Translations under genes and position numbers: made by a program
DNA from: Cenococcum geophilum
Taxonomy: Eukaryota
DNA length: 64,000 bases
Direction of reading: 5' to 3'
Assembly (NCBI GenBank): GCA_050273025.1
Contig: CP158635.1
Span: 8,184,001 to 8,248,000, forward strand
Part shown: positions 1-64,000 of the stretch, one piece after another
Position numbering within the stretch: the stretch's first letter is position 1
Layout: every line of letters starts with the position of its first letter
Notes under the pieces: generated by a model
Databases searched by the model: none
What the model was told of the DNA's origin: nothing
Seen by the model: only the letters and a program-made list of their open reading frames with translations

Positions 1-3000
1 TTTTACTTTTCTAACACTATTATATGCCTTAATAGGGACTTCCTTAACCTTAATTGCTATTACCTTTATCTATTATCGGAACTCCATAGATAAGAAGTTC
101 TTTTCTATATTATAAACGATTTAATTAGGGGGTCCTAAGTAGACATTAATCTAGCATAATTATAGGGTATCCTATGCGTTTCTAGCTAATATATCCTTTA
201 AGAAACGTGCGGCTTAGAAGGAGGTTAAGAAGTTAATAACTTAAAGTACTAGCTTGCCGCTAAGATATATAACGTCAATAATAATATAAAAGTTAAAGTC
301 GTAGTTATCTTTAAGGGTAAACTTAAATCGGCTAGGGGACTTCTAGTTCATTTAGCAGTAGTGGCAGTACTTTATAAGATACTTAATTACCTTAACCTTA
401 ACTTTATAGCCTACTCACTAAAGAACCCTAAGCAATTAATAAACGGATAGGTAGTTAAAACAATAGTATAGTTAGCGTAACTCTAACTTAGTTAAATAGC
501 TCTAAGCAACACTCCTTTCTAGTTATTAAAGGAGCAGCTAAAGGTAACCCCACTTATATATAATAGGCACCTAATTGTCTCCCTACACAAGCATATTCTT
601 AAGGTTGTTAAGTTTAACGCCTAATTTATCTATATTCCTAATACAGAATAGAAACAGAGTGTTTACGGGAATAATATGGAAAGTAATATATCCTAAGGGG
701 GTTTAGACCCTAATTATACTAAGAGAAATCGCGGTACCCTTGCTAAAACGTATTATATATTAGCCTGCCGTTAATTAGTTAATCTAGATAAAAGTATTAA
801 GTTATTAAAGGGCTTAAACTTAAGGTTCTCCTACTATAGATACTCCTGCGGCTCCAGTATCTGGCATAATACTATAGAAGATATTCGCCAAGTATCTATT
901 ATTAAAGGAGAACGTAAAGCTCTCCTTTAGCTTATTAAAGATATTTAACTTTATAGTAAAATGGAGCATAGATTAGTTATTAAGAATAGTAACGGTTTGT
1001 ATACCATCTACCTTACTATACTTAGTAAAGTATTAGTCAGGTAAGTAATCCTCAATTTCCATATCTATAAGGAGCTATTTAGCCTTATTAACCTTACCCT
1101 TAAGATCTTCTACGCCTTTATATTAAACCAGAAAGCTTTAGAAGTAAGCCGTAGTAGCCTTATAATTTCCAACATTTCTTATACTTTAGCGAAACTTATT
1201 ATATGCCTCCTTTCGCTTATTAAGAGAATACCTAGTTAACCAGCAATTCGGTTTCTTACAAACATAGCATTTCTTCTAGCAATTACTTTAAAATGAACCT
1301 CTATAAGAACCTCCACCTTTACCTTATAGTTATTAATTATACCCTCTACCGTATTACCTACTACGGCCACTATATATTTAATCAGTCCAGTTATAGTTAT
1401 ATTAGTTAGGCGGGTTAATTAAAGTAAGTTAGAGTTAGGCGTTAAATTGCTATACTTTTTAAAAGCGTAAAGTAGTACTAATAGAAGATCTTAATTGGGC
1501 ATATACTCCTTTATAAGTATTTACAGGATTAAAGAGAGTAAGGTTATATTCTTTAACGCCTTAGCATGCGCTAATAACTTAATTACGTAGGCTGAAATCC
1601 TCTTAATATAATTTAAATAAACCACGCTAAATCGTCTAAAGTTAATTAAAGAGCTTTTAAAGATAATTAAGCCGAGGGACACCTAGGTTTATAGCAATAA
1701 TCCTTAAAAAGGTAGTCTCTCTCTATTCTAACATATACTACTACTTATTCTCTTCTATTTTAAAGTAGTATCTTAACATATATATCATGCGGTTAAAATT
1801 ATATCCTTTTCCTACTAAACAATCATAATAAAAGGTACTAGCTCGGCCCTTAAGCATAACAGAATAAGCGTTATAGTATTAATTAGACTCTATTCCTACC
1901 TTCTAGCAATAGTTATAGAAGATACATAGTTTTAAATTAAAAACATTATATAATTCCCTACTAAACTTCTTCTCCTAATCCGAGTAGAGCTTCGTAAGCT
2001 CTATAAGCAATTTTAAACTACCTCCAATTTAAGATTAAGATAAAGGAGGTAGGAGTTGCATTACAGGCTATAGTAGGGACGTAGGTCTAGTTAGTAGAGT
2101 CTAAAGGTTATTAGATTGTAAAGCAAGGGGATCTTATACTTACTCGTATTAAAAGGCAGTAGTTAAAGTTATGGGTTAAATTAGTGGATTCTAGGGAACT
2201 AAAGATAGAGGTAGAGATAATAGATATAAAATAAAAGAACTTATACCTAAAGCAATAGAATTAGAACGCGTCTCTTATAGTATATTACCTAGATTCTATT
2301 ATAAGTTAAGCTTCCTTATAGTGCGTAGTTAGTGCTTAATCTCTTATAGAGTCCATTTATACTCCTCTTTTACATTAAGAACCTACTCCTAAATATTATC
2401 TCTAATAACGCCCCTATCCTTAGGGACAAATACTTTATTCTCCCAAAGGAAGTTACAGAAGTCCTATACGATATCCTTATTCATAGGGGCCTATATTTCC
2501 TTTATCCATCTAATAAAGTCCTCCTTTATACATTCCCATAGCGTAGTATTATTATATTTACTATCTTTGTAATATGCTATACGGTATAATAAAAAACTAT
2601 TTAAGTCTTATTTATTAGCGTTTACAAGGTCAATTATAGCTTTATTCTATATCTTTAGGTTAATATCTTCCTTATACTTTTTTAGGTAGGTTAACGCTAT
2701 AATAGGTATAGAATTAATGGGGTGTCGTACGTTAAAGGTAGGTAGGATTTTCGGTTTTATAGGATCTCGTAGGTTTACTATCAAGAGGTAGGCAATTTAA
2801 GATATTATTTAACGCGTTTTGGATATTAACTTAGGACCTTAGGTTTAGTAACACTTCTAACCTAAAGTACTTAACCAAATCTTCGTAAACGCGGTTGTTC
2901 TACATAATAGATATAACTTAGTATCTCCTAGTACTTAGTAACACTTCTATTACTAGTTTTCCGCAAGTTTAAGGTAGCACGGTATTGCCGGAATCCATTC

Positions 3001-3302
3001 CATATAAGCGCATATAGCACCCCTATACAAGACTGTCTCTTCTATTTAAAACCTAGCTGCTCTATAGTTAACTATATATTTAACCACTAATTAGTGTTAG
3101 TTATATAGGGTAACTCACTAATAACAACTACTTAAGTAGGTTATAGTGATATTAGTTAATAAAGCTTATTAATTAGAAAAGAGGAAGGGCGAGGAGCTTA
3201 AGGCTCCTCGCCACGCTAGTGCCGCGGCGACACGTAATGGCAACTTGCCATCACGTGACGGCAATTTGCTGTACGTGACGGCAAATTGCCTCATTCCCGA
3301 CA
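1..3302 (-). mobile_element. Ty1/copia LTR retrotransposon, GalEa-like, 5' half (LTR, gag, protease, integrase); RIP-degenerate; continues beyond window start; inserted in gypsy A
   Basis: Minus strand 1-60 reads IAIKVKEVPIKAYNSVRKVK (de-RIP MAIEVKEVPVEAHNSVGKVE, integrase). Upstream de-RIP motifs LHRRFGHPS and VPIxRKWGH are present, with protease directly before integrase (copia order). Confidence 0.88.
3095..3302 (-). repeat. 5' LTR of the copia element (TG...CA, ~208 bp), followed by the palindromic CTAATTAGT site (3086-3094) in place of a tRNA PBS
   Basis: Minus strand starts TGTCGGGAAT and ends TAACTAACA. CTAATTAGT/CTGATCAGT next to the LTR is, from recall, the conserved hairpin site of fungal GalEa elements. 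Confidence 0.75.
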
Positions 3303-4426
3303 AATATATTTCCCTATTTATAATACCTTTAAAGTATTATAAGGTAATACTTAAATATAGATAGCTAGAATAACACAACCCTTTAATTAGCTAGGTTAAA
3401 GAAATACTAAAATTCCATATAACTTACTACTAAAGTTATTACTTAAAATACTACTTGCCCTATAAATATATATATAATTATTTAAATATAATATAATATA
3501 AATTACCCTTACTATAAACCCTAAACTAATATAATAAAGTTATAACTGCCGATTATAGTAAAGAATGTAAAGATAATATATTAAAACCCCTTAAAATTTA
3601 TATAATATAAGCCGTACCCTTTTATTTATTAGTAAGAAAATAAAACTATAAGATCTTTACTATAACACTAAAAGATATTAAAAAGGCGTTAGAACTAAAG
3701 CAATATATAACCCCTAACCTCTTATACCTAAAGAATATCACAATCTAATTAATATATTTAAGAAATAATTTATAAACTAATTACCCCTATATTAAGATAA
3801 GTATAATTTTAAAATAGAACTTAAACCTAGTATAACGCTAAAGTTTAGCCTATTATATAGTATATCGCAAGAAGAACTACTTATAATGCGATAATACCTT
3901 AAAGAGCACTTAAAGAAAGGATTTATTTACCCTAGTTAATTACTATTCGCCTTATCTATACTATTTATTAAAAAAACCTAAAGGAGGCTTAAGGTTTTAT
4001 ATTAATTATTAAGCCCTAAATATAATTATAATTAAAAACTAATATCTAATTCCTCTACTTTAAGAAACGCTTAACCGCTTAATAAAAGTATAATACTTTA
4101 TAAAGCTTAACGTAGTTGCTGCCTTTAATTAAATCCGTGTTTATAAAGGAGATAAAAAGTATATAGCTTTCTGTATATAATGGGGACCTTTTAAATACCT
4201 AGTAATACTATTTAGTATAAAGAACGGTCCTAGTATATTTTAGTAATACGTTAATAATACGCTTTACGAATTCCTTAATATATTTATTACCGCGTATATT
4301 AATAATATTTTAATTTATTTATCTTTACTTTTTAAGTATTAGAAGTACGTCTAAATAGTCCTTAAACGCCTATAAGACGCGGGCTTATAATATAATATTA
4401 AGAAATATAAGTTTTACGTATCTAAA

Positions 4427-4619
4427 TGTTATGGGACGGGGGCAGTAGCTATAAAGCGTATATATTTAAGGAGTCTACAAAACATTACGCGATCAATTGT
4501 AAGGGTTAAGGGCGTAAGGAGGTAATATACCTACGCGTAGCTAATATAAGCTATACGTAAGGTGTACTTAAAAGTACAGGGCTCTCCTATAGAGGCCCCT
4601 ATAGTGGGGTTCCGTAACA
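4427..4619 (-). repeat. 3' LTR of B1
   Basis: TG...CA; direct repeat of 10599-10791, 28615-28807 and 34785-34977. Confidence 0.95.
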
Positions 4620-7600
4620 CTACCCCCCCTCTTATAGAGGTGGAGCTCCGGTGACGCTGTGGTTACTATATATATATAAAAGGGACACTTAAGGTATAAA
4701 AAAGAAGAAAAAGGGGGGTATTGCTAAAGGCTTAAAACAACGTTATATAATAGGGCTTAGCATCTAAGAATCTAACTAATTAGATAACTTTAACCGCTAG
4801 TTAAAGTTCCTAGATATCTTAATAATATTCCAGTTACGTAATCGCACTTTACCGCAATCTAACGGCAATTTAACGGCAATTTACCCTTACGTGGTAATGT
4901 ATAACGGTTTAACTCTATAAGGGCTCCTATAGAGGATTAGGTATAAAGTCTTTACTTAGGCCCAGTTTCTATAGGTTCGCGTAGTAAAAGTCGCTAATTA
5001 GATCCTTTGCATTTTTAAAGTCTTCCTATAGTTGCTATTCTAGCTAATCTATATTAAATCCTATGTATATAGCTCTATAGTAGAGCCGTCGTCCTCTACT
5101 TTTACTAAAGTATTTAGAGTTAATAATTTGTTTAACGGTCCACTCCTTATAGTTCTTATTTTTGTTCTTATCTTAGATTAGTACTAGTAGGGATTTAGGC
5201 TATATCTGCCCTAGTAAGGGGTTAGGCTAATAGAGGTATAATAGCTATAGGTAAAATACGGGCCATATCCTATAGGTAGCTAGGGTAGGTAGGAGTTCTA
5301 GCTTATATACAGCTCCCCTATTAATAACTTATTTAATTAAATAGGGGCCAAGGTTCTTATAATTAAGTAACTTTATAAGCCTTTACGTAGAGATATTACG
5401 TATATCTAGCTATACCCAGTCGCTAACACGTATCTCTGGTAGTGGCGTTCTATAATAGTTAGCGAAGTAGGCCTACTTTACTTAAGCCTAGGCCAGTTCT
5501 CCCTTATAGTAGTTAAGTAGATTTTTTATATAGTCTGTATACTAGTTAGTAAGTAGTATCTTAAGGCGTTTTCTATATAGCAGTTTCTTATTAATAGGTT
5601 CTAGTAGCTCTATACTAGATTAGGGGTAATAACCCTTGTTTATAAAGAACGGGGTAAGTCCTATAGTAGTTAAGACGTAATTATTTACTATAAATTTACC
5701 TAGTAGGAGGTAATCTACCTAGTTATCTTAACTATAGGCAACTACCTATCGTAGGTATGCTTTTATACTAGCATTAGCGTTTTCTAATTACCTAGCGGTT
5801 TTATAATAAAAGGATATAGATATTTTAACAGAGATGCTAAGGCGTTAGCAGATTTGTCTCTATATATTAGAGTTAAATTATATACCTTAGTCGGACATAA
5901 TTAAGTTAGGTAATCTATATAGTTAGTAAACTTTATAAAGGAAGGCGTTAGTAACGTCGCTAACGGCTACGCCTTTAGTTAGGACGTAGTGGCGCTCTTT
6001 TATAAGTCGGTATATTATTATAAGAATATTCTTATAGGTACGGCCGTGTTATTTATAGGGTAGTAGGTTAATAACGAAATCTATAGCGATATCTGCCTAT
6101 TATCGTATAGGTACTAATAGAGAGTATAGTAGTCCTTAGTACTTTATATTAAAGGCCTTAGCGCGCTTATAACCGTAGTAGGCGCCTATAAAGCGTTTAA
6201 TTAAGTCTATTATTTTTAGCTAAAAGTAGTATTGGCTAAGAAGCTTATACGTTCCTTTTTTACCTAGGTAGCCGCTTAATCGGAGGTCGTAGGCTATTTA
6301 GATTAGTTACCGTTATAGATTTTCTAAGTTAGGGATAAATAGGCGGCCTTTATAATAGAGCCTATTCTCTTTTATTTTTAAGGCTGCTATATTAATTTGG
6401 CCTAAGCTTTAGAGATTAGTAGGTAGTATATAGGCGCTAGCGGTCTTTGCGGTAATAAGTTAATATAGTAATAAGTCGATAGAGGCGTTATATACTATAG
6501 TAATAAGCTTATTAATTTTGGGAGGTAACTCTAGTTCTATAGTATAAAGCTAGGGTATAGTTAGCTTTATTATAGGTAGTATACCTAAGGCCAAATTTTA
6601 TACTTTTAGGATTGTTTATTATTAGAACTAATTATAGGGGTTATCTTTAGACTAAGGAAGGTCTTATAAGCGGCGTATTAGGCTATTAGGTTTAGTGCCT
6701 TATACTCCTAGTCTATATATAATTTTAAAGTTAAAACTAGAGAGGAACTCGTTCTAATATACTTAGTATTAGTTTAGCTACTTTATAGTTATAAAGTACT
6801 TAAGGTTACGATAGTCCGTAAGGACTTTAGTTAGCTAGTTAGGCTCTGCTAAAAAGAGTTCTAGTTAAAATTCTTTAAACGCTTATATAATTATAAGGAG
6901 TTCTTTATTATAGATCTTATAGTTATACTCTTATAGTATAAGCTTAGATAAGTAAAATATAACTAGGTAAAGGAAACCATCGTTACCTATTTAGAAGAGG
7001 ATGCCTATGTTAATGTAGTCTAAGGAGTTAGTTTTAAGGTAGAGTTATTATCCTAGTATAAAGTAAGCTAGGACAGGTACTTTAGTAAAGGCATTTTTAA
7101 GGTCTTAGAACGCCTTCTTATATTTAGGCGTCTAGGTAAAGCGTAGGTACGTTTTTCTTCCTTTTATAGAAAGGCCCTTTATTTACATTATTGCTATAAA
7201 TAGTGCTACTACGCCTAAGAAGTTGAATATAAATTTTTAATAGAAGTTAGTAAAACTAAGGAAGGCTTATACGTCCTTAATGCAGTTAGGGGCTTACTAT
7301 TTAGTAATTATATATACCTTTTTAGGGTCTATACAGATACCCTTAGTAGTAATAATTAGTTTAAGGTATTTTAATTCTATAACTAAGAATTTATATTTCT
7401 TTAAATTAATATAAAGTTCTATATCCCTAAGGCACTATAGGACCTTTTAAACGTGTTTAGTATGCTTAAAGGGGTTATTGCTATAAATAAGTATGTTATC
7501 TAGGTACGCAAAGTAGAAGTCGTTAAGGTAGTCCTATAAGGCGTTATTAATATAGCTTTAAAAGGTGCCTGGGCCGTTATATACGCTAAAGGGTATAATA

Positions 7601-10598
7601 GTATATTTAAATTGGCCAAAGCGCGATATAAATACGGTTTTTTATTTATTACCTTCCCGTATTTAGAGATAGTTAAAGGGGGCGATAATATTAAGCTTAG
7701 TATAGATTTTGGCTTAACTAAGCCGCTTAAGGGTTTTACGTATAAGTAGTACTAGGTATTAGTTTTTAATTGTAATAGCATTAAGTCCTCTATAGTTAAT
7801 ATAGAATTAAATACCTCTTTTTAGCTTCTTAGTAAGAAGAATAGGGGCGGCTGTTAGTAATATACTGAGATAAATAAATCCTTTATTAAGGTACTTGTTA
7901 ATATAATTTTTTATAACTAAAAGTTCGTCTTTTAATATTAGGTAGGGTCTTTTATAAAATAGCATTTTTCCTTATTTAATATTAATGGTATAGTTATTAG
8001 GTTAATATAGGGGGAGTATATTTACGCTCTTTTATAAGCATATATTAGTAAAGTTATAGTACCTCTTAGGGAGAAGCTTACGGAGTTCTTTATTAGTAAG
8101 TCCTTTTTTAAGCTTTATAAACTTCTTAAAGTCTAAAGGTAAAAGTCTATAGAGTTCCGTAGGGGCGTTATCTTCTAAAAGGTTAACTATATCTATCCTA
8201 TTACTATAGAGGATATAGTCCTATTCTTTATTAAGCTTATATAGTTATAATTAGGAAGCTATAGTAATGGTTTAGCCTTTTTTATATACTATATAGTAGA
8301 AGGCCGGGGCACTTATATAGTAGTAGTTAGTCATAGGTAGAGTAATAAGGGGTTCCTTAGGTTAATATTTTAGGAAGTAAATAGAGGCGGCTAGGCTATG
8401 CCCTAGGCAAGTCTCTCTATAGTATTTAGAGTTAAAGGTTACTTTTTTCTTCTTTTAGTTAATGGCGGGGTTATATTATTTAAGCTAGTTTATTCTAAGG
8501 ATAATAGGGTAGTTAGTAAGTAGTATAATATAGGCCTAGAGTTCTTCCTAGTGCCTATTTATATCTAGGTGGAGTTATACTATATAGGTAATCTTTTATA
8601 TAGTATAATTACCGTTAGCGAGTTATAGGGCGCGGGCTTTAGTAAGAGGTAAGGTAGGTAGGTTATAAGTATATACAAATTAGGTATCTATAAATTTATT
8701 AATAGCTCTATAATTAATTATAGAACGGCTTTTATATTATTTTTTAGTAGTAGTTCCTATTATAGGTAAAACTATCTATTTCCGTCTATTTATTTTTATA
8801 GAGTTATCTATTAAGTAAGCTAATATATAGATCCCTTTATCGTTAGGGCGTCCTAACCTGTAACTTAGGGCTAGGACTTAGCGTTTTCCGTTTCCATATT
8901 TAACTCTACCGCTATTACTATATCTTCGTCTTATACGGTAGTAGTATATAATAATATATTTAATATTTAGGGTATTAGGTTAGGTATTAGGCGGCAGCTA
9001 CTAAACCTAGCTATTAGGTAGTTTAGGTTATCGCAATAATAGCCTTCTTAACGGCATTTATAGTAGTGTCCTAGTTTCTAAAGTAGCTCGCGCTCTCTAT
9101 TTAGGAGTTTTTATAGGAAGGTTAGTATAGAGAAATTAATATTAGTTCTAGTAGTACTTAAAGTAATAGGTGTCAGTGGCTTAGTATATATAGGTTTAGT
9201 AGGCCCAAGGGGCTTCTATAAAGAGATCTTTAGGTAAAAGTTAGTAGTAGTAATCTAATTTAGTTATTGTTTAATCTTCTATAGAGCTGCTACTATATTA
9301 TAAATATTATTATAGTTATAGCTAGCGGCTGCGTAACTAAGGCGATAAGTAACTTTTTTAAGGAGGTCCTTTTAGTCTTTAATATCGTCTTAGGTAAGAG
9401 CTCTAGTATATTCCTAGAATTTAATATAGAATTTATTAAATAATTCGGTAGGGCTTATCTTTAGGACATGTAGTTTAGCTTAGTTAGTAGCCAGTAGGTT
9501 ATAGTTACGGTATATTAGATTAAGATTATTAAGGACTTCTTAGTAGGACTGCCACTTCTAGGGGCTATTAGTCTCCTATTAGGTAAAGAGTCTATTAAAC
9601 AGTATACCATTTATTCACCTAATAATGTAGCTGATCTTAGTGTCTTTTGTAGGAAAAAGGCAGGCGCTTTAAGTTAGTTTCTCGCAGATATATATCTTCT
9701 AGTAGCTATATTCTTTACAATTTCCCTAAAAAACTAGGGGATTAAGGTAGCGTATATTAGACCCTATAGTAGCAGTTTAGGTCTAATTATTATAGCTTTC
9801 GTTATTACTGCTTTAGTAGGGGTTCCTATTAGGTAAAGCTACTTAGCGCTAGCCTTCTATTAAGTATTAAGTAGGTAAAGTTACTAGGGGCGTAAAAACT
9901 TAGGTAGCATTATATATAGTAAAGAGGTATCTAGCGTTATTACGAATATACTTATTAAGCTAAGATTATAGGTATTTAATTATGCCTTTTCTTTTAGTAA
10001 ATATAGTAATTAGTATAATCTTAGCCTTCTTTAACTGTTAGATGTCGCGTTTAGATATATAGAGGTTATCTTTAGTTTCTTAACGTATATTATTAGCGAG
10101 CGCCTTATAAGCTTATAGGTCTTAGATAATATCGCGATCTTAAGTAGTATATATCTTGGCTTATATAAGCTTTAAGTAGTAGTTTTATAAAAGGCGGTAG
10201 TATTTATTAGGGTTTTGTGCTACTATTTTTACAAACGTCTCGGCGTCTCGTATTTTAATTTTAATAAGTAGTAGCCCTTCTATTTGCTTGTCTATAGTTA
10301 TATAGTTAATAAAAAAATAAGATATTATTAGTGTCCGTCTCCTTAGGGGTTAAGGCTAAAGCTAATAAATTAAATTCTCCTAGGATTAATTGGCGTCGTA
10401 GGTTAAGTATAGGTATTAGATTGTTCTTTAGGTTTAATATAATAGCTAATAAGAGATATTATCTTACTATTATGGGTTCCTTAGAAGTATAAAGTAAGGT
10501 AGTTTATAGATACGCTGCTTTTAGCAGCACCTACAGTATTATAGAGACGTAGAATTGGTCATAGGCTAAGCGTTAGTGGTAAAAAAGGCGTAACGTAA

Positions 10599-10791
10599 TG
10601 TTATAGGACGGGGGCAGTGGCTATAAAGCGTATGTATTTAAGGAGTCTACAAGATATTACGCGATCGATCGTAAGGGTCAAGGGCGTAAGGAGGTAATAT
10701 ACCTACGCGTAGCTAATATAAGCTATACGTAAGGTGTACGCGAGAGCACGGGGCTCTCCTATAGAGGCCCCTGCGGTGGGGTTCCGTAACA
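10599..10791 (-). repeat. 5' LTR of B1
   Basis: TG...CA; direct repeat of 4427-4619. Confidence 0.95.
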
Positions 10792-11615
10792 CTAAAGTTA
10801 TATACTTAGGCCTAATTATATTCTATAACGGAATTGAAATAGACCCTAAGAAAATCGCTATAATTATAAACTAGGAAAGTTCTAGTAGTATATAAAATAT
10901 TTAAGGTTTTTTAGAATTTGCAAATTTCTATTATTAATTTATTAATTACTTCTTAAAAATTATTTAGCTATTAATAAACTTAATAAAAAAGAATATAAGA
11001 TTTAAATAGACTACTAAATATAAATAAGCTTTTAACGACCTAAAATATTATTTTATAACTGCTTTAATTCTTACTTACTTTAATCCGGACTTTAAATATA
11101 TTATTAAAACAGACTTGTCTAATTATATACTAGAAGGAGTATTATCACAATATAATAAAAATGGCGAGTTATACCTAATAGCCTTTTTTTCCCCGAAAAC
11201 TTACCTCTGCTAAATTAAACTATAAGATTTATAATAAGGAACTACTTATAATTATTAGGTATTTTAAATAATAGCGTCTAAAACTTAAAGGATTGTTATT
11301 TTTAATACGCGTATTAACGGACTATAAAAACCTATAGTACTTTATAACTATAAAGCAATTAATATAATATTAAATTTATTAGGCCAAACACCTCTTATAA
11401 TTTAACTTTAAGATTATACACTAACCTAGTAAACTTAATTAAAAGCCTAACTTATTAATATAATAATTATAGAACCTACCTACTAACGCCTCTAATAAAT
11501 GGATTATAAACCAATTACAAAATTTACTGCCCCTTAAATACTTTAAGAAACTACCCCCTATATTTTTAAATATAGAGCTTAATAGGAATAAATTGGAAAT
11601 TAATAAGTGGGATAT

Positions 11616-11862
11616 TGTTCGTACCAATTTAATGGCACGAGTGAGTCAGATCCAGGGGCACGAAATACGTATAGTATCGTATGCTCTTTTGGATGATAGT
11701 GACTGTCGATTGTATTGAAGCAGACTACGTGGTCTATATACTAATGCGTCCCTCCCCCCTTGATTAGTCAGTGCTTCAGAAGTGCACCAGACGCGTAAGC
11801 GGGTGGTTAGTGCACCCAACGCGTAGACGCGTGGTTGGTACAATAGGTGCTGTAATTATACA
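11616..11862. mobile_element. Solo LTR (247 bp) of a family not otherwise seen in the window, little RIP
   Basis: TG...CA ends; 5-bp TSD GATAT at 11611-11615 and 11863-11867; normal CA/TG content. Confidence 0.88.
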
Positions 11863-14080
11863 GATATAGAAATTAATAAATTAATAAAGTATAAATATAA
11901 AAATGACCCTTAGATAGTAGATATAATAAAAGCGATTTAAATAGGGAAATAGTAATATAAGGGTATTACACTTACCGAATGCGAAATCCGTAATAATCGG
12001 TTATACTATTAATAAAAGATAGTAATCCCAAATTCTAAACCCTTATAATTTATATATAATTCCCCTATAGTAGGGCATCCTAGCTATATAAAGACCTATA
12101 AGATTATCTAATAAGTATATTACTAGCTTATAATATATAACTATATATATAAATACGTTTAACTATATAGAATATGCGTATGCGGGAAGACCTCTTATAT
12201 AAAGAAGTAAGGAGTACTTTAACCGTTGCTAATTCTAATATAAAGATAGTAAAATATCTTAATTAACTTTATAGTTAACCTGCCTAATAGTAATAGGTTT
12301 ATAAATATTATAGTAGTTATTAACTATCTTATAAAAATACAATATATAATTCCTATAGACTTAATTAATGCAATATTAGTAGCCGAATGTTTTATTAAGT
12401 ACGTCTTTAAGCTATATAGACTTCTTAATTTAATAATATCCAACCGCGAAAGCTAGTTTATTTTAGACTTTTAGTAAGCCTTATATAAATAATTAAGTAT
12501 ATAAATATAACTCTAACTATATTTTATTTAGAAATAGATAGTTAAACTAAAATTGACAACGTAATTATAGAATAATACCTATAAATATACTGCTCCTACC
12601 TATAAGATAACTAGAAAAAGTGGCTACTTTTAGCTAAGTTTACTGCGAATAATATAAAAAACGAATTAATAGGCGTAACGCTATTCTATACAACCTACGG
12701 ATAAAACCCTTAACTTAGATTTAAACTATAACCTAAAATTAATATAATAGGACCTATAATTAAGAGGATTTAACTAATTAATATATATAACTTTGTTAAT
12801 TAAATAAAGTAGTTAACGGAACTATTATAAAGTAAATTAGCGTACGCTTAAATAGTATAAGAATAGTATATAAATAAAGAATAAGCTCCCGCGTGGGACT
12901 TTAAGGAAGATAATATAGTTTACCTAAATATATAAAACCTAAAGACTTAATAACCCTTAAAGAAACTTAATTGGAAGTTTATGGGCCTATACTAAATTAA
13001 AAAGAGACTAAGCCTATATGCTTATAAGCTTAAACTACTAACTAAGATAAAAATATATTTAGCGTTTTATATAAGCTTACTATAACCTTTAAAGAATAAA
13101 CCTATAACTTGGGAAGTACCGCTACTACTTCCTATAATTATTAACAATGGTAATAGTTCTTACTTTATTAACTTAATTAATAATATATTATAGAAAATAT
13201 AATCTAAATAATTTAAACTTCTTATTAAGTAGGAAGGATATAAAATATAAACTTAGGAAACCTATAACTAGATTAAGACTAACGCGCCTTCCCTAGTAAA
13301 AGAATTCTATAAAGACTATCCTTTGCGGCCTACTTTAGCTAAATAGATATAATATAAAGGTAAATAACTACTACCTAATATAAATATACAAAATATAATA
13401 GTAGGAAGCTTAAAATTAAAAAGAACTTAAAATACGTTATAATATTTATAATATAATTATATAATACGCAAGATATTAAGGAACTTTAACCGCCAGTTAA
13501 AGTTGTCTAATTAGTTAAATTTACCTTACCAAGACCTATTATAAGGATGCTAGTTTTACTTACCGCCTTAACTAAGCTAATAGCGATTTTTTATTCTAGG
13601 GATGGAAAATCCTAATTAGCCTATTTAATAATAAAATTAGTAAAACTCTATATATTATATTATGATATTTAATTACGCTATTGCGGCTCCCGTTAGGGTC
13701 CATATAGTGGGTCTATATGGGTCTATATATATATATGTATAAGAGGGGAACCGTACTGCTAGGGCCGGATAAAACCTCTCCTTCTCTTGTTATATGGCCT
13801 GTATAGCTTATTATACGGCCTATATAGCCTTTTTTCTAATTAGTGACTGCCAAGCACAAGTAGACGTCTCTTTAAGGCGCTACAGAAAAGCTATCTTAAT
13901 GCGTACTCCTAGGTCTATCCGGTAGGGTGTATAGCTAAAGCCTAGGTTCTGTTTCTAGCTGCTTTAGTTATCTAGGTAGGGCGTAGGCTAGTGGCCTATA
14001 AGGCTGGTAGTGGTGTATAAGGTTCCTTTATTTATATCTGCGTTAATATACGCAGCTTTATACCTTGCTAAGTTTTATTA

Positions 14081-14400
14081 AGTTTTATTAGGATATTAAC
14101 CTCTACCAAATTCTGCCCGGTTACTAAATTCTATTAAATTCTGCTAGGTTGCTAAAGTTCTGCCAACTTCTGTTAGGTTATTAGATTCTGCTAGGTTACT
14201 AAGATTCTACCAAATTCTATTAAGTTGCTAAAACTCTACCAAATTCTGTTAGGTTACTAAAATTCTACCAACTTCTATTAGGTTGTCCAATTCTGCTAAA
14301 TTCTACCAGGTTAATAAGTTCTGCTAAATTCTACTAGGTTGCTAAAGTTCTACCAACTTCTGCCAGGTTGCCATCTGTAAAATTCTGCTATATTCTACCA
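14081..14400. repeat. Degenerate tandem array of ~10/19-bp units (AAATTCTGCC / AGGTTGCC type) in LINE1 3' UTR
   Basis: Directly visible repeats such as aaattctgct, aaattctacc, aggttgct. Confidence 0.85.
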
Positions 14401-15419
14401 TCCCTACAGTATTTATCCTCCGCCTCTTAACGCACTTCCTAGCCTCCTCTCTTTACCCTAGCCAGCTCTCTAGCAAATAAAAGGTGTAGTAAGAGGTTTA
14501 TCTACATAAACCAGTCCGCAACTGCCTTAGTAGCCTTTAGCTTAGTTAGGAGCTCTTTATATAAGGATATTCCAGCACAGTAATATATTTCCGCCCGGCT
14601 AGCAGCGTGCCTAGGGCAGAACACCACTACGTACATTATTAATTGTTAGCTATAGCCGCATAGGCAGGCCGGAGTTAGGTACCCTAGTACTTTTTGGTAG
14701 TAGAGGTATCTGTTAAGCCCTATATACTCAGTTCTAAGCAGCGTATTAATTATACTCTCTACCCTTATAAGCCTTACGTGGCGTTTAAAGACTTCCTTAT
14801 TCTATAGCTTGGCCTAGGCCGTTATATAGTGGGTAAGCGTGCTCTAGTACTTTTCCTATTCCCTTTTCTACCGCTCCTTAAACGCCTTTTATACCCCAGC
14901 CCTTCTACTTCTCTTATACTGCGCTTTAGATAAGTCCATTGGCCGTATATCTATCCCTAAGATAGCGGCCGCTATCCTCTTAAGCTTATCCCATCTAGTG
15001 GGCCATATTAATGGCTTTATTCTAGGCCGGAGTTAGTAGGCTATTATGGCCCATATAGTGTTACACTCCCTCTTAATATACTTTCTTGCTGGTCCTTCCC
15101 GCGTTCTCTCCGCGTAGGCTATAGCTAGCTCTTTAAGGTGTATCTATAGCGGCGGAAACCCCGTCTCGTGCTCTAGTACTACTGTTAGCGTTAATTTATA
15201 CGCCCCCGCAATAGTGCGGAGGCATAGGTTCTATACTACACCCAGCTAGCATAGCTTAGTTTTGCTTATCTCCTTAGGCTTCGTCCACTCCAATAGCGAG
15301 TACTAGGTACTACATCTATATAAGATTGCCGGCCGGACCACGGCGGAGTATATTATCCGCGCCTTCTAGAAGGAGGCGCCCCATATAGAGGCCGTAAGCC
15401 GGGTTAATACGGCTATTTA
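14400..15419 (-). pseudogene. LINE1 ORF2 C-terminal fragment (post-RT region and CCHC zinc finger)
   Basis: De-RIP QMAALTRLTASTWGASFQKARMIYSAVVRPAISYG and LRTEHIGLNxYL..PACPCGYSRQSVxHVVVFCP. Confidence 0.85.
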
Positions 15420-17021
15420 GCAGGTAGTTATATATTAGCTAGTAGTGCTAGTAATATAGTAGAGTTTAACATACCTGCTTATCTAGGCCTCTACCCCAGT
15501 TTTCTAGTGCATTATCCCAGTCTATAAGTAGTTGGCTACTACCACCAATAACACGGGGAGTTTTACCAGTTCTTTTGGATATCTTATAGCTGGTCAGTCT
15601 GCCCCCCAGCAGTCTATATAAGAGTTTCCTCCCAGAGTTGGTACGCTTTCGCACGGCTTAGGAGCCTTCTATAGCCTCTGGTCTCACGCCTTTCTTTATT
15701 ATTTCCGCCGGTACGGGCATAAGCTGCCATTTCCAGGGGTCGCAACTCCCGTCTTACATACCTACTGGCGTAATCCTACGAGGGCGTCGTAGCTGCATCC
15801 TGCAATATGGAAGCCTTGGGTGCACCTTCTACAGTTAAGGCCAGCCAAACCTCTCCCGCCTAAGTAACTCCTGTTTGCTCCTTAAGCGTGCCTCACTAGC
15901 GTACTGCCCTAGCGAGCAGTCCTGTCTATTAGTACACCGACACGCGCATCCGTTTTTTCGAGCCACGTAGTAGTCTCTCCGGCCAGGACGTGATCCTACC
16001 TACCTACCAGGTGCACCAGGGGTCAGAGCCCAGTTAAGGGGTGAGGTCCCTAGAGCCAGCAGTGGCTACTACGTACTACGCCCCGCGGGAGGTTCCCGTT
16101 TCGCGTTGCCTGTAAGAGTCTCCTCATGACAGGCCGACCGTGTCTTGCAGGAGGGGGGCCGTAGAGACACCAGGTCCCGCACCAGACGACCTGCTCCCCC
16201 CCCTCCTACTAACCAAGCTTGTGTCCCCCCTTTTTATAAGCTGGCCTGTGTCTCTAACTATCGAGTCCTCGTCCAACTGGCCTGTGTTTCCTTAGAGCCT
16301 CCCCCATATAATACGCGTCAGGTTGCGTGCACCACGCCTATTAAGACCCTCCTGTGAGTCACCTGGTCGAACGCCATGGGGCCGTCGAAGCTGGCCTGTG
16401 TTTCCGCTGCCTAGAGCTTTGCCCGTGTTTCCACCTCGTTAAGCCGTCTGGTCGCCGTCGCGTCGCTATCACGTCGCTGTCGCGTCTGTCGTCCAGGTCG
16501 CGCGCACCACGCCTATTAAGACCCTCTTCTGAGTCACCTGGGTGTCGGATAGATAGGCCCTTGTAGAGGGGCCTTAACGAGTTCTCTAGGCAGGGCCTTA
16601 ACAAGTTCTTTGCGGTGGCCTTGGGGCCTTAACAAGTTTCGTACGAGGTATCTACGACGCGTTAACCTTAACAAGTTCTTATAAAAAGAGGTTCCCTACG
16701 CCCTCGCCGCATCCCTTTACGATCTCAGAGCTAGTGTAAGCCTAAGGGTGTCCTGTTATATGACTAGGACGCATCTACGTCAACTAGCTATAATAAGGCC
16801 AGTTTCGGGCCTGGCTATAAGCCAGGTAGTCGTATATCGGGTAGTTTTCGTATCCTAGTTTCCCTTAATAGGCCTCCCTAGGTGGTAGAGCAGGAGCCTC
16901 AAGCGGAGGCAGTAAGGCTTCTGGTGTTGTTGAGGGCGATGCGTACACGTCGCGAGCTCAACACCACAGAACCGCAGCGACAGCGCGCTACACGCGCTGC
17001 GACGGCTCTCTACCATCGCCT

Positions 17022-17106
17022 CTGCACTTGGCCATCAAAAGGAACGATTTCCTGATGATGTTTCCACCCGCGGCGACGTAGACGCGTACAGTAGGGCTTC
17101 GCGGGC
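17022..17106 (-). ncRNA. HDV-like self-cleaving ribozyme at the 5' end of element G, copy 1
   Basis: P1 GCCCGCG/CGCGGGT with first G.U wobble; P2 CTGYAC/GTGCAG; P3 GCG/CGC; L3 TCYACGT; P1.1 GG; P4 CATCA..AGGAA/TTCCT..TGATG; J4/2 GCCAA with the catalytic-C position at 17031. G1 abuts the TSD. Confidence 0.88.
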
Positions 17107-17211
17107 AGTAAAACTCTATACCGCTACCCAACGCAACTATATAAATATAATAAATAATAAGTCTTAACTAAATTAAATTATTTTAAACCTTTAGCTAAAA
17201 AGGGGGGGTAC

Positions 17212-20200
17212 TATAACGGGACTAGCCTAGTTATAGTAGGAACGTCTTAGTAAAACACTTAATAGATAAATTCTGTTATAGGACACCCCTATAATACCTT
17301 ATACACGCCTACCTACTTTTACTATCTACGAGATCGCAATTTGCCGCGACCTATAGCAATCTAACGGTAATCTGCTATATTCTGCTATATTCCACTAAGT
17401 CCTACTAAATTCTGCTAAATTCTGCTAAGTTTTACTAAATTCTGCTAAGTTCTGCTAGGACTATATCCTAAATCCTATTTTACTCCATGTACGTATTAAC
17501 TAAGCAACTAAGTTAACAATATATACCCTTTCTTCCCGTTTTCCTATCTTCTTTCCTTACGCAACGTCTTAACCTTATTACACAGTTTATATATATAGCT
17601 TAATAATATCTACTCTACTATATATTATCGTCGCTTATACTTACTCCGTAATACTATATTACGTTAAACCTACCTTATACTGCCCCGTCTAATATATAAA
17701 ACAACCTAAAAGCCCCTATATCTATAAAAGACCTATATACTATATTTACCGAATAAATAAAGACTCTATAATAGGCCTTTACGAACACCCTTGCCTATTA
17801 AGAAGCCCGATATTATAAGTTAATCAAATCTCTAAAAAAAGAAATTAAAGAGATCCGCTAAAACCCACTATCTACCCTACCGTTACCCCTACTCGCCGCT
17901 ACTAGTATTAACCTATAAACACTAGGTAGAGAGAATATATCTAAAACTAGCTCCTTAACCCCAAATTTGCTAACTAGTACCCCTAGAAAGAAGTTAACTA
18001 AACATCTCCCTAATCCTCCCGCCTATTTAGGTAATAGAAGTAAACTATACTCCTTCCTTAACCAACTTAAGAATAAGCTAAATAGTAATATTAATCGCTA
18101 CCTAACTCCTAATAACTAGTTGTGTTACGCTATAAGCCGCCTAATAGGAGACGCCGTAAAAACTATATACCTATTTCAGCTAAGCACTATAAAAAACTAG
18201 TCACTATACTAAAAGCATCTTACAGCAACCCTAACCAAATTATTATAGTATAAAGAAAACCAAATAAGATAATATAAGGCTCTAAGAGCTTTCTATTATA
18301 CTTTACTAAATTCTACTACTATATTAAAGAGACTAGATGGAACAAACCCGCCTTAATTAATTGCCTAGTAGAGTCCCTAAACTCCGAACTAAAGGCTTCC
18401 CTTATAAAAGTTAAGCTGCTAAATACCCTTACCGCCTGTGCTAATGTTATTAACGGCTTATATAACGATATACTACACCTTACCCTAAAACATATATCCT
18501 AATACTCCGCCCCCTAGCCGCCTAAGACTCGCAAGGATCCGGATACTATAGATATTGATACTAGAATACTAGAGTATACTCTACTAGGGTTCTTTAAATA
18601 AGAACAACGCATTAAGCTAGGCCTTTACTTTAAGTGCGGAAGTAAAGACTATATCTTAAGAAACTATTCCGTCCCTTTGCCTACGCCCTAAAACGATTTA
18701 TAAACGGCTAATTTTAGTAACTATCTACCGCGCCCAACCTTAAGTTATTACTTATAGCCTTCCTTATCCGGTTCCAGGCCTACGCCTAGTAAGCGCCACT
18801 TATAAGGACGAAGCTATAACTAATATACTACGAGAACTCCGCCCTAATTACCTATAAAAGGAAGGTTTTAGAGCTAAGTCGCTCTCTAGGATAACTCTAT
18901 CTTAGGATTTTATTAAATGCTTTAGATATTACAAACTCTAACTTTTAGGATTATAGCATAACCGTTAACTGCCGCCTTTAGCAGAATAATTAATAGGCTA
19001 ATGCTTAAGTCCTAATTAATACAGGAGCTAGTAGTATAGGATTTATTAATAAGATCTTCGCGTAAGATAATAGTTTTACCCTAAACCCCCTTAACCGGCA
19101 TATTAACGTATTTGGATTTAATAGTAAACGCATAGTCTTAGGCTAAATTACCTATATAGTATATCTAAGACTCTAATACCTAAATTACGAAGAACTAATT
19201 AGGCTTTTTATCATTACCCTAGGTTACCTAATAATCCTTAAATAACCCTAGATAAAGCTATATAAGGTAAATATTAATTAGGACAACCTTAAGCTTTTAT
19301 TTACCGCCTTATAATATAAGCTAGAATGCTCTATAACACACCGCTCTAACCCTAAACTAAAATCTAAGAAATCTACTAAGATCCACTAGCCTAAGATTTC
19401 TACCAATATCTACTCTACGCCTAAGGAATCTACCAGATTCTACTAGTATAGGAATTCTACCGAATTTTACTAATATAAGAAATCCACCGACATCTACTAA
19501 GGATCCGAAAATTCTGCTAAATTCTATAAGTTATTACTAAGCATTACACCGCCCTAAACTAAGTAAAAGCTTAAGCTTAGTATATAAAACTACTAAAAGA
19601 ACTAATACCCTATAATAAAAAGAATACTTAAAGAACCTAAACCTAAATCTAATACTAACTCTATACCTAATACTAAACCTAAACCTAAATAAGGAACTAT
19701 GGACAATCTAAGCAAGCTCGGCACCCTAAATATCCGCATAATTAAAGCTACTCTATTAGTATAACTTACTAAAAAACCTAAACATACAATCTTCGCTATT
19801 ACTATAGCTAATATTAAGAAGGCCTTAGCACTGAAAAAGTATACTAACCCTACCATAAAGGTACTAGTAGAGTATTATTATCGCCTAGATGCATTCTTAT
19901 AAAAGGAAGCTAATAAGCTACTAGAACACCGACTATACGACTATAAAATTATACTTAAAAAAGGAAAGTAGCCTAGATTTAGACCCTTATATAGGATATC
20001 CCAAAATAAACTCTAAGTACTATAAAAGTATTTAGACGAGAACCTAAGTAAAGGATTTATTAGAGTAAGCTCGTCGCCTATAGCCGTACTAGTAATCTTT
20101 ATTAAGAAACCTAGTAGCGGTTTACGCTTCTATATAGACTACTAAGCTTTTAATACTATTACTGTTAAGAACTAATATCTAATTCCATTAATATAAGAGA

Positions 20201-23200
20201 CGCTAAACTAACTAAGTAAGGCTCGTTACTACACAAAGCTCAATATTATCTCTGCATTTAACCGTCTCTATATTATAAAAGGAGATAAATAGCTTACTGC
20301 ATTTTATACCCAATATAGACTATTTAAGTACTTAGTAATACCATTTAGCCTTATAAACGCTCTAAGCTCGTTTTAATATTATATAAATAATACCCTATAT
20401 CCCTACCTAGACATTTTCTATACTGCTTATATTAATAATATCTTAATATATAGTAATAACCTAACTAAATATTAGAAATACGTTAACCTTATTCTATAAG
20501 CCCTATACGGAGCTAGTCTATAATTAGATATAGATAAATATAAATTTTATAAAACGGAAGTCCTATACCTTAGACTTTTTATTTTTATAAACGGTATATA
20601 AATAGACCTAAAGAAAGTCGAAGTAATTATAAACTAGTAAAAACCTAAGAACGTTAAGGACGTAAGAGCCTTTATAGGATTTGCTAATTGCTACTAACAG
20701 TTTATTAATAACTTCTCTGCCCTAGTTTTACCCCTTATAGCTCTAACCTAAAAGGATAAAGTTTTTATCTTTAATAAGGAATATAAGAAGGCCTTTACTT
20801 ATCTAAAGGTTATGTTTACTTCTACGCCCATACTTTAATACTTTAACCTAAACCGAATAAGTGTTATAGAAGCCGACTTATCTAACTATATTATTAGAAA
20901 CATCCTGTCTTAATATAACAAGGATAGAGTATTATACCCTATAGCATACTTTTTAAAATAACTAAGCCTAGCTAAATATAACTACAAGATCTATAATAAG
21001 GAATTATTAGCTATTATTAGATATTTTAAACAATGGCGACCTAAACTAGAAGGCGCTAGATTTCTAATTAAGGTCCTTAGTAACTATAAGAACTTATAGT
21101 ACTTTATAACTACAAAATAGCTATATTATTATTAGGCCCGCTAGTTAAAATATCTATCTTATTTCTAATTCTTAATTATATACTACTTAGGCGTTTAAGG
21201 TTAAAAGCCTAACGCCCTAACCCAACACTCGCAAGACGCGCCAGCCCTAAAAAAAGCGCGCTCTTACTAAAATTAGACCCTACTTTGCCCTAAACTATTT
21301 AACCCTCCTATTAAAGATCTTACGGTATACGTCCTTAAAATAACTAATTAATTAATTAAATAGATTATAGTTAATAAATACCCAAATAACAAGTTTATCT
21401 AAGAGACGCTTAAACTAATATAAGATAGCATTAGACGCTTTAAAAAGATTTCTCTAAATAAATGCGAAGCCTACGGAAACCGCTTATATTACTAGAACCG
21501 CCTAGTTATACCTAACTATAATAAACTTAAGCTTAAGCTCCTTAAATATATACACGATTTACTAGTAGCCAGCTACCTAGGCCAAGGAAAAACCCTAAAA
21601 CTGCTTTAATAAGAATACTATTAGCTAAATATATATAATATAATATAAAGGTATATCTCTAGCTACTATATCTGCTAACGAGCTAAAGCTTTATATAAGA
21701 TGTATAACGGCCTCCTAAAGCTACTGCCTATTCTAGACTAAAGATAGAAAGACATCTTAATTAACTTTATTATTAACCTCCTTATAAGTAAAGGCTATAT
21801 AAACATTATAGTAGTTATAGACTAACTATCTAAGATAAGGCAGTTAATCGCCTGCCATAATATATTAATGCCTACCGTCGCCTAACTGTTCCTAGATTAT
21901 ATATAAAAACTCTATAGACTCCCTAAAACGATTATCTCTAATAAAGGCAGCTAGTTTATCTCTATATTTTAGAAAGAACTAACTACCTAACTCCGCATTA
22001 AAGCACTACTATTTACTATATATTACCTAGAAATAGACGGTTAAATAGAACGTATAAACGCTATAATAAAACAGTATATCTAAATATACACGTTATATTT
22101 ATAAGATAACTAGATTAACTGGCTTATATTTACCAAGTTTACTATAAATAATTTCATCTCGGAAACTATAAAGGTCTCCCTATTCCTAGCTAATTATGGC
22201 TAGCACCTATAAATAGGTTTTAAACCTTTTAGTAATATTCCTTGCCCCGCTTATTATACTTTATAAGTTATAAAAGTAAATAAATTTATAGAGAAGATAG
22301 AGGAACTATAACGGTTCCTTACTAATAAAATAATATGGGCCCAATCTATCTATAAAGCCGCAGCGAATAAAAAACAAACCCTAGCACTAGCCTACTAAAT
22401 TAGTAACTTTGTTTGGCTAGATATAAGAAACCTAAATATAAAATAACCTACTAAAAAACTTAATTAGAAAAACGCTGCCCTTATAAGATTAAGAAGGTTG
22501 TTTCCTTTTACGCCTACTAACTAAAGCTCCCTAATACGGTTAAAATCCACCCCGTATTCTATACGTTAGTCCTTTACCCTACTACCCCTATATTAGACGC
22601 CCTGCCTAGATAGATATAAGACCCTCCCCTACTAGTTAAAATAGATAGTAAAAATAAGTACTTTATTAAAAGAATTAATAATATTAAGTATAATAAACGG
22701 AAACGCTAATATATATATCTTACAAAATAGAGAGGCTTTATTAAGCCCTTATAGGAACCCGTTAACTCTATAGGACTTATATAAGCCGTAAAAGACTTTT
22801 ACAAACTCTACCTAGAACTACTATAGCCCTACCTCGCAGAAGCTTAATTTTAAAGGGGGGTACTATTATAGAACACTCCCGTAACACTTTATACACGCCT
22901 ACCTACTTCTACCGTCTATAAGACTGCAATTTGCCGCGACCTATAGCAATCTAACGGTAATATACTATATTCTGCTATATTCCACTAAGTCCTACTAAAT
23001 TCTACTAAATTCTGTTAAGTTCTACTAAATTCTGCTAAGTTCTGCTAGAACCACGTCCTAAATCCTATTCTACTCTATATATATATTAACTAAGCAACCA
23101 AGTTAACGGTATATACCCTTTTTTCCCATTTTCCTACCTTCTTTCCTTACGCAACGTCTTAGCCTTATTATATAGTTTATGTATATAGCTTAATAATATC

Positions 23201-23530
23201 TACTTTGCTATATATTATCGTCGCTTATACTTACTCCGTGACAAATTCCAACACTTTATCCAAATTCTACTAAAATTTACTAGCTTAATTAACTTCTGCT
23301 AAGTTCTGCTAGATCTATTAAATTTTACTAAAGTCTGTTAAAGACCGCGTACGTATATGCGCACGCATTGACCACTAAGTCCCTAACTATTTAATTATAT
23401 AATTCTCTTATTATTCCTTTCTCTTCTTTACGCAATGTCTTATTCTTAGCGAGAGCTATATACCCTTAGATTTAGATAAAATTTATATTATTCCTTTAAA
23501 TCTTTCCTAAAGTCTCTTCGCGCCCTTATA
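17212..23530 (+). repeat. 3' LTR of gypsy A, split by C (17212-17273 plus 23249-23530)
   Basis: Follows the PPT; RIP-altered ends TATAACGGG...CCCTTATA; the right end is inferred because no second copy is in the window. Confidence 0.65.
17274..23243 (+). mobile_element. Ty3/gypsy chromovirus C, full length (5970 bp), RIP-inactivated
   Basis: 380-bp LTRs at 17274-17653 and 22864-23243; TSD AATTC; gag with CCHC ~18620-18670; protease LIDTGAS ~19010; RT ~19970-20600; RH, IN, chromodomain ~22655-22810; PPT ~22853-22860. Confidence 0.96.
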
Positions 23531-23797
23531 TAAAGCTATTTATAAACGACCTTCTATATCTAGAGTACGCGGCTAATAAGGCATAGCTTTAGTAATATAA
23601 AGTTCTATATAAGGGAGGTAGGGAGAAAAGTTAATATATTAATGCTTAAAGCGGTAGTATATTTTAGGCAATAAGTTAGTCTAAATAAGAAGGCGGTAAT
23701 ATAAATTGGTTATAACTAAGGTTACCTTTATAACCCTATTATATATATTATTTAGATTCTATTTTAATCTAACGGTTTTATAATTAAATAGTCACTT

Positions 23798-24957
23798 TAT
23801 TACGGCCCTAGTGAAAACTAGTAGACTATAGCTAGTAAATATTAGTGGATTATAGCGGATAATCGCAGACAGTTTTAGATAATTGCCGTTATATAACCAG
23901 AGGATTATATATAATATTAAGCGGCGCTATCTTCCGTTTTCTTTCCTTTCTTTAGCTTTAGATCCTTATTTATAGACTACTATTTATATAGGCTTACGCG
24001 TCCCTCTTACTATGCTTATACCTTAATTAACTAAGTCACTAATATTATCTAAAGCTTAACCACCCTTTCTTTTTAAGAAGGAACTTAAATATATCTACGG
24101 ACTATAAATAAGATAAGGATATACAAACGAACCTAAAGGACATTACTAGAATAATAAAAACAGAATAAAACCCTAAGGATAGGACGGAACTAAAAGGATA
24201 TATATAATATAACCTAAAAAACCGGACACGTATAGACTAGAACCCTATAGAAACCTATTAAAAATTACCTAATACCTACACTACTATACTAAGAAGTATA
24301 GCAGCTAGCAATGCAGCTATAGAACCCTTAAATACCTCTAATAGTAAAATAGAAACTAACTTAAACTCCTAGGTAGAGCTCGTAGTAGCTAATACTAAAA
24401 TTAAATAACTTTAAAAGTTGCTTAAAGCTAGAGAACCCCCTATACCTAGTAATAAGTTATTAAACACCTAGAGACTTACTATAGTCTTTAAGGCCCTAGC
24501 CTAATATACTATATTAGTATTATCGCGGTCCATAAAGGTTACGGACCCCCTATGACTTACGGATGGAACCAACCCTATATTTAATAACTAGAAGCTTTAA
24601 TTATAGGATGGGCTTAAAGTTAATACAGATTACTTTCCTACTATTTAGGCTAAAATGGCCTATATCTTCGGCCGTACTAGTAACGATATATAGATATACC
24701 TACGTCCGCAATACGCCTAGGACTTAATAAACCCTTTCCTCTCTAGAGAAGAGATAATTGCTTACCTATCTTCTATTTATAAGGACCCCTTTAAAGTATA
24801 AAACGCTCGCCTTAATTATAAAAGCCTAAATATAAAACCGATAGAGACCTTCTTAGCCTTTTAAACCCGCTTTTTATACCTAGCCGGCTAGGTATAAATC
24901 CCCTAAAAAGATCTACTATTAGACCTATTTAATAAGCTTACGCTAGACCTATAGCGA
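23798..24957 (+). mobile_element. Truncated relative of gypsy D (5' LTR and start of gag)
   Basis: Collinear with 36964-38110; homology ends abruptly at ~24957. Confidence 0.88.
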
Positions 24958-25216
24958 GGCCTTAGCATTATAGCTAGGTATAAATTTAGAAGTGTTTTAA
25001 GGTATAGGGTTAGCAAGGTTTAGTATTACTCCCCCTATATATATAGTAGCGATAGCACCTAATTTCGCTTAGGCTTTACCTAAATTAGTATATAGAGCTA
25101 GCAGAATTAGATATAGTGGCTACTAAAAGGGTCGCCTCTTTATACTTAAAGTAATTCGCAACTTCTTTTTCTTACTAATATTATAATCTTTATTCTAGAT
25201 TATAGTGTCTTATTAT
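24958..25216 (-). mobile_element. Possible 3' end fragment of another LTR element (PPT AGGGGGAG then partial LTR)
   Basis: Minus-strand AGGGGGAGTAA followed by TACTAAACC (RIP-altered TG start?); no second copy to confirm. Confidence 0.3.
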
Positions 25217-27647
25217 TATAACAAAGCCTTATAGTAGGAACTACGGTAGACTTATTAATAGGCTAGGTGTATAGGTAAATAAGAAGTTAACAATGTAATA
25301 ATAACTAGTGGAGTAGCTGCCTAATAAATTAACTCTAATTATATTCTGAGATTTACTATAAAAAGAAGACTATTTAGGTAGGGACTGTGGTCCTTTAAAT
25401 ATATAATACTACGCCTAAGAAATGTACTAAATACGTTAGTATATTAGTATGTCGGTATATCTTACGTTCCTACGTTCCTATATTCCCATATTCTAAACTT
25501 ATAATATAACTAGCTATATAACTTAGTTACCTTTATCCTATAGCTTAATTAGTTCTAGCGCCTTCTATACTATCTTAACTAACCTATTTATATCTCTTCT
25601 TAGTAGTTATACTACTGCTAATATAAGGTCCGTAATACTATCCTCCTCCTTTTTATCTTCGTCCTTAAAGATATCTCCTATCTCTAAGTTGTTTATTAGA
25701 GGTATAGTATTCCTATTTCTAATTTAGTGACTATTATTATTTTTAATACCTCCTATTAGATTCGTTCCGTTTAATTATTATAACTAGCTAGTAACTATTA
25801 TCCTTTTACTTAATAAAGTTATACCATCCTGTTCTTATTATAAGGAAAGAAAGTTAGTATATATTATAATTGCGGCTCCGTCTAGTTACTAACCTTTCTC
25901 TTATACTAAGTATACGCGAGCGAATATATAATTATCCTATAACGTTTAATCCGTTTCTAACGCTAAGTATATATATCTTATTAATTTTTAAAGTCTTTAA
26001 CTTTCTTATCTAATCTATTATAGGGTCCTATGTTTAATCTAAGGCGTCCTACCTTAAAGATAAACTTACTACTGCTTTTACTAAAGTATAAAAGCTTTAT
26101 AATAATAGGGAGCGAATTTATACAAAAGAGCGGAAAGTATTTAAGGCTTAATAGACTATTTACACTTATCTAATCTATCTTAAAAAGGTTTATAAGAAGG
26201 TATACTTTAAGAAGTAGCGGCTTGCTAAGTAAGGTCTCCGTAAGCTTAAGGCTAAAAAGGCTAAAAAGAATTCTAATTAAGAAGAGGCGGAAACAACTTA
26301 TACGCCGGTAGTAGATCCCTTAGATAACCCGGCTTATTTATCACCTTTAACTAATCCCTTTATCTTTAGCTCCTTCTTAATATTACCTAACCCGTTCTCC
26401 TCTAATACTCCTATATCTTTTCTATAGCGTTCTTTAGGTTTTTTAGTAGCTCTTAGGTAGTCTTATTATAGCCTATCCACTTTACTTTATACTATATTTT
26501 ATTATTAATGTTCTTATAATTAACAATCTTTAAAACTTACTATTTATCTTCTTTTTACCCTTTATATATATCTGCTTTATAAACTAGTAGCTCTATATCT
26601 TTATACGCTAGCTCTAGTATTATAATATACTATATAGGGTAGATCTGTATCTTTATTAGTAAGTTAAGTCTATATATAACTTCTAAAATCTTAGCTATAA
26701 TTTTAAATAGTCCTAGTCTAACGTAGTCTAACTTCTTACTTAGTTATTAACTTATAAAATTTTTATATAATAGCTATACTTTATCCCCCTCCTTTAGATC
26801 TGGTCCCTTAGATCTCTTAGCGTTATAGTACTTTTTTATTCTTTTTTATACTAATTTTGCTATAAAATAGAGGTCCTTATAAAGATTTATTAAATTTTCT
26901 TTACTTATTATAATAATAGCAATATTCTAGGCTTATACCCGTAATTTACCTAAAATATTAATATCTCTATGCCTTCTTATAGTGTTATATTATATATAAA
27001 CTATATAACTAGTAGTAATAATATCTTAGATACTACTCTAGTATCTAATTTAGTCTTTCTATTTATCTGTCTATCTACGGATAATATATAGTAAAAGTTA
27101 CTACTCTAACTCCTTATTCCGCTAAGAATACCTCCTAAATTACTACTATAAATCCTAGATCTCTATCTAATATAATTTTACTTAGTGCTCTGTGTTTTAT
27201 AAATACTTCTTTAATATAGATTCTAGCGACATCCCCTACTAAGATTTCTTCTGTATATGCTATAAAGTAGCCCTATTTAGTTAACTTATCCACTATTATA
27301 AGGATTACATTATACTTCTATCTAGTAATAGGATCTTTTAATTTTAGCAACTTTATAATAAAGTCCTATAATATAACTTCCTATAGTCTTTCTGGTGTTT
27401 TAATAGGCTATAGCTTCCTATATAGCTTATACCTCGTTAGCTTATTTCTTTAGCAATCTAGGTACTTTTTTATAACTTTTCTAGCTAAGCTTTAAATTCC
27501 GTTAATAATATATTCCTCTTAAAGTCTTAATACTAAGCCTATAGCTTTATTATGTCCCTATATTATTCCTCTATAGAAATCTTCTTTCACTATTTTTCTT
27601 GGTATGTATATTACTTTTTAATTTTTGTACTACTCTATATCTAGGTC
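25217..27647 (-). mobile_element. Ty3/gypsy chromovirus H, 3' part (integrase, chromodomain, antisense ORF, 3' LTR ~25217-25637)
   Basis: Integrase motifs at 26650-27600; chromodomain de-RIP WYKVKWIGYDETTWEPLENLKNA ~26420-26540; PPT AGGAGGAGGA 25641-25650 then TATTACGGAC; left LTR end approximate. Confidence 0.82.
25746..26445 (+). pseudogene. Antisense accessory ORF of gypsy H with Zn2Cys6-like cysteine spacing and acidic/coiled C-terminus; probable intron ~25970-26022
   Basis: De-RIP MPP..LGEVMPSCSRCKERKLVCVAIAAPSSRQPSSCAECTRANMRSSCDVRSVSDAE. One Cys is intact TGT, five are TAT (RIP of TGT). Confidence 0.7.
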
Positions 27648-27733
27648 GCCGGCGAAGCCCTACTGCACGCGTCCACGTCGCCGCAGGTGGAAACATCATC
27701 AGGAAATCGTTTTCTTTTGATGGTCAAGTGCAG
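27648..27733 (+). ncRNA. HDV-like ribozyme at the 5' end of G, copy 2 (catalytic C changed to T at 27724; one P1 mismatch)
   Basis: GCCGGCG-AAGCCCTA-CTGCAC-GCG-TCCACGT-CGC-CGCAGGT-GG-P4-GTCAA-GTGCAG. Confidence 0.85.
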
Positions 27734-28614
27734 AGGCGATGGTAGGGAGCCGTCGCAGCGCGTGCAGCACGCTGTCGTCGCGGTTCTGTGGTGTTGAGCT
27801 CGCGACGCGTACTATCAAAGCATCGCCCTCAACAACAGCAGGAGCCTTACTGCCTCCGCTTGAGGCTCCTGCTCTACCACCTAGGGAGGCCTATCAAGGG
27901 ATACTAGGATACGAAAACCACCCGATATACGACTACCTGGCTCGTAGCCAGGCCCGAAACTGGCCTTATCATCAGCTAGTCAACGTGGACGCGCCCTAGC
28001 CGTACAACAGGACACCCTTAGGCTTGCACTAGCTCTAAGATCGCAAGACAAGGGCGTAAGGAAACCCTTTTTTATAAGAACTTGTTAAGGTTAACGCGTC
28101 GTAAATACCTCGTATAAAACTTGTTAAGGCCCTACCTAGAGAACTTATTAAGGCCCCTCTACGAGAGCCTATCCGGTACATCCAGGAGACTTAGAAGAGG
28201 GTCTTAATAGGCGTAGTGCGCGCGACCTAGACGAGACAGTGTTGCGATAGCGACGTGACAGCGGCTAGATGGCTTAACGAGGTAGAAACACGGGCAAAGC
28301 TCTAGGTAGCGGAAATACAGGCTAGCTTCGACGGCCCTATGGCGTTCGACCTACGGTCGACCTACAGGTGACTTATAGGAGGGTCTTAATAGGCGTAGTG
28401 TATATAACCTAATGTATATATATAAGGCGACTTATAGGAGGGTCTTAATAGGCGTAGTGTACGCAACCTAGTATATATATATATAGGGGAGGTCTTAAAG
28501 AAAACACAGGCCAGTTAAATAAGGTCTTAACAGTTAGAAATATAGGCTAGCTTATAAAAAGGGGGGGACATAAGCTTAGTTAGTAGGAGAGAAGGGAGTA
28601 GGTTACCTAGTACG

Positions 28615-31600
28615 TGTCACGGGACGGGGGCAGTGGCTACAAAGCGTATGTATTTGAGGAGTCTACAAGACGTTACGCGATCGATCGTAAGGGTTGAGGG
28701 CGTAAGGAGGTAATATACCTACGCGTAGCTGACATAAGCTATACGCGAGGTATACGCGAGAGCACGGGGCTCTCCTATAGAGGCCCCTGCGGTGGGGTTC
28801 CGTGACACTACCCCCCCTCTTATAGAGGCGGAGCTCCGGCGACGCTGTGGTTACTATATATATATAGAAGAAACACTTAAGGTATAGAAAAGAAGAAAAG
28901 GGGGGTATCGCTAAAGGCTTAAAATAATGTTATATAATAGGGCTTAGTATCTAAGAATCTAACCAATTAGATAACTTTAACCGCCGGTTAAAGTTCCTAG
29001 ATATCTTAACGATATTCTAGTCACGTAATCGCACTTTACCATAATCTGACGGCAATTTAATAGCAATTTGCCCTTATGTGGTAATATATAACGGTTTAAC
29101 TCTATAAGGGCTCCTATAGAGGATTAGGTATAAAGTCTCTACTTAGGCCCGGTTTCTATAGGTTCGCGTAGTAAAAGTTACTAATTAGATCCTTTGCATT
29201 TTTAAAGTCTTCCTATAGTTGCCATTCTAGCTAATCTATATTAAATCCTGTGTATATAGCTCTGTAGTAGAGCCGTCGTCCTCTGCCTTTACTAAAGTAT
29301 TTAGAGTTAATAATTCGTTTAACGGTCTACTCCTTATGGTTCTTATCTTTGTTCTTATCTTAGATTAGTACTAGTAGGGGTTTAGGCTATATCTGCCCTA
29401 ATAAGGGGTTAGGCTAATAGAGATATAGTAGCTATAGGTAAAATATAGGCTATATTCCGCGGGTGGCTAGGGCAGGTAGGAGTTCTAGCTTATATACGGC
29501 TCCCCTATTAATAACTCATTTAATTAGATAGGGGCTAAGGTTCTTATAATTAAGTGACTTTATAGGCCTTTACGTAAAGATATTATGTATATCTAGCTAT
29601 ACCTAGTCGCCAACATGCATCTCCGGTGGTGGCGTTCTATAACGGTCGGCGAAGTAGGCCTACTTTACTTAAGCCTAGGCCATTTCTCCCTTACAGTAGT
29701 TAAGTAGATTTTTTATATGGTCTGCATACTAGTCGGTAAATAGCATCTTAAGGCGTTTTCTATATGGCAGTTTCTTATTAATAGGTTCTGGTGGCTCTAT
29801 ACTAGATTAGGGGTAATAACCCTTATTCGCAAAGAATGGGGTAAGTCCTATAGTAGTTAAGACGTGGTTATTCGCTGCGAATTCACCTAGTAGGAGGTAA
29901 TCCACCCAGTTATCTTAACTATAGGCGACTACCTGTTATAGGTACGCTTTTATACTGGTATTAGCGTTTTCTAGTTACCTAGTAGTTTTATAGTAAAAGG
30001 ATATAGACATCTTAACGGAGATGCTAAGGCGTTAGTAGATTCGTCTCTATATATTGGAGTTAAATTATATGCCTTGGTCGGACGTAATTAAGTTAAGTAA
30101 CCTATATAGTCGGTAAACTTTGCGGAGAAAGGCGTTAGTAACGTCGCTAACGGCTACGCCTTTGGTTAGGACGTAGTGGCGCTCTTTTATAAGTCGGCAT
30201 ATTATTATAAGGATGTTCTTATAGGTACGGCCGTGTTATTTATAGGGTAGTAGGTTAACAATGAAATCTATAGCAATATCTGCCTATCGTTATATAGGTA
30301 TTAATAGAGGGTATAGTAGTCCTTGGTACTTTATATTAAAGGCCTTAGCGCACTTATAACCGTAGTAGGCGCCTATAAAGCGTTTAACTAAGTCTATTAT
30401 TTTTGGCTAGAAGTAGTATTAGCTAAAAAGCTTATAGGTTCCTTCTCTACCTAGGTGGCCGCTTAATCAGAGGTTGTAGGCCATTTAGATTAGTTGCCGT
30501 TATAGATTTTCTAAGTTAGGGATAAATAGGTGGCCTCTATAATAGAGCCTGTTCTCTTTTACTTCTAAGGCTGCTATATTAATCTAGCCTAAGCTTTAAA
30601 GGTTAGTAGGCAGCGTATAGGCGCTAGCGGTCTTTACGGTAATAAGTTAATGCAGTAATAGGTCGGCAGAGGCGTTATATGCTATAGTAATAAGCTCGTT
30701 AATTTTGGGAGGTAATTCTAGTTCTGTGGTATAAAGCTGGGGTATAGTTGGCTCTATTATAGGTAGTATACCTAGGGCCAAATTTCGTATTTTTAGAATC
30801 GTTTATTGTTAGAACTAATTATAGGGGTTATCTTTAAACTAAGGAAGGTCTTGCGAGCGGCGTGTTAGGCTATTAGGTTTAGTACCTTATACTCCTAGTC
30901 TATATGTAATTTTAAAGTTAAAACCAGAGAGGAACTCGTTCTAACGTGCTTAGCGTTAGTTTAGCTACTTTGTGGTTATAAAGTACTTAAGGTTACAATA
31001 GTCCGTAAGAACTTTAGTTGGCTAGTTAGGCTCTACTAAGGAGAGTTCTGGTTAAAATTCTTTAAACGCTCGTATAATTATAAGGAGTTCTTTATTATAG
31101 ATCTTGTAGTTACACTCTTATAGTATAAGCTTAGACGAGTAGAATATAACTAGGTAAAGGAGACCGTTATTACCTATTTGGGAAAGGATGCCTGCGTTAA
31201 CGTGGTCTAAGGAGTTAGTTTTAAGGTAAAGTTATTGTCCTAGTGTAAAGTAAGCTAGGACAGGTGCTTTAGTAAAGGCATTTTTAAGGTCTTGGAACGC
31301 CTTCTCGCATTTAGGCGTTTAGGTAAAGCGTAGGTACGTTTTTCTTCCTTTTGCAGAAAGGCCCTTTATTTGTATTATTGCTATAAGTGGTGCTACTACG
31401 CCTAAGAAGTTATATATGAATTTCTAATAGAAGTTGGCGAAACTAAGGAAGGCTTATACGTCCTTAATGCAGTTAAGGGCTTGCTATTTAGTAATTATGC
31501 GTACCTTCTTAGGGTCTATATAGACACCCTTAGTAGTAATAATTAGTCTAAGGTATTTTACTTCTGTAACTAAGAATTTATATTTCTTTAAATTAATATA

Positions 31601-34600
31601 AAGTCCTACGTCCCTAAGGCGCTGTAGGACCTTTTAAACGTGTTTAGTATGCTTAGAGGGGTTATCGCTATAAATAAGTATGTTATCTAGGTACGCGGAG
31701 TAGAAGTCGTTAAAGTAGTCCCATAAGGCGTTATTAATATAGCTTTAGAAGGTGCCTAGGCCGTTATATACGCCAAAGGGTATAATAGTATATTTAAATT
31801 GGCCGAAGCGCAATGCGAATGCGGTTTTTTATTTATTACCTTCCTATATTTAGAGGTGGTTAAAGGCGGCAATAATATTAAGCTTAGTATAGATTTTAGC
31901 TTAACTAAGCCGCTTAAGGGTCTCACGTATAAGCGGTACTGGGTATTAGTTTTTAATTATAATAGCGTTAAGTCCTCTGTAGTTAATATAGAATCGGATA
32001 CCTCCTTCTAGCTTCTTAGCGAGAAGGATAGGGGCGGCTGCTGGTAATATACTAGGACGAATGAATCCTTTATTAAGGTGCTTGTTGATATACTTTTTTA
32101 TAACTAAAAGCTCGTCTTTTAACATTAGGTAGGGTCTCTTATAAGATAGCATTTTTCCTTATTTAATGTTAATAGTATAGTTATTAGGTTAATATAGGGG
32201 GAGTATATCTACGCTCTTTTATAAGCATATATCGGTAAAGTCGTAGTACCTCTTAGGGAGGAGCTTGCGGAGTTCTTTATTGGTAAGTCCTTTTTTAAGC
32301 TTTATAAACTTCTTAAAGTCTAAAGGTAAAAGTCCGTAGAGTTCTATAGGGGCGTCGTCTTCTAGAAGGTTAACTATATCTATCCTATTACTATAGAGGA
32401 CGTAGTCCTATTCTTTATTAAGCTTATATAGTTATAATTAAAAAGCTATAACAACGGTTTAGCCTTTCTTATGTGCTATGTAGTAGAAGGCTAGGGCACT
32501 TATATAGTGGTAGTTAGTTATAGGTAGGGTAATAAGGGGTTCCTTAGGTTAATATCCTAGGGAGTAAATAGAGGTGGCTAGGCCATGCCCTAGGCAAGTC
32601 TCTTTATAGTATTTAGAGTTAAAGGTTACTTTTCTCTTCTTCTAGTTAATAGCGGGGTTGTATTATTTAAGCTAGTTCATTTTAAGGATAATAGGGTAGT
32701 TAGTAAGTAGTATTATATAGGCCTAGAGTTCTTCCTAGTGCCCATTTATATCTAGGTAAAGTTGTGCCATATAGGTAATCTTCTATGCGGTATAATTACT
32801 ATTAGCGAGTTATAGGGCGCGGGCTTTAGTAAGGGGTAAGGTAGGTAGGTTATAAGTGCGTATAAATTAGGTATCTATAAATTTATTAGTAGCTCTACAA
32901 TTAATTATAGAACGGCTTTTGTATTATTTTTTAGCAGTAGTTCCTATTATAGGTAAAACTATCTATTTCCGTCTATTTATCTTTATAGAGTTATTTATTA
33001 AGTAAGCCGATATATAGATCCCTTTATTATTAGGGCGTCTTAACCCACGACTTAGGGCTAGGACTTAGCGTTTTTCATTTCCTTATCTAACTCTACTGCT
33101 ATTACTGTGTCTTTGTCTTATATGGTAATAGCGTATAGCAATATATTTAGTGTTTGGGGTATTAGGCTAGGTATTAGGCGGCAGCTACTAAACCTAGCCA
33201 TTAGGCAGTTTAGGTTATCGCAATAATAGTCTTCTTAACGGCATTTATAGCAGCGTCCTAGTTTCTGGAGTAGCTCGCGCTCTCTATCTAGGAGTTTTTA
33301 TGGGAAGGTTAGTATAGAGAAATCGATATTGGTTCCGGTAGTACTTAAAGTAGTAGGCGTCGGTGGCTTAGTATATATAGGTTTAGTAGGCCCAGGGGGC
33401 TTCTATAGAGAGGTCTTTAGGTAAGGGTTAGCAGTAGCTATTTAATTTAGTCGTCGTTCGATCTTCTATAGAGCTGCTACTATATTATAAATATTGTTAT
33501 AGTTATAGCTAGCGGCTGCGTAACTAAGGCGATAAGTAACTTTTTTAAGGAGGTCCTTTTGGTCTTTAGTATTATCTTAGGCAAGGGCTCCGGTGTATTC
33601 CTAGAATTTAACATAGAATTCGTTAAATAATTTAGTAGGGCTTATTTTTAGGGTATATAGTTTAGCTCGGTTAGTAGCTAATAGGTCGTAGTTGCGGTAT
33701 ATTAGGTTAAAATCGTTAAGGACTTCTTAGTAGGACTGCTACTTCTGGGGGCCACTAGTCTCCTATTAGGCGAAGAGTCTATTAAACAGTATACCCTTTA
33801 TTCGCCTAATAATATAGCCAATCTTAATGTCTTCTATAGAAAAAAGGCAGGCGCTCTAAGTTAGTTTCTTACGGATTTATATCTTCTAGTAGCTGTATTC
33901 CTTACGGTCTCCCTAAAAGACTAGGGGATTAGGGTAGCGTGCATTAGACCCTACGGTGGTAGTTTAGGTCCAATTATTATAGCTTTCGTTATTACTACTT
34001 TAGTAGGGGTTCCTATTAGGTAAAGCTGCTTAGCGCTAGCCCTCTATTAAGCGTTAAGTAGGTAAAGTTACTAGGGGCGTAGAGACTTAGGTGGCGTTAT
34101 ATATAGTAAAGAGGTATCTAGCGTTGTTACGAATATGCTTATTAAGCTAAGATTATAGGTATTTAATTATGCCTTCTCTTTTAGTAACTATAGCAATTAG
34201 TGCAATCTTAGCCTTCTTTAACTGTTAGACGTCGCGTTTAGACACATAGAGGTTATCTTTAGTTTCTTATTATATATTATTAGCGAGCGCCTCACAAGCT
34301 TATAGGTCTTGGATAATATCGTGATCTTAGGTAGTACGTATCTTAGCTTATATAAGCTTTAGGTAATAGTTCTATAAAAGGCGGTAGTATTTATTAGGGT
34401 CTTATGCTACCATTTTTGCAAACGTCTCGGCGTCTTATATTCCGATTTTAATAGGTAGTAGCCCTTCCGTTTGCTTATCCGTAGTTATATAGTTAATAAA
34501 AGATAAGATATTATTAATGCCCGTCTCCTTAGAGGTTAAGGCTAGGGCTAATAAATCAAATTCTCCTGGGATTGATTAGCGTCGTAGGTTAGGTATAGGT

Positions 34601-34977
34601 ATTAGATTGTTCTTTAGGTTTAATATAGTAGCTAATAAGGGATATCGTCTTACTATCGTGGGTTCCTTAAAAGTATAAAGTAAGGTAATTCGTAGACACG
34701 CTACTTCTAGCAGCGCCTGCAGTATTGCAGAGACGTAGAATTAGTTATAGGCTAAGCGTTAGTGGTAAAAAAGGCGCAACGTAATGTTACGGGACGGGGG
34801 TAGTAGCTATAAAGCGTATGTATTCGAGGAGTCTACAAGACGTTGCGCGATCGATCGTAAGGGTCAAGGGCGTAAGGAGGTGATATACCTACGCGTAGCT
34901 GACATAAGCTATACGCGAGGTGTACGCGAGAGCACGGGGCTCTCCTATAGAGGCCCCTGCGGTGGGGTTCCGTAATA
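28615..34977 (-). mobile_element. Ty3/gypsy chromovirus B, copy 2, full length (6363 bp), RIP-inactivated
   Basis: 193-bp LTRs at 28615-28807 and 34785-34977; collinear with 4427-10791; flanking duplication TACG; ORF 31946-32152 is a surviving RT fragment. Confidence 0.96.
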
Positions 34978-35780
34978 TACGGGACCTAGCGTCTCCATAG
35001 CCCCCTCCTATAAGATATAGTCGGCCTATTATAAGGAAACTCTTACAGGCAACGCGAAACGGGAACCTCCTATAGGGTATAATGCGTAATATTTACTGCT
35101 GGCTCTAGGGACCTTACCCTTTAGTTAAGCTCTAACCCCTAGTGCACCTAGTAGGTAAGTAGGATTATATCCTAGTTAGAGAGACTACTATACGGCTTAA
35201 GAGAATGGATACGCGTATTAGTGCACTAATAGACGGGACTACTCGCTCGCTAGGGTAGTACGCCGGTAAGGTACGCTTAAGGAGTAAATAGGAGTTACTT
35301 AGGCGGGAGAGGTTTTAGCTAGGCCTTAACCATAAAAGGTATACCTAAGGCTTTTTACATTATAGGATGCAGCTATAACACCCTTATAAAATTACGCTAG
35401 TAGGCGCGTAAGACGGGAGTTACAACCCCTATAAATGGCAGCTTATACCCACGCTAGCGGAAATAATAAAAAAAAGCGTAAAACTAGAGGTTATAGAAGG
35501 CTCTTAAGCCGTATAAAAGCGTACTAACTCTAGGAGGAAACTCTTATATAGACCGCTAGGGGGCGGACTAGTACTTAGGCTAATAACCTATTATAAGATA
35601 TCTAAAAAAACTAGTAAGAACCCCTATATTATTAGTGGTAGCAGCTAACTGCTTATAGAAAGCCCCTTTAGGGCTAAGGGCCTAGAGGTTTAAGATCGTT
35701 ACTAAAAAACTAGGGTAGAGGCCTAGATAAGTAGGTATATTAAACTCTACTATATTACTAGCTAATATATAACTACCTGC

Positions 35781-36963
35781 CTAGACGTAAAAGGGGCTTT
35801 TAATTATATCTCTAAAAACTAGCTTTTATCCATCTGTAAGGAACTAGGACTACCTATAGCGTTTATATAATAAGTAGCCACTTTCCTTAGCAATAAAAAG
35901 CCATAGCTCTCCTTTAATAGGCAAATATAAGAAAAAGTAGAACTAGAAATAGGGATACTATAGGGATCGCCTATATCCCCTATTTTATTTCTACTATATA
36001 TACGCAATATCTGCAGTATATAGACAGAAGGAGCCTATTCTCTTAGCTACATAGATAATTTTACAATTACGGTTAACGTATTCTACCAGCGAGCCGGCCA
36101 CCCCACCAAGCCGGCCACTTCAAAATACACTAAAAAGCCGATATTTTAATCTCAAATATCTTAACCACTACTTAATAATATTTTCTGAAAATTTAAATAT
36201 AAGCTCTTATATACCTATTTTAGTATATATTATAATACTAAAGCGTATAACTTAGTGGTTATTATAATATAGAGTTTAGGGGTTAAAAATAGAGATATTT
36301 TTAAATATCTTAACAACTACTAGAGGGTATACTCTTATATTGTAATAAGTACTAAAATAGGTATATGAAAGCTTATATTTAAATTTTTAGAAAATATTAT
36401 TAAGTAGTGGTTAAGATATTTAAGATTAAAATATCGGCTTTTTAGTGTATTTTAAAGTGGCCGGCTCGGTAGGGTGGCCGGCTCGCTAGTAGAATACGTT
36501 ACTTTAAATTCTACTAAATCTAATTATAAAAAGCTAGAGAGAATAGCGCTAAAGCTAATATCTAAAGCTAAAGAAGCTACTATTAGTTTTAATGTTAGCA
36601 AAATAGAGCTTATATACTTCTATAGTAAACGTACCACTATAAAAAAAGAGTTAAAGCTAGGAGACATAAAAATATCCCCTAAACCCCTAGTTAGGTAGTT
36701 AGGGGTATTCCTAGACTCTAAGCTTACTTTTAAATAATATATAGAAATACAAATCCTTAAAGCAAAGGCAGCCTTCTATTTAATTAGAAGGCTAGGTAAT
36801 ATATAAAAAAGTCTATCTCTATAAGCCCTACAACAGCTCTATATAGCTTACATTACTACTATAGTAGACTATAGAGTACAATACTAGTAGAAAAGCAAAT
36901 CTAGAGACTACCTACTAGATAAGTACTAATCTCTATAAAATAAGGCCCTAAGACTAGTTTTAG
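35781..36963 (+). pseudogene. Tad1-clade LINE2 reverse transcriptase fragment, interrupted by a MITE and cut off by gypsy D
   Basis: De-RIP LDVKGAFDHVS, GIPQGSPVSPILFLLY, SYIDDF, WLGVFLDSKLTF; ORF 36474-36698 is part of it. Confidence 0.9.
36076..36499. mobile_element. Tc1/mariner (pogo/Fot1-type) MITE, 424 bp, ~150-bp terminal inverted repeats
   Basis: ACGTATTCTACCAGCGAGCCGGCCACC...GGTGGCCGGCTCGCTAGTAGAATACGT; TA TSD; removal restores the LINE frame (ITVTSNS). Confidence 0.93.
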
Positions 36964-39900
36964 TATTACGGCACTAATAGAAACTAGTAGATTATAGCGG
37001 ATAGTTATAAATAGTCGTAGATAGTTATAAACAGTCTTATACAGTTCTAAATAGTTGCTATTACGTGACCAGAGGATTATATATAACGTTAAGCGGCGCC
37101 ACCCTCCGTCTTCTTTCCTTTCTTTAGCTTTAAATCTTCGTTTATAGACTACTAATCATATAGGCTTGCGCGTCCCTCTTACTATACTTATGCCTTAATT
37201 AACTAAGTCACTAATATTATCTAAAGCTTAACTACCTCTTCTTTCTAAAAAGGAACTTAAAAATATTTACGGACTATAAATAAGAATAGAATATAGAAGT
37301 AAACCTAAAGATTATTACTAGAACTTAAAGAATAAAACAGAACCAGAAAAATAGAAAAGAATAATAAGATTTACAGAATACGTATAAACTAAAACCCCTG
37401 CAGAAACCTACTAGAAGTTACCCTAATAACTATACTATAATACTAAGAAATACAGCAGCCGGCAAAGCAGCTGTAGGACCCTTAAATACCTCCAATAGTA
37501 AGACAGCAACTAACTTAAACTCTTAGGTGGAGCTTATAATAGCTAATGCCAAAATTAAATAACTTTAAGAGCTGCTTAAAGCTAGAGAACCCCCTATACC
37601 TAGCAAAAAGTTATTAGACACCTAAAGACTTGCTATAGTCCTTAAGGCTTTAGCCTAATATATAGTATTAGCATCGTTACGGTCTATAAAGGTTGTAGAC
37701 CCTTTGTTACTTATAGACGGAACCAACTCTATATTTAATAATTAGAAGCTTTAATTATAGAATAAGCTTAAAGTCAATATAGACTACTTCCCTACCACTT
37801 AGGCTAAAATAGCCTATGTCTTTAGTCATACCGGTAAATATGTATAGACATACCTACGTCCTTAATACGTATAGGACTTGGTAAATCCCTTCCTCTCTAA
37901 AGAAGAGATAATTATCTACCTATCTTCTATTTATAAGGACCCCTTTAAAATATAGAACACCTAACTTAATTATAAAAGCCTAAATATAAAAACAACAGAG
38001 ACCTTCTTAGCCTTTTAGACCTACTTTCTGCACCTAGCCGGCTAGGCTTAAATTCCCTAGGAAGATTTAATACTAAACCTATTTAATAAGCTTACCCTAG
38101 ACCTATAGTAAGCCGTATTACTAGTTTTTACTACTATATAGACGCTAAAGGAACTTATAAACTAGTACTTAGCTATTAACTAAGGCCTTTACTAAATTAA
38201 GGTATGCGCTAAATAGTATAAAGCTAGAAACCCTTTAAATCAGACTATAAGCAATATAAGAACGGCCCGTAATGCCCTAGCATAATTAGTAACCCCTATA
38301 GTACCGCCTATATAGCCCGCCGCTAATTTAGCAGCTAGCTATACGGCTAGTCCTGCCATAGGTTTAGTAAATGCTCGGCCTATATACAGCAACCCCTATA
38401 TATAGGCCCTTAGTAATTAAGGAGCTTACTTCTCTTATAGTTAAAAAGGTTACTATATAAAGAATTGCCTAACGGGCGTAAAAGCGGATAAGGTTCTATT
38501 AATCTAGAAGGATAGTATAGAGTTAGAAAAAGAGGAACTTTAGAGAAAGACTCCTCTCTAGGGTTAAAAGGGATTAATATATTAGATATTAATCTAGGTT
38601 AGCTAGTTAGTAGAAGAAGCTATACTATCCCTTATACTTTATTCCGTAATAAATATTAAGTTTTAACCTCTACTTTAGTTAACTTTAGAGTAAATGCCTT
38701 TACCTTAATAGATACCTAGTATACTATAAAGCTGGCTAACCTTTTAAATATACCTATTAAAGAACTACCTAAACTAATTTCTATCCGCGGGTATAATGGG
38801 CAGATAGGGCCACCTATTATAACTATCTTATAGATTTACCTCCATGTTAATAGATAAAGATAGTATAATATCCCCTTCCTTATTACGGACCTAGGTAGCT
38901 ATAATATAATCTTAGGGCGAAAATAGCTAGCCTATTTAGGCTTATAGCTTAATATATAGAGTAAACGGCTTATCTAGCCTAAAATCCTACCCCTAACCCC
39001 TTCCTTTATAAAAGAAATTAGTATTATAATGGAAACCCTTATATAGCCTTAGATTAATACTATTTACTAGGCCGATACTATGCGTAAGGACTAGGCCTTT
39101 AAGAAAGATATATAGCTTAATTTATAACGGATCTATATACTATATCGCCCCCAGACTACCTATATTACGCCACCCGTTTAAAGACCTAGGAAATTAATAG
39201 TAACCTAAAAAAGCCCCCTATAGAAAGCTTAGGCTCTATATAGCCACAAAGGGTAATAAGGGATATTAGACGTTATACTAAACTAATAAATTAGAGGGAT
39301 AATCTATGGAAAATAGAATAGGAGCTAAAAAAGATTATAAACCCTAAACCGCAAAATATAGTCTAGAAAATAGCTGTGAGGAAACCAGCGGACCTTCCAC
39401 TAGTTAATATCTGCTATATTAGTGCCGTAGAATTCTACTAGAACTTAGTTTAGCCTAATACTATTACCTTTACAACGAGCTTATACGAAATTAATTAAAT
39501 AATTAAGGAAAAGAAAAGTAAGCTTAGTGGATAAAAAAGCGAGCTTATAGATAAGGAACTAGTAGAATAAAAACTGCCCTATTAACACTAGAAATTTAAA
39601 AATATATTCTCTAAAGTAATATCTAATATACTTCCACCTTACTAACTATATAATTATAAGATTAAGATTAAGTAGGGCAAGGAAAATACCCTTAGCTTTA
39701 GCCCCCTTTATAAGCAATCTATTACCAAATTATAGGCCATAAAGTAGTATCTTATTAATAACCTAAATAAGGGCTTTATTAAGCCTAGCTAAGCCCCTTT
39801 TACTTTACCTATTTTCTTTATTAAAAAGCCAAATAGAGGACTCCACTTCTATATTAACTACTATAAACTAAATAATATAACCCGCAAGGACCGCTATCTG

Positions 39901-42140
39901 CTACCCCTACTTAATAAGACTTTGGCCTAAATAAATAGAGCTAAGGTCTTTATAAAGCTTAATATCCACTAGACCTTTTACTAAATTAAAATAAACCCTA
40001 AGTCTAAAAATCTTATTATATTTTAAACCTATTATAGAACGTATAAATATAAGATACTTCCTTTTAGACTAACTAATAGACTAGCTATATACTAGTGGTA
40101 TATAAATAATATACTCTTTAACTACCTTAACGACTTCTATACGGCCTTTTAGATAATATTATAATCTACTCTAAAAACGAGCTAGAATATAAGGAGTACG
40201 TCTATAAAGTCCTATAACAGCTCCGCGAGGCTAGCCTCTAGGTTAATATTAAAAAGTTAGAGTTTAGTATTAAGCGTATAAAGTACCTAGGTTTTATTAT
40301 TAGTATAAATAGAATTAAAACTAACCTAGAGAAGACGGCTATAATTAACTAGTGGGCACCCCTACGGACCATAAAGGGGGTATAATTATTTTTAGGTTTT
40401 TATAACTTCTACTAACGCTTTATTAAGAACTATAGTAGGATTACCTGGCCTCTTAACCGTCTTACTAAAAAAGACCAGCCCTTCCACTTTAATGCTATAT
40501 ATAGGCAGGCCTTTAATAAGCTTAAGAAACGGTTAGTATCGGCTCCCCTACTTACCTATTTTAACCTAAAATAGCCCTTAATACTAAAAACTAATGCCTT
40601 AGACGGTATAATAGCTAGTGTTTTTTCCTAAAAGCAATTAGACGGAGAGTAGCACCCTATTATATACTATTTAAAGACTATAATAGATGCCGAGCTAAAC
40701 TACTACATTTATAATAAAGAAATGCTGGCTATTATCTCTAGCTTTTAGCACTGGCGTGTATAGCTAAAGGGGACCCCTAAGCCGATTAAGGTAGTTTTAG
40801 ATTATAAGGCCCTAAAATACTTTATAATAACTAAGGGCCTTATAGCCCGGTAGGCACGCTAAGCGAATACCCTATCTTAGTTTAACTTCTTAATTATATA
40901 TAGACTAGGCGCTATAAACTGTGCGGACGCTCTTATAAGGCGTAAGTAAGACTTAGATAACTAGATAGCTATAAAGATCTTATTATGGACCTAGACGCTA
41001 CTATAACCAAAACACCTTAACCTTTAGATATAGGCAGAACTAAATATAAACTTCTTAGGCGCTAAGATATATCCTATTAACTCCTCTAAACTTAACCTTA
41101 TTAATAAACTACTATAGACTAACTAAACAACCCCCTCTCTATAGGAGTACCGTAAAAAGGCAAAGAACGTTACTAGCCTATAGTCCCTTAAAAACGGACT
41201 ACTTAAGCACTAGGAACGGCTAGTAGTAGCTAAGAAATAGAACTTACGGACCCAGCTTATTACTAAAGCTTATACATAGGTCTCTACGGCCCACCCTAGA
41301 AAAAATAAAACCCGTAAAATTATTAGCGACCGCTACTACTAGCCCGGAATAATTATAGATATTAACCGCTATATATAGAACTATAATAACTGCTATAATT
41401 CTATAATTCTACGAGATAAGACCCTAGGACTATTAGAACCACTCCTAATACTAAAACGCTCCTAGCAGTATATCTCTATAAACTTCTATAAATTACCTAT
41501 AGACTATAACGGATATAATATGGTTATAATCCTAGTTAACCACTTTAGCAAGCGCCCGTTCTTAATCCCCTATTATAAAAATATTAATACTAAAAAGGCG
41601 GCCCAACTATATATCTACTACGTTTACTAAATTTATAGACTACTAGATACTATTATATCCAATTATAGGCTGTAATTTATTTCGGCTTTCTAAAATAAGT
41701 TTACCTAAATCTTAAGTATTAAGATAAAGCTTTTTATAGCATACTACCTCCAAATAGATAGTTAGACGGAAATTATAAATTAATACTTAAACCAGAGACT
41801 TCGGCCCTTTATTAACTACTTCTAAGATAACTAAGCTAAACTACTACCCCTAATAAACTACGCCTAAGCAACCCTACCTTACGACTCTATAGGATTTACC
41901 CCTATCTAGCTAGAAATAGGCTACTTACCCTATATAAGCTTTAACTAGGAAAGACTAGAAGGGCCCTAAACTATACGCGAAAAACTATCTTATAAGGAAG
42001 CCTAGCAGTACGCTAAGCGCTTAGAAGAAGCCTAGGCAGTAGCCCATATAAATTTAGAAAAGGCCCAGAAATTAATATAGTAGTAGGTAAATAAGTATAG
42101 GCGAGAGCCTGACTTTATTATAGGAGATATAGTCTAGGTT

Positions 42141-45100
42141 TGTTACGGCACTAACCTAATGTATACTGTTTCATACTGTCTCGTACTGTTTCCTACTGTT
42201 AGCTAGCCTACTACTAGCGACTTAGCGGCCGGCCCTACTATTTATATACAATACCCCCTTTCTACCTTCTTCCCCTCTTTATACCATAACATAGTTATTT
42301 AGTCTACTTTATTATAGCACTATAACAGTTTATGGTATCTTTAATTTACGCCCTATCGCGATTACTAATTCCCCGTACCCTAGCTAATTAACCTTTACCC
42401 TAAAGTAATTGCAACTTACGCGCGCCTCTACTAAAACTAATACGTCCCTAGTATAGTCCTAAAATAATCTTTAGTTTTTACCTAACGCCTAAATAGGCAA
42501 CACTAATAACGCCAAAATGGCCGAAACCTAGAACCCCTACGACGTTTTCGTAGACCTATTTATAGAGATATACCCTAATATTACGTAGACAATCCGCCGC
42601 TCCCCACTATACCCTAAGACCTTTAAGCCTAGCAAAGCTTACCTTACCGTTATTAACTATACCAACGAGTTCCTTAATAACATTAAAGTAGGACTATAGT
42701 GTATATATAATATAAATACCGCTAATAAGAAAGCTAACAAAAACCTTAGTGCCCTTATCGCTTTTTAAATAGGAACTATTAACTCCTAGGCAAAGACTAT
42801 TACTATTCTAAAATAATTAACCCCTATAATAACGGTAGTAACCTAGTAGAAAAAACGGAGATCTAAAGACCCGCTAATATTTAGCGGAAAAGGTACCCCG
42901 TTAGAATAATAAGCTAATTTTAAGACCTAGCATATTAAGATTAAGGGAGTCTTTAACCGGGACTAGGATTACTTTAATACAGTTTAGTCCTAGATCCTTT
43001 ATATCTTAGATATACTAAAGGATAAGGCCTATAAGTTTATTAAGTAGGGCTTAGAGCTTATACACAAGAACCCAAACAACATATCTACGTGGAAATGGCC
43101 TACTAAAGAAGATATGCTTAAAGACCTTACTGCCTACTATAAGGTCCTTAATATAACCTAGGTCGCAAAGAATAAGCTTAACTATTTCTCCTAAGGCGAG
43201 CGTAATTACTAGTCCTAGAAGGGAGAGCTTAATAAGTTAATAGTCCGCGCTAAGAAGATAGATAAATAGAAGGTGGACCTACTCTAAAAGTTTATCTCTC
43301 TAAAGATGGAAGAGCTAGTACTTAGACTTGCCTATAAAATTAATAATAATAATTATATAGGTTAGAGCAAGTAGATAGATATATTCGCTAAAAACCTCGC
43401 GAACTATACATACTAAGCCAACCTTAAGAAGAACGCTAACTACCACCTACCTACCTAAGCCCCTACCCCTATATTAACCCTAACCCTAGCAATAACTAAA
43501 AAACCTATAGACCTTAATAAAATCTTAGATACGGAGCGTAAGTGCTGCGTTAATAATAAACTATACCTTACCTATAGCCTATCCGGCCACTGGAAGGATA
43601 CCTATAACCCTACTAAGATAGTAGATTTAGTCCTAATGCTACCCTATTAAATAACGCAAACTAATAACTGCAGATGCGGCGACTATAGAGTCTATTATAG
43701 ACGTGGCGACCGCGGAGCCTATTATAGCCGCAGCAGACGACCCCCCCCCCCCCCCCTTTAACCCTATAGCTTAGTTACTTTAAACTATACCCTATATAGG
43801 AGCCTAACCCGTTAATAACGCCTAGTATTAGTAACTTCGCGCTAGTAAATACAAACACAGCTACATTATTAGTAAGGTATTATTTTCCTATACCCTAACT
43901 AAAATAGAGACTAACATCGCTAGCTAGATAGACACTAGACCGCCCCGCAAAGACAGCCCTATACCCTAGTCGTTAAAAGGTAAACCCTTAGATTAAGTTG
44001 CGCCTAAGGGTTTAAACCATATAAGGAGGAAGACAAGAAGATTAGGTCCCTATTACTAGATTAATTAGTCCTTTTTATTAGTAAACTACTACTTAATCTT
44101 GGATTAGTAAACAGTAATAAGAAATTAATCCTTATTTAAACCCAACTCTCCTTATTATATAACCTATGCCCCTAAGTTTATATTAATATAGTAAGCCTAG
44201 TAGACTCCGGTAGTACTATAATAGCATTTACTAACGCAGAGTCTATTATAAGAAAGTATAATATTATAATTAAGAAGCTACTGGCACCTAGGCTACTACG
44301 CCTCGCAGATAGTATCCTAACTTCGCTTATTATAGACTACTTTACTACCTAAATATTAATCGGCCTCTATACTAAAGCTATACTCTTTTTTATTACTAAA
44401 CTCTTGCCCACTACCTTAATTATCCTAGGTATGCCCTAGCTTTAGAAGTATAAGCCCTATCCCAGCTTTAGGAAACTTAAAATCCACTTTAACTCAGACT
44501 ACTACTCTAGGCACTACCTCCCGTAGGGGATAACCGACGTTAGTAGGGACGCCCTATATAGATACTTAGTACTACTAAGCCTAGTACCTAGGACTATATA
44601 TAAAGCCCTAATAGTAGAAGACGTTCCTAATAAAGGGGAGCCTATATAGCTGTAAAGAAATAAAATAATAGAAGACTAAACTGCCCTAGCATTTAAGACT
44701 AAAATAATAGGCTAGCCAGCCCTACCGAGACTAAGAAAGAAGGTCTGCTTTACGCCGCTACTATTAAGAATCCAACCCTAACCTAGGCACTATTTAAACC
44801 CTAGCCGCCTAGCCTAACACCTAAAACTAAGCTATATGCTATATACGCGCACTATAGCTTATATTATAGTAAGGACGAGCTATAAAACTACTAAGACCCA
44901 AATAATAAAAACTGCGCTACTATAACGCCTAACCTTATACCTATCTCCCGCGCGTACTATATAGGGCTACCGCCTTGTTTCCGCCCCCCTAGGCCGACTA
45001 AGCTATACTAGCCTAGCTATAGCACCAGAGAACTAGACACGCCCTAACCTAGACGATATTAAATGCACTTATACTATTAATTTTACCCAGTTCTATAAAT

Positions 45101-48100
45101 AAAAAGACGTAAAGGTAATAAGGATCTATATAGTAGAGCTAGTAGAACTAGTTAAATAAAATAAGTACTAATAGCTGCTTAAAGAGCTGCCTATAGGCCT
45201 AATAGAAGTACCAAACCTATTAAAAAGGTCTTTCCGCCGGCTAGTAAAAGGCAACTATATAATAAAGAAAGCCCGTAAAGTGCTCCCCCCCTATTTCTAT
45301 AACTTCCTTAAGATAAATCTAAAAACTAAACCCAAGCTTTTACGTCGAAAGATAGTTAATACTAATATTAAAAAATTCCTAAAAGGTAAACCAGGATTAA
45401 CCCATAAAAGACATTCTATAACGCCTATTAAAGGAGTTTAGTAAATATATTAAGCACTTTCTTCCTAAAAATATAGATAAGCTACCCCCTTACTAACCAT
45501 AGGACTATAAAATTAAGATTACCCTTAGAAACTAGGCCCTATACTATAAAAATAGACCACTCTTACCTGCTAAACTTAGGTGTATGAAGAAGTGGATTAA
45601 TAAGATGCTAGATAAGGGTTTTATCCGCAAATTAACCTTACTAGCTATTATACCACTCCTCCTTACTACTAAGCCTAGCGGCGGTATACGAATCTACTAT
45701 AACTACTAAGGCCTAAATACAGTTACTATTAAGAATTAACACCCACTGCTACTAATCTACGAGATACTTAACGCACTTTATAGTGCTAAGTACTTTACTA
45801 AACTTAATATAATTACTACGTTTAACCGGATCCGGATTATAAAGGGCTATAAATAGCTTATAGCATTTATTACCTAGTTCGGACTCTATAAGATACTAGT
45901 TATACTATTTAGCCTTTATAACGCACCCGCTATGTTTTAAAACTATATTAACTATATTTTATATAACGCCCTTAATAACTACTACACTGCCTACCTTAAT
46001 AACGTCCTTATCTTTTTTAAAATACGCGCTAAGCATACCAAGTATATAAATAAAGTTATCTAAAGACTTAGCAATGCTGGACTTTAGATTAATATTAATA
46101 AGTTTAAGTTTTACTTTACTAAAACAAAATACCTTAGCTTAATTATCTTAACTAATGGCATAATTATAGACCCTAAGAAGATATAGGCCTTATAGGAATA
46201 AAAGGACCCGATATTAATTAAAGAACTATAACAATTTCTTAGCTTCGTGAACTTCTACTAACAATTTATCTAAGGCTACTTTACTATTGCTATACCTATA
46301 ACAAAACTCCTAAAGAAGGATATTAGATAGCTATAGGGACTAAAATAAGCTAAATCATTTAAGGCCCTTAAGGGAGCCTTTACTTTAGCACTAGTACTAG
46401 TATACTATAACTATATAAAGAAAATAGTAGTAGAGATAGATATATTAAACTAGGCTTTTAGCGGAGTCCTTTCCCAATATAATAATAACGGAAAATTAAA
46501 ACTGGTTATATTCTTCTCCACAAAGCACTCTACACTAAAGTATAACTATAAGATCTATAATAAAGAACTCTTAGCTATTATTAAGGCTTTAGAGAAATAG
46601 CGTCCTAAGCTATAAGGAACTAAGGAGCCGTTTAAAATTATTACCGACTATAAGAACCTATAGACGTTTATAACTATTAAGCAGCTAAACTAGCGCTAAG
46701 TCTAGTAGGCAGAGTTCCTTTTATAGTTTAACTTTATAATTATATATAGACCTAGCAGTAAAGCTACGCTCCCTAATACCCTAAGCTAGCTACTAGAAAT
46801 AAGGCCTAAGGACGCTAATAATAAACGCCTCTACTACTAAGCCTAAGTCGTTATACCGCCCTAAAAAGTTAACCCTATAATCCTAAAAGAATTACTATAT
46901 AAGTTCTATAACTTTAACAATATAGAGTTTATAGCCGCTTTAGACCCTAAAATAGCTAAAAGGTTACTAGATAAGTTAATTTAGCTAAAATACTAGGAGA
47001 ATAAACTCGTAAGAGATATAGTAGCAGCCCTACGTAATTGGAAAGCTTACTGTTAGCTAAAGAAGATTAGGAAATTACTCTATTGCAATAAGTTAGAATA
47101 TAGTATTATTAATAAATAGATCTACTTCCGCTAATATCTCTTTATCCCTAACGCCCTAGACCTCTATCTAAAAGTTACCTATTACTCTTATAGCAGCGGC
47201 CCCGCTAGTTACCCTAGCCGGGTTAAAACTCTTAACCTCTTAAACTAAATATACTAGTGGCTAGGAATCTCCCAGTTTATAGCTACCTTTGTTAAAAACT
47301 GTGCCCTATACTTTTATACTAAGACCCCCTATTCTATCTCACCTAGTTTTCTAAAGCTACTAAAATTACCCACCTACCTATAAACTAATATCTTAATTAA
47401 CTATATCATAACGCTGCTAGTATACTAACGCTATAGTAAGGTATATAAATATATCCTTATTATTATAAACCGCCTAACTAAAATATAATACCTTATTTTA
47501 GTAACAGGACTCTTAATATAGGAGTTAGTTAATAGCTTTATTAATAACGTATATAAGCTCCACGGTATACTAAGCATAATTATCTCTAATTACAGCATAT
47601 AATTTATTAGCAACTTCTAGCAACAACTAAGTAAACGCCTTAAGATAATTTTATAACTAAGCTTAGCCTAGCACCTAAAAACGGACGGCTAAATTAAAAT
47701 TATTAACGCTGCCGTAAATAAATACCTTTGTGCTTTTATTAGCTTTATATAAAATAACTAGGTTAACTACCTACCGCTTACTAAGTTTGCTATAAATAAC
47801 TAAGTTAATAAGAGTATAGGCATCTCCCTATTTTTTGCAAACTATAGCTTTAACCCTCGCCTTAGAATTAAGCCTACTGGCCCCCGCCTACTAATACTAT
47901 TAGCATAAGCAAAGAAGGAGTTCTTTCGCGTAGACTCTATAGCTAACCGCTTTAAGCGGATATTAATATAGCTTAAGGCCCTAGCCTAGATTTTATAGTA
48001 ATGCTATAAAGATAATACTAATACCTATAGGGCCGAAAGCGCGTTATTCTACAAAGGCGATATAGTTATAGTTAGCTTAGAAAATATAAAGATAAATAGA

Positions 48101-49063
48101 CCTAAGAAGAAATAGGACGATAAATAGGACGGCCCGTACCCCGTACTCGCAGTATACTAAGGGGCAGTTATAATGGACCTCCTAGACTATATTTAAGTAA
48201 ATAAATCCTTTTATATATCTAAGGTCCGCCTCTAGGCTACTAAAGAGATCCCTAGCTAAGCAAATATTAATACTATAGAGCGCCGTAATATATAAGGATA
48301 AGTAGTAAAGAGAGACGATAATAGCAATATAGAGGGCGAATAGGAGTTTAAGAAAATCCTTAATATACACGATAAAGACCCCTAGGGCCTAACTTCTGAG
48401 ATTAAATGGAAATATTATAAGGATACAACCTAGCAGCTAGAGGAAGACCTAAAGGGTTATAAATAAGCTGTATAGCGCTTTTATAAGTAACACCCTAAGA
48501 AGCCAGGATCTTTAAACTGGGTATAAGATAAGAAAAAGTCACGCTAAGGTTACGGCCGACCACCGTATTAAAATTTGTGGTGGTTAAGATATTATAAAAC
48601 TTTAACTAGCGGTTAAAGTTATCTAATTAGCCAAATTCTCGCCAAGAAACGCCACATAGATTAATTTAGGTGGCGGTGTAGAGTTCTGCTAACCTTACTT
48701 ACTAAACTAACCAATTAGGATTTTCTATGCCCGGTATAGAAAATCGCTATTAGCTTAGTTAAGGGCGGTAAGCGGAACTAATATCTTTGCGGTAAAAAAT
48801 AGGCAACCCCATATACTGCCTATTTTTAAGTTATTTATTTAGTTTAGGAACTAAACTATCTAGGGGAGAGGAGTACTATTACGGCACTAACCTAACGCAT
48901 ACTGTTTTATACTGTCTCGTACTATTTCCTATTATTAGCTAGCCCACTACTAGCGACTTAGCGGCCGGCCCTACTATTTATATACAATACCCCCTTTCCA
49001 CCTTCTTCCCCTCTTTATACCACAACGTAGTTATTTAGTTTACTTTATTGCAGCACTGTGATA
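42141..49063 (+). mobile_element. Ty3/gypsy chromovirus E, full length (6923 bp), RIP-inactivated
   Basis: 187-bp LTRs at 42141-42327 and 48877-49063; TSD AGGTT; gag with CCHC ~43565-43605; protease LVDSGS ~44200; RT, RH, IN, chromodomain ~48340-48500. Confidence 0.96.
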
Positions 49064-49134
49064 AGGTTATAATAAAGAACTAAAAGATGGAACGACCTAG
49101 CCGTAAGCTAGACTATTAGATAGCAGGACTATAT

Positions 49135-49283
49135 CCCTTAACCCGCCGAGTTACGTCCATCTATTATTAATAAGTATTTAGCCAATCAGATTAATAGGAT
49201 TAAGGCTCCGTAACTACATATATACTTTTAATTCTGGTGTTCCGCACGGACTATCTACTAGATGGACGCCGGTGGGTTAAGGG
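49135..49283. mobile_element. 149-bp miniature inverted-repeat element in the D integrase
   Basis: TIR CCCTTAACCCGCCG / CGGTGGGTTAAGGG plus inner IR CGTCCATCTA / TAGATGGACG; removal with an AT duplication restores the frame GPY....KKGNAYKV. Confidence 0.8.
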
Positions 49284-49786
49284 ATAAGGGTTTTAAAAAG
49301 AAAGGCAACGCGTACAAAGTAAAGCTCCCAAATTTAATTAAAGTTTACCCTATTTTCTTTCTAGATAAACTATAGAAAGCTATAAACGACCTATTACCTA
49401 GATAAAAAAATAAACCTCCCCTACTAATCTAAGTTAATAGCGACGATAAATAGGAAATTAAAGAAATACTGGCCTATAAGCTTATAAGGGGAACATTAAA
49501 ATATTATATTAGTTAGAAAGGGTACAACCTAGACCCCACTTAGTACCCTATATAGAACTTTATAGGTAGTCCCTATAAGCTTTAGGAATTTTATAGTTGT
49601 TACCCTAATAAACCTAGACCTCTAAAGTACCTTAATAAGTAGATAGAGTGCTAGAATAGCGAAGATAATAAGCTACCTATTAAGTATAAAGATAAAAATA
49701 CCCTACGGATATAATACGGACGTATAAAGCCTAAGGGCAGGCTTTTTCAAAGGGGGGGGGGGTAATATTACGGCACTAATAGAAAC

Positions 49787-52700
49787 TGTAAGGTGAGGAT
49801 ATAGATAGGGAGTCTAATAATAGAATAATAGGTATATTATATAGACAGAGACAAATCCTTAAGGGAAAAGGAGGAGTCTGTGTGCGAGGTAAAAAGGGGT
49901 TTCCTTAGGTATATATAGCGCACATACCTTATAGGCGAGTTACCTCTAGGTTGCCCTAGGGTCGCCTATACCTTGCGGCTATATAATTATCTACTTAGGT
50001 TTTACCTAATAATGCCCCCCCCTTTAAAAAGGGTTGTCCCCAATTCTTTATATACTTAAGCCTTAATAAAACCCTATAAAAAAACCTTAGTAAGGAAAAA
50101 ATTTAGAGGGAAAAGAGCGTCTTAATTTTGTATATAGAGAGACAGATAGTATATATACGCGGCGCGAAGATGTTAAGGAACTTTAACCAGCGGTTAAAGT
50201 TATCTAATTGGTTAGATTTGCCTTACTAAGACTCCCCTATATTTTAACTAATCTAGTAGCGATTTTATATACCTAGTATGGAAAATCCTAATTGGTCTAT
50301 TTAATAGGTAGAGCTAGTGGAGCTTAATACCGTCGCCTAAATTTCGTAGACTAGAAATATTCCAAAAGCTTACTTATATAGGTAGGTCGCTAGTACCTCG
50401 CAAGTCGGTTATAGGTTACTTATATATAGCCAGATTTATAGATAATAAGGCTATATACCTATTAAACCCGCTACTAACCCTGCTTTAGCCCTACGCTATA
50501 CCGGCGTAGCGCTATATATACTTTACGGGTAGGTTATAGGTTACTTATATATAGCTAGGTTTAGGACGGCAAGGCTATATACCCGTTAAATTTGCCATTA
50601 ACCTATACTTTAGCCTTGCGCGTTATCTGTATAGTATATACGTAGAATAGTATAAGTTATTAGTATAGGTTACTACTAGTAGGTTACTAGTAGGTTATAA
50701 ACCCTAGTTAAATAGACCCTAGTTATAAACGGGCCTATTTTTTAATATATAAGTAATCTACTTAGCTAGTATAAAGTAATAAACTAGGTCTAGAAAGGGT
50801 ACTTTCTAAATTAAGCTTCGTTGCCGGTATACGCTGTAGCCTTACCTATAAGTTACTAGCATCGCCGGGTTGCGTTAGAGTGTGGCTTATATAGGATATT
50901 AATAAATTAAAACTTCACCCTATATATACGCCGCAGTTCTTATAGCAATCATTACTTATTCTTTAATCCCTTAGGACGTCCTCTGCTCCGCTTTAATATA
51001 GGTTATATTTTAATAGCAGCGCTTACTTTTCGCCTACGCTTCGGCTATAAGGCTAGGGTATTTCGCTTACGGTACTTATCTAGTAGTTATTAATAATTTT
51101 TAAGTTCTGTCTTATATTTTTATTTATTATATTTATTTGGCCATCCTAGCCATTTAATAAGGTACTATGGTTATCTAGCACGATTCTAATAGGTAATAAT
51201 TGCTTCTACTTTCTAGCTACCTTCCTTAAGCTCTTTTACTGCCGGGGGTTAAAACCTAGAGTGTAACCTATAAGGCTCTAGTAGGGAGATATAGAAGACT
51301 AGGTGGAGCCGTACTATAGTAAATAGGAGCTTTAGCTTATATGCTTACTGCCCTATACGCTCTAAGATCTAAATCGGTCCTATAAACTTATAGTTAAGCT
51401 TTTTATAAGGACGTTTTGTGTAGATGTTTTTAAAGGAGATTAGGACTTATTTACTGACGGCGAAATGCTTAGCTAGATAGTAACGATTATAGTATTTTAC
51501 CTAAAGCTTTTAGGCGTGTATTATTAACGCCGCTACTACCTTACGTATAAGGCGCAGGCGTTATAGATACGTCTCTATAAGTTAGATATTTATTAACTTA
51601 GACTCCTTCCCACCTTACTAGGCGTCTTAGACGCTGTCCAGGACTCTATCTAGGACGTTTAGTAGCTAGCTATAGGCGAGCTTAATAGGGGAATGCTTTA
51701 TTATAGTATAGACCTTAGAGTTATAAGTAAAGGCTGCTTCTTTAAGTAGGGAGGCCTAATTAGACTGTTCTTAGTTTATAAATATATATAGGTATACCTT
51801 AAGCTCCTAGTTCTGACGCTTTGTCTAACTATCTATCTACGGGTAGAATATAGTACTAAGTTTACATTAAACGCGAAGATGGTAGTATATAGTGCTTTAG
51901 TACTCGCTTATAAATATACTACCCTTATTAAAGACGATATTACCTAGAGGCCCTATTTATATAAAAACTCTAAATAAGAGTTCTGCGAGTTGTATAGCAT
52001 TAATTATCTTACGCACTAAATAGTAGCGTACTAGCTTTATAAAACGGTCTATAAGGATAAGAATGGAGTTATACTCTACGCTATTAGGAGTTTTAAACTC
52101 TAGGAGATCCGTAATAAAGTTAAGTAAATAATGCTACTAGGATCGAGTAGGGACCTAGAGAGGCTGCAGCTTACTATAGGGTTTATAGCGACGCGATTTA
52201 GAGCGTTAGTAGGCATTATAATTATCTAGGTATTTATAGAGGTCCTAGGTAAGGCCGTTCTAAGTATACTTCTATATAATTACCTTAAAAGTACGGTTAA
52301 AACTATAGTGGCCGCCTATAGGATCGTCATAATTCCGCTTAAGGATCTCCTATTATAATAGTATGCAATTCGGCACCTAGACCTTATTATTTTACCTTAG
52401 GAGTCCTTAATTATTAAGGGTATAGTCCTTATTACTAGTAGGAACTCGTCCCTAAGTTAACTAATTATATATAAAGCGTATAAAGGCGTCCCTTTTTATA
52501 CTCTATGAATAAAATTAACTAGTAACTTAGGGGGTTATTCCATGAACGCCGTTTTAGCTAAAGTAGCTACTACTACCTCTTGCTATAGCATGAGACTCTA
52601 TACAAAGTTAGTGCCAGTAAAGTAATATATAATGCGTAAGTAACTCACTAGGTTGTCGCGGGGGACTATAGCTTAGGCTAAGGGGTCTTCCTTAGGGTTA

Positions 52701-55630
52701 AGCGCTATTAGGTTAGTTAAAGTGGTCTTAGAGAGAATAGTAGAACGCTCTAATCCGCTGGCGCCAAGTTTATAAGGGTTGCTTATATACTACACGCATG
52801 CTACTTACTAGTTTAGTATAGTAGCACTAGGGCCGCCTATAAGGCCTATAACCCGCAACTTTTGCTACAATATAGGCAGTATAGCATTAAGGATTATCCT
52901 TTTACTGCTATCTTTAAAGCCTTTAGTATAATCCAGGCGCCGGGATAGTATATTAGTAGGATTTATCTTACCTGGCTTATATTTAATCTTAAAATTAAAC
53001 TTAGCTAGTTCCTTGGCGTATTAGGCCTAGCGAGTAAATAAGCTCTTAATAGTTATAAAGTACCTAAGATTATTAAAATTGCAGAGCACGCGTGTTACAT
53101 ACGCGGCGTATTTAAGGTAATAGCGCCACGTCTTAAAGCATTACACTATAGCGAGTAGTTCTTTATTATACGTATTATACTATACTTCTAGGCTAGTAAG
53201 CTTTTAACTATAATAAGCAATTAGGTGCCAGTGGAGTTAATCTCCCTACCCTAAAGGCTGTAGAAGTATACCGCTATAGGTATAGTTAGAAGCGTTAGTA
53301 ATTACTATTAGGGGTAAATTAGGGTTAAAGTAGTGAAGTAGAAGAGCCTATATAAACGCAGCGCGTAGCTTATAGAACGCCTACTATGCGTTATTAGGCC
53401 AGGACCAAGGTTAATACCATTTAGTAGGCCCTTTTAACTTACGCTTTTTCTTTTTCTCCCTATCTAATATTGGGTTGCGATATACCTATATAAGATATAC
53501 GTATAGGGGGTATACGGTATCTAAGTAGTTCTAAATAAATTACTTATAGAAGTTAGCAAAGCTAAGGAAGACCTAGATATCCCTATAGGACTTAGGCTTA
53601 GGCTATTTTTTAATAGCTTTTATACGGTTAGGGTCCATTATAATACCCCTAGGGGTGATAATAAAGCCTAGGAGCTTAACGTTCTTAATATAAAAGATAT
53701 ATTTTAATAGTTTGGCGTATAGGCCCTAAGCGTGGAGCTGTTATAGTACCTACTTAATATACTTAACGTACTTATCCTTATTATTTAAGTAGATAAGAAT
53801 ATTATCTAGGTAAACTACGTAGATAGTATCTACTAGGGTTTCTAGAGCTTTATAAATATAGCTCTAGAAAGCTATAAGGGCGTTAATAAGACTAAAGGGT
53901 ATTACTAGGTACTTAAAGTGACTATAGCGTGTCTTAAATACGGTCTTCTATTCGTCTCCCTTTTTAATGCGAATTCTATAGTACGCATTACGAAGATCTA
54001 GCTTTATAAATATCTTTGCATAGCTAAGCCTATTAAAGAGCTCGCTAACCAATAGTAGGGGGTACCGATTTTTAATTGTAATCTTATTTAGGCGTCTATA
54101 GTTAACGCATAGCTGTATTATACTATCTACTTTCAGTACGAAGAGGATGGGCGCTCTAGTAGGCGACTTACTGGGCCTAATCGAGCCCTTTTTAAGAGCA
54201 CTGTTTAGGTACTCTTATAAAATCTACAACTCTTTTTATAAGAGGTTGTAGAGGGGTATTTATAGTAGCGTTTTACCTTCTTCTAAGTCGATTGCATAGT
54301 CGTACTTAAAGTTCTGCGGTAGTATGCTTACTAGCTTATTAAAGAAGATATTAATTTCCTCCTTATATACCTCTGGTAGGCCAGGGGCTATAGAGGTCGA
54401 AGCGACTATTATATAGTAGTGTGCTTCTGGGAGCTAGTAGAGAAAAGGGTGCGGCCAGTATACGTTTTATAGGTATGCTTGCACTAAGAGTATATACAGC
54501 TCTGCTATAATATACTTAATAGTTTTAGGGTTTTAATTACCTCCCCCTTATATATGGGTAATCTGCGCCGGCACTAAAGGGTCTCTATAGGTACTTACTG
54601 CTAGTGACGGCAGGTCCTCTACTATATTTATAACCGGTATCTCTACGTCCAAAGGGTTTGCATAGGTACCCACTACTAGTAATAATAGGTCCTTTATTGT
54701 ATTTACAACCGGTATAGAGAAGGAGTCTTCTAGCTATAGCGAATAGACTATTTCGCCAGCCTTAATATTTACTAGGAAAGCGTTAAGGGTGACTATCTAA
54801 AGGCATCTAGGGTCTAAAGTACCCTAAACAAACTATTTAGAACGGAAGCTAATTAATAAATCTACTTCCGCGAGCTAATTTTATCTAAGAACTATATTAT
54901 AACCATTAAATAAGCCGCCCTAAAAGGTCTGCGGGCTAATAGTGCGAGAGGTACCCTAAGAGTCGCTAGTAGTAACTATTAGATTATAAGCATCCCAGAT
55001 TATTATCTAGTTGCTATTAAGGAAACGTATAATAGGTTTATATAAACGTAGCGCGTAGTATATAGGCAAGTTAAACCTATAGACGATATCTTAATTAATA
55101 AGGTTAATTTAGTACCTATTATTGTATAAAGCATATAGGCAGACTTCGCCCTAGGGCGTATCTATTATAACGTATACCACAATATATTTCTTCTCTCCCT
55201 CTATATTAGGCCCTAGTTATAATTAAAAGAGATACGCTACTAGGGCTTTAGGTTTTCCGAAGCCTAAGCTAACTTCTCTTTATTAGCCTACTTCCAGTAT
55301 TCCTTATAGTGGCCACCTACGGTCCTTTAACTTACCTACGTAGCACTAGCGTTTAGGGGGTCCCCTAAGCCATCCAGCTTTTAGGTGGTCTCCCTAGGAG
55401 TTTACTTAAAAAAGCGTCGCCCTTTTTAGGTTTTGCTTCCTAAGCCTAACTCTATAAAGCCTATACTATAACCGCGCTTTATACGTAATAATTTGCCGTT
55501 ACTACTTACGCGATCTTCTGCAAGCTTTATAATATTAAGCAATTACTCTACACAGCGGATTTCGTTAAAAAGGTCTTTAGTAGTTCTTACCTATTAGGCG
55601 AAGTTCTGGCGGAAGAGCTCTACTTATAGG
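49787..55630 (-). mobile_element. Ty3/gypsy chromovirus F, 5'-truncated (3' LTR 49787-50011, long 3' UTR, pol ~55260-50952, part of gag)
   Basis: TG start at 49787; PPT next to 50012; RT YLDD-like at ~53800-53812; RH, IN, chromodomain ~51080-51215 and AT-hook. Confidence 0.9.
50405..50625. repeat. Two ~120-bp tandem repeats in the F 3' UTR
   Basis: GGTTATAGGTTACTTATATATAGC...AAGGCTATATACC...TTTAGCC occurs at ~50407 and ~50532. Confidence 0.75.
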
Positions 55631-56250
55631 TAGGCTAGAAGATATAAGAACTAATAGTTATAGAAATTTTAGACTGGTGGATCCTAGTAGATTTTTTAGA
55701 TTTTAGTTTTAGGTCTAAGTAGTAAGTTATAAGACACTTCTACTTATAATAAGAGGCGGTAAATAGAAGCTTAAGGTTATTCTAATTAATAGTTACCTTA
55801 TATAGCTTTATTTAGGGTTATTTAAGGATTACTAAGTAACCTAGGGTAGTAATGAAAAGTTTAATTAATTCTTTATGGTTTAGGTATTGGAGTCTTAGGA
55901 ATACTATATAAGTAATACAGCCTAAAATAGTGTATTTACTATTAAATCTAAATATATTAATATACCGGTTAAGGGGGGTTAGGGTAAAACTATTATCTTA
56001 TATAAAGATTTTATTAATAAATCCTATGCCGCTAGCTCCTATATTAATTAGGATTTAAGCGTTAGCCTATTAACTATTTTGCTAAAGATGGTAGTTAATA
56101 GTTATACTATAGTCCCAAAAGTCGGAGTTTATGACGTTAAATGCGTTTAATAAGATTTTATAGCAGAGCTGTTTTAGAGAGCGACTTAGCTCTAGGACCT
56201 TCCTTTTAAAGGTAATTAGGGTAGGGTTCTTATAGGACTATAGAAAGCCT
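55630..56250 (-). mobile_element. Fragment of a gypsy C relative (gag/pol junction and protease)
   Basis: Reverse-complement similarity to ~18830-19400. Confidence 0.8.
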
Positions 56251-56883
56251 CTTTACGAGGTAAGCTCTTAGGCTGTAATGCTTACTATACTAAAGGGTGG
56301 CATTAAAGGATATAAGTCTTTATATACGCGGGCCGGCATTATCTAATATAATATTTTAATAGGCAACCTTATAATAAACGAGAAAGATAACAATCCTTCT
56401 TAGCCGGCATTCTTAATTGACTTTAATTTTGCAATTAAGGAGTAGTAGGAAGGACCTTTAGGAGCGCAGGGCAAGACCAGCATAAGAGCGTTTATGGCGA
56501 TTAGAGTGCTCCTAGGCGAGATATATTTAGCTTAATATAATTTTAAGTCATTCTTTTAGGTGCTATTTTAGATATATATTTACTATAATAGACCTAATAA
56601 GAAAGGCAATATTATTAATAGGTTTAATAAATAGAATTCTGTAGATACGGAAGAGCTAGCTAAAATAAAAAAAGGGGCAGTAGCTAATAAAGAGGATTTT
56701 CTTAAGACTGCAGGTAATAACTTTTTACTATACTATTAGCTAATAATCTCTTGGGTTAACAGATTGCGGAAAGTAGTATTTTTAGGCGGTAGGAGGTAAA
56801 AGGGAAAGGATAAAAAACTTTCTTTTTAAATAAAGGAAGTGCTTTGGGAAGTAAGGAAGAATCTAAAGGTATTAGCAGAGTAG
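56251..56883 (+). pseudogene. Fungal-type protein kinase (FunK1 family) C-terminal fragment, RIP-degenerate
   Basis: De-RIP GHESLHTRAGIIQCDISMGNLMM..FLIDFDFA..GKTGTRAFMAIGVLLGE..HDLESFFWVLFWICIHY. Confidence 0.85.
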
Positions 56884-57164
56884 ATAGAATAACATTTCAT
56901 TTTCCTAGTGTTCTTCTACCGTATGAGTTAAAGTTTTATAGAGATTTGGGCGGCTAGGGCTAGGTAGCAGCCTTAGTTAAAATATATATAAAATAGTATA
57001 AGGCGAGTTGCCTAGGCTAAATAAACCTGGGAGTAGATAACCTAATCTTCTACTAGATTATCAGGTCCCTACACCTAATTATCCTATATAGGCTTTAAAT
57101 TTCCACAAAATATATAACCCACTCTTTAGCCTATTAGAAGCCGCCTTATACCGCCTAAATAGAG

Positions 57165-57870
57165 GCTATAGGAGAGTTAATCCCCTACTCTAACTAATCC
57201 CCTACTCCAACAAATCCCCTATAGGAGCCGATGTCTACGTATTTCACCGCCCTATAGGAACCAGTCCCCTACTCTAAAAAATCCCCTATAGGATTAAGTC
57301 CCCTACTTTAACAAATCCCCTACGCTAATAAATCCCCTATGCTAATAAATCCCCTACTCTAATAAATCCCCTACTCTAATAAATCCCCTACTCTAACGAA
57401 TCCCTTACTCCAGCGAATCCCCTATAGGCGCCAATGCCTATATATTCTACCGCCCTATAGGAACCAATCCCCTACGGCTTACATTCCCCTATAGCTTACA
57501 TTCCCCTATAGCTTGCATTCCCCTACAGCTTACATTCCTATATAGCTTTTACTCCCCTATAGAAACTCTTAGCTATATCTTCTACTACAGAACAAATCCC
57601 CTATAATTCCGTTCCTATATATAGTAACTATATCTTTTACTACCCTATAAGAACTATACCCTATAGCTCCTACTCCCGTATAGCTTTTACTCCCCTATAG
57701 GAACTAATAGTAATTTCTTCTACTCCCCTACGGAAACTAATCTCCTATAGCTTGCGGTTCTCTATAGGGGTTAATACCCGCTTTTTTTATCGCCTTACGG
57801 CTTTTAATTTCTTATAGGAACTAACGCTTATATTTTTTACTCCCCTATAGGAACTAATGCCTTACAGCTT
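57165..57870. repeat. Compound minisatellite of 17-bp units around a TCCCCTAY core
   Basis: AATCCCCTACTCTAATA arrays (57180-57420) grading into CCTATAGCTTACATTCC units (57470-57560) and degenerate copies. Confidence 0.92.
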
Positions 57871-58229
57871 CCGTTCTTCTATTCTTAGATCTATAAGCAA
57901 TTCGCCCGCACTATTGCCTACTATATAGGTCTTATTGCCATAAGAGTAAGTAAGTAATTTTAAGAAAGTAATAAGTAATAATACTACTAGCTATAAGATC
58001 TATAAGATATATTTAATGCTATATATACTATATATAAGCAAATTAGTATATATAAGCTTAACCCCCTTAACTAATCTAACACCCTTAAAGTTAGTCTTAA
58101 AGTCTCTAAATCGCTACCGCTAGGAAAAGAAAGAGGAATATAACACGAGTCCTAAAAGGTAGAAATATTTAGTAGTAAACGCTCCGGTTACTAACTTAAC
58201 CTAAACTACTAAGGTTATTATTAAACTTA

Positions 58230-60700
58230 TTACCTAGTTGTAGAACTATATCTAGATACCAAATAGATAACGGTTTTTTTTCCTTATATGCTAAGGCAAG
58301 GGCTGCTCCTATAGCGTTTTTAATCTATAAAATGTAAATAATTTAGCATAAAACTTCTTTACTAGGGCTTGCATATGCCTACCTATCAGCTATTAAGCTC
58401 CCGTTACGCTAATTCCTTAAGCTCGTTAGAACTAAATCTTGCCCTACTAATAGTAACTGCCTTCCCTAGGAAACTGGCCCAAAGGGTTTATCTTATATTA
58501 ATACCTAATAGAAGGTATCTTATAGCTATATATATTCTACTTAGCATTACGTCGTTAAAGTCTTTTACACGATTAGTAGTGAGGATTATAATTCCTTTAT
58601 AGTATTTAAGTTTCCACAGAAAAATTGTAATTAGGTTATTGTCTATATAACGCAATAATTATTACTTTATAAATACGTCGGCTTTATCTAATAGAAGTAT
58701 AGTATCTTAACAGTTGGCCTGCTGGAAAGCATAAGAAAGCTTAAATTTAACCTACTTTAGGTTAGTGGCTAGATCTCCACTAGATAACTAGAAGAGTTAG
58801 GCAAATAGTAGCAGTTTAAATAAGCAGGGCGTACCGTGTAAAGCGGCCTTTGCAGCTCTTCTAAAAGTCCTTTAGCGGTTAAGGTCTTACTAACTCCAAT
58901 AGAACTACTAATACTCTACGTTAGTTTTCTCTAAGGATAAAATAGAACGGAGCTCGTACTATAGTAGCATAATTAGGCTACGTCCTTTACCTAGTATAAA
59001 ATCATTAAACTAAATCCTCTTTACGTAAGAAGCTATAAGAGCCTAAATAAGCTTCTTCTAGTCCTTTAGGATGGCAAGGTTCTAAAAGGGGAGAGGGTTC
59101 CACTTAATATCGCTAATATTATTAACAGTAAACTCTACTTTAAGATATTAAATTAGCTTTATAGTCTTCTTAGCTTATAAAATCTAGGAACTTACCCTAA
59201 AACTTATTCTTAAGACTAAACCCTAATACAGTCGGACTATAAATAAGTAAGTTATTAATTTTTAACTCCGCAGGCTTCTTACCATTACTTTTAACTTTAT
59301 TAAGTTTCTTCTCTCCTGGTTTACTAAAATCAAATACATATATATTGCTGTTTATATGCTTTTACAGTTTATTAATACTAGGTTTAGTATAGTTTAGATT
59401 ATACTTTTAGAAAAGTGCCGGGTTAACTATAATCCGACCATTAACAGACACCTTAGTAGGCTTTCCTTTCTCTATATAAAAGGCTTTACCTTTATACTAT
59501 CGGTAGTGCGTCCCTATTAATAAAATTAATTTACAACCTCTATTAGCAAGTTCTTACTTCTCCTTCTCTGCGTCAGGGTAATCTTTAAGTAGAAAGCATC
59601 TAAGGCTATATATTGGCTTCGACCCTTAGAACGTCCAAATAGTAGCTATAGTCACAGCCTTACTAAAATTTTTGCCATTGAAATCTAAATACCAGCCTTT
59701 AACGCGGAAGTATTCATCTCCTTTATCGTTCTCTTTCACCTTACCCAAGTTAAATCTTATATATCTACGCTTATTAGTGCTATAGTATTTCCTATACACT
59801 AATTCATTCGGCTTAAAAAGAGCCTAGAGAAGATTAAATGTAATTTCTCCGCTATCTAGTAGCGATACAAGGCGCTGTTTTATTAAGGCATATACACCCC
59901 TAATATAGTTTACTAAGAGGTCGAGGTAGGTGCTGTTCTCTAGGGCTCCCTTATAAGCTTCTAGCTTAAGAAGGAAGTAGTATAATAGATTCCGCTTAAC
60001 CTAGTCTTAAGTTAGCAGTTAATTTGGGGTATTAAAAAGTCTAATAAATTAGTTTTATACTGTAGGTTTATCTTCCTTAATAAAAGTTCCCTCTATACCT
60101 TATAGAACGGACCTAAGTATATCCCGTAGGCCTTTAGACTTAATATTAATAAAGTGCGTTATACGTTCAGTCTTCCTATCTATTATTTCGCCGTTAGTAG
60201 CATAAATCCAGTAGCTACCTTTATGCTTACCAATACGTATATAAATAACAAATATATATTCGTTATATATATCTACCTCAGAAGGTACTATAGAGGATTC
60301 GACTATCTTATACTTTAAGGTTGCCTTATCCTAGCTACATATAGCAAATTAGCTAGGGTTATACTTTCGGTTTTATACGGGATATACATTTTATTAACCG
60401 TTTTATACTCCACCTTTAAAGCTTAGGCTCTTAGTTCTTAAGGTTAGAAACTATCTACAGCTTAAGGCTCTATAGCCTTAGGAGTGTCTATAGCGCTAGG
60501 TATTACTTTTACTGCCTTTAATACGTCCTTAAGTAGCTCAATAAGGTAAATAATAGTAACTAGGTCTAAGGGAGGTATAACTAGGCTAAAAAGAGGCGTT
60601 TACAAATTTCCGCAGCTTAGAGTAGTGTCTAGAGATATCTTGGGTTACTTTATAACCTTAGGCTGGTTTAACATTATTACTTTATAAAGCTTTAGTAATA
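58230..60700 (-). pseudogene. Fungal AAA+ ATPase gene, intron-containing, RIP-degenerate
   Basis: De-RIP FDDFVPGKGRSLIMLL, Walker A GVGKTLTAE (~58870-58897), Walker B LLLDEADVF (~58672-58700), LTTNRVKDFDDAMLSRIH; ends approximate. Confidence 0.85.
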
Positions 60701-61509
60701 AAATAGTAATCTAAAGTATAAGGTTTGGAGTAAGGAGCTAAACGGATATTAATATTATTTTTAAACAAGACCCGCCCTCTCTTATACCTATTAATACGGT
60801 ATAAGCCGTGCTATAGGTGTTTCTGCACCCCTCTTTTAGTAATAGGCTACCTTCCCTAGTTAATCCTAGTAGATATATATTAATATTATCTCCGTTATAG
60901 TGAATAAAGCTATAGTATATATGCTTGTTGGCTTATATATAGAATCTTAGCTCCAGCACTAAAGTAAGCTTAAAAAAAGACATCGCCTAATCTAATTATA
61001 GAAGGTATAATTAATATAAAGCGCCGTTATAAGGAGATAGGTTTAAGTAGTCGCTTTAACTGCTAATAGCGTTCTAACCCAATTTTAGTATTATTTTAGT
61101 AGTTTTCTAATGGTTTTCTAATGGTTCTCTAATAATTCCTAAATGCTAAAGGTAAGGCGGAGCATAATAGATAATCATGCATGTGTATATACAATGCAAT
61201 TACCGCCTCTTTATACCTCCGGCTAGATCCCTATTAGAAAAGCATTAAATAAGCAGCTAATTTATCTCTCTCTTTTTTGCTTATATATGCGTATTTAAAT
61301 CGCACTCTCCCTTTTAATAGTGCCTAACTAATAGGCGGAGTCTTATGCCTAGAGTGTGGCTTAGTAACCGTGCCTAGTTTAGGTAGATAACTATCTAAGT
61401 TATATATATATAAGCCGATGCCCCACCATACCGCAATCAGGCGGGCGTAAGGCAATCTTACTAGTTATTAGGCAGCACTGCTATAATTTTTATAGGTTCT
61501 CCACTGACA

Positions 61510-63203
61510 CAATATATATATCCCTTCATAGAATAGTACCGAGGGCTAGTAAATCTAGGCGTAGTCGCGGATATAGCTATATACTATCTAGCGAAATCGG
61601 AGCATATTGGGGCTATAGAAGATTTGCGATATTTTATATACTTATATCTATAGAGCTTTTATTCTCGCGTAAGATCCAAACTTTTTAAATATCCTCGCCT
61701 CCTGCATTTTAGATATTTAGCTATATCTCTAACTCCTGCGCTATAATGTCCCTAGAGGCACTTAATTACTTTTAGCTAACTAGGAAGCGTAGAGCGCATT
61801 ACTAACTAGGATATAGTGCGTATAATTAAGGCATTAAAGTCTTTAACAGATAGCGAACTTATAGAAATATATAAGACTAAAGTAGGTTTCTCTTAGCAGT
61901 TTGGCCGGGAATAATCGTGTTATAAACTAACTATTAAGTAGCTAAATTGTGACGAATGCCGAATTAAGCCTAGCCCCTCTACTAAAACTATATATTAGAC
62001 CCCCCTACCCAAAAATACTATAGCTGTTATTATTAATATCTTTAGCGTTAGTGGCTCTCTTAATATCTATTAGAAATCGGATAATAAATAGAGAAATATT
62101 TTTATTAACATAGTTAGGATAAAAGATAGTAAGAATAGTAATAGATTAGTAATATTGCTATAGGAAGCTGGATAGTACTACTATTCCCTTAGGGCCATTA
62201 AAATTAAATATACCGTAAAGAAATAGGCTAATTCCATATTTATATATGGATACCTTACATAAAATAGTAACGTTGTTCACTAAAGTAGTCGTATATTGCT
62301 TTTAAGATAGCTATTATTATAAATAGGAACAAGTGGTTTTAGTGTGGTTCCGTTAACTATACTTTACCCCAGACTTAGTTAGATATAATAATAGCTTAAA
62401 TATCTTGTAATATTAGCTAGAAGATCTACCTAGAAAATAAGTTTAAGTTAAATATTAGTTAGTAGTAAATATTTGCTTAGTAAGGAATATCTTATATACT
62501 TAACTACTCGCCCTAAAGCTATTATTCTTTATATTCTTCCTTAGATTTAGTAATGCCTAATAGAGGTATAGAACTGGAGGCCTCTAAATATTTAGTATAA
62601 GGTTACTCATGTATATCTAGAGAGCTTAGCTCTAGCGCGGCTAACTAATCTAATTTCGTAGGCTATAGCGGTAGAGTATTTATAGTTTATTAAGGTGCCC
62701 GCAAGGTAATAGTTATTTAGTTTTCTATAGTACCCTATATACATAATAGGACTAGCATAGTTAACTATTGGTTATTATCGCAGTAGGACTTTTTAACCTT
62801 TTATAATATATTCCTTCGCTAGCGTTTAGAGAATTAGGGACTCTAAGGCTTTTTTATTTTTTTTAATCTCTAAAGGGAGGCGGAGTCTATTATGCTCTCT
62901 TATACTTACAATGGTTAATTACCTAAGCCTAACGGCACTAATTATAACTATTTAAGGACCACAGTTATTATTAATCCTCCTTAGGAAATGCTAGTAGCTC
63001 TTCTACCTCTCGCCCGTTTTTAAGCTAGGAGGCTTTACTAGCTTTATAAGTATATTAAAAGCTTCTTAGATATATTTACGCTTATAAGGCTTTATACCTT
63101 CCTAGAGTTTAATTATCCCGGCGGTTATAAGGAGTTTAGTTATAGCGCTATTAATTAGTAATAGTTGGTGCTGATTTCGTTACAATACCTAAATTAATGC
63201 CAT
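61510..63203 (-). pseudogene. RIP-degenerate protein-coding gene of unknown function
   Basis: A long frame becomes protein-like once stops are reverted (TAIVFLGRGGSDAWFWWRGWARFGIRHDSATRQLVHNTIIPGQTAERNLLRSRVFLQ); candidate ATG at 63203; family not recognised. Confidence 0.55.
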
Positions 63204-63578
63204 AGCGTTAGGTTTGTTAAGAAGAGAAGGAGGTTATCCCAAAAAGATTCTAAGTTAGATAGTAGAGGGGGATTTAAGTAAAGGATTTAAGTGGAAATTA
63301 GTTGGAAATTAGTTAGAATTCTTTTAGGCTAAGAGGTATATTTTATTAGTCCTTCAGTTGGGCTTACAGCAGTTGTTCTTTGGCGTATTAGTAATATAGG
63401 ATAAGCGGAAGGTAGGATATAAAGCGATCTATATAAGCCGCTAGGGGAAATAAGCCGAGATACTAAAGCGTTCTTAATTAGAGCGGCATTAAAACTAAAA
63501 TGTAGAAATATAGTATAACGTAATTAGCTAAGCGAGAATATAGCTTACGTGGGGCGGTAATTAGAGTTTTACCGCTGT

Positions 63579-64000
63579 ATGTCATAGAGCGTATAAAGAA
63601 TTTAAATCTATTAAACTAGAAATTATAAGATACTCCTACTAAATACGCTAAGGATAAGAATGCTAAACTAGAAATAGACCTTTAAGCTAAAAAGAGCACC
63701 ACTATCTAAGAACGAGGATATTCTAAAGTATTACCGCCGTCCCTTACGCACGGCAGCTCTGCCCTTTACTTTTATAGAGTATACCTATAGTAATCTAACC
63801 TTAGCATACCGGACGCGTCTTTAGTAAGACTTAAGGGTATCCTTAGGGTTTAAAAGCCCGCTTTTATAAACTTAGGTAGGCTTCTAAGCCACCTTATATT
63901 CGCGCCCTAACTTAGTTATTCTTTCCCCTAAAATATTATCGATCTCCCATTTATTATCTAAGTTTATTTTATTAAATTTATCTTTTTTAGCCTGGGTATA
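63579..64000 (+). pseudogene. Possible start of a divergently oriented RIP-degenerate gene
   Basis: ATG at 63579 followed by a frame whose stops are RIP-revertible; no recognisable motif. Confidence 0.25.

Follow-up and report, generated by a model that had tools for sequence, protein, structure and literature searches.

A ribozyme head is a typical feature of the 5′ end of LINEs, R2 being an example, and R2 and the R2 SIDEs represent a ribozyme-headed LINE together with its non-autonomous derivatives. In the fungus Magnaporthe grisea, the elements named MINE (WEIRD-MGL) consist of the full-length 1.1-kb non-coding WEIRD RNA fused to 5′-truncated MGL LINEs, and tripartite chimeras are included among them (PMC2104539). 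From 2005-2007 onwards MINE has remained a case known from one species, with WEIRD taken, as a guess, for a housekeeping RNA. Here we describe an element, G, present in a 64-kb stretch of DNA (the window), for which MINE is the closest known case; G is set beside WEIRD by description, not by sequence. An earlier note on this DNA knew of no described fungal element like G, a statement that is wrong, MINE being such an element (PMC2104539).

In the published description of MINE, as in our data on G, an expressed non-coding RNA, copied at full length and constant at its 3′ end, forms the 5′ portion of the chimera. A 5′-truncated LINE joined at many sites makes up the 3′ portion, and the whole lies within a short TSD (10-20 bp in MINE). 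Multi-part chimeras occur in both, and the junctions of both are non-random and show a CC motif (GCC*A/U in MINE, T|CC copied for G). Solo 5′ modules are absent from the description of MINE; for G, none was encountered in the ~0.5 Mb examined. The two differ in that G is 1.69 kb long and WEIRD 1.1 kb, and in that an HDV-like ribozyme fold is predicted at G base 1, none being reported for WEIRD in the literature retrieved by our search. Moreover, the partners of G come from at least five LINE families whereas WEIRD is described as joining MGL and Mg-SINE, G-G chains are frequent (10/89 junctions), G occupies at least 83 loci as compared to 33 MINE elements, and the genome hosting G is RIP-degraded.

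Other known systems resemble G in part. Chimeras of U6 and other snRNAs with L1 are described as carrying a full-length RNA at the 5′ side whose 3′ end is fused to a variably 5′-truncated LINE, with a TSD enclosing both parts, and template switching or RtcB ligation has been proposed for them (PMC6789731, PMC2104539). U6, however, is a housekeeping RNA of 107 nt, transcribed by Pol III from a known gene (PMC6789731, PMC2104539), whereas G is 1.7 kb long, headed by a predicted ribozyme, repeated by hundreds, and without known cellular role or source gene. In the reports on ribozyme-headed LINEs and their derivatives (L1Tc/NARTc), an HDV-like ribozyme sits at nt 1 and separates the 5′ end from the upstream transcript, as is predicted for G, and the derivatives are likewise non-coding and dependent on LINE enzymes; their heads, however, belong to one LINE family and have a fixed partner (PMC3185411, PMC5814959). 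In contrast, G is a free-standing module found on unrelated LINE tails at variable points, and its main partner LINE has a different leader. With SINEs, G shares that it is non-coding and would be mobilised by LINE machinery. SINEs, however, end in a fixed tail, LINE-like or A-rich, and prime their own reverse transcription; G possesses neither a tail nor a TSD of its own, and a different LINE 3′ end is borrowed each time.

The features of the window that concern G are the following.

15421..17106, minus strand: G copy 1, full length, non-coding, with little RIP (GC 0.49-0.56)
17015..17106, minus strand: head of G copy 1 with an HDV-like ribozyme fold, the predicted cleavage falling just 5′ of G base 1 (17106)
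13653..15420, minus strand: 5′-truncated LINE1 tail, assigned by translation (ORF2 C-terminal region past the RT core, CCHC-like motif, 3′ UTR, A/T-rich end)
17107..17120: upstream copy of the TSD, AGTAAAACTCTATA on the plus strand, an exact 14-mer abutting G base 1
13639..13652: downstream copy of the TSD, an exact 14-mer
27648..28614, plus strand: 5′ part of G copy 2, RIP-mutated, predicted ribozyme head at 27648-27748; 77% to copy 1 by blastn
28615..34980, plus strand: LTR retrotransposon nested in G copy 2 and no part of G, with 196-nt direct repeats
28615-28810 and 34785-34980: LTRs of the nested retrotransposon; G resumes at 34981
34981..35780, plus strand: 3′ part of G copy 2, ending in ...AACTACCTGC; 76% to copy 1 by blastn
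35781..36963, plus strand: 5′-truncated LINE2 starting at RT motif A (LDVKGAF), assigned by translation and RVT_1
36074-36501: hairpin insertion interrupting LINE2

G is ~1,687 nt long, and a blastn search with copy 1 as query detected only two copies in the window. That these have an identical start base and 3′ end, as the earlier note had proposed, was confirmed by blastn and by the sequence itself: both begin with GCC(C/G)GCGAAGCC at the same first base, and both share the 3′ end ...TAATATATAACTACCTGC, with the terminus ...AACTACCTG(C). The C at 15420, which is common to both copies, probably belongs to G copy 1 as well. The span 27648-35780 previously assigned to copy 2 holds with respect to its ends but not as uninterrupted G, the nested LTR retrotransposon (28615-34980) splitting the copy into 27648-28614 and 34981-35780. 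No stop-to-stop frame in G is longer than 89 aa, which is the maximum, and Pfam matches in the six frames were zero. A search of the whole window against Rfam at gathering thresholds gave zero matches as well. Identity of G with a telomerase RNA was considered and dropped, the telomere-template word being absent from G.

Translation agrees with the placement of both junctions given in the earlier note. The sequence immediately following G copy 1 reads ..IAVLTRLTASIWGASF.KARIIYSAVVRP.., which is the region past the RT core, and copy 1 is thus joined to LINE1 downstream of the RT domain. The LINE1 tail is 32-34% identical to LINE-A in the part that follows the RT (tblastn), a Pfam scan of it gave no match, and its 3′ UTR contains 29-nt tandem repeats at about 14065-14400. 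The sequence following G copy 2, LDVKGAFNY.., corresponds to RT motif A and is supported by an RVT_1 match (28.2 bits, E 1.9e-6), placing this junction inside the RT. The LINE2 tail ends abruptly at about 36963, its remainder being found nowhere else in the window; the same family is also the partner at metagenome loci L047, L106, L089 and L097. Within the 64 kb, AGTAAAACTCTATA has just two exact occurrences, one at 13639-13652 and the other at 17107-17120, each directly abutting the G copy 1-LINE1 element. Copy 1 and its LINE1 tail therefore lie inside a single 14-bp TSD, as had been noted before. No TSD was found for G copy 2 when sought in the window. A "skip 3482" joint (13625 to 17108), in which 14 unlike letters intervene and one side measures 24 nt, was considered as an empty site and rejected.

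A scan of metagenome contigs yielded at least 83 loci with at least 87 further G 3′ ends, which together with the two window copies gave the 89 3′ ends analysed. The loci come mainly from three samples, possibly representing one or a few related fungi; ~0.5 Mb of sequence was examined in all, with flanks taken to 3 kb. The 3′ end of G is constant in 89/89 cases (...ACCTG/A or a RIP variant) and beyond it the copies diverge, continuing into dozens of distinct sequences. Blastn recovered 28 full-length copies, every one of which starts with GCCCGCG after unrelated flanks, and the 5′ base, which is the predicted ribozyme cleavage site, is constant in the 30 aligned full-length copies. Constant ends had been predicted in the earlier note, and they are present at 89/89 3′ ends and 30/30 aligned 5′ ends. 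Many other G copies are 5′-truncated and adjoin unrelated flanks. A solo or source locus of G was not encountered in the ~0.5 Mb examined.

The sequences joined to the G 3′ end are variable, and where their reading frame could be identified they are in the sense orientation. A LINE ORF in sense begins within 40 nt after 40/89 junctions, and antisense ORFs were detected after 0/89 (tblastn). The 49 partners left unclassified by this protein test include ten that are G itself, that is junctions into 5′-truncated G (10/89), and several of LINE2 or poly(A) type by DNA similarity. At least five partner LINE families are represented, with protein identities between families of 30-46% versus 64-80% within family A. 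Single-linkage clustering of partners, which joined 62 junctions via flanking repeats, was left out of these family counts. The 3′ ends of the partners also differ, the poly(A) type among them. In a 4-frame Pfam scan, partners matched RVT_1 (58.7 bits, locus L007) and Exo_endo_phos_2 plus RVT_1 (34.7 and 49.5 bits, locus L025), and none of the G-bearing loci contains an intact LINE ORF of at least 250 aa. Sixty of the 89 junctions could be placed; their distances to the LINE 3′ end range from 358 to about 3,600 nt, and the same partner is joined at various positions. One further junction, L005_2382, lies ~5.5 kb from the LINE 3′ end, with offsets chained by hand and an inconsistent automatic placement (-1414 to 5462). 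The earlier prediction of variable LINE partners and junction positions is thus borne out by at least five families and staggered junctions. A few junctions are common to 2-4 loci; some chimeras may thus stem from re-copying or duplication, and not every junction is an independent event.

In addition, the junctions show a base preference: C is present at position +1 in 57/89 and at +2 in 58/89, against a background of 0.20. Most of these C's are also present in read-through copies of the donor. In at least three cases, L047, L043 and the second junction of L029, CC is absent from the donor, which fits a G end ...CCUGCC being used with or without microhomology.

The predicted enclosure of whole chimeras by TSDs was seen in 11/28 full-length copies, in addition to window copy 1. 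These TSDs are exact and 12-16 bp long (threshold 12 nt; 2/280 in the control), and in all 11 cases the second copy lies 450-3,000 nt past the G 3′ end, so that G and its partner are enclosed together. In the other 17/28 copies a TSD of at least 12 nt was absent within the 3-kb flank. A TSD directly after G was found in 0/28 full-length copies; the situation that the earlier note had named as contrary to its reading, G copies with their own TSDs inside intact LINEs, was therefore not seen in any copy. With tails that differ between copies and no G-only TSD, G does not behave as a SINE.

G is also present as RNA by itself. The RNA runs cover G at 444-12,565 in X15 and at up to 75 in X21, there mostly on one strand, whereas coverage of the adjoining LINE1 tail is 0-3. 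RNA contig letters upstream of G base 1, sought in all loci and in the window with up to 8 mismatches, were not found. At the DNA level, word depth over G was 2-4 times that over the tail.

The first ~90 nt of G fit an HDV-like double-pseudoknot ribozyme that is predicted to cleave itself at G base 1. The full Rfam model RF00094 (HDV_ribozyme, 1-89) aligns at 17108-17015 on the minus strand with the cleavage site falling at G base 1, at 26 bits, short of the gathering threshold of 50; the local E-value, from a search over 2 kb, is 0.42. Across 30 aligned copies, the elements of a nested double pseudoknot are all present (P1, P1.1, P2, P3, P4, the cleavage-site G.U and the J4/2 C). For the 32 helix pairs, 89.7% of cells pair versus 36-55% with partners slid; most changes on both sides of a helix are transitions, which RIP could produce by chance. 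The G1.U41 wobble at the cleavage site is found in 30/30 copies, and GGC(C/U)AAG is conserved, with the columns of G75 and A78-A79-G80 invariant and that of C76 conserved in at least 90%. The covariance model R1 scored 109 bits on the head of copy 2, a sequence that was part of the model's own alignment and thus no independent test; its matches in 444 kb were G heads only. The opposite terminus, ...AACUACCUG(CC), is able to pair as a terminal hairpin (hand-drawn stem, 88.5% paired). RNAalifold did not recover this hairpin from the 89 3′ ends, and it lacks covariation support, the observed pairing being reached by 71/500 shuffles.

We consider it probable that G is a non-coding RNA element onto whose 3′ end a LINE RT switches template, often across CC microhomology. 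The RNA would have two fixed ends, the 5′ one set by the HDV-like ribozyme of nt ~1-90, and would be unable to start reverse transcription by itself. A LINE RT would copy LINE RNA at the nicked target (target-primed reverse transcription), quit this template part-way, preferentially right after copying CC, and resume on the 3′ end of G RNA. It would then reach G base 1, stop earlier, or jump again to another G, the product being a G-(G)-LINE-tail chimera within one TSD. The account of MINE explains WEIRD fusions by the same mechanism (PMC2104539). We infer both the switch, as opposed to RNA ligation, and the way in which the G 3′ end is made. The broader proposal of the earlier note, a discrete RNA that becomes joined to partial LINE RNA or cDNA by template jumping or ligation, gains support from the at least 87 further 3′ ends, the varied partners and the chimera TSDs.

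Ligation of RNA prior to retrotransposition is a less likely origin, but one to be taken seriously. A Trl1- or RtcB-type ligase would join G RNA, having a 2′,3′-cyclic phosphate or another ligatable 3′ end, to 5′-OH fragments of LINE or G RNA, and the chimera would be retrotransposed via its LINE 3′ end. The human U6/L1 chimeras are described as a precedent (PMC6789731), a ribozyme-bearing family could yield cyclic-phosphate ends, and the T|CC donor preference could be due to an endonuclease and not to a polymerase. Ligation and template switching predict the same pattern in DNA (an invariant 3′ end of G, partners starting at varying points, an outer TSD), which alone cannot separate them. However, the G ribozyme would cut on its own 5′ side and so would not generate a G 3′ end unless copies were arranged head to tail, and full-length head-to-tail G-G junctions number 0/89; the donors lacking CC at L047, L043 and the second junction of L029 also speak against ligation. 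The reading in which G serves a single LINE family as its regular 5′ UTR, the chimeras being internally deleted or spliced derivatives amplified as non-autonomous elements like R2 SIDEs or NARTc, is very improbable and largely refuted. Ribozyme heads are usual at LINE 5′ ends (L1Tc, PMC3185411), the L005 junction precedes a likely ORF1 ATG by 9 nt, that of L029 falls inside the LINE-A leader, and the recurrence of a few junctions in 2-4 loci would fit amplified derivatives. Against this, an ORF1 start follows the G end in 1/89 only, and four other LINE-A copies have another conserved leader upstream of the same ORF1. The major partner LINE therefore does not have G as its 5′ UTR, and the situation that the earlier note had named as fatal to its proposal, G being simply a LINE 5′ UTR, was not seen. 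The at least five partner families, the restriction of ribozyme matches to G heads in 444 kb and the higher DNA abundance of G over the tail, the opposite of what a LINE 5′ end would show, likewise contradict it, and splicing is rejected as the origin of the junctions because GT..AG is absent from them. Transposition of G alone, with the following LINE sequence being target DNA, would draw on the repeat-rich nature of the region, in which TE neighbours are likely for any insertion. This is refuted by partner orientation (sense in 40/89, antisense in 0/89) and TSD placement, with G-only TSDs absent and TSDs past the LINE 3′ end in 11/28 copies and the window copy; upstream flanks are moreover unrelated to the partner, and we regard it as next to impossible.

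G represents a second and much larger MINE-type system in a different, RIP-affected fungus, and the phenomenon is not confined to Magnaporthe. Its 5′ module, with a predicted ribozyme head, looks like a selfish, self-processing RNA rather than a host gene, and it is promiscuous in joining at least five LINE families. The junction rule would be simple (copy CC, then jump) and open to in vitro testing, making G a natural system for template switching by LINE RTs and for the acquisition of new 5′ ends by LINEs. More tentatively, G and WEIRD might form a distinct class of "head-parasite" retroelements, RNAs cut by a ribozyme at the 5′ end and structured at the 3′ end, which capture the RTs of several unrelated LINE families mid-synthesis. 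If so, every event would yield a new G copy, truncated or near-full-length LINEs would gain a new self-processing leader, which would be a concrete mechanism for LINE 5′ UTR replacement, and the junctions at L029 (LINE-A leader) and L005 (ORF1 start) would be autonomous G-headed LINEs in the making.

Finally, G contains an internal near-copy of its own 3′ end, ACTACCTG being present at G 277 and 1679. Run X1 seemed to contain a head-to-tail joint of G to G (16815 to 15421, separated by GCCCGCG), which was rejected as an artefact of this near-copy, the separating letters being the un-RIPped form of internal G sequence.

Using the element as blastn query, we located two copies of the ~1.69-kb non-coding element G in the window. 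These copies, and the features within and between them, are as follows.

Features of the two G copies in the window
17106..15421, minus strand: G copy 1 (blastn against the window)
27648-28614 and 34981-35780, plus strand: G copy 2, in two pieces (blastn against the window)
28615-34980: nested LTR retrotransposon splitting copy 2, with 196-nt LTRs at 28615-28810 and 34785-34980
16319-16366 and 16494-16541: ~48-59-nt module inside G, copy 1
28182-28483: the same module, copy 2

Both copies start with GCC(C/G)GCGAAGCC and end with ...TAATATATAACTACCTGC. The longest stop-to-stop frame in G is 89 aa, and Pfam gave no match in six frames. Downstream of copy 1 lie the post-RT portion of a LINE ORF2 (..LTRLTASIWGASF.KARIIYSAVVRP..), a CCHC-like motif and a 3' UTR with 29-nt repeats (LINE1 tail); downstream of copy 2 lies RT motif A (LDVKGAFNY) of the LINE2 tail. 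The RVT_1 match of this tail (28.2 bits) bears out the claim that the copy 2 junction lies inside RT (LDVKGAF). Over the region they share, the two tails are, by sequence, clearly different families, each with only 30-41% identity to a third. Within the window there are exactly two occurrences of the 14-mer AGTAAAACTCTATA, 13639-13652 next to the LINE1 3' end and 17107-17120 next to base 1 of copy 1. Blastn and the 14-mer search thus confirmed that G is present twice with constant ends beside different LINE families, and that copy 1 lies within a 14-bp TSD. No TSD was demonstrable in the window for copy 2; its LINE2 tail is interrupted by a hairpin insertion (36074-36501) and stops at 36963, the remainder being absent from the window. 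Apart from two GC-richer islands (15-17 kb and 27.6-28.6 kb), the window consists of AT-rich repeats with a GC content of ~0.30-0.39; stops and transitions are present in all reading frames, consistent with fungal repeat-induced point mutation (RIP).

A RIP-tolerant pattern of 23 nt, taken from the 3' region of G, was used to scan metagenome contigs and gave at least 124 loci (L numbers), mostly from three samples with long contigs. Flanks of the loci listed were 3 kb for 80 and 0.3 kb for 44. G copy 1 matched 83 of the 124 listed loci by blastn; the other 41, without such a match, are unrelated DNA hit by chance with the 23-nt pattern. L042 was left out because of its overlap with L041 on one contig, so that 87 G 3' ends among the matches listed and two in the window remained. 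All 89 stop at ...AACTACCTG or a transition variant (CCTA 45, CCTG 35, other transition variants 9), and past this fixed base they diverge into dozens of sequences.

Full-length G was found by blastn in 28 loci among the matches listed, always starting with GCCCGCGAAGCC or a RIP variant and preceded by an unrelated flank. In 11 of these 28 the 12-16 nt directly upstream are repeated exactly farther downstream, compared with 2 of 280 trials when flanks were swapped between loci. All these TSD-like repeats lie 450-3,000 nt past the G 3' end, immediately after a LINE-type 3' end, and none of the 28 listed copies has a TSD directly after G, so that the earlier note's alternative of G with a TSD of its own was not borne out. 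The G plus LINE chimera therefore moves as a unit. Many further G copies are 5'-truncated and adjoin unrelated DNA, as expected from incomplete reverse transcription. Chains of G also occur: a 5'-truncated G follows 10 of the 89 junctions (listed matches plus window). One such arrangement, G + G(1286/1299-1686), is found with three different LINE partners (L022, L037 and L069) and hence behaves as an extended form of G, in which the final ~400 nt are duplicated and which serves as the 5' module.

For a tblastn search of the partners, the queries were X-masked translations of the two window tails and of four partner stretches. At 40 of the 89 junctions (listed matches plus window) a sense LINE ORF begins no more than 40 nt away, and at none of the 89 does an antisense one; together with the lack of a TSD directly after G, this led us to reject insertion of G by itself. 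The 49 junctions of this set left unclassified by tblastn include the 10 with 5'-truncated G and several that DNA similarity assigns to LINE2 or to a type with a poly(A) tail. Pfam recognized RVT_1 in L007 (58.7 bits), and Exo_endo_phos_2 (34.7 bits) and RVT_1 (49.5 bits) in L025. Judged by protein identity, at least five partner LINE families can be told apart.

Protein identities that distinguish the partner LINE families
Family A (LINE-A, the main partner): 64-80% between copies within the family
L025 type: 42-46% to family A
L001 type: 34-37%
Window LINE1: 32-40%
Window LINE2: 30-41%

The 3' ends of the partners vary too, one type being poly(A)-tailed, and the LINE2 of the window is also the partner in L106, L047, L097 and L089. 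Onto one partner element G is joined at staggered positions (L035/L053 > L070 > L082 > L012/L037 > L118/L054/L088/L121). With partner lengths anchored at TSD-defined ends and offsets propagated, 60 of the 89 junctions (listed matches plus window) could be placed, 358 to ~3,600 nt from the LINE 3' end. Constant 3' ends, varied partners and junctions, and TSDs around chimeras together support the core of the earlier note, a discrete RNA attached to partial LINEs; its proposed survey of both flanks of G in other DNA came out in its favor. At window position 35781 and at L032:3041 the homologous codon (LD of RT motif A) forms the G junction of two different LINE families. Both junctions begin CCTAGA, which is consistent with a sequence-guided choice of the switch site.

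The L005 junction lies ~5.5 kb from the LINE 3' end (offsets chained by hand), 9 nt before a probable ORF1 ATG. The first 600 nt of this partner (ORF1 region) are matched by four other LINE-A copies, which have the same ORF1 start but upstream of it a different conserved leader (...GGAGCTCTTGCTGCACCCGGCC...GAAT/CCCCCTAAGATG). One of the four, L029, carries an additional degraded G 3' end joined within that leader. As far as sequence goes, G is not the leader of LINE-A, and the L005 junction is merely another switch point. DNA depth agrees: summed word depth in DNA run X1 was ~5,400-12,600 over the LINE1 tail and ~10,800-69,800 over G, with a step at the junction bin, and DNA run X6 behaved likewise. 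This makes G more abundant than the tail, the reverse of what a LINE 5' end would give. On both counts we reject the possibility, raised in the earlier note, that G is the 5' UTR of one LINE family.

G is also represented in RNA. In contigs of RNA run X15, G had a depth of 444-12,565 and the LINE1 tail one of 0-3; the tail is multi-copy in DNA and therefore serves as a control against DNA contamination. Raw stranded reads of RNA run X21 reached a depth of 75 over G for the first mate on the plus strand, compared with 4 on the minus strand, and none covered the tail; provided that the library is of the usual type, this is RNA of the sense strand of G. Identity to copy 1 was <99% in every RNA read that matched, indicating that other copies are the expressed ones. 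Two X15 contigs reach G base 1 (17106/17107) and carry, upstream of it, GC-rich sequence that does not resemble the window; this extension, found neither in the window nor in the loci examined, may be uncleaved precursor from another locus.

At relaxed thresholds, the Rfam HDV_ribozyme model aligned at full length to 17108-17015, minus strand (26 bits, below the gathering score of 50; local E 0.42), with the cleavage site exactly before G base 1, the base adjoining the TSD. From the two window copies and the 28 full-length metagenome copies we took the first 100 nt for an alignment, on which pairing was counted for a double pseudoknot (P1, P1.1, P2, P3, P4) drawn by hand. Pairing was found in 89.7% of 954 cells, versus 36-55% with partners slid. 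A G1.U41 wobble is present at the predicted cleavage site in 30 of 30 copies, and the copies conserve the J4/2 stretch GGC(C/U)AAG. In ten pairs both sides have changed, which is weak evidence because most of the changes are transitions that RIP can make; P4 has a G-C to U-A change in L064, and some of its variants (e.g. L007) are paired throughout. An HDV-like fold at the head of G is thus very likely, and we infer that the head self-cleaves. A covariance model built from this alignment and run on 444 kb (window plus loci) gave 33 G-head matches, 30 of them its own training sequences, one weak match on an unrelated contig and one fragment within a G head; it detected no such fold at LINE 5' ends in these 444 kb.

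After ...CCTG, C is found at +1 in 57 and at +2 in 58 of the 89 junctions (listed matches plus window), versus a background of 0.20, and composition is close to background from +3 onward. Longer read-through copies of the partner usually hold CC at the site too, often preceded by T, indicating that the enzyme tends to leave the donor right after copying CC. CC is missing from the donor at three or more junctions (L047, L043 and the second of L029), which suggests ...CCUGCC as the end of G RNA itself, with CC serving as a microhomology of 2 nt. A related switch-site motif, GCC*A/U, is reported for Magnaporthe (PMC2104539). The terminal ~60 nt of G can fold (...UACCUGC paired with GCAGGUA), and this stem is compatible in 88.5% of cells over 89 copies versus 13-52% when slid. 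It shows no covariation in these copies, 71 of 500 shuffles reached the observed pairing, and RNAalifold on the G 3' ends did not recover it.

Comparable chimeras in mammals are explained by a LINE RT template switch during target-primed reverse transcription. For Magnaporthe, the same DNA pattern is attributed to a LINE RT switching template onto the 3' end of another RNA (PMC2104539). Template switching with CC microhomology is probably the best explanation for the G chimeras as well. During target-primed reverse transcription, the LINE RT would leave its LINE template and resume on the 3' end of G RNA, aided by CC, and the ribozyme would free the G 5' end from any upstream transcript. Such a cut would explain the invariant first base and let G be expressed wherever an insertion is transcribed. 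The alternative, that G RNA is ligated to LINE RNA fragments ahead of reverse transcription as reported for U6/L1 (PMC6789731), predicts the same DNA pattern and is in our view less likely.

The earlier note's statement that no described fungal element resembles G was wrong: MINE of Magnaporthe grisea, by its published description, belongs to the same kind, its full-length WEIRD RNA (1.1 kb, non-coding) being joined to 5'-truncated MGL (PMC2104539). Reported for MINE are 33 chimeras, 28 junction sites, 10-20-bp TSDs, one tripartite element and no solo WEIRD (PMC2104539). Compared with MINE, G is new in its predicted ribozyme-like head, its use of at least five LINE families, its frequent G-G chains and its much higher copy number. 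In the literature found outside subscription journals, as far as its accessible text goes, we saw no report of a ribozyme in WEIRD/MINE and no description of an HDV-like ribozyme combined with a template-switching chimeric retrotransposon like G.

G also varies internally. The ~48-59-nt module (..GGGTCTTAATAGGCGTGGTG..) is present twice in copy 1 and four times in copy 2, and X21 reads with a joint going back 54 at the module reveal an extra unit in expressed copies. Four GTTAAGG and three to four ACAC(A/G)GGC motifs nearby are possibly an internal promoter or protein-binding array. The G 3' end has a near-copy inside G (16823-16830, nt 277-284, ATATACGACTACCTGGC; true end 15421-15428, nt 1679-1686, ATATATAACTACCTGC), and one apparent read joint within G was a misleading effect of it. 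A subfamily lacks nt ~1284-1591 or has them replaced (L006, L023, L028, L030, L057, L084, L096); two of its members, L023 and L030, and three loci outside it, L060, L065 and L073, have one partner in common (CTATAAAATTGGCC..), which gave no protein match. The full-length G at L048:1420-3040, flanked by long open frames of 269 aa and 259 aa in DNA with no apparent RIP damage, is a candidate active or recent copy.

Among other repeats of the window, an LTR and internal stretch at 10002-10794 is related (88-92% identity) to the retrotransposon nested in copy 2. The hairpin in the LINE2 RT (428 bp, near-perfect, 197-nt arms 87% complementary, 34-nt loop) looks like a MITE or foldback element. The 29-nt tandem repeats (..TAGCAGAATTT..) of the LINE1 3' UTR occupy 14065-14400, and similar arrays at 17368-17477, 19364-19536 and 22962-23337 are perhaps 3' UTRs of related elements.

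What the first reader, a model, noticed from the sequence alone, without database searches (positions are those of the whole stretch)
17022..17106. HDV-like ribozyme whose cleavage site coincides with the insertion boundary
Seen: every element of the HDV/CPEB3 double pseudoknot can be paired by eye (7-bp P1 with G1.U, P2, P3, L3 TCCACGT, P1.1, P4, J4/2 GCCAA). G1 is the first base inside the TSD, and copy 2 starts at the same G. Established: HDV-like ribozymes process the 5' ends of R2, RTE and L1Tc retrotransposon RNAs. Inference: G is cut out of read-through transcripts and needs no promoter of its own. The two copies carry different lesions, so an intact consensus can be rebuilt.
Basis: partly seen in the sequence, partly recalled or inferred. 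Interest (0 to 1): 0.8.

Follow-up and report, generated by a model that had tools for sequence, protein, structure and literature searches.

The report
HDV-like ribozyme heading a fungal retro-chimera
A repeated, non-coding fungal RNA element begins, to the exact base, with a sequence that folds like the hepatitis-delta-type self-cutting RNA, which would explain how this promoter-less element gets its precise front end; cutting itself has not been shown.

Summary
On the minus strand, 17106 down to 17019 pairs into a complete HDV-like double pseudoknot: 7-bp P1 with G1.U, P2, P3, 7-nt L3, P1.1, P4 and J4/2 GCCAA. G1 (17106) abuts a 14-nt target-site duplication. Copy 2 starts at the same G (27648) and has T at the catalytic position (27724).

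Of 89 further copies from metagenome contigs, 88 lose all mutual similarity exactly upstream of G1. My own descriptor hit G1 in 68 of those 89 copies. It hit once elsewhere in 648 kb, and never in 60 shuffled windows.

Rfam's HDV model scores only 26-30.5 bits against a cut-off of 50. The family is too uniform to show covariation. No cleavage data exist.

The element is not an R2/RTE/L1Tc-type retrotransposon. The ribozyme heads a 1.4-1.8 kb structured RNA with no long reading frame ("G") that has a fixed 3' end. G is fused to variably 5'-truncated pieces of an endonuclease/RT/RNase H LINE. This is the architecture of the Magnaporthe MINE (WEIRD-LINE) template-switch chimeras.

Stranded RNA-seq shows G-length transcripts from other, less mutated copies. 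I rate it a probable genuine ribozyme (about 0.78) and a new variant of a known kind.

The parts
17107..17120 (-). 5' copy of the target-site duplication (TATAGAGTTTTACT), flush against G1
   Evidence: 14-nt exact match to 13652-13639. It becomes 15 nt if the G/A transition at 17121/13653 is counted.
17100..17106 (-). P1 5' strand, GCCCGCG. G1 = 17106 is the predicted first base after the cut.
   Evidence: helix 1: 98.2% of cells paired over 89 distinct rows
17086..17095 (-). P2 5' strand (CCT, bulged A17092, CTGTAC). C to T at 17088 makes a U.G wobble in this copy.
   Evidence: helix 2: 98.9% paired. P2 is not part of the Rfam model's structure line shown.
17073..17085 (-). P3 (GCG/CGC) enclosing L3 at 17082-17076, TCTACGT. 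The family consensus is TCCACGT, so C to T at 17080 weakens one P1.1 pair to U.G.
   Evidence: helices 3 and 4
17064..17072 (-). P1 3' strand CGCGGGT (17072-17066), then GG (17065-17064) forming P1.1 with L3 17081-17080
17033..17060 (-). P4 hairpin: 12 positions per strand, a 2 x 2 internal loop and an ATCG loop. It is the most variable part of the motif between subfamilies.
   Evidence: helix 5: 82.9% paired; P4 appears in every nested MFE fold; the loop differs in another subfamily
17028..17032 (-). J4/2, GCCAA. The presumed catalytic C is 17031. The next base is C or T across the family.
   Evidence: Copy 2 has T at the catalytic position (27724).
17019..17027 (-). P2 3' strand, GTGCAGAGG
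15420..17106 (-). G unit, copy 1 (1687 nt): a non-coding, RIP-mutated RNA module ending ...TAACTACCTGC
   Evidence: RNA depth in runs X21, X15 and X16 is largely confined to this span.
13653..15419 (-). H part of copy 1: unrelated, repeat-bearing sequence with an A/T-rich tail, inserted together with G. It is a presumed degraded LINE 3' part.
   Evidence: weak 72% match to the RT region of L033's H part. The empty-site joints show one insertion event spanning 17106 to 13653.
13639..13652 (-). 3' copy of the target-site duplication
27648..28603 (+). G unit, copy 2, 5' part. The ribozyme is disabled: P1 G.A mismatch at 27651/27685, catalytic C to T at 27724, and P4 changes.
   Evidence: (no Rfam HDV hit at E <= 10)
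28604..34980 (+). LTR-retrotransposon remnant inserted into copy 2, 90% identical to 4427-10789
34981..35780 (+). G unit, copy 2, 3' part, ending ...TAACTACCTGC at 35780. It is followed by a different, LINE-related H part.

Best explanation
The first 88 nt of the repeat fold into an HDV-like self-cleaving ribozyme. It cuts immediately 5' of G1 and so creates the 5' end of a 1.4-1.8 kb structured RNA, 'G', that has no long reading frame.

G RNA has a fixed, non-polyadenylated 3' end. During target-primed reverse transcription, the reverse transcriptase of an endonuclease/RT/RNase H LINE jumps from its own partly copied RNA onto the 3' end of G and copies G to its last base. Each insertion is therefore [complete G][5'-truncated LINE][tail], flanked by a 13-15 bp target-site duplication, with the ribozyme flush against the duplication.

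Because the whole ribozyme is regenerated at every new site, any transcript reading in from upstream can again be trimmed to the exact G1 end without a promoter of its own.

Shown: the fold, the boundary, the chimeric architecture, the TSDs, and transcription of G-length RNA.
Inferred: catalysis, template switching as the joining step, and read-through as the source of precursor RNA.
For: FOLD
- Every HDV-like element is present at 17106-17019.
- The family consensus has perfect P1, P3 and P1.1, a 9-bp P2, L3 U-C-C-N-C-G-N and J4/2 G-C-N-A-A.
- In the named structure 93.0% of 2935 cells pair, against 36-56% when partners are slid 1-3 columns.

CHANCE
- My descriptor gave 69 hits in 648,360 nt of loci (both strands). 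Of these, 68 were exactly at G1 and 1 was 10 nt upstream of G1 in L024.
- In the window, the only hit with wobble allowed in P1.1 is 17106.
- It gave 0 hits in 60 shuffled windows and 0 in 400 shuffled G units.

RFAM
- RF00094 aligns end to end at 26.0 bits in the window.
- It scores 29.0-30.5 bits in 5 of 8 loci scanned, and RF02682 scores 29.3 bits in L089.
- E 0.23 is for 4227 families. By my division that is about 5e-5 for this one family in that 1.1 kb.

BOUNDARY
- 88 of 89 metagenome copies start at G1: 81 G, 6 A, 1 T. L037 has its first ~17 nt replaced.
- Mean pairwise identity is 0.32 in the 30 nt upstream and 0.97 in the 30 nt downstream.
- TSDs flush with G1: window 14 nt exact; L054 15 exact, L006 15 and L003 13.
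- A second copy found without the search pattern, in L036, starts within 2 nt of G1.

ARCHITECTURE
- 40 of the 52 copies that have at least 1400 nt downstream end at ...TATATAACTACCTGC.
- What follows are nested 5' truncations of one LINE.
- That LINE carries Exo_endo_phos_2 (L073 7.3e-10, L029 4.1e-7), RVT_1 (L033 3.3e-21) and RNase_H (L002 2.4e-6).

RNA
- In stranded run X21 depth is confined to about 15334-17167, with first mate on + dominant (107.8 against 7.06 in the peak bin). That implies minus-strand RNA if the library is of the usual kind.
- Reads are only 80-99% alike, so they come from other copies.
- One X15 contig continues past 17106 into letters that match the non-RIP upstream flank of L076.

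PRECEDENT
- L1Tc and NARTc share a 5' HDV-like ribozyme that cuts at +1 (PMC3185411, passages read).
- MINE elements are full-length WEIRD RNA plus 5'-truncated MGL LINE with 10-20 bp direct repeats (PMC2104539, passages read).
Against: - No cleavage was observed.
- One search lists no pile of read starts or ends at 17106. Depth there is only about 2.
- The Rfam scores are 20 bits or more below the curated cut-offs. The gathering scan of the window found nothing.
- There is no covariation. One pair has a double change, and 301 of 500 shuffles do as well. Percentage paired equals the shuffled mean.
- Nested thermodynamic folds of the 90-nt motif are not unusual, with z from -0.7 to -1.4. The MFE of intact copies uses an alternative UCCAC/GUGGA hairpin instead of P1.
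- My descriptor was written after I had seen the candidate, from features I recalled. It is not a published one.
- The 89 loci were fetched with a pattern that lies inside the motif. Conservation of nt 30-64 is therefore by selection, and copies truncated beyond nt 30 could not be found.
- Both window copies are damaged. Copy 1 has two wobble-forming transitions. Copy 2 is certainly dead.
Confidence: 0.78

Rival explanations
1. The 5' end at G1 is a transcription start: an internal or upstream promoter initiates at G1. The HDV-like fold is fortuitous or inactive. The LINE reverse transcriptase simply copies to the 5' end of a primary transcript.
For: - No covariation.
- Rfam scores are below cut-off.
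- Nested folds are not significant.
- No direct evidence of cleavage.
- L1Tc's first 77 nt act as both promoter and ribozyme (PMC3185411), so a promoter at such a site is not far-fetched.
Against: - The complete motif, including P2 and P1.1 which the Rfam structure line does not show, occurs 0 times in 60 shuffled windows and 400 shuffled G units.
- It sits at nt 1 of the element, to the base.
- An RNA-library contig (X15) extends at least 45 nt upstream of G1 into a leader shared with genomic locus L076. At least some transcription therefore starts upstream.
- The J4/2 position that varies (C/T) is the one I recall as free in HDV-like ribozymes, while the catalytic C is kept in 88 of the 89 metagenome copies; L040 and window copy 2 have T there.
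Confidence: 0.12
2. G is the genuine 5' UTR of an autonomous LINE, as with R2, RTE, baggins and L1Tc. The copies seen are internally deleted elements rather than template-switch chimeras.
For: - All known retrotransposon HDV-like ribozymes of autonomous elements sit in the element's own 5' UTR (PMC6765202, PMC3185411, passages read).
- The longest H parts (L029, L056) start upstream of the endonuclease domain.
- No locus reached far enough to show a LINE 5' end.
Against: - The left breakpoint is always the same base...CCTGC in 40 of 52 copies. The right breakpoint falls at many different LINE positions, from upstream of EN to within about 200 nt of the tail.
- At least two or three different 3' ends or tails are joined to G.
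- No poly(A) or LINE 5' sequence lies between G and H.
- LINE copies are normally 5'-truncated, yet G is complete in 88 of 89 copies.
Confidence: 0.07
3. G is a reverse-transcribed unit-length monomer of a deltavirus-like or viroid-like circular RNA replicon. Both ends would then come from the same ribozyme cut.
For: - Both ends are sharply defined and there is no poly(A).
- The length, 1.4-1.8 kb, is close to that of HDV (my recollection).
- The best Rfam family is HDV's own.
- G RNA is much more structured than shuffles: -606.8 against -552.6 +/- 10.7 kcal/mol, z -5.05.
- It reaches very high depth in small fungal metatranscriptome runs.
Against: - The fold is not rod-like: 13 of 503 pairs span more than half the molecule.
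- No frame exceeds 107 aa on either strand in 10 less-mutated copies.
- No second ribozyme was found at E <= 0.5 by Rfam in 8 full copies or by my descriptor on the antisense strand.
- What lies upstream of G1 in the RNA contig is a genomic leader (L076), not G's 3' end.
- No 3'-to-5' junction appears among the 15 of 45 joints listed.
Confidence: 0.03

Closest known systems
L1Tc / NARTc of Trypanosoma cruzi (5' HDV-like ribozyme L1TcRz), with ingi/RIME
   Same: - The HDV-like ribozyme occupies the first ~77-90 nt and cuts at +1 of the element.
- It is shared by a non-coding, non-autonomous partner (NARTc).
- It is thought to free the element from read-through transcripts and leave an uncapped 5'-OH end.
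(PMC3185411 passages; PMC6765202.)
   Different: - There, the autonomous LINE itself carries the ribozyme and cleavage was shown in vitro.
- Here the ribozyme is only seen on a non-coding RNA joined to LINE pieces at variable points.
- The host is a fungus.
- Nothing has been assayed.
MINE chimeric retroelements of Magnaporthe (WEIRD RNA + 5'-truncated MGL LINE)
   Same: - A full-length copy of an abundant non-coding RNA of unknown function at the 5' side.
- A variably 5'-truncated LINE at the 3' side.
- Direct joining in the same orientation.
- 10-20 bp direct repeats.
- No solo copies of the RNA were found.
- Junctions cluster at preferred sites.
(PMC2104539 passages. Here.)
   Different: - WEIRD is 1.1 kb. 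In the text of that paper 'ribozyme' occurs 0 times.
- Here the RNA is 1.4-1.8 kb and starts with an HDV-like fold.
- I could not compare the sequences, because no WEIRD sequence was available to the tools.
R2, RTE and baggins 5' HDV-like ribozymes of animals
   Same: - Promoter-less non-LTR elements are co-transcribed with host or neighbouring sequence and released by a 5' HDV-like ribozyme.
- Many copies have a conserved downstream sequence and different upstream sequences.
(PMC6765202 passages.)
   Different: - Those ribozymes belong to protein-coding elements and may also serve translation initiation.
- G has no long reading frame and depends on another element's enzymes.
HDV genomic/antigenomic ribozyme (Rfam RF00094) and the F. 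prausnitzii HDV-like ribozyme (RF02682)
   Same: - The same helices in the same order.
- G1.U wobble, a 3-bp GC P3, a UCC-start L3, GG after P1, and G-C-N-A-A before the P2 3' strand (alignment).
   Different: - Scores of 26-30.5 bits are below the cut-offs of 50 and 44.
- P2 is longer, at 9 bp with a bulge.
- J1.1/4 is AAA.
- P4 has an internal loop.

Membership tests
HDV-like self-cleaving ribozymes (structure-defined class) | Nested double pseudoknot with helices in the order P1-P2-P3-P3'-P1'-P1.1-P4-P2' | tested here: met
   - Explicit pairing at 17106-17019.
- 93.0% of cells paired over 89 distinct rows, against 36-56% in slid controls.
- My descriptor hits G1 in 68 of 89 loci copies.
HDV-like self-cleaving ribozymes (structure-defined class) | G1.U wobble closing a ~7-bp P1 at the cleavage site | tested here: met
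   G17106 with T17066. Pair 6-46 is G.U in 82 of 89 rows, A-U in 6 and other in 1.
HDV-like self-cleaving ribozymes (structure-defined class) | Catalytic C in J4/2, followed by N-A-A, directly before the P2 3' strand | tested here: met
   GCCAA at 17032-17028. The family has GC(C/T)AA. Copy 2 has T at 27724. That this C is the catalytic one is by position, from my recollection of HDV C75.
HDV-like self-cleaving ribozymes (structure-defined class) | Two-pair P1.1 between L3 and the bases after P1 | tested here: met
   Pairs 31-48 and 32-47 are C-G in 89 and 85 of 89 rows; the remaining 4 rows, including window copy 1, have U.G at 32-47.
HDV-like self-cleaving ribozymes (structure-defined class) | Compensatory base changes supporting the helices | tested here: inconclusive
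   One pair has a change on both sides (L016, P2). Shuffles reach this in 301 of 500. The copies are about 97% alike, so the test has no power.
HDV-like self-cleaving ribozymes (structure-defined class) | Divalent-ion-dependent self-cleavage giving a 5'-OH and a 2',3'-cyclic phosphate | not testable with these tools
   Needs in vitro transcription and 5'-end chemistry. The read lay gave no start pile at G1.
Rfam RF00094 HDV_ribozyme / RF02682 | Score at or above the curated gathering cut-off | tested here: not met
   - 26.0 bits against 50.
- 29.0-30.5 against 50, and 29.3 against 44, in less mutated copies.
- 0 hits at gathering in the window.
Non-LTR retrotransposon with its own 5' ribozyme (R2 / RTE / L1Tc type) | The ribozyme-bearing unit encodes RT/EN, or is a deletion derivative sharing both ends with an autonomous partner | tested here: not met
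   - G has no Pfam hit when read through in 3 frames and no long frame.
- RT, EN and RNase H lie only in the variably truncated H parts.
Non-LTR retrotransposon with its own 5' ribozyme (R2 / RTE / L1Tc type) | Insertions flanked by TSDs, with the cleavage site at the first base of the element | tested here: met
   Window 14 nt exact; L054 15, L006 15, L003 13, all flush with G1.
MINE-like template-switch chimeras (ncRNA + 5'-truncated LINE) | Full-length RNA copy at the 5' side with constant ends, and a LINE part truncated at different points, directly joined in the same orientation | tested here: met
   - 88 of 89 copies start at G1.
- 40 of 52 end at ...CCTGC.
- Truncations are nested.
- LINE domains are present.
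MINE-like template-switch chimeras (ncRNA + 5'-truncated LINE) | The whole chimera is flanked by one TSD, showing a single integration event | tested here: met
   - In the window the TSD brackets G plus H (17120-17107 and 13652-13639).
- Empty-site joints in X1 contigs.
- L003, L006 and L054.
MINE-like template-switch chimeras (ncRNA + 5'-truncated LINE) | Sequence homology of the RNA module to WEIRD | not tested
   No WEIRD sequence was available to the tools.

The most novel reading that the evidence does not exclude
G is a new kind of non-autonomous retroelement. It would be a genome-encoded, highly structured RNA that carries neither a promoter nor a LINE-like tail. It spreads by being the preferred acceptor when a LINE reverse transcriptase switches templates, and it uses a 5' HDV-like ribozyme to re-create its exact first base from any read-through transcript at each new site. 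If so, the unexplained WEIRD-type RNAs of fungal MINE elements may be ribozyme-headed parasites rather than housekeeping RNAs.
Probability: 0.4. Interest if true: 0.8.

Novelty: new variant of a known kind. Interest (0 to 1): 0.62.

Why it matters
HDV-like ribozymes are known to trim the 5' ends of promoter-less non-LTR retrotransposons in animals and trypanosomes. In my paper searches I found no description of one in a fungal retroelement. The nearest was a remark in PMC3185411 on unpublished folds in Penicillium.

Separately, fungal MINE chimeras carry a 5' RNA module whose origin, end formation and function are unexplained (PMC2104539). This locus joins the two topics: a MINE-like family of more than 90 copies whose RNA module begins, to the base, with a complete HDV-like fold.

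If the ribozyme is active, it would explain three things:
- how such modules keep a constant 5' end;
- why every new copy is again processable without a promoter;
- what 5' chemistry the template-switch acceptor RNA has (a 5'-OH and no cap).

It also offers natural intact and naturally mutated copies (catalytic C to T, a P1 mismatch, wobble variants) as a ready-made test panel.

Tried and rejected
- Whole-genome search: no genome is held for this window.
- Earlier-findings look-ups by place and by sequence returned nothing.
- Rfam at gathering threshold on the window gave 0 hits. Rfam on copy 2 gave no HDV hit at E <= 10.
- Rfam on 8 full, less mutated copies at E <= 0.5 found no known RNA family inside G. 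The four hits are miRNA-like palindromes in L029's flank.
- Pfam on 143 stop-to-stop frames of 50 aa or more across the window gave only scraps: RT_RNaseH_2, a weak RVT_1 and DUF7025. Nothing fell in G.
- Pfam on G plus H read through with X gave nothing.
- Within-family covariation has no power.
- Nested MFE folding of the 90-nt motif is not distinctive.
- My strict descriptor fails on both window copies because of their lesions. Only the version that allows wobble in P1.1 finds copy 1.
- A TSD for copy 2: only a 12-13-nt, transition-tolerant match at 37726, which lies inside another repeat. I do not accept it.
- The recurring 86-aa open frame in G (around nt 830-851) is Gly/Arg/Ser/Thr-rich. 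I read it as a composition effect and did not search it further.
- 'Chimeras retrotranspose as units': L029/L056 and L034/L067 share junctions at different loci, but their G parts belong to different subfamilies. Junction hot-spots explain this equally well, so it is left open.
- A MAFFT alignment of 47 full copies was too gappy to use for per-site rates.
- Two key papers, PMC3256349 and PMC3308841, are not held.
- I did not open the supplements of PMC2104539. They may hold the WEIRD sequence.
Full report
SETTING
The window is AT-rich, repeat-nested DNA with transition-type decay. Only one stop-to-stop frame of 100 aa or more occurs in 64 kb. The only Pfam scraps are LTR-retrotransposon RNase H/RT pieces and a DUF7025 fragment, a domain I recall as fungal. 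No genome is held for it. The coded run listings name fungal, root and soil sources.

THE OBSERVATION
The motif is on the minus strand. Reading down from 17106, the parts are:
- GCCCGCG, the P1 5' strand
- AAGC
- CCT-A-CTGTAC, the P2 5' strand
- GCG, P3
- TCTACGT, L3
- CGC, P3'
- CGCGGGT, P1', giving G1.U
- GG, P1.1
- AAA
- a 28-nt P4 hairpin
- GCCAA, J4/2
- GTGCAGAGG, P2'

An E-value scan of 16500-17600 against all 4227 Rfam families puts RF00094 (HDV ribozyme) first. It scores 26.0 bits, the match runs from model position 1 to 89, E is 0.23, and the cut-off is 50. The gathering scan of the whole window is empty.

Copy 2 starts at 27648 on the plus strand with the same G. It carries a G.A mismatch in P1, changes in P4, and T at 27724 where the catalytic C should be. 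Rfam gives it no HDV hit at E <= 10. Copy 1 has TCTACGT.

THE BOUNDARY
The 14 nt upstream of G1, TATAGAGTTTTACT at 17120-17107, recur exactly at 13652-13639. DNA contigs of run X1 contain paralogous 'empty sites' that join about 13625-13652 to about 17108-17173. So 17106 to 13653 (3454 nt) went in as one piece.

Copy 2 shares only 17106 to 15420 with copy 1. It is split by an LTR element at 28604-34980, which is 90% identical to 4427-10789.

OTHER COPIES
A 35-nt R/Y-degenerate pattern from inside the motif found 89 loci in metagenome contigs.
- All 89 have different upstream flanks. Mean pairwise identity is 0.32 over 30 nt, about the level expected from composition.
- From G1 onward they are 0.97 identical.
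- 88 of 89 begin at G1: 81 G, 6 A, 1 T. L037 has its first ~17 nt replaced.
- A further copy found by BLAST rather than by the pattern (L036, oriented 1294 onward) starts within 2 nt of G1.

Copies truncated beyond nt 30 could not be retrieved by this design. TSDs flush with G1 were also found in L054 (15 nt exact), L006 (15 nt) and L003 (13 nt). The other ten candidates of 10-13 nt are weak (13 of 40 loci had any candidate).

IS THE FOLD MORE THAN CHANCE?
I wrote a descriptor with these features: G1.U plus 6 further P1 pairs, a 3-bp Watson-Crick P3, L3 of 6-8 nt, CC/GG for P1.1, a P4 stem of at least 4 bp, C-N-R-A, and a P2 of at least 5 bp next to P3.
- On the loci (648,360 nt, both strands) it gave 69 hits. 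Of these, 68 were exactly at G1 and one was 10 nt upstream of G1 in L024.
- On the window the strict form finds nothing, because copy 1 has a C-to-T change in P1.1 and copy 2 is broken.
- With wobble allowed in P1.1 the only hit on either strand is 17106.
- Sixty dinucleotide-shuffled windows and 400 shuffles of a 1500-nt G unit gave 0 hits.

The descriptor was written after I saw the candidate, from recalled features. The published hit densities I could read are 7 hits in about 98 Mb scanned and 11 in about 2.1 Gb scanned for two RNArobo HDV descriptors (PMC4870747). Those densities point the same way.

Less mutated copies score 29.0-30.5 bits with RF00094 in 5 of 8 loci scanned. RF02682 scores 29.3 bits against a cut-off of 44 in L089. 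All are still below the cut-offs.

EVIDENCE THAT DOES NOT HELP OR POINTS THE OTHER WAY
- On the 91-sequence alignment A1, the named structure pairs 93.0% of cells, against 36-56% when slid. Shuffles give the same 93.0%, and only one pair has a double change, which 301 of 500 shuffles match. The family is too uniform for covariation.
- Nested MFE folds of the 90-nt motif have z of only -0.7 to -1.4. In intact copies the MFE uses P2, P4 and an alternative UCCAC/GUGGA hairpin rather than P1.
- No pile of read starts at 17106 is listed in the read lay. Depth there is about 2.

WHAT VARIES
Between subfamilies, the changes in the motif fall in three places: the P4 internal loop and loop, P4 pairs that change to wobble (A-U to G.U, G-C to G.U), and the base after the catalytic C, which is C or T. 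The catalytic C is kept in 88 of the 89 metagenome copies; L040 and window copy 2 have T there. Part of this conservation is imposed by the search pattern, which covers nt 30-64.

WHAT THE ELEMENT IS
G has no Pfam hit in three frames read through with X. It has no frame above 107 aa on either strand in ten less-mutated copies (GC 0.53-0.57). No Rfam family matches inside it.

Of the 52 copies with at least 1400 nt downstream, 40 end at ...TATATAACTACCTGC. Lengths run from about 1.43 to 1.82 kb because of internal repeats.

What follows differs from copy to copy but forms nested series. For example, the H part of L002 starts at position 117 of L044's, L048's at 408, and L024's at 438. L059, L073 and L068 start 572-615 nt into L029's.

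These H parts carry Exo_endo_phos_2 (L073 7.3e-10, L029 4.1e-7), RVT_1 (L033 3.3e-21) and RNase_H (L002 2.4e-6, L018 5.8e-4). That makes them an APE-type LINE truncated at many points. At least two or three different 3' ends occur.

This is the architecture described for Magnaporthe MINE elements: full-length non-coding WEIRD RNA, then a 5'-truncated MGL LINE, with 10-20 bp direct repeats, no solo WEIRD copies and preferred junction sites. It is attributed there to template switching by the LINE reverse transcriptase (PMC2104539, passages). That paper does not use the word 'ribozyme' (0 occurrences).

EXPRESSION
In raw stranded RNA-seq run X21, depth is confined to about 15334-17167. That is the G unit but not H, apart from stray reads giving a mean depth of 0.4 or less in four other first-mate-on-+ bins. 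First mate on + dominates, for example 107.8 against 7.06. That means minus-strand, sense RNA if the library is of the usual type.

The 427 laid reads are 0/36/206/185 in the identity classes >=99, 95-99, 90-95 and <90%. A>G and T>C changes are common (63 and 49 places), but C>T and G>A changes are commoner still (90 and 76). So the RNA comes from other copies, which differ from this one by transitions in both directions.

Two small fungal metatranscriptome runs, held as contigs, show the same footprint. One X15 contig continues beyond 17106 into letters that match the upstream flank of L076. L076 is the only locus with a GC-rich, unique flank. There G1 lies about 510 nt from a divergently oriented kinase-like gene. 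That makes L076 a candidate master locus and the contig a candidate unprocessed precursor. Both are inference.

G RNA is strongly structured (z -5.05) but not rod-like.

MECHANISM PROPOSED
1. Transcription enters from upstream.
2. The ribozyme cuts 5' of G1.
3. The resulting G RNA is uncapped and non-polyadenylated, and serves as acceptor when the LINE reverse transcriptase switches templates.
4. The cDNA runs to G1, so each new copy carries a complete ribozyme flush with its TSD.

Shown: the anatomy, the boundaries, the chimeric structure, the TSDs and transcription. Inferred: catalysis, the switch itself, and read-through.

Whether chimeras also move on as units is open. Identical junctions occur at different loci (L029/L056, L034/L067), but they are attached to different G subfamilies.

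COMPARISON AND NOVELTY
The element works like the 5' ribozymes of L1Tc/NARTc, R2, RTE and baggins (PMC3185411, PMC6765202, passages read). It meets the structural definition of an HDV-like ribozyme. It fails Rfam's score cut-offs. It is not a coding retrotransposon.

My searches found no paper describing an HDV-like ribozyme on a fungal retroelement or on a MINE-type module. PMC3185411 mentions unpublished compatible folds in Penicillium. Two relevant papers were not held, and I opened no supplements.

VERDICT
This is a probable genuine HDV-like ribozyme (0.78) in a new setting.

Noticed in passing
window 4417-10794 and 28604-34980: Two copies of a ~6.4 kb LTR-retrotransposon remnant, 90% identical, with ~206-nt LTRs. 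The second is inserted inside G copy 2. An RT_RNaseH_2 scrap lies at 11028-11210.
   Followed up: partly
window 15420 / 35780; loci L002-L079: G RNA has a sharply fixed 3' end (...TAACTACCTGC) with no poly(A) before the LINE part, and most H parts start with C. How this 3' end is made is unexplained. No terminator or second ribozyme was found.
   Followed up: partly
L076:1960-2470, and the X15 loose end at window 17106: L076 is the only copy with a GC-rich, unique flank. It sits ~510 nt from a divergent kinase-like gene. A ~28-nt upstream motif, containing a GGCC...GGCC hairpin, is shared with an RNA-library contig from another run, but 20 nt closer to G1 there. It may be the master locus and leader.
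   Followed up: partly
window 16311-16366 and 16494-16541; joint 16364 to 16311: An internal ~50-nt repeat of G varies in copy number. 87 reads of run X21 (82 with first mate on +, 5 on -) carry one more unit than the window copy. This accounts for part of the 1.43-1.82 kb length range.
   Followed up: no
window 14065-14400 (minus strand, H part of copy 1): Degenerate tandem repeats (units such as CAGAATTTGGTAGAACTTTAGCAACCTAG). Short related stretches occur at 17379-17459 and 22969-23048.
   Followed up: no
whole G unit (e.g. L056 oriented 2472-3970): G RNA folds far better than shuffles: -606.8 against -552.6 +/- 10.7 kcal/mol, z -5.05. It is not rod-like. An 86-aa Gly/Arg/Ser/Thr-rich frame at nt ~830-851 stays open in all ten of the copies listed (90 aa at nt 789 in L054).
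   Followed up: partly
window 36074-36501: A near-perfect palindrome: 197-nt arms, 87% complementary, 34 nt apart. It lies just downstream of G copy 2.
   Followed up: no
window 57158-57520: An array of 17-nt tandem repeats (AATCCCCTACTCTAATA-like).
   Followed up: no
window 59629-59823 (minus): A DUF7025 fragment (E 4e-11), a remnant of a gene (I recall this domain as fungal) in the decayed region.
   Followed up: no
L006, L054 against L003 against window 13653-13700: At least two or three different 3' ends are joined to G. L006 and L054 share ...GACGTTAA.CAA.GA.... L003 ends in an A-rich run. The window copy ends ...TAATTAAATATCATAATATAA. So G may be picked up by more than one LINE lineage.
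   Followed up: partly

What the first reader, a model, noticed from the sequence alone, without database searches (positions are those of the whole stretch)
25746..26445. Gypsy element carries an antisense, apparently spliced ORF with Zn2Cys6-like spacing
Seen: between the chromodomain and the PPT of H, on the opposite strand, codons give C-x2-C-x6-C-x13-C-x2-C-x8-C if five TAT codons are RIP products of TGT. Established: this spacing fits the fungal Zn(II)2Cys6 DNA-binding cluster, and an antisense intron survives retrotransposition. Inference: an element-encoded DNA-binding regulator or anti-silencing factor, transcribed from the 3' LTR.
Basis: partly seen in the sequence, partly recalled or inferred. 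Interest (0 to 1): 0.7.

Follow-up and report, generated by a model that had tools for sequence, protein, structure and literature searches.

The report
Antisense zinc-cluster gene in fungal retrotransposon
This stretch is a mutation-killed copy of a real extra gene that a family of fungal jumping genes carries backwards near its end, encoding a small six-cysteine, long-helix protein that is probably the element's own regulator, while the element's main reading frame stays open right across it on the other strand.

Summary
Confirmed. Element H is a RIP-killed, 5'-truncated chromoviral Gypsy copy. On the opposite strand lies a two-exon gene (25746-25968, 55-nt intron, 26024-26427; about 208 aa): six-Cys cluster, predicted coiled coil, acidic tail. 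In 273 homologous proteins the six columns read 583 Cys, 950 Tyr and 17 other; little-mutated natural copies have all six Cys, a GT donor and open exons. Transversions cluster at this gene's third codon positions, so it is not a shadow of pol. 77 of 78 intron lengths (eight size classes) keep that frame. It is not a canonical Zn2Cys6 member: Pfam score is under the cut-off, the basic recognition loop is missing and the fold is unresolved. No transcript could be examined. The closest precedent is brtn of Botrytis Boty elements (function unknown; homology not testable here). Most likely a self-encoded transcriptional regulator. The scan noted such a gene before on other DNA of this genome (8 notes).

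The parts
25217..25637 (-). 3' LTR of element H (about 421 bp); U3 begins at 25637; TATA-like site near 25392-25402; ACGT-rich repeats in U3 of little-mutated relatives
   Evidence: Homology to genome copies ends at 25209-25232 in 9 of 12 copies tested; LTR edge and far end located; TG..CA terminal repeat visible in L106
25638..25655 (-). polypurine tract
   Evidence: Purine run directly before the LTR edge in the window and copies; least variable region in the alignment
25746..25968 (+). antisense gene exon 1: N-terminal helix, then six-Cys cluster (codons 25830, 25839, 25860, 25902, 25911, 25938); start codon ATA here, ATG in 15 of 48 genome copies
25969..26023 (+). 55-nt intron of the antisense gene (donor GT in little-mutated relatives, AT here; branch CTAAT at 26010; acceptor TAG 26021-26023)
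26024..26427 (+). antisense gene exon 2: long amphipathic helix (predicted coiled coil, ~26024-26260), then Pro/acidic/hydrophobic tail; stop TAG 26425-26427 (second TAG 26458-26460)
25500..26400 (-). pol reading frame continuing about 290 codons past the chromodomain, through exon 2, intron, exon 1, PPT and about 37-45 codons of the LTR (stop-riddled by RIP here; open in little-mutated relatives)
26400..27640 (-). pol 3' part: integrase, SH3/GPY-F region and chromodomain; cut at ~27640 by another element

Best explanation
A family of ascomycete chromoviral Ty3/Gypsy elements carries an accessory gene on the antisense strand between the chromodomain and the PPT. SHOWN: the gene is real, has one intron, evolved under protein-level selection and encodes about 208 aa (six-Cys cluster, long amphipathic helix, Pro/acidic/hydrophobic tail); the pol frame is kept open across it into the LTR; the copy in this window is dead. 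INFERRED: it is transcribed from a promoter in or beside the 3' LTR, 109 nt upstream of its ATG. Its intron survives retrotransposition because the genomic RNA is the other strand. The protein binds two zinc ions in a Gal4-like cluster, dimerises through the helix and acts in the nucleus in trans to raise expression of its own family, a miniature Gal4 layout with a divergent recognition surface, most likely working on the LTR. The open pol tail is constrained mainly for frame and not for sequence. The likeliest reason is that it moves the pol stop close to the poly(A) site, so the inserted gene does not create a 3' UTR of about 1 kb that invites nonsense-mediated decay.
For: Cys/Tyr-only columns. 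All six Cys and open exon 1 in L143, L106, L157 (GC 0.49-0.52). Integrase/chromodomain on the opposite strand in 22 of 22 long loci. Splice signals kept across eight intron size classes, with exon 2 joining in frame. RIP-proof transversions in exon 2 fall at this gene's third positions: 31/60/29 by sense position, p 5e-4, and 19/45/22 in genome copies alone. Exon 1 follows the antisense pattern (9/19/39; pairwise 11/6/21, 16/8/26, 13/9/29), and the overlapping sense residue flips Gln/His under C1 and C3. Zn_clus is the top Pfam family in 13 of 17 copies (best E 0.0054). The AF2 models place short helices at both CxxC pairs (low confidence). Open pol frame: 0 stops against 5-12 in the other frames; P(0) 0.0015-0.007 under a null that keeps the antisense protein; 77 of 78 intron lengths and 75 of 76 PPT-to-ATG spacings keep frame; LTR-encoded end motif in pol register in 41 of 42. 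NMD grows with 3' UTR length from yeast to man (PMC5360307 passages).
Against: The recognition loop lacks the basic residues of host zinc clusters: K at C2+4 in 22 of 83 against 17 of 18; C2+6 is V in 78 of 83 against K/R in 18 of 18. The C3-C4 linker is 13 against 5-6. Pfam 14.3 bits against a cut-off of 21. hhalign to host clusters gives only 37% and covers one half. 79 of the 83 six-Cys copies come from two assemblies and were selected by a six-Cys pattern. The positive-control regions (chromodomain 8/5/11, integrase end 8/6/12) lean to third positions but are not significant, and columns are not independent. L106 carries a 1-nt indel in exon 2 and frameshifts in integrase, so no fully intact element was seen. 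No direction of regulation (activation or repression) is shown.
Confidence: 0.45

Rival explanations
1. The protein is a zinc-bound protein-interaction module, not a sequence-specific DNA binder. It works as an anti-silencing or chromatin adaptor (VANC-like in role; recalled) or helps nuclear import or integration of the element.
For: Basic recognition loop absent; weak likeness to DUF3716 (6 of 17, best E 0.0043; Atlas cluster with 28% DUF3716 at 0.79), a domain found in genes of a fungal DNA transposon (PMC8232023 passages) and in a repeat family of this genome.
Against: Cluster + coiled coil + acidic hydrophobic tail is the layout of zinc-cluster activators (established knowledge). The hhalign match to DUF3716-type sequences is only 7.8%.
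Confidence: 0.22
2. It is a negative regulator (copy-number control). Like HTLV-1 HBZ (recalled: a spliced antisense gene from the 3' LTR with a dimerising zipper), it damps the element's sense transcription, helped by antisense RNA that can pair with the genomic RNA.
For: Same position, orientation and splicing; a cluster without a canonical DNA-recognition loop plus a dimerisation helix suits a dominant-negative. Vicient and Casacuberta raise regulatory and dsRNA roles for such ORFs (PMC7264820 passages).
Against: The acidic hydrophobic tail looks more like an activation region (inference). The family reached high copy number (3117 first-look candidates, 150 scored).
Confidence: 0.2
3. It is cargo that changes host biology (development or stress response) and is kept for that reason, as reported for the DUF3716 gene REP9-1.
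For: REP9-1 expression alters pycnidia numbers in Zymoseptoria (PMC8232023 abstract and passages).
Against: The gene is fixed at one position in many diverged element subfamilies and interlocked with pol, which points to benefit for the element. No host-captured single-copy version appeared among the top genome hits.
Confidence: 0.08
4. The antisense ORF is only a shadow of a functional Pol C-terminal extension, and the Cys codons mirror conserved Gln/His codons.
For: The pol frame is open across the region; exon 1 shares third positions with it.
Against: In exon 2 variation peaks at sense position 2, the opposite of what sense coding gives (60 of 79 against 30 of 79, Fisher p 2e-6). Splice signals are conserved on the antisense strand. 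Sense residues flip Gln/His while Cys stays.
Confidence: 0.03

Closest known systems
brtn, antisense gene of Boty-like (BcGypsy1) Gypsy elements of Botrytis cinerea and Sclerotinia (Zhao et al. 2011, PMID 21802103; paper not held; seen only as a title in reference lists and in passages of PMC8365987, bioRxiv 10.1101/2021.04.13.439636 and PMC7264820)
   Same: Fungal Gypsy element, extra gene in antisense between pol and the 3' LTR, function unknown.
   Different: The review (PMC7264820) states that no clear similarity to other proteins has been described for such ORFs. Here there is a six-Cys cluster, an intron and an overlapping open pol tail. Whether BRTN is a homologue could not be tested: no BRTN sequence is reachable with these tools.
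Gal4-type Zn(II)2Cys6 binuclear cluster transcription factors (Pfam PF00172)
   Same: C-x2-C-x6-C-xn-C-x2-C-x8-C spacing; following long helix; acidic hydrophobic tail.
   Different: Below the Pfam cut-off; no R-x-R/K-K-x-K/R loop; C3-C4 linker 13 instead of 5-6; the first half resembles the second half of host clusters; only about 208 aa; carried by a retrotransposon.
DUF3716 (PF12511) proteins of fungal transposons, e.g. REP9-1 and REP9-2 of Zymoseptoria tritici (PMC8232023)
   Same: Small six-Cys domain with a helix and Gly before C1, in genes carried by mobile elements.
   Different: C2-C3 gap 6 here against about 9 in the genome's DUF3716 copies; match below cut-off; REP9 is a class II element.
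Antisense additional ORFs of plant Gypsy elements (Grande gene23, RIRE2, Retand; PMC7264820 passages) and retroviral antisense genes such as HTLV-1 HBZ (recalled)
   Same: Position, orientation, suspected nuclear regulatory role.
   Different: No sequence relationship is expected or was tested; those plant elements are non-chromoviral.

Membership tests
Zn(II)2Cys6 binuclear cluster (PF00172) | Six Cys spaced C-x2-C-x6-C-x5..16-C-x2-C-x6..8-C | tested here: met
   C-x2-C-x6-C-x13-C-x2-C-x8-C in P0017, P0037 and 83 natural loci; columns Cys/Tyr only in unselected sets
Zn(II)2Cys6 binuclear cluster (PF00172) | Pfam score above the curated cut-off (21 bits) | tested here: not met
   13 of 17 copies hit weakly, best E 0.0054; L143 14.3 bits
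Zn(II)2Cys6 binuclear cluster (PF00172) | Basic DNA-recognition loop between C2 and C3 (Lys at C2+4, Lys/Arg at C2+6) | tested here: not met
   K at C2+4 in 22 of 83, V at C2+6 in 78 of 83; host clusters 17 of 18 and 18 of 18
Zn(II)2Cys6 binuclear cluster (PF00172) | Binuclear cluster fold | tested here: inconclusive
   AF2 mean pLDDT 52 and 54; fold searches with these models uninformative
Zn(II)2Cys6 binuclear cluster (PF00172) | Binds two zinc ions and CGG-type DNA sites as a dimer | not testable with these tools
   Needs biochemistry
DUF3716 (PF12511) | Pfam score above cut-off (22 bits) | tested here: not met
   6 of 17 weak hits, best E 0.0043; L143 12.2 bits; hhalign 7.8%
brtn-type antisense gene of fungal Gypsy elements | Antisense ORF between pol and 3' LTR, present in most copies of the family | tested here: met
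   48 genome copies; pol on the opposite strand in 22 of 22 long loci
brtn-type antisense gene of fungal Gypsy elements | Sequence homology to BRTN | not testable with these tools
   Paper not held; no Botrytis sequence reachable
brtn-type antisense gene of fungal Gypsy elements | Antisense transcript | not testable with these tools
   The one run search listed no RNA run, so no reads could be laid
Chromoviral Ty3/Gypsy retrotransposon | Integrase followed by SH3/GPY-F region and chromodomain, then PPT and LTR | tested here: met
   RT-based clade placement not tested because the 5' part of H is missing

The most novel reading that the evidence does not exclude
A lineage of fungal Gypsy elements has built a two-strand coding cassette. 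One strand gives a spliced, self-encoded zinc-cluster transcription factor of a divergent class that acts on the element's own LTR (or lifts heterochromatic silencing from it). The other strand is a roughly 290-codon Pol tail, held in frame even through the antisense intron, the PPT and the LTR, which shields the genomic RNA from nonsense-mediated decay and may end in a functional LTR-encoded motif.
Probability: 0.3. Interest if true: 0.8.

Novelty: new variant of a known kind. Interest (0 to 1): 0.6.

Why it matters
Gypsy elements are usually thought to need only gag and pol. Antisense extra genes in them are known (brtn, plant aORFs), but what they do is an open question because they resembled nothing. 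A recognisable cluster + coiled coil + acidic tail layout turns that question into direct tests (zinc binding, DAP-seq on the LTR, silencing). It would also show a fungal retrotransposon with a retrovirus-like accessory regulator, in genomes where RIP and heterochromatin are the main defences. The frame-locked overlap with pol is a rare case in which an intron's length is constrained by a gene on the other strand.

Tried and rejected
Loose Cys/Tyr pattern as evidence by itself: 5 matches in the window, so rejected. An alternative intron at about 25854-25910 (GTTAGT...CTAAC...AAG) was considered on reading and dropped: it would remove C3 and C4, and relatives read straight through it. An unmutated copy in the own genome: none among the 40 scored of 740 candidates, best 78% to L143. 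Full-length spliced homologues in protein collections: none shown among the best hits (all partly RIP-mutated, unnamed or 'hypothetical'); the search of 320-2000 aa proteins found none. Viral contigs: chance matches only. 36 of the 119 metagenome pattern hits were unrelated or low-complexity and were dropped by HMM. PDB sequence searches: nothing with A2, only weak C2H2 linker look-alikes with A3. Structure: two AF2 models under pLDDT 55; Foldseek no match; VIA-align best Z 2.4 and 3.8; this absence says nothing about the fold. Atlas: best scores 0.79 and 0.87, leads only. RNA: no RNA holder listed for L106:1400-2800. Codon-position test was flat or not significant in the exon 2 tail, intron and PPT-to-ATG region, so sequence-level selection on the pol tail is not shown. 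Literature: ten searches listed no paper that describes a six-Cys cluster in a fungal Gypsy antisense gene or the pol read-through; subscription papers (including Zhao 2011) and supplements were not seen and may bear on this. PMC3248453 had no passage on zinc or antisense.

Full report
Setting. The window is a block of nested, heavily RIP-mutated fungal retrotransposons (TpA/ApT 1.5-2.05 throughout) in a 178-Mb, 7-contig genome that has at least 83 matches to the fungal zinc-cluster family. Element H lies on the minus strand: integrase, SH3 region and chromodomain down to about 26400, PPT 25638-25655 and a 421-bp 3' LTR 25217-25637. It is cut at about 27640 by another element, and its 5' part was not found in the window. 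The family is large: 44 DNA matches from 40 scored of 4117 candidates, and 150 of 150 scored protein matches.

The observation. The spacing is there at 25830-25940, one TGT and five TAT. By itself it is weak, since a loose Cys/Tyr pattern hits 5 places in the window. In 48 genome copies (30, 18 after dropping two duplicates) the six positions give 28 Cys, 257 Tyr, 2 His and 1 Asn codons, no stop or Trp, and ATG in 15 of 48 starts. In 273 homologous proteins, found with profiles of the mutated copies, the six columns hold 583 C, 950 Y and 17 other residues, whereas Arg-derived control columns hold 87-155 R and 13-30 H. These were selected for Cys and 79 come from two assemblies, so they show existence, not conservation. 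Three are little mutated (L143, L157, L106; GC 0.49-0.52) and have an open exon 1 from ATG with all six Cys. In 22 of 22 loci long enough, integrase or chromodomain follows on the opposite strand. L106 shows the whole order RNase H end, integrase, chromodomain, antisense gene, PPT, LTR, with a few single-base indels.

The gene is spliced and protein-coding. The intron starts one base into a Trp codon, with GT donor, CTRAY branch and YAG acceptor, and exon 2 follows in frame. In the window it is 55 nt (25969-26023) and its donor is mutated to AT; GT remains in 3 of 48 genome copies, CTAAY in 31 and the TAG acceptor in 39. Transversions, which RIP does not make, shared by several of 98 aligned copies fall in exon 2 at sense positions 1/2/3 as 31/60/29 (p 5e-4; genome copies alone 19/45/22, p 7.5e-4). 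Sense position 2 is this gene's third position. In exon 1 the counts are 9/19/39, with this gene's second position the most conserved. Pairwise differences among the three little-mutated copies are 11/6/21, 16/8/26 and 13/9/29, and the sense residue under C1 and C3 flips between Gln and His. Columns are not independent, and the pol control regions lean the expected way without significance. The product is about 208 aa: N-terminal helix, six-Cys cluster, long amphipathic helix, then a Pro-rich acidic tail with Phe and Leu.

The pol frame does not stop after the chromodomain. In L106 it is open to the single-base indel in exon 2 and open again from there to a stop 37 codons into the LTR. It has 0 stops in 187, 236 and 163 codons of L106, L157 and L143, against 5-12 in the other two frames. 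Under a null that keeps the antisense protein and shuffles the rest, P(0) is 0.0015, 0.002 and 0.007; the copies are related. Every stop-rich column of this frame in the mutated copies has a RIP-precursor sense codon in some copies. Segments that do not code for the antisense protein still keep this frame. Intron lengths of 55, 61, 64, 115, 124, 127, 130 and 133 nt account for 77 of 78 measurable metagenome copies (5 not measurable). PPT-to-ATG spacings keep frame in 75 of 76. The end motif in the LTR is in pol register in 41 of 42 copies that show it, of 47 examined, at two distances. At least seven length changes in the intron and two in the leader, all multiples of three, have a chance of about (1/3)^9, or 5e-5. 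Sequence-level selection on this tail is not shown. My inference is that the frame matters more than the peptide: it would shorten the 3' UTR from about 1 kb to about 0.2 kb, and decay efficiency tracks 3' UTR length (PMC5360307, passages).

What the protein is like. Zn_clus is the commonest Pfam hit (13 of 17 copies, best E 0.0054) and DUF3716 the next (6 of 17), both under cut-off. Against 18 host zinc clusters from this genome, hhalign gives 37%, aligning the first half of the domain to their second half. The basic loop that host clusters use on DNA is absent, and the C3-C4 linker is 13 against 5-6. Two AF2 runs stayed under pLDDT 55, though both put short helices at the CxxC pairs, and fold searches were uninformative. 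It should therefore be called Zn2Cys6-like, not a member of the family. U3 of little-mutated relatives has ACGT repeats (9 in 440 nt in L106), a candidate target only.

Mechanism and odds. Gene real and formerly selected: about 0.95. Zinc-cluster fold: about 0.7. Positive nuclear regulator of its own element: 0.45; protein-interaction or anti-silencing adaptor: 0.22; repressor or copy-number control: 0.2; host-phenotype cargo: 0.08; shadow of pol: 0.03. Transcription from the 3' LTR is inferred from position alone; no RNA run could be examined.

Comparison with what is known. Antisense genes at this position are known in Botrytis and Sclerotinia Boty elements (brtn; title and citing passages only) and in plant Gypsy elements, and the review read in passages says none resembled a known protein (PMC7264820). 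DUF3716 genes ride in a Zymoseptoria DNA transposon (PMC8232023, abstract and passages). Ten literature searches listed no description of the six-Cys cluster or the pol read-through; subscription papers and supplements were not seen. HBZ, VANC, Gal4 contacts and the antisense-intron principle are recalled, not looked up. Eight earlier notes of this scan describe such a gene on other DNA of this genome; I saw them after reaching this reading, and they are not independent evidence.

Verdict. A real accessory gene, dead in this copy; a new variant of a known kind. Interest 0.6.

Noticed in passing
G000, loci L183-L194 (31 matches in all): A separate repeat family carries DUF3716 six-Cys ORFs, mostly with RIP stops; no integrase or chromodomain match within 1.5 kb of 12 loci. 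Possibly another mobile element with a related cysteine domain.
   Followed up: partly
window 25440-25500; L106:2580-2670: U3 of the LTR has an array of ACGT-core repeats (9 in 440 nt in L106; 5-6 in L068, L079, L087), next to a near-palindromic TTTAAATA site that could serve both strands.
   Followed up: partly
window 25525-25637 (minus strand); L106, L143, L157, L089: The part of the pol frame inside the LTR encodes an amphipathic stretch of 24 or 26 codons and a short conserved acidic Pro/Trp motif, although the LTR DNA between them diverges.
   Followed up: partly
window 36074-36501: Inverted repeat with 197-nt arms, 87% complementary, 34-nt spacer.
   Followed up: no
window 57158-57900: Tandem array of about 17-nt units grading into longer degenerate units.
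   Followed up: no
window 16225-17106 and 27648-28566: Less mutated, GC-richer repeat present twice in inverted orientation; the second copy is the element that truncates H.
   Followed up: no
window 4427-10889, 17273-23162, 28615-35075, 42143-49057: Other LTR elements in the window gave no hit to the six-Cys, DUF3716-type or host zinc-cluster profiles, so the gene is family-specific here.
   Followed up: partly
L010, L020, L013/L025, L018/L019/L026, L032: Genome copies differ by in-frame exon 2 variants of 414-453 nt and look mosaic; L010 has lost the splice acceptor and L020 has a 21-nt intron deletion.
   Followed up: no
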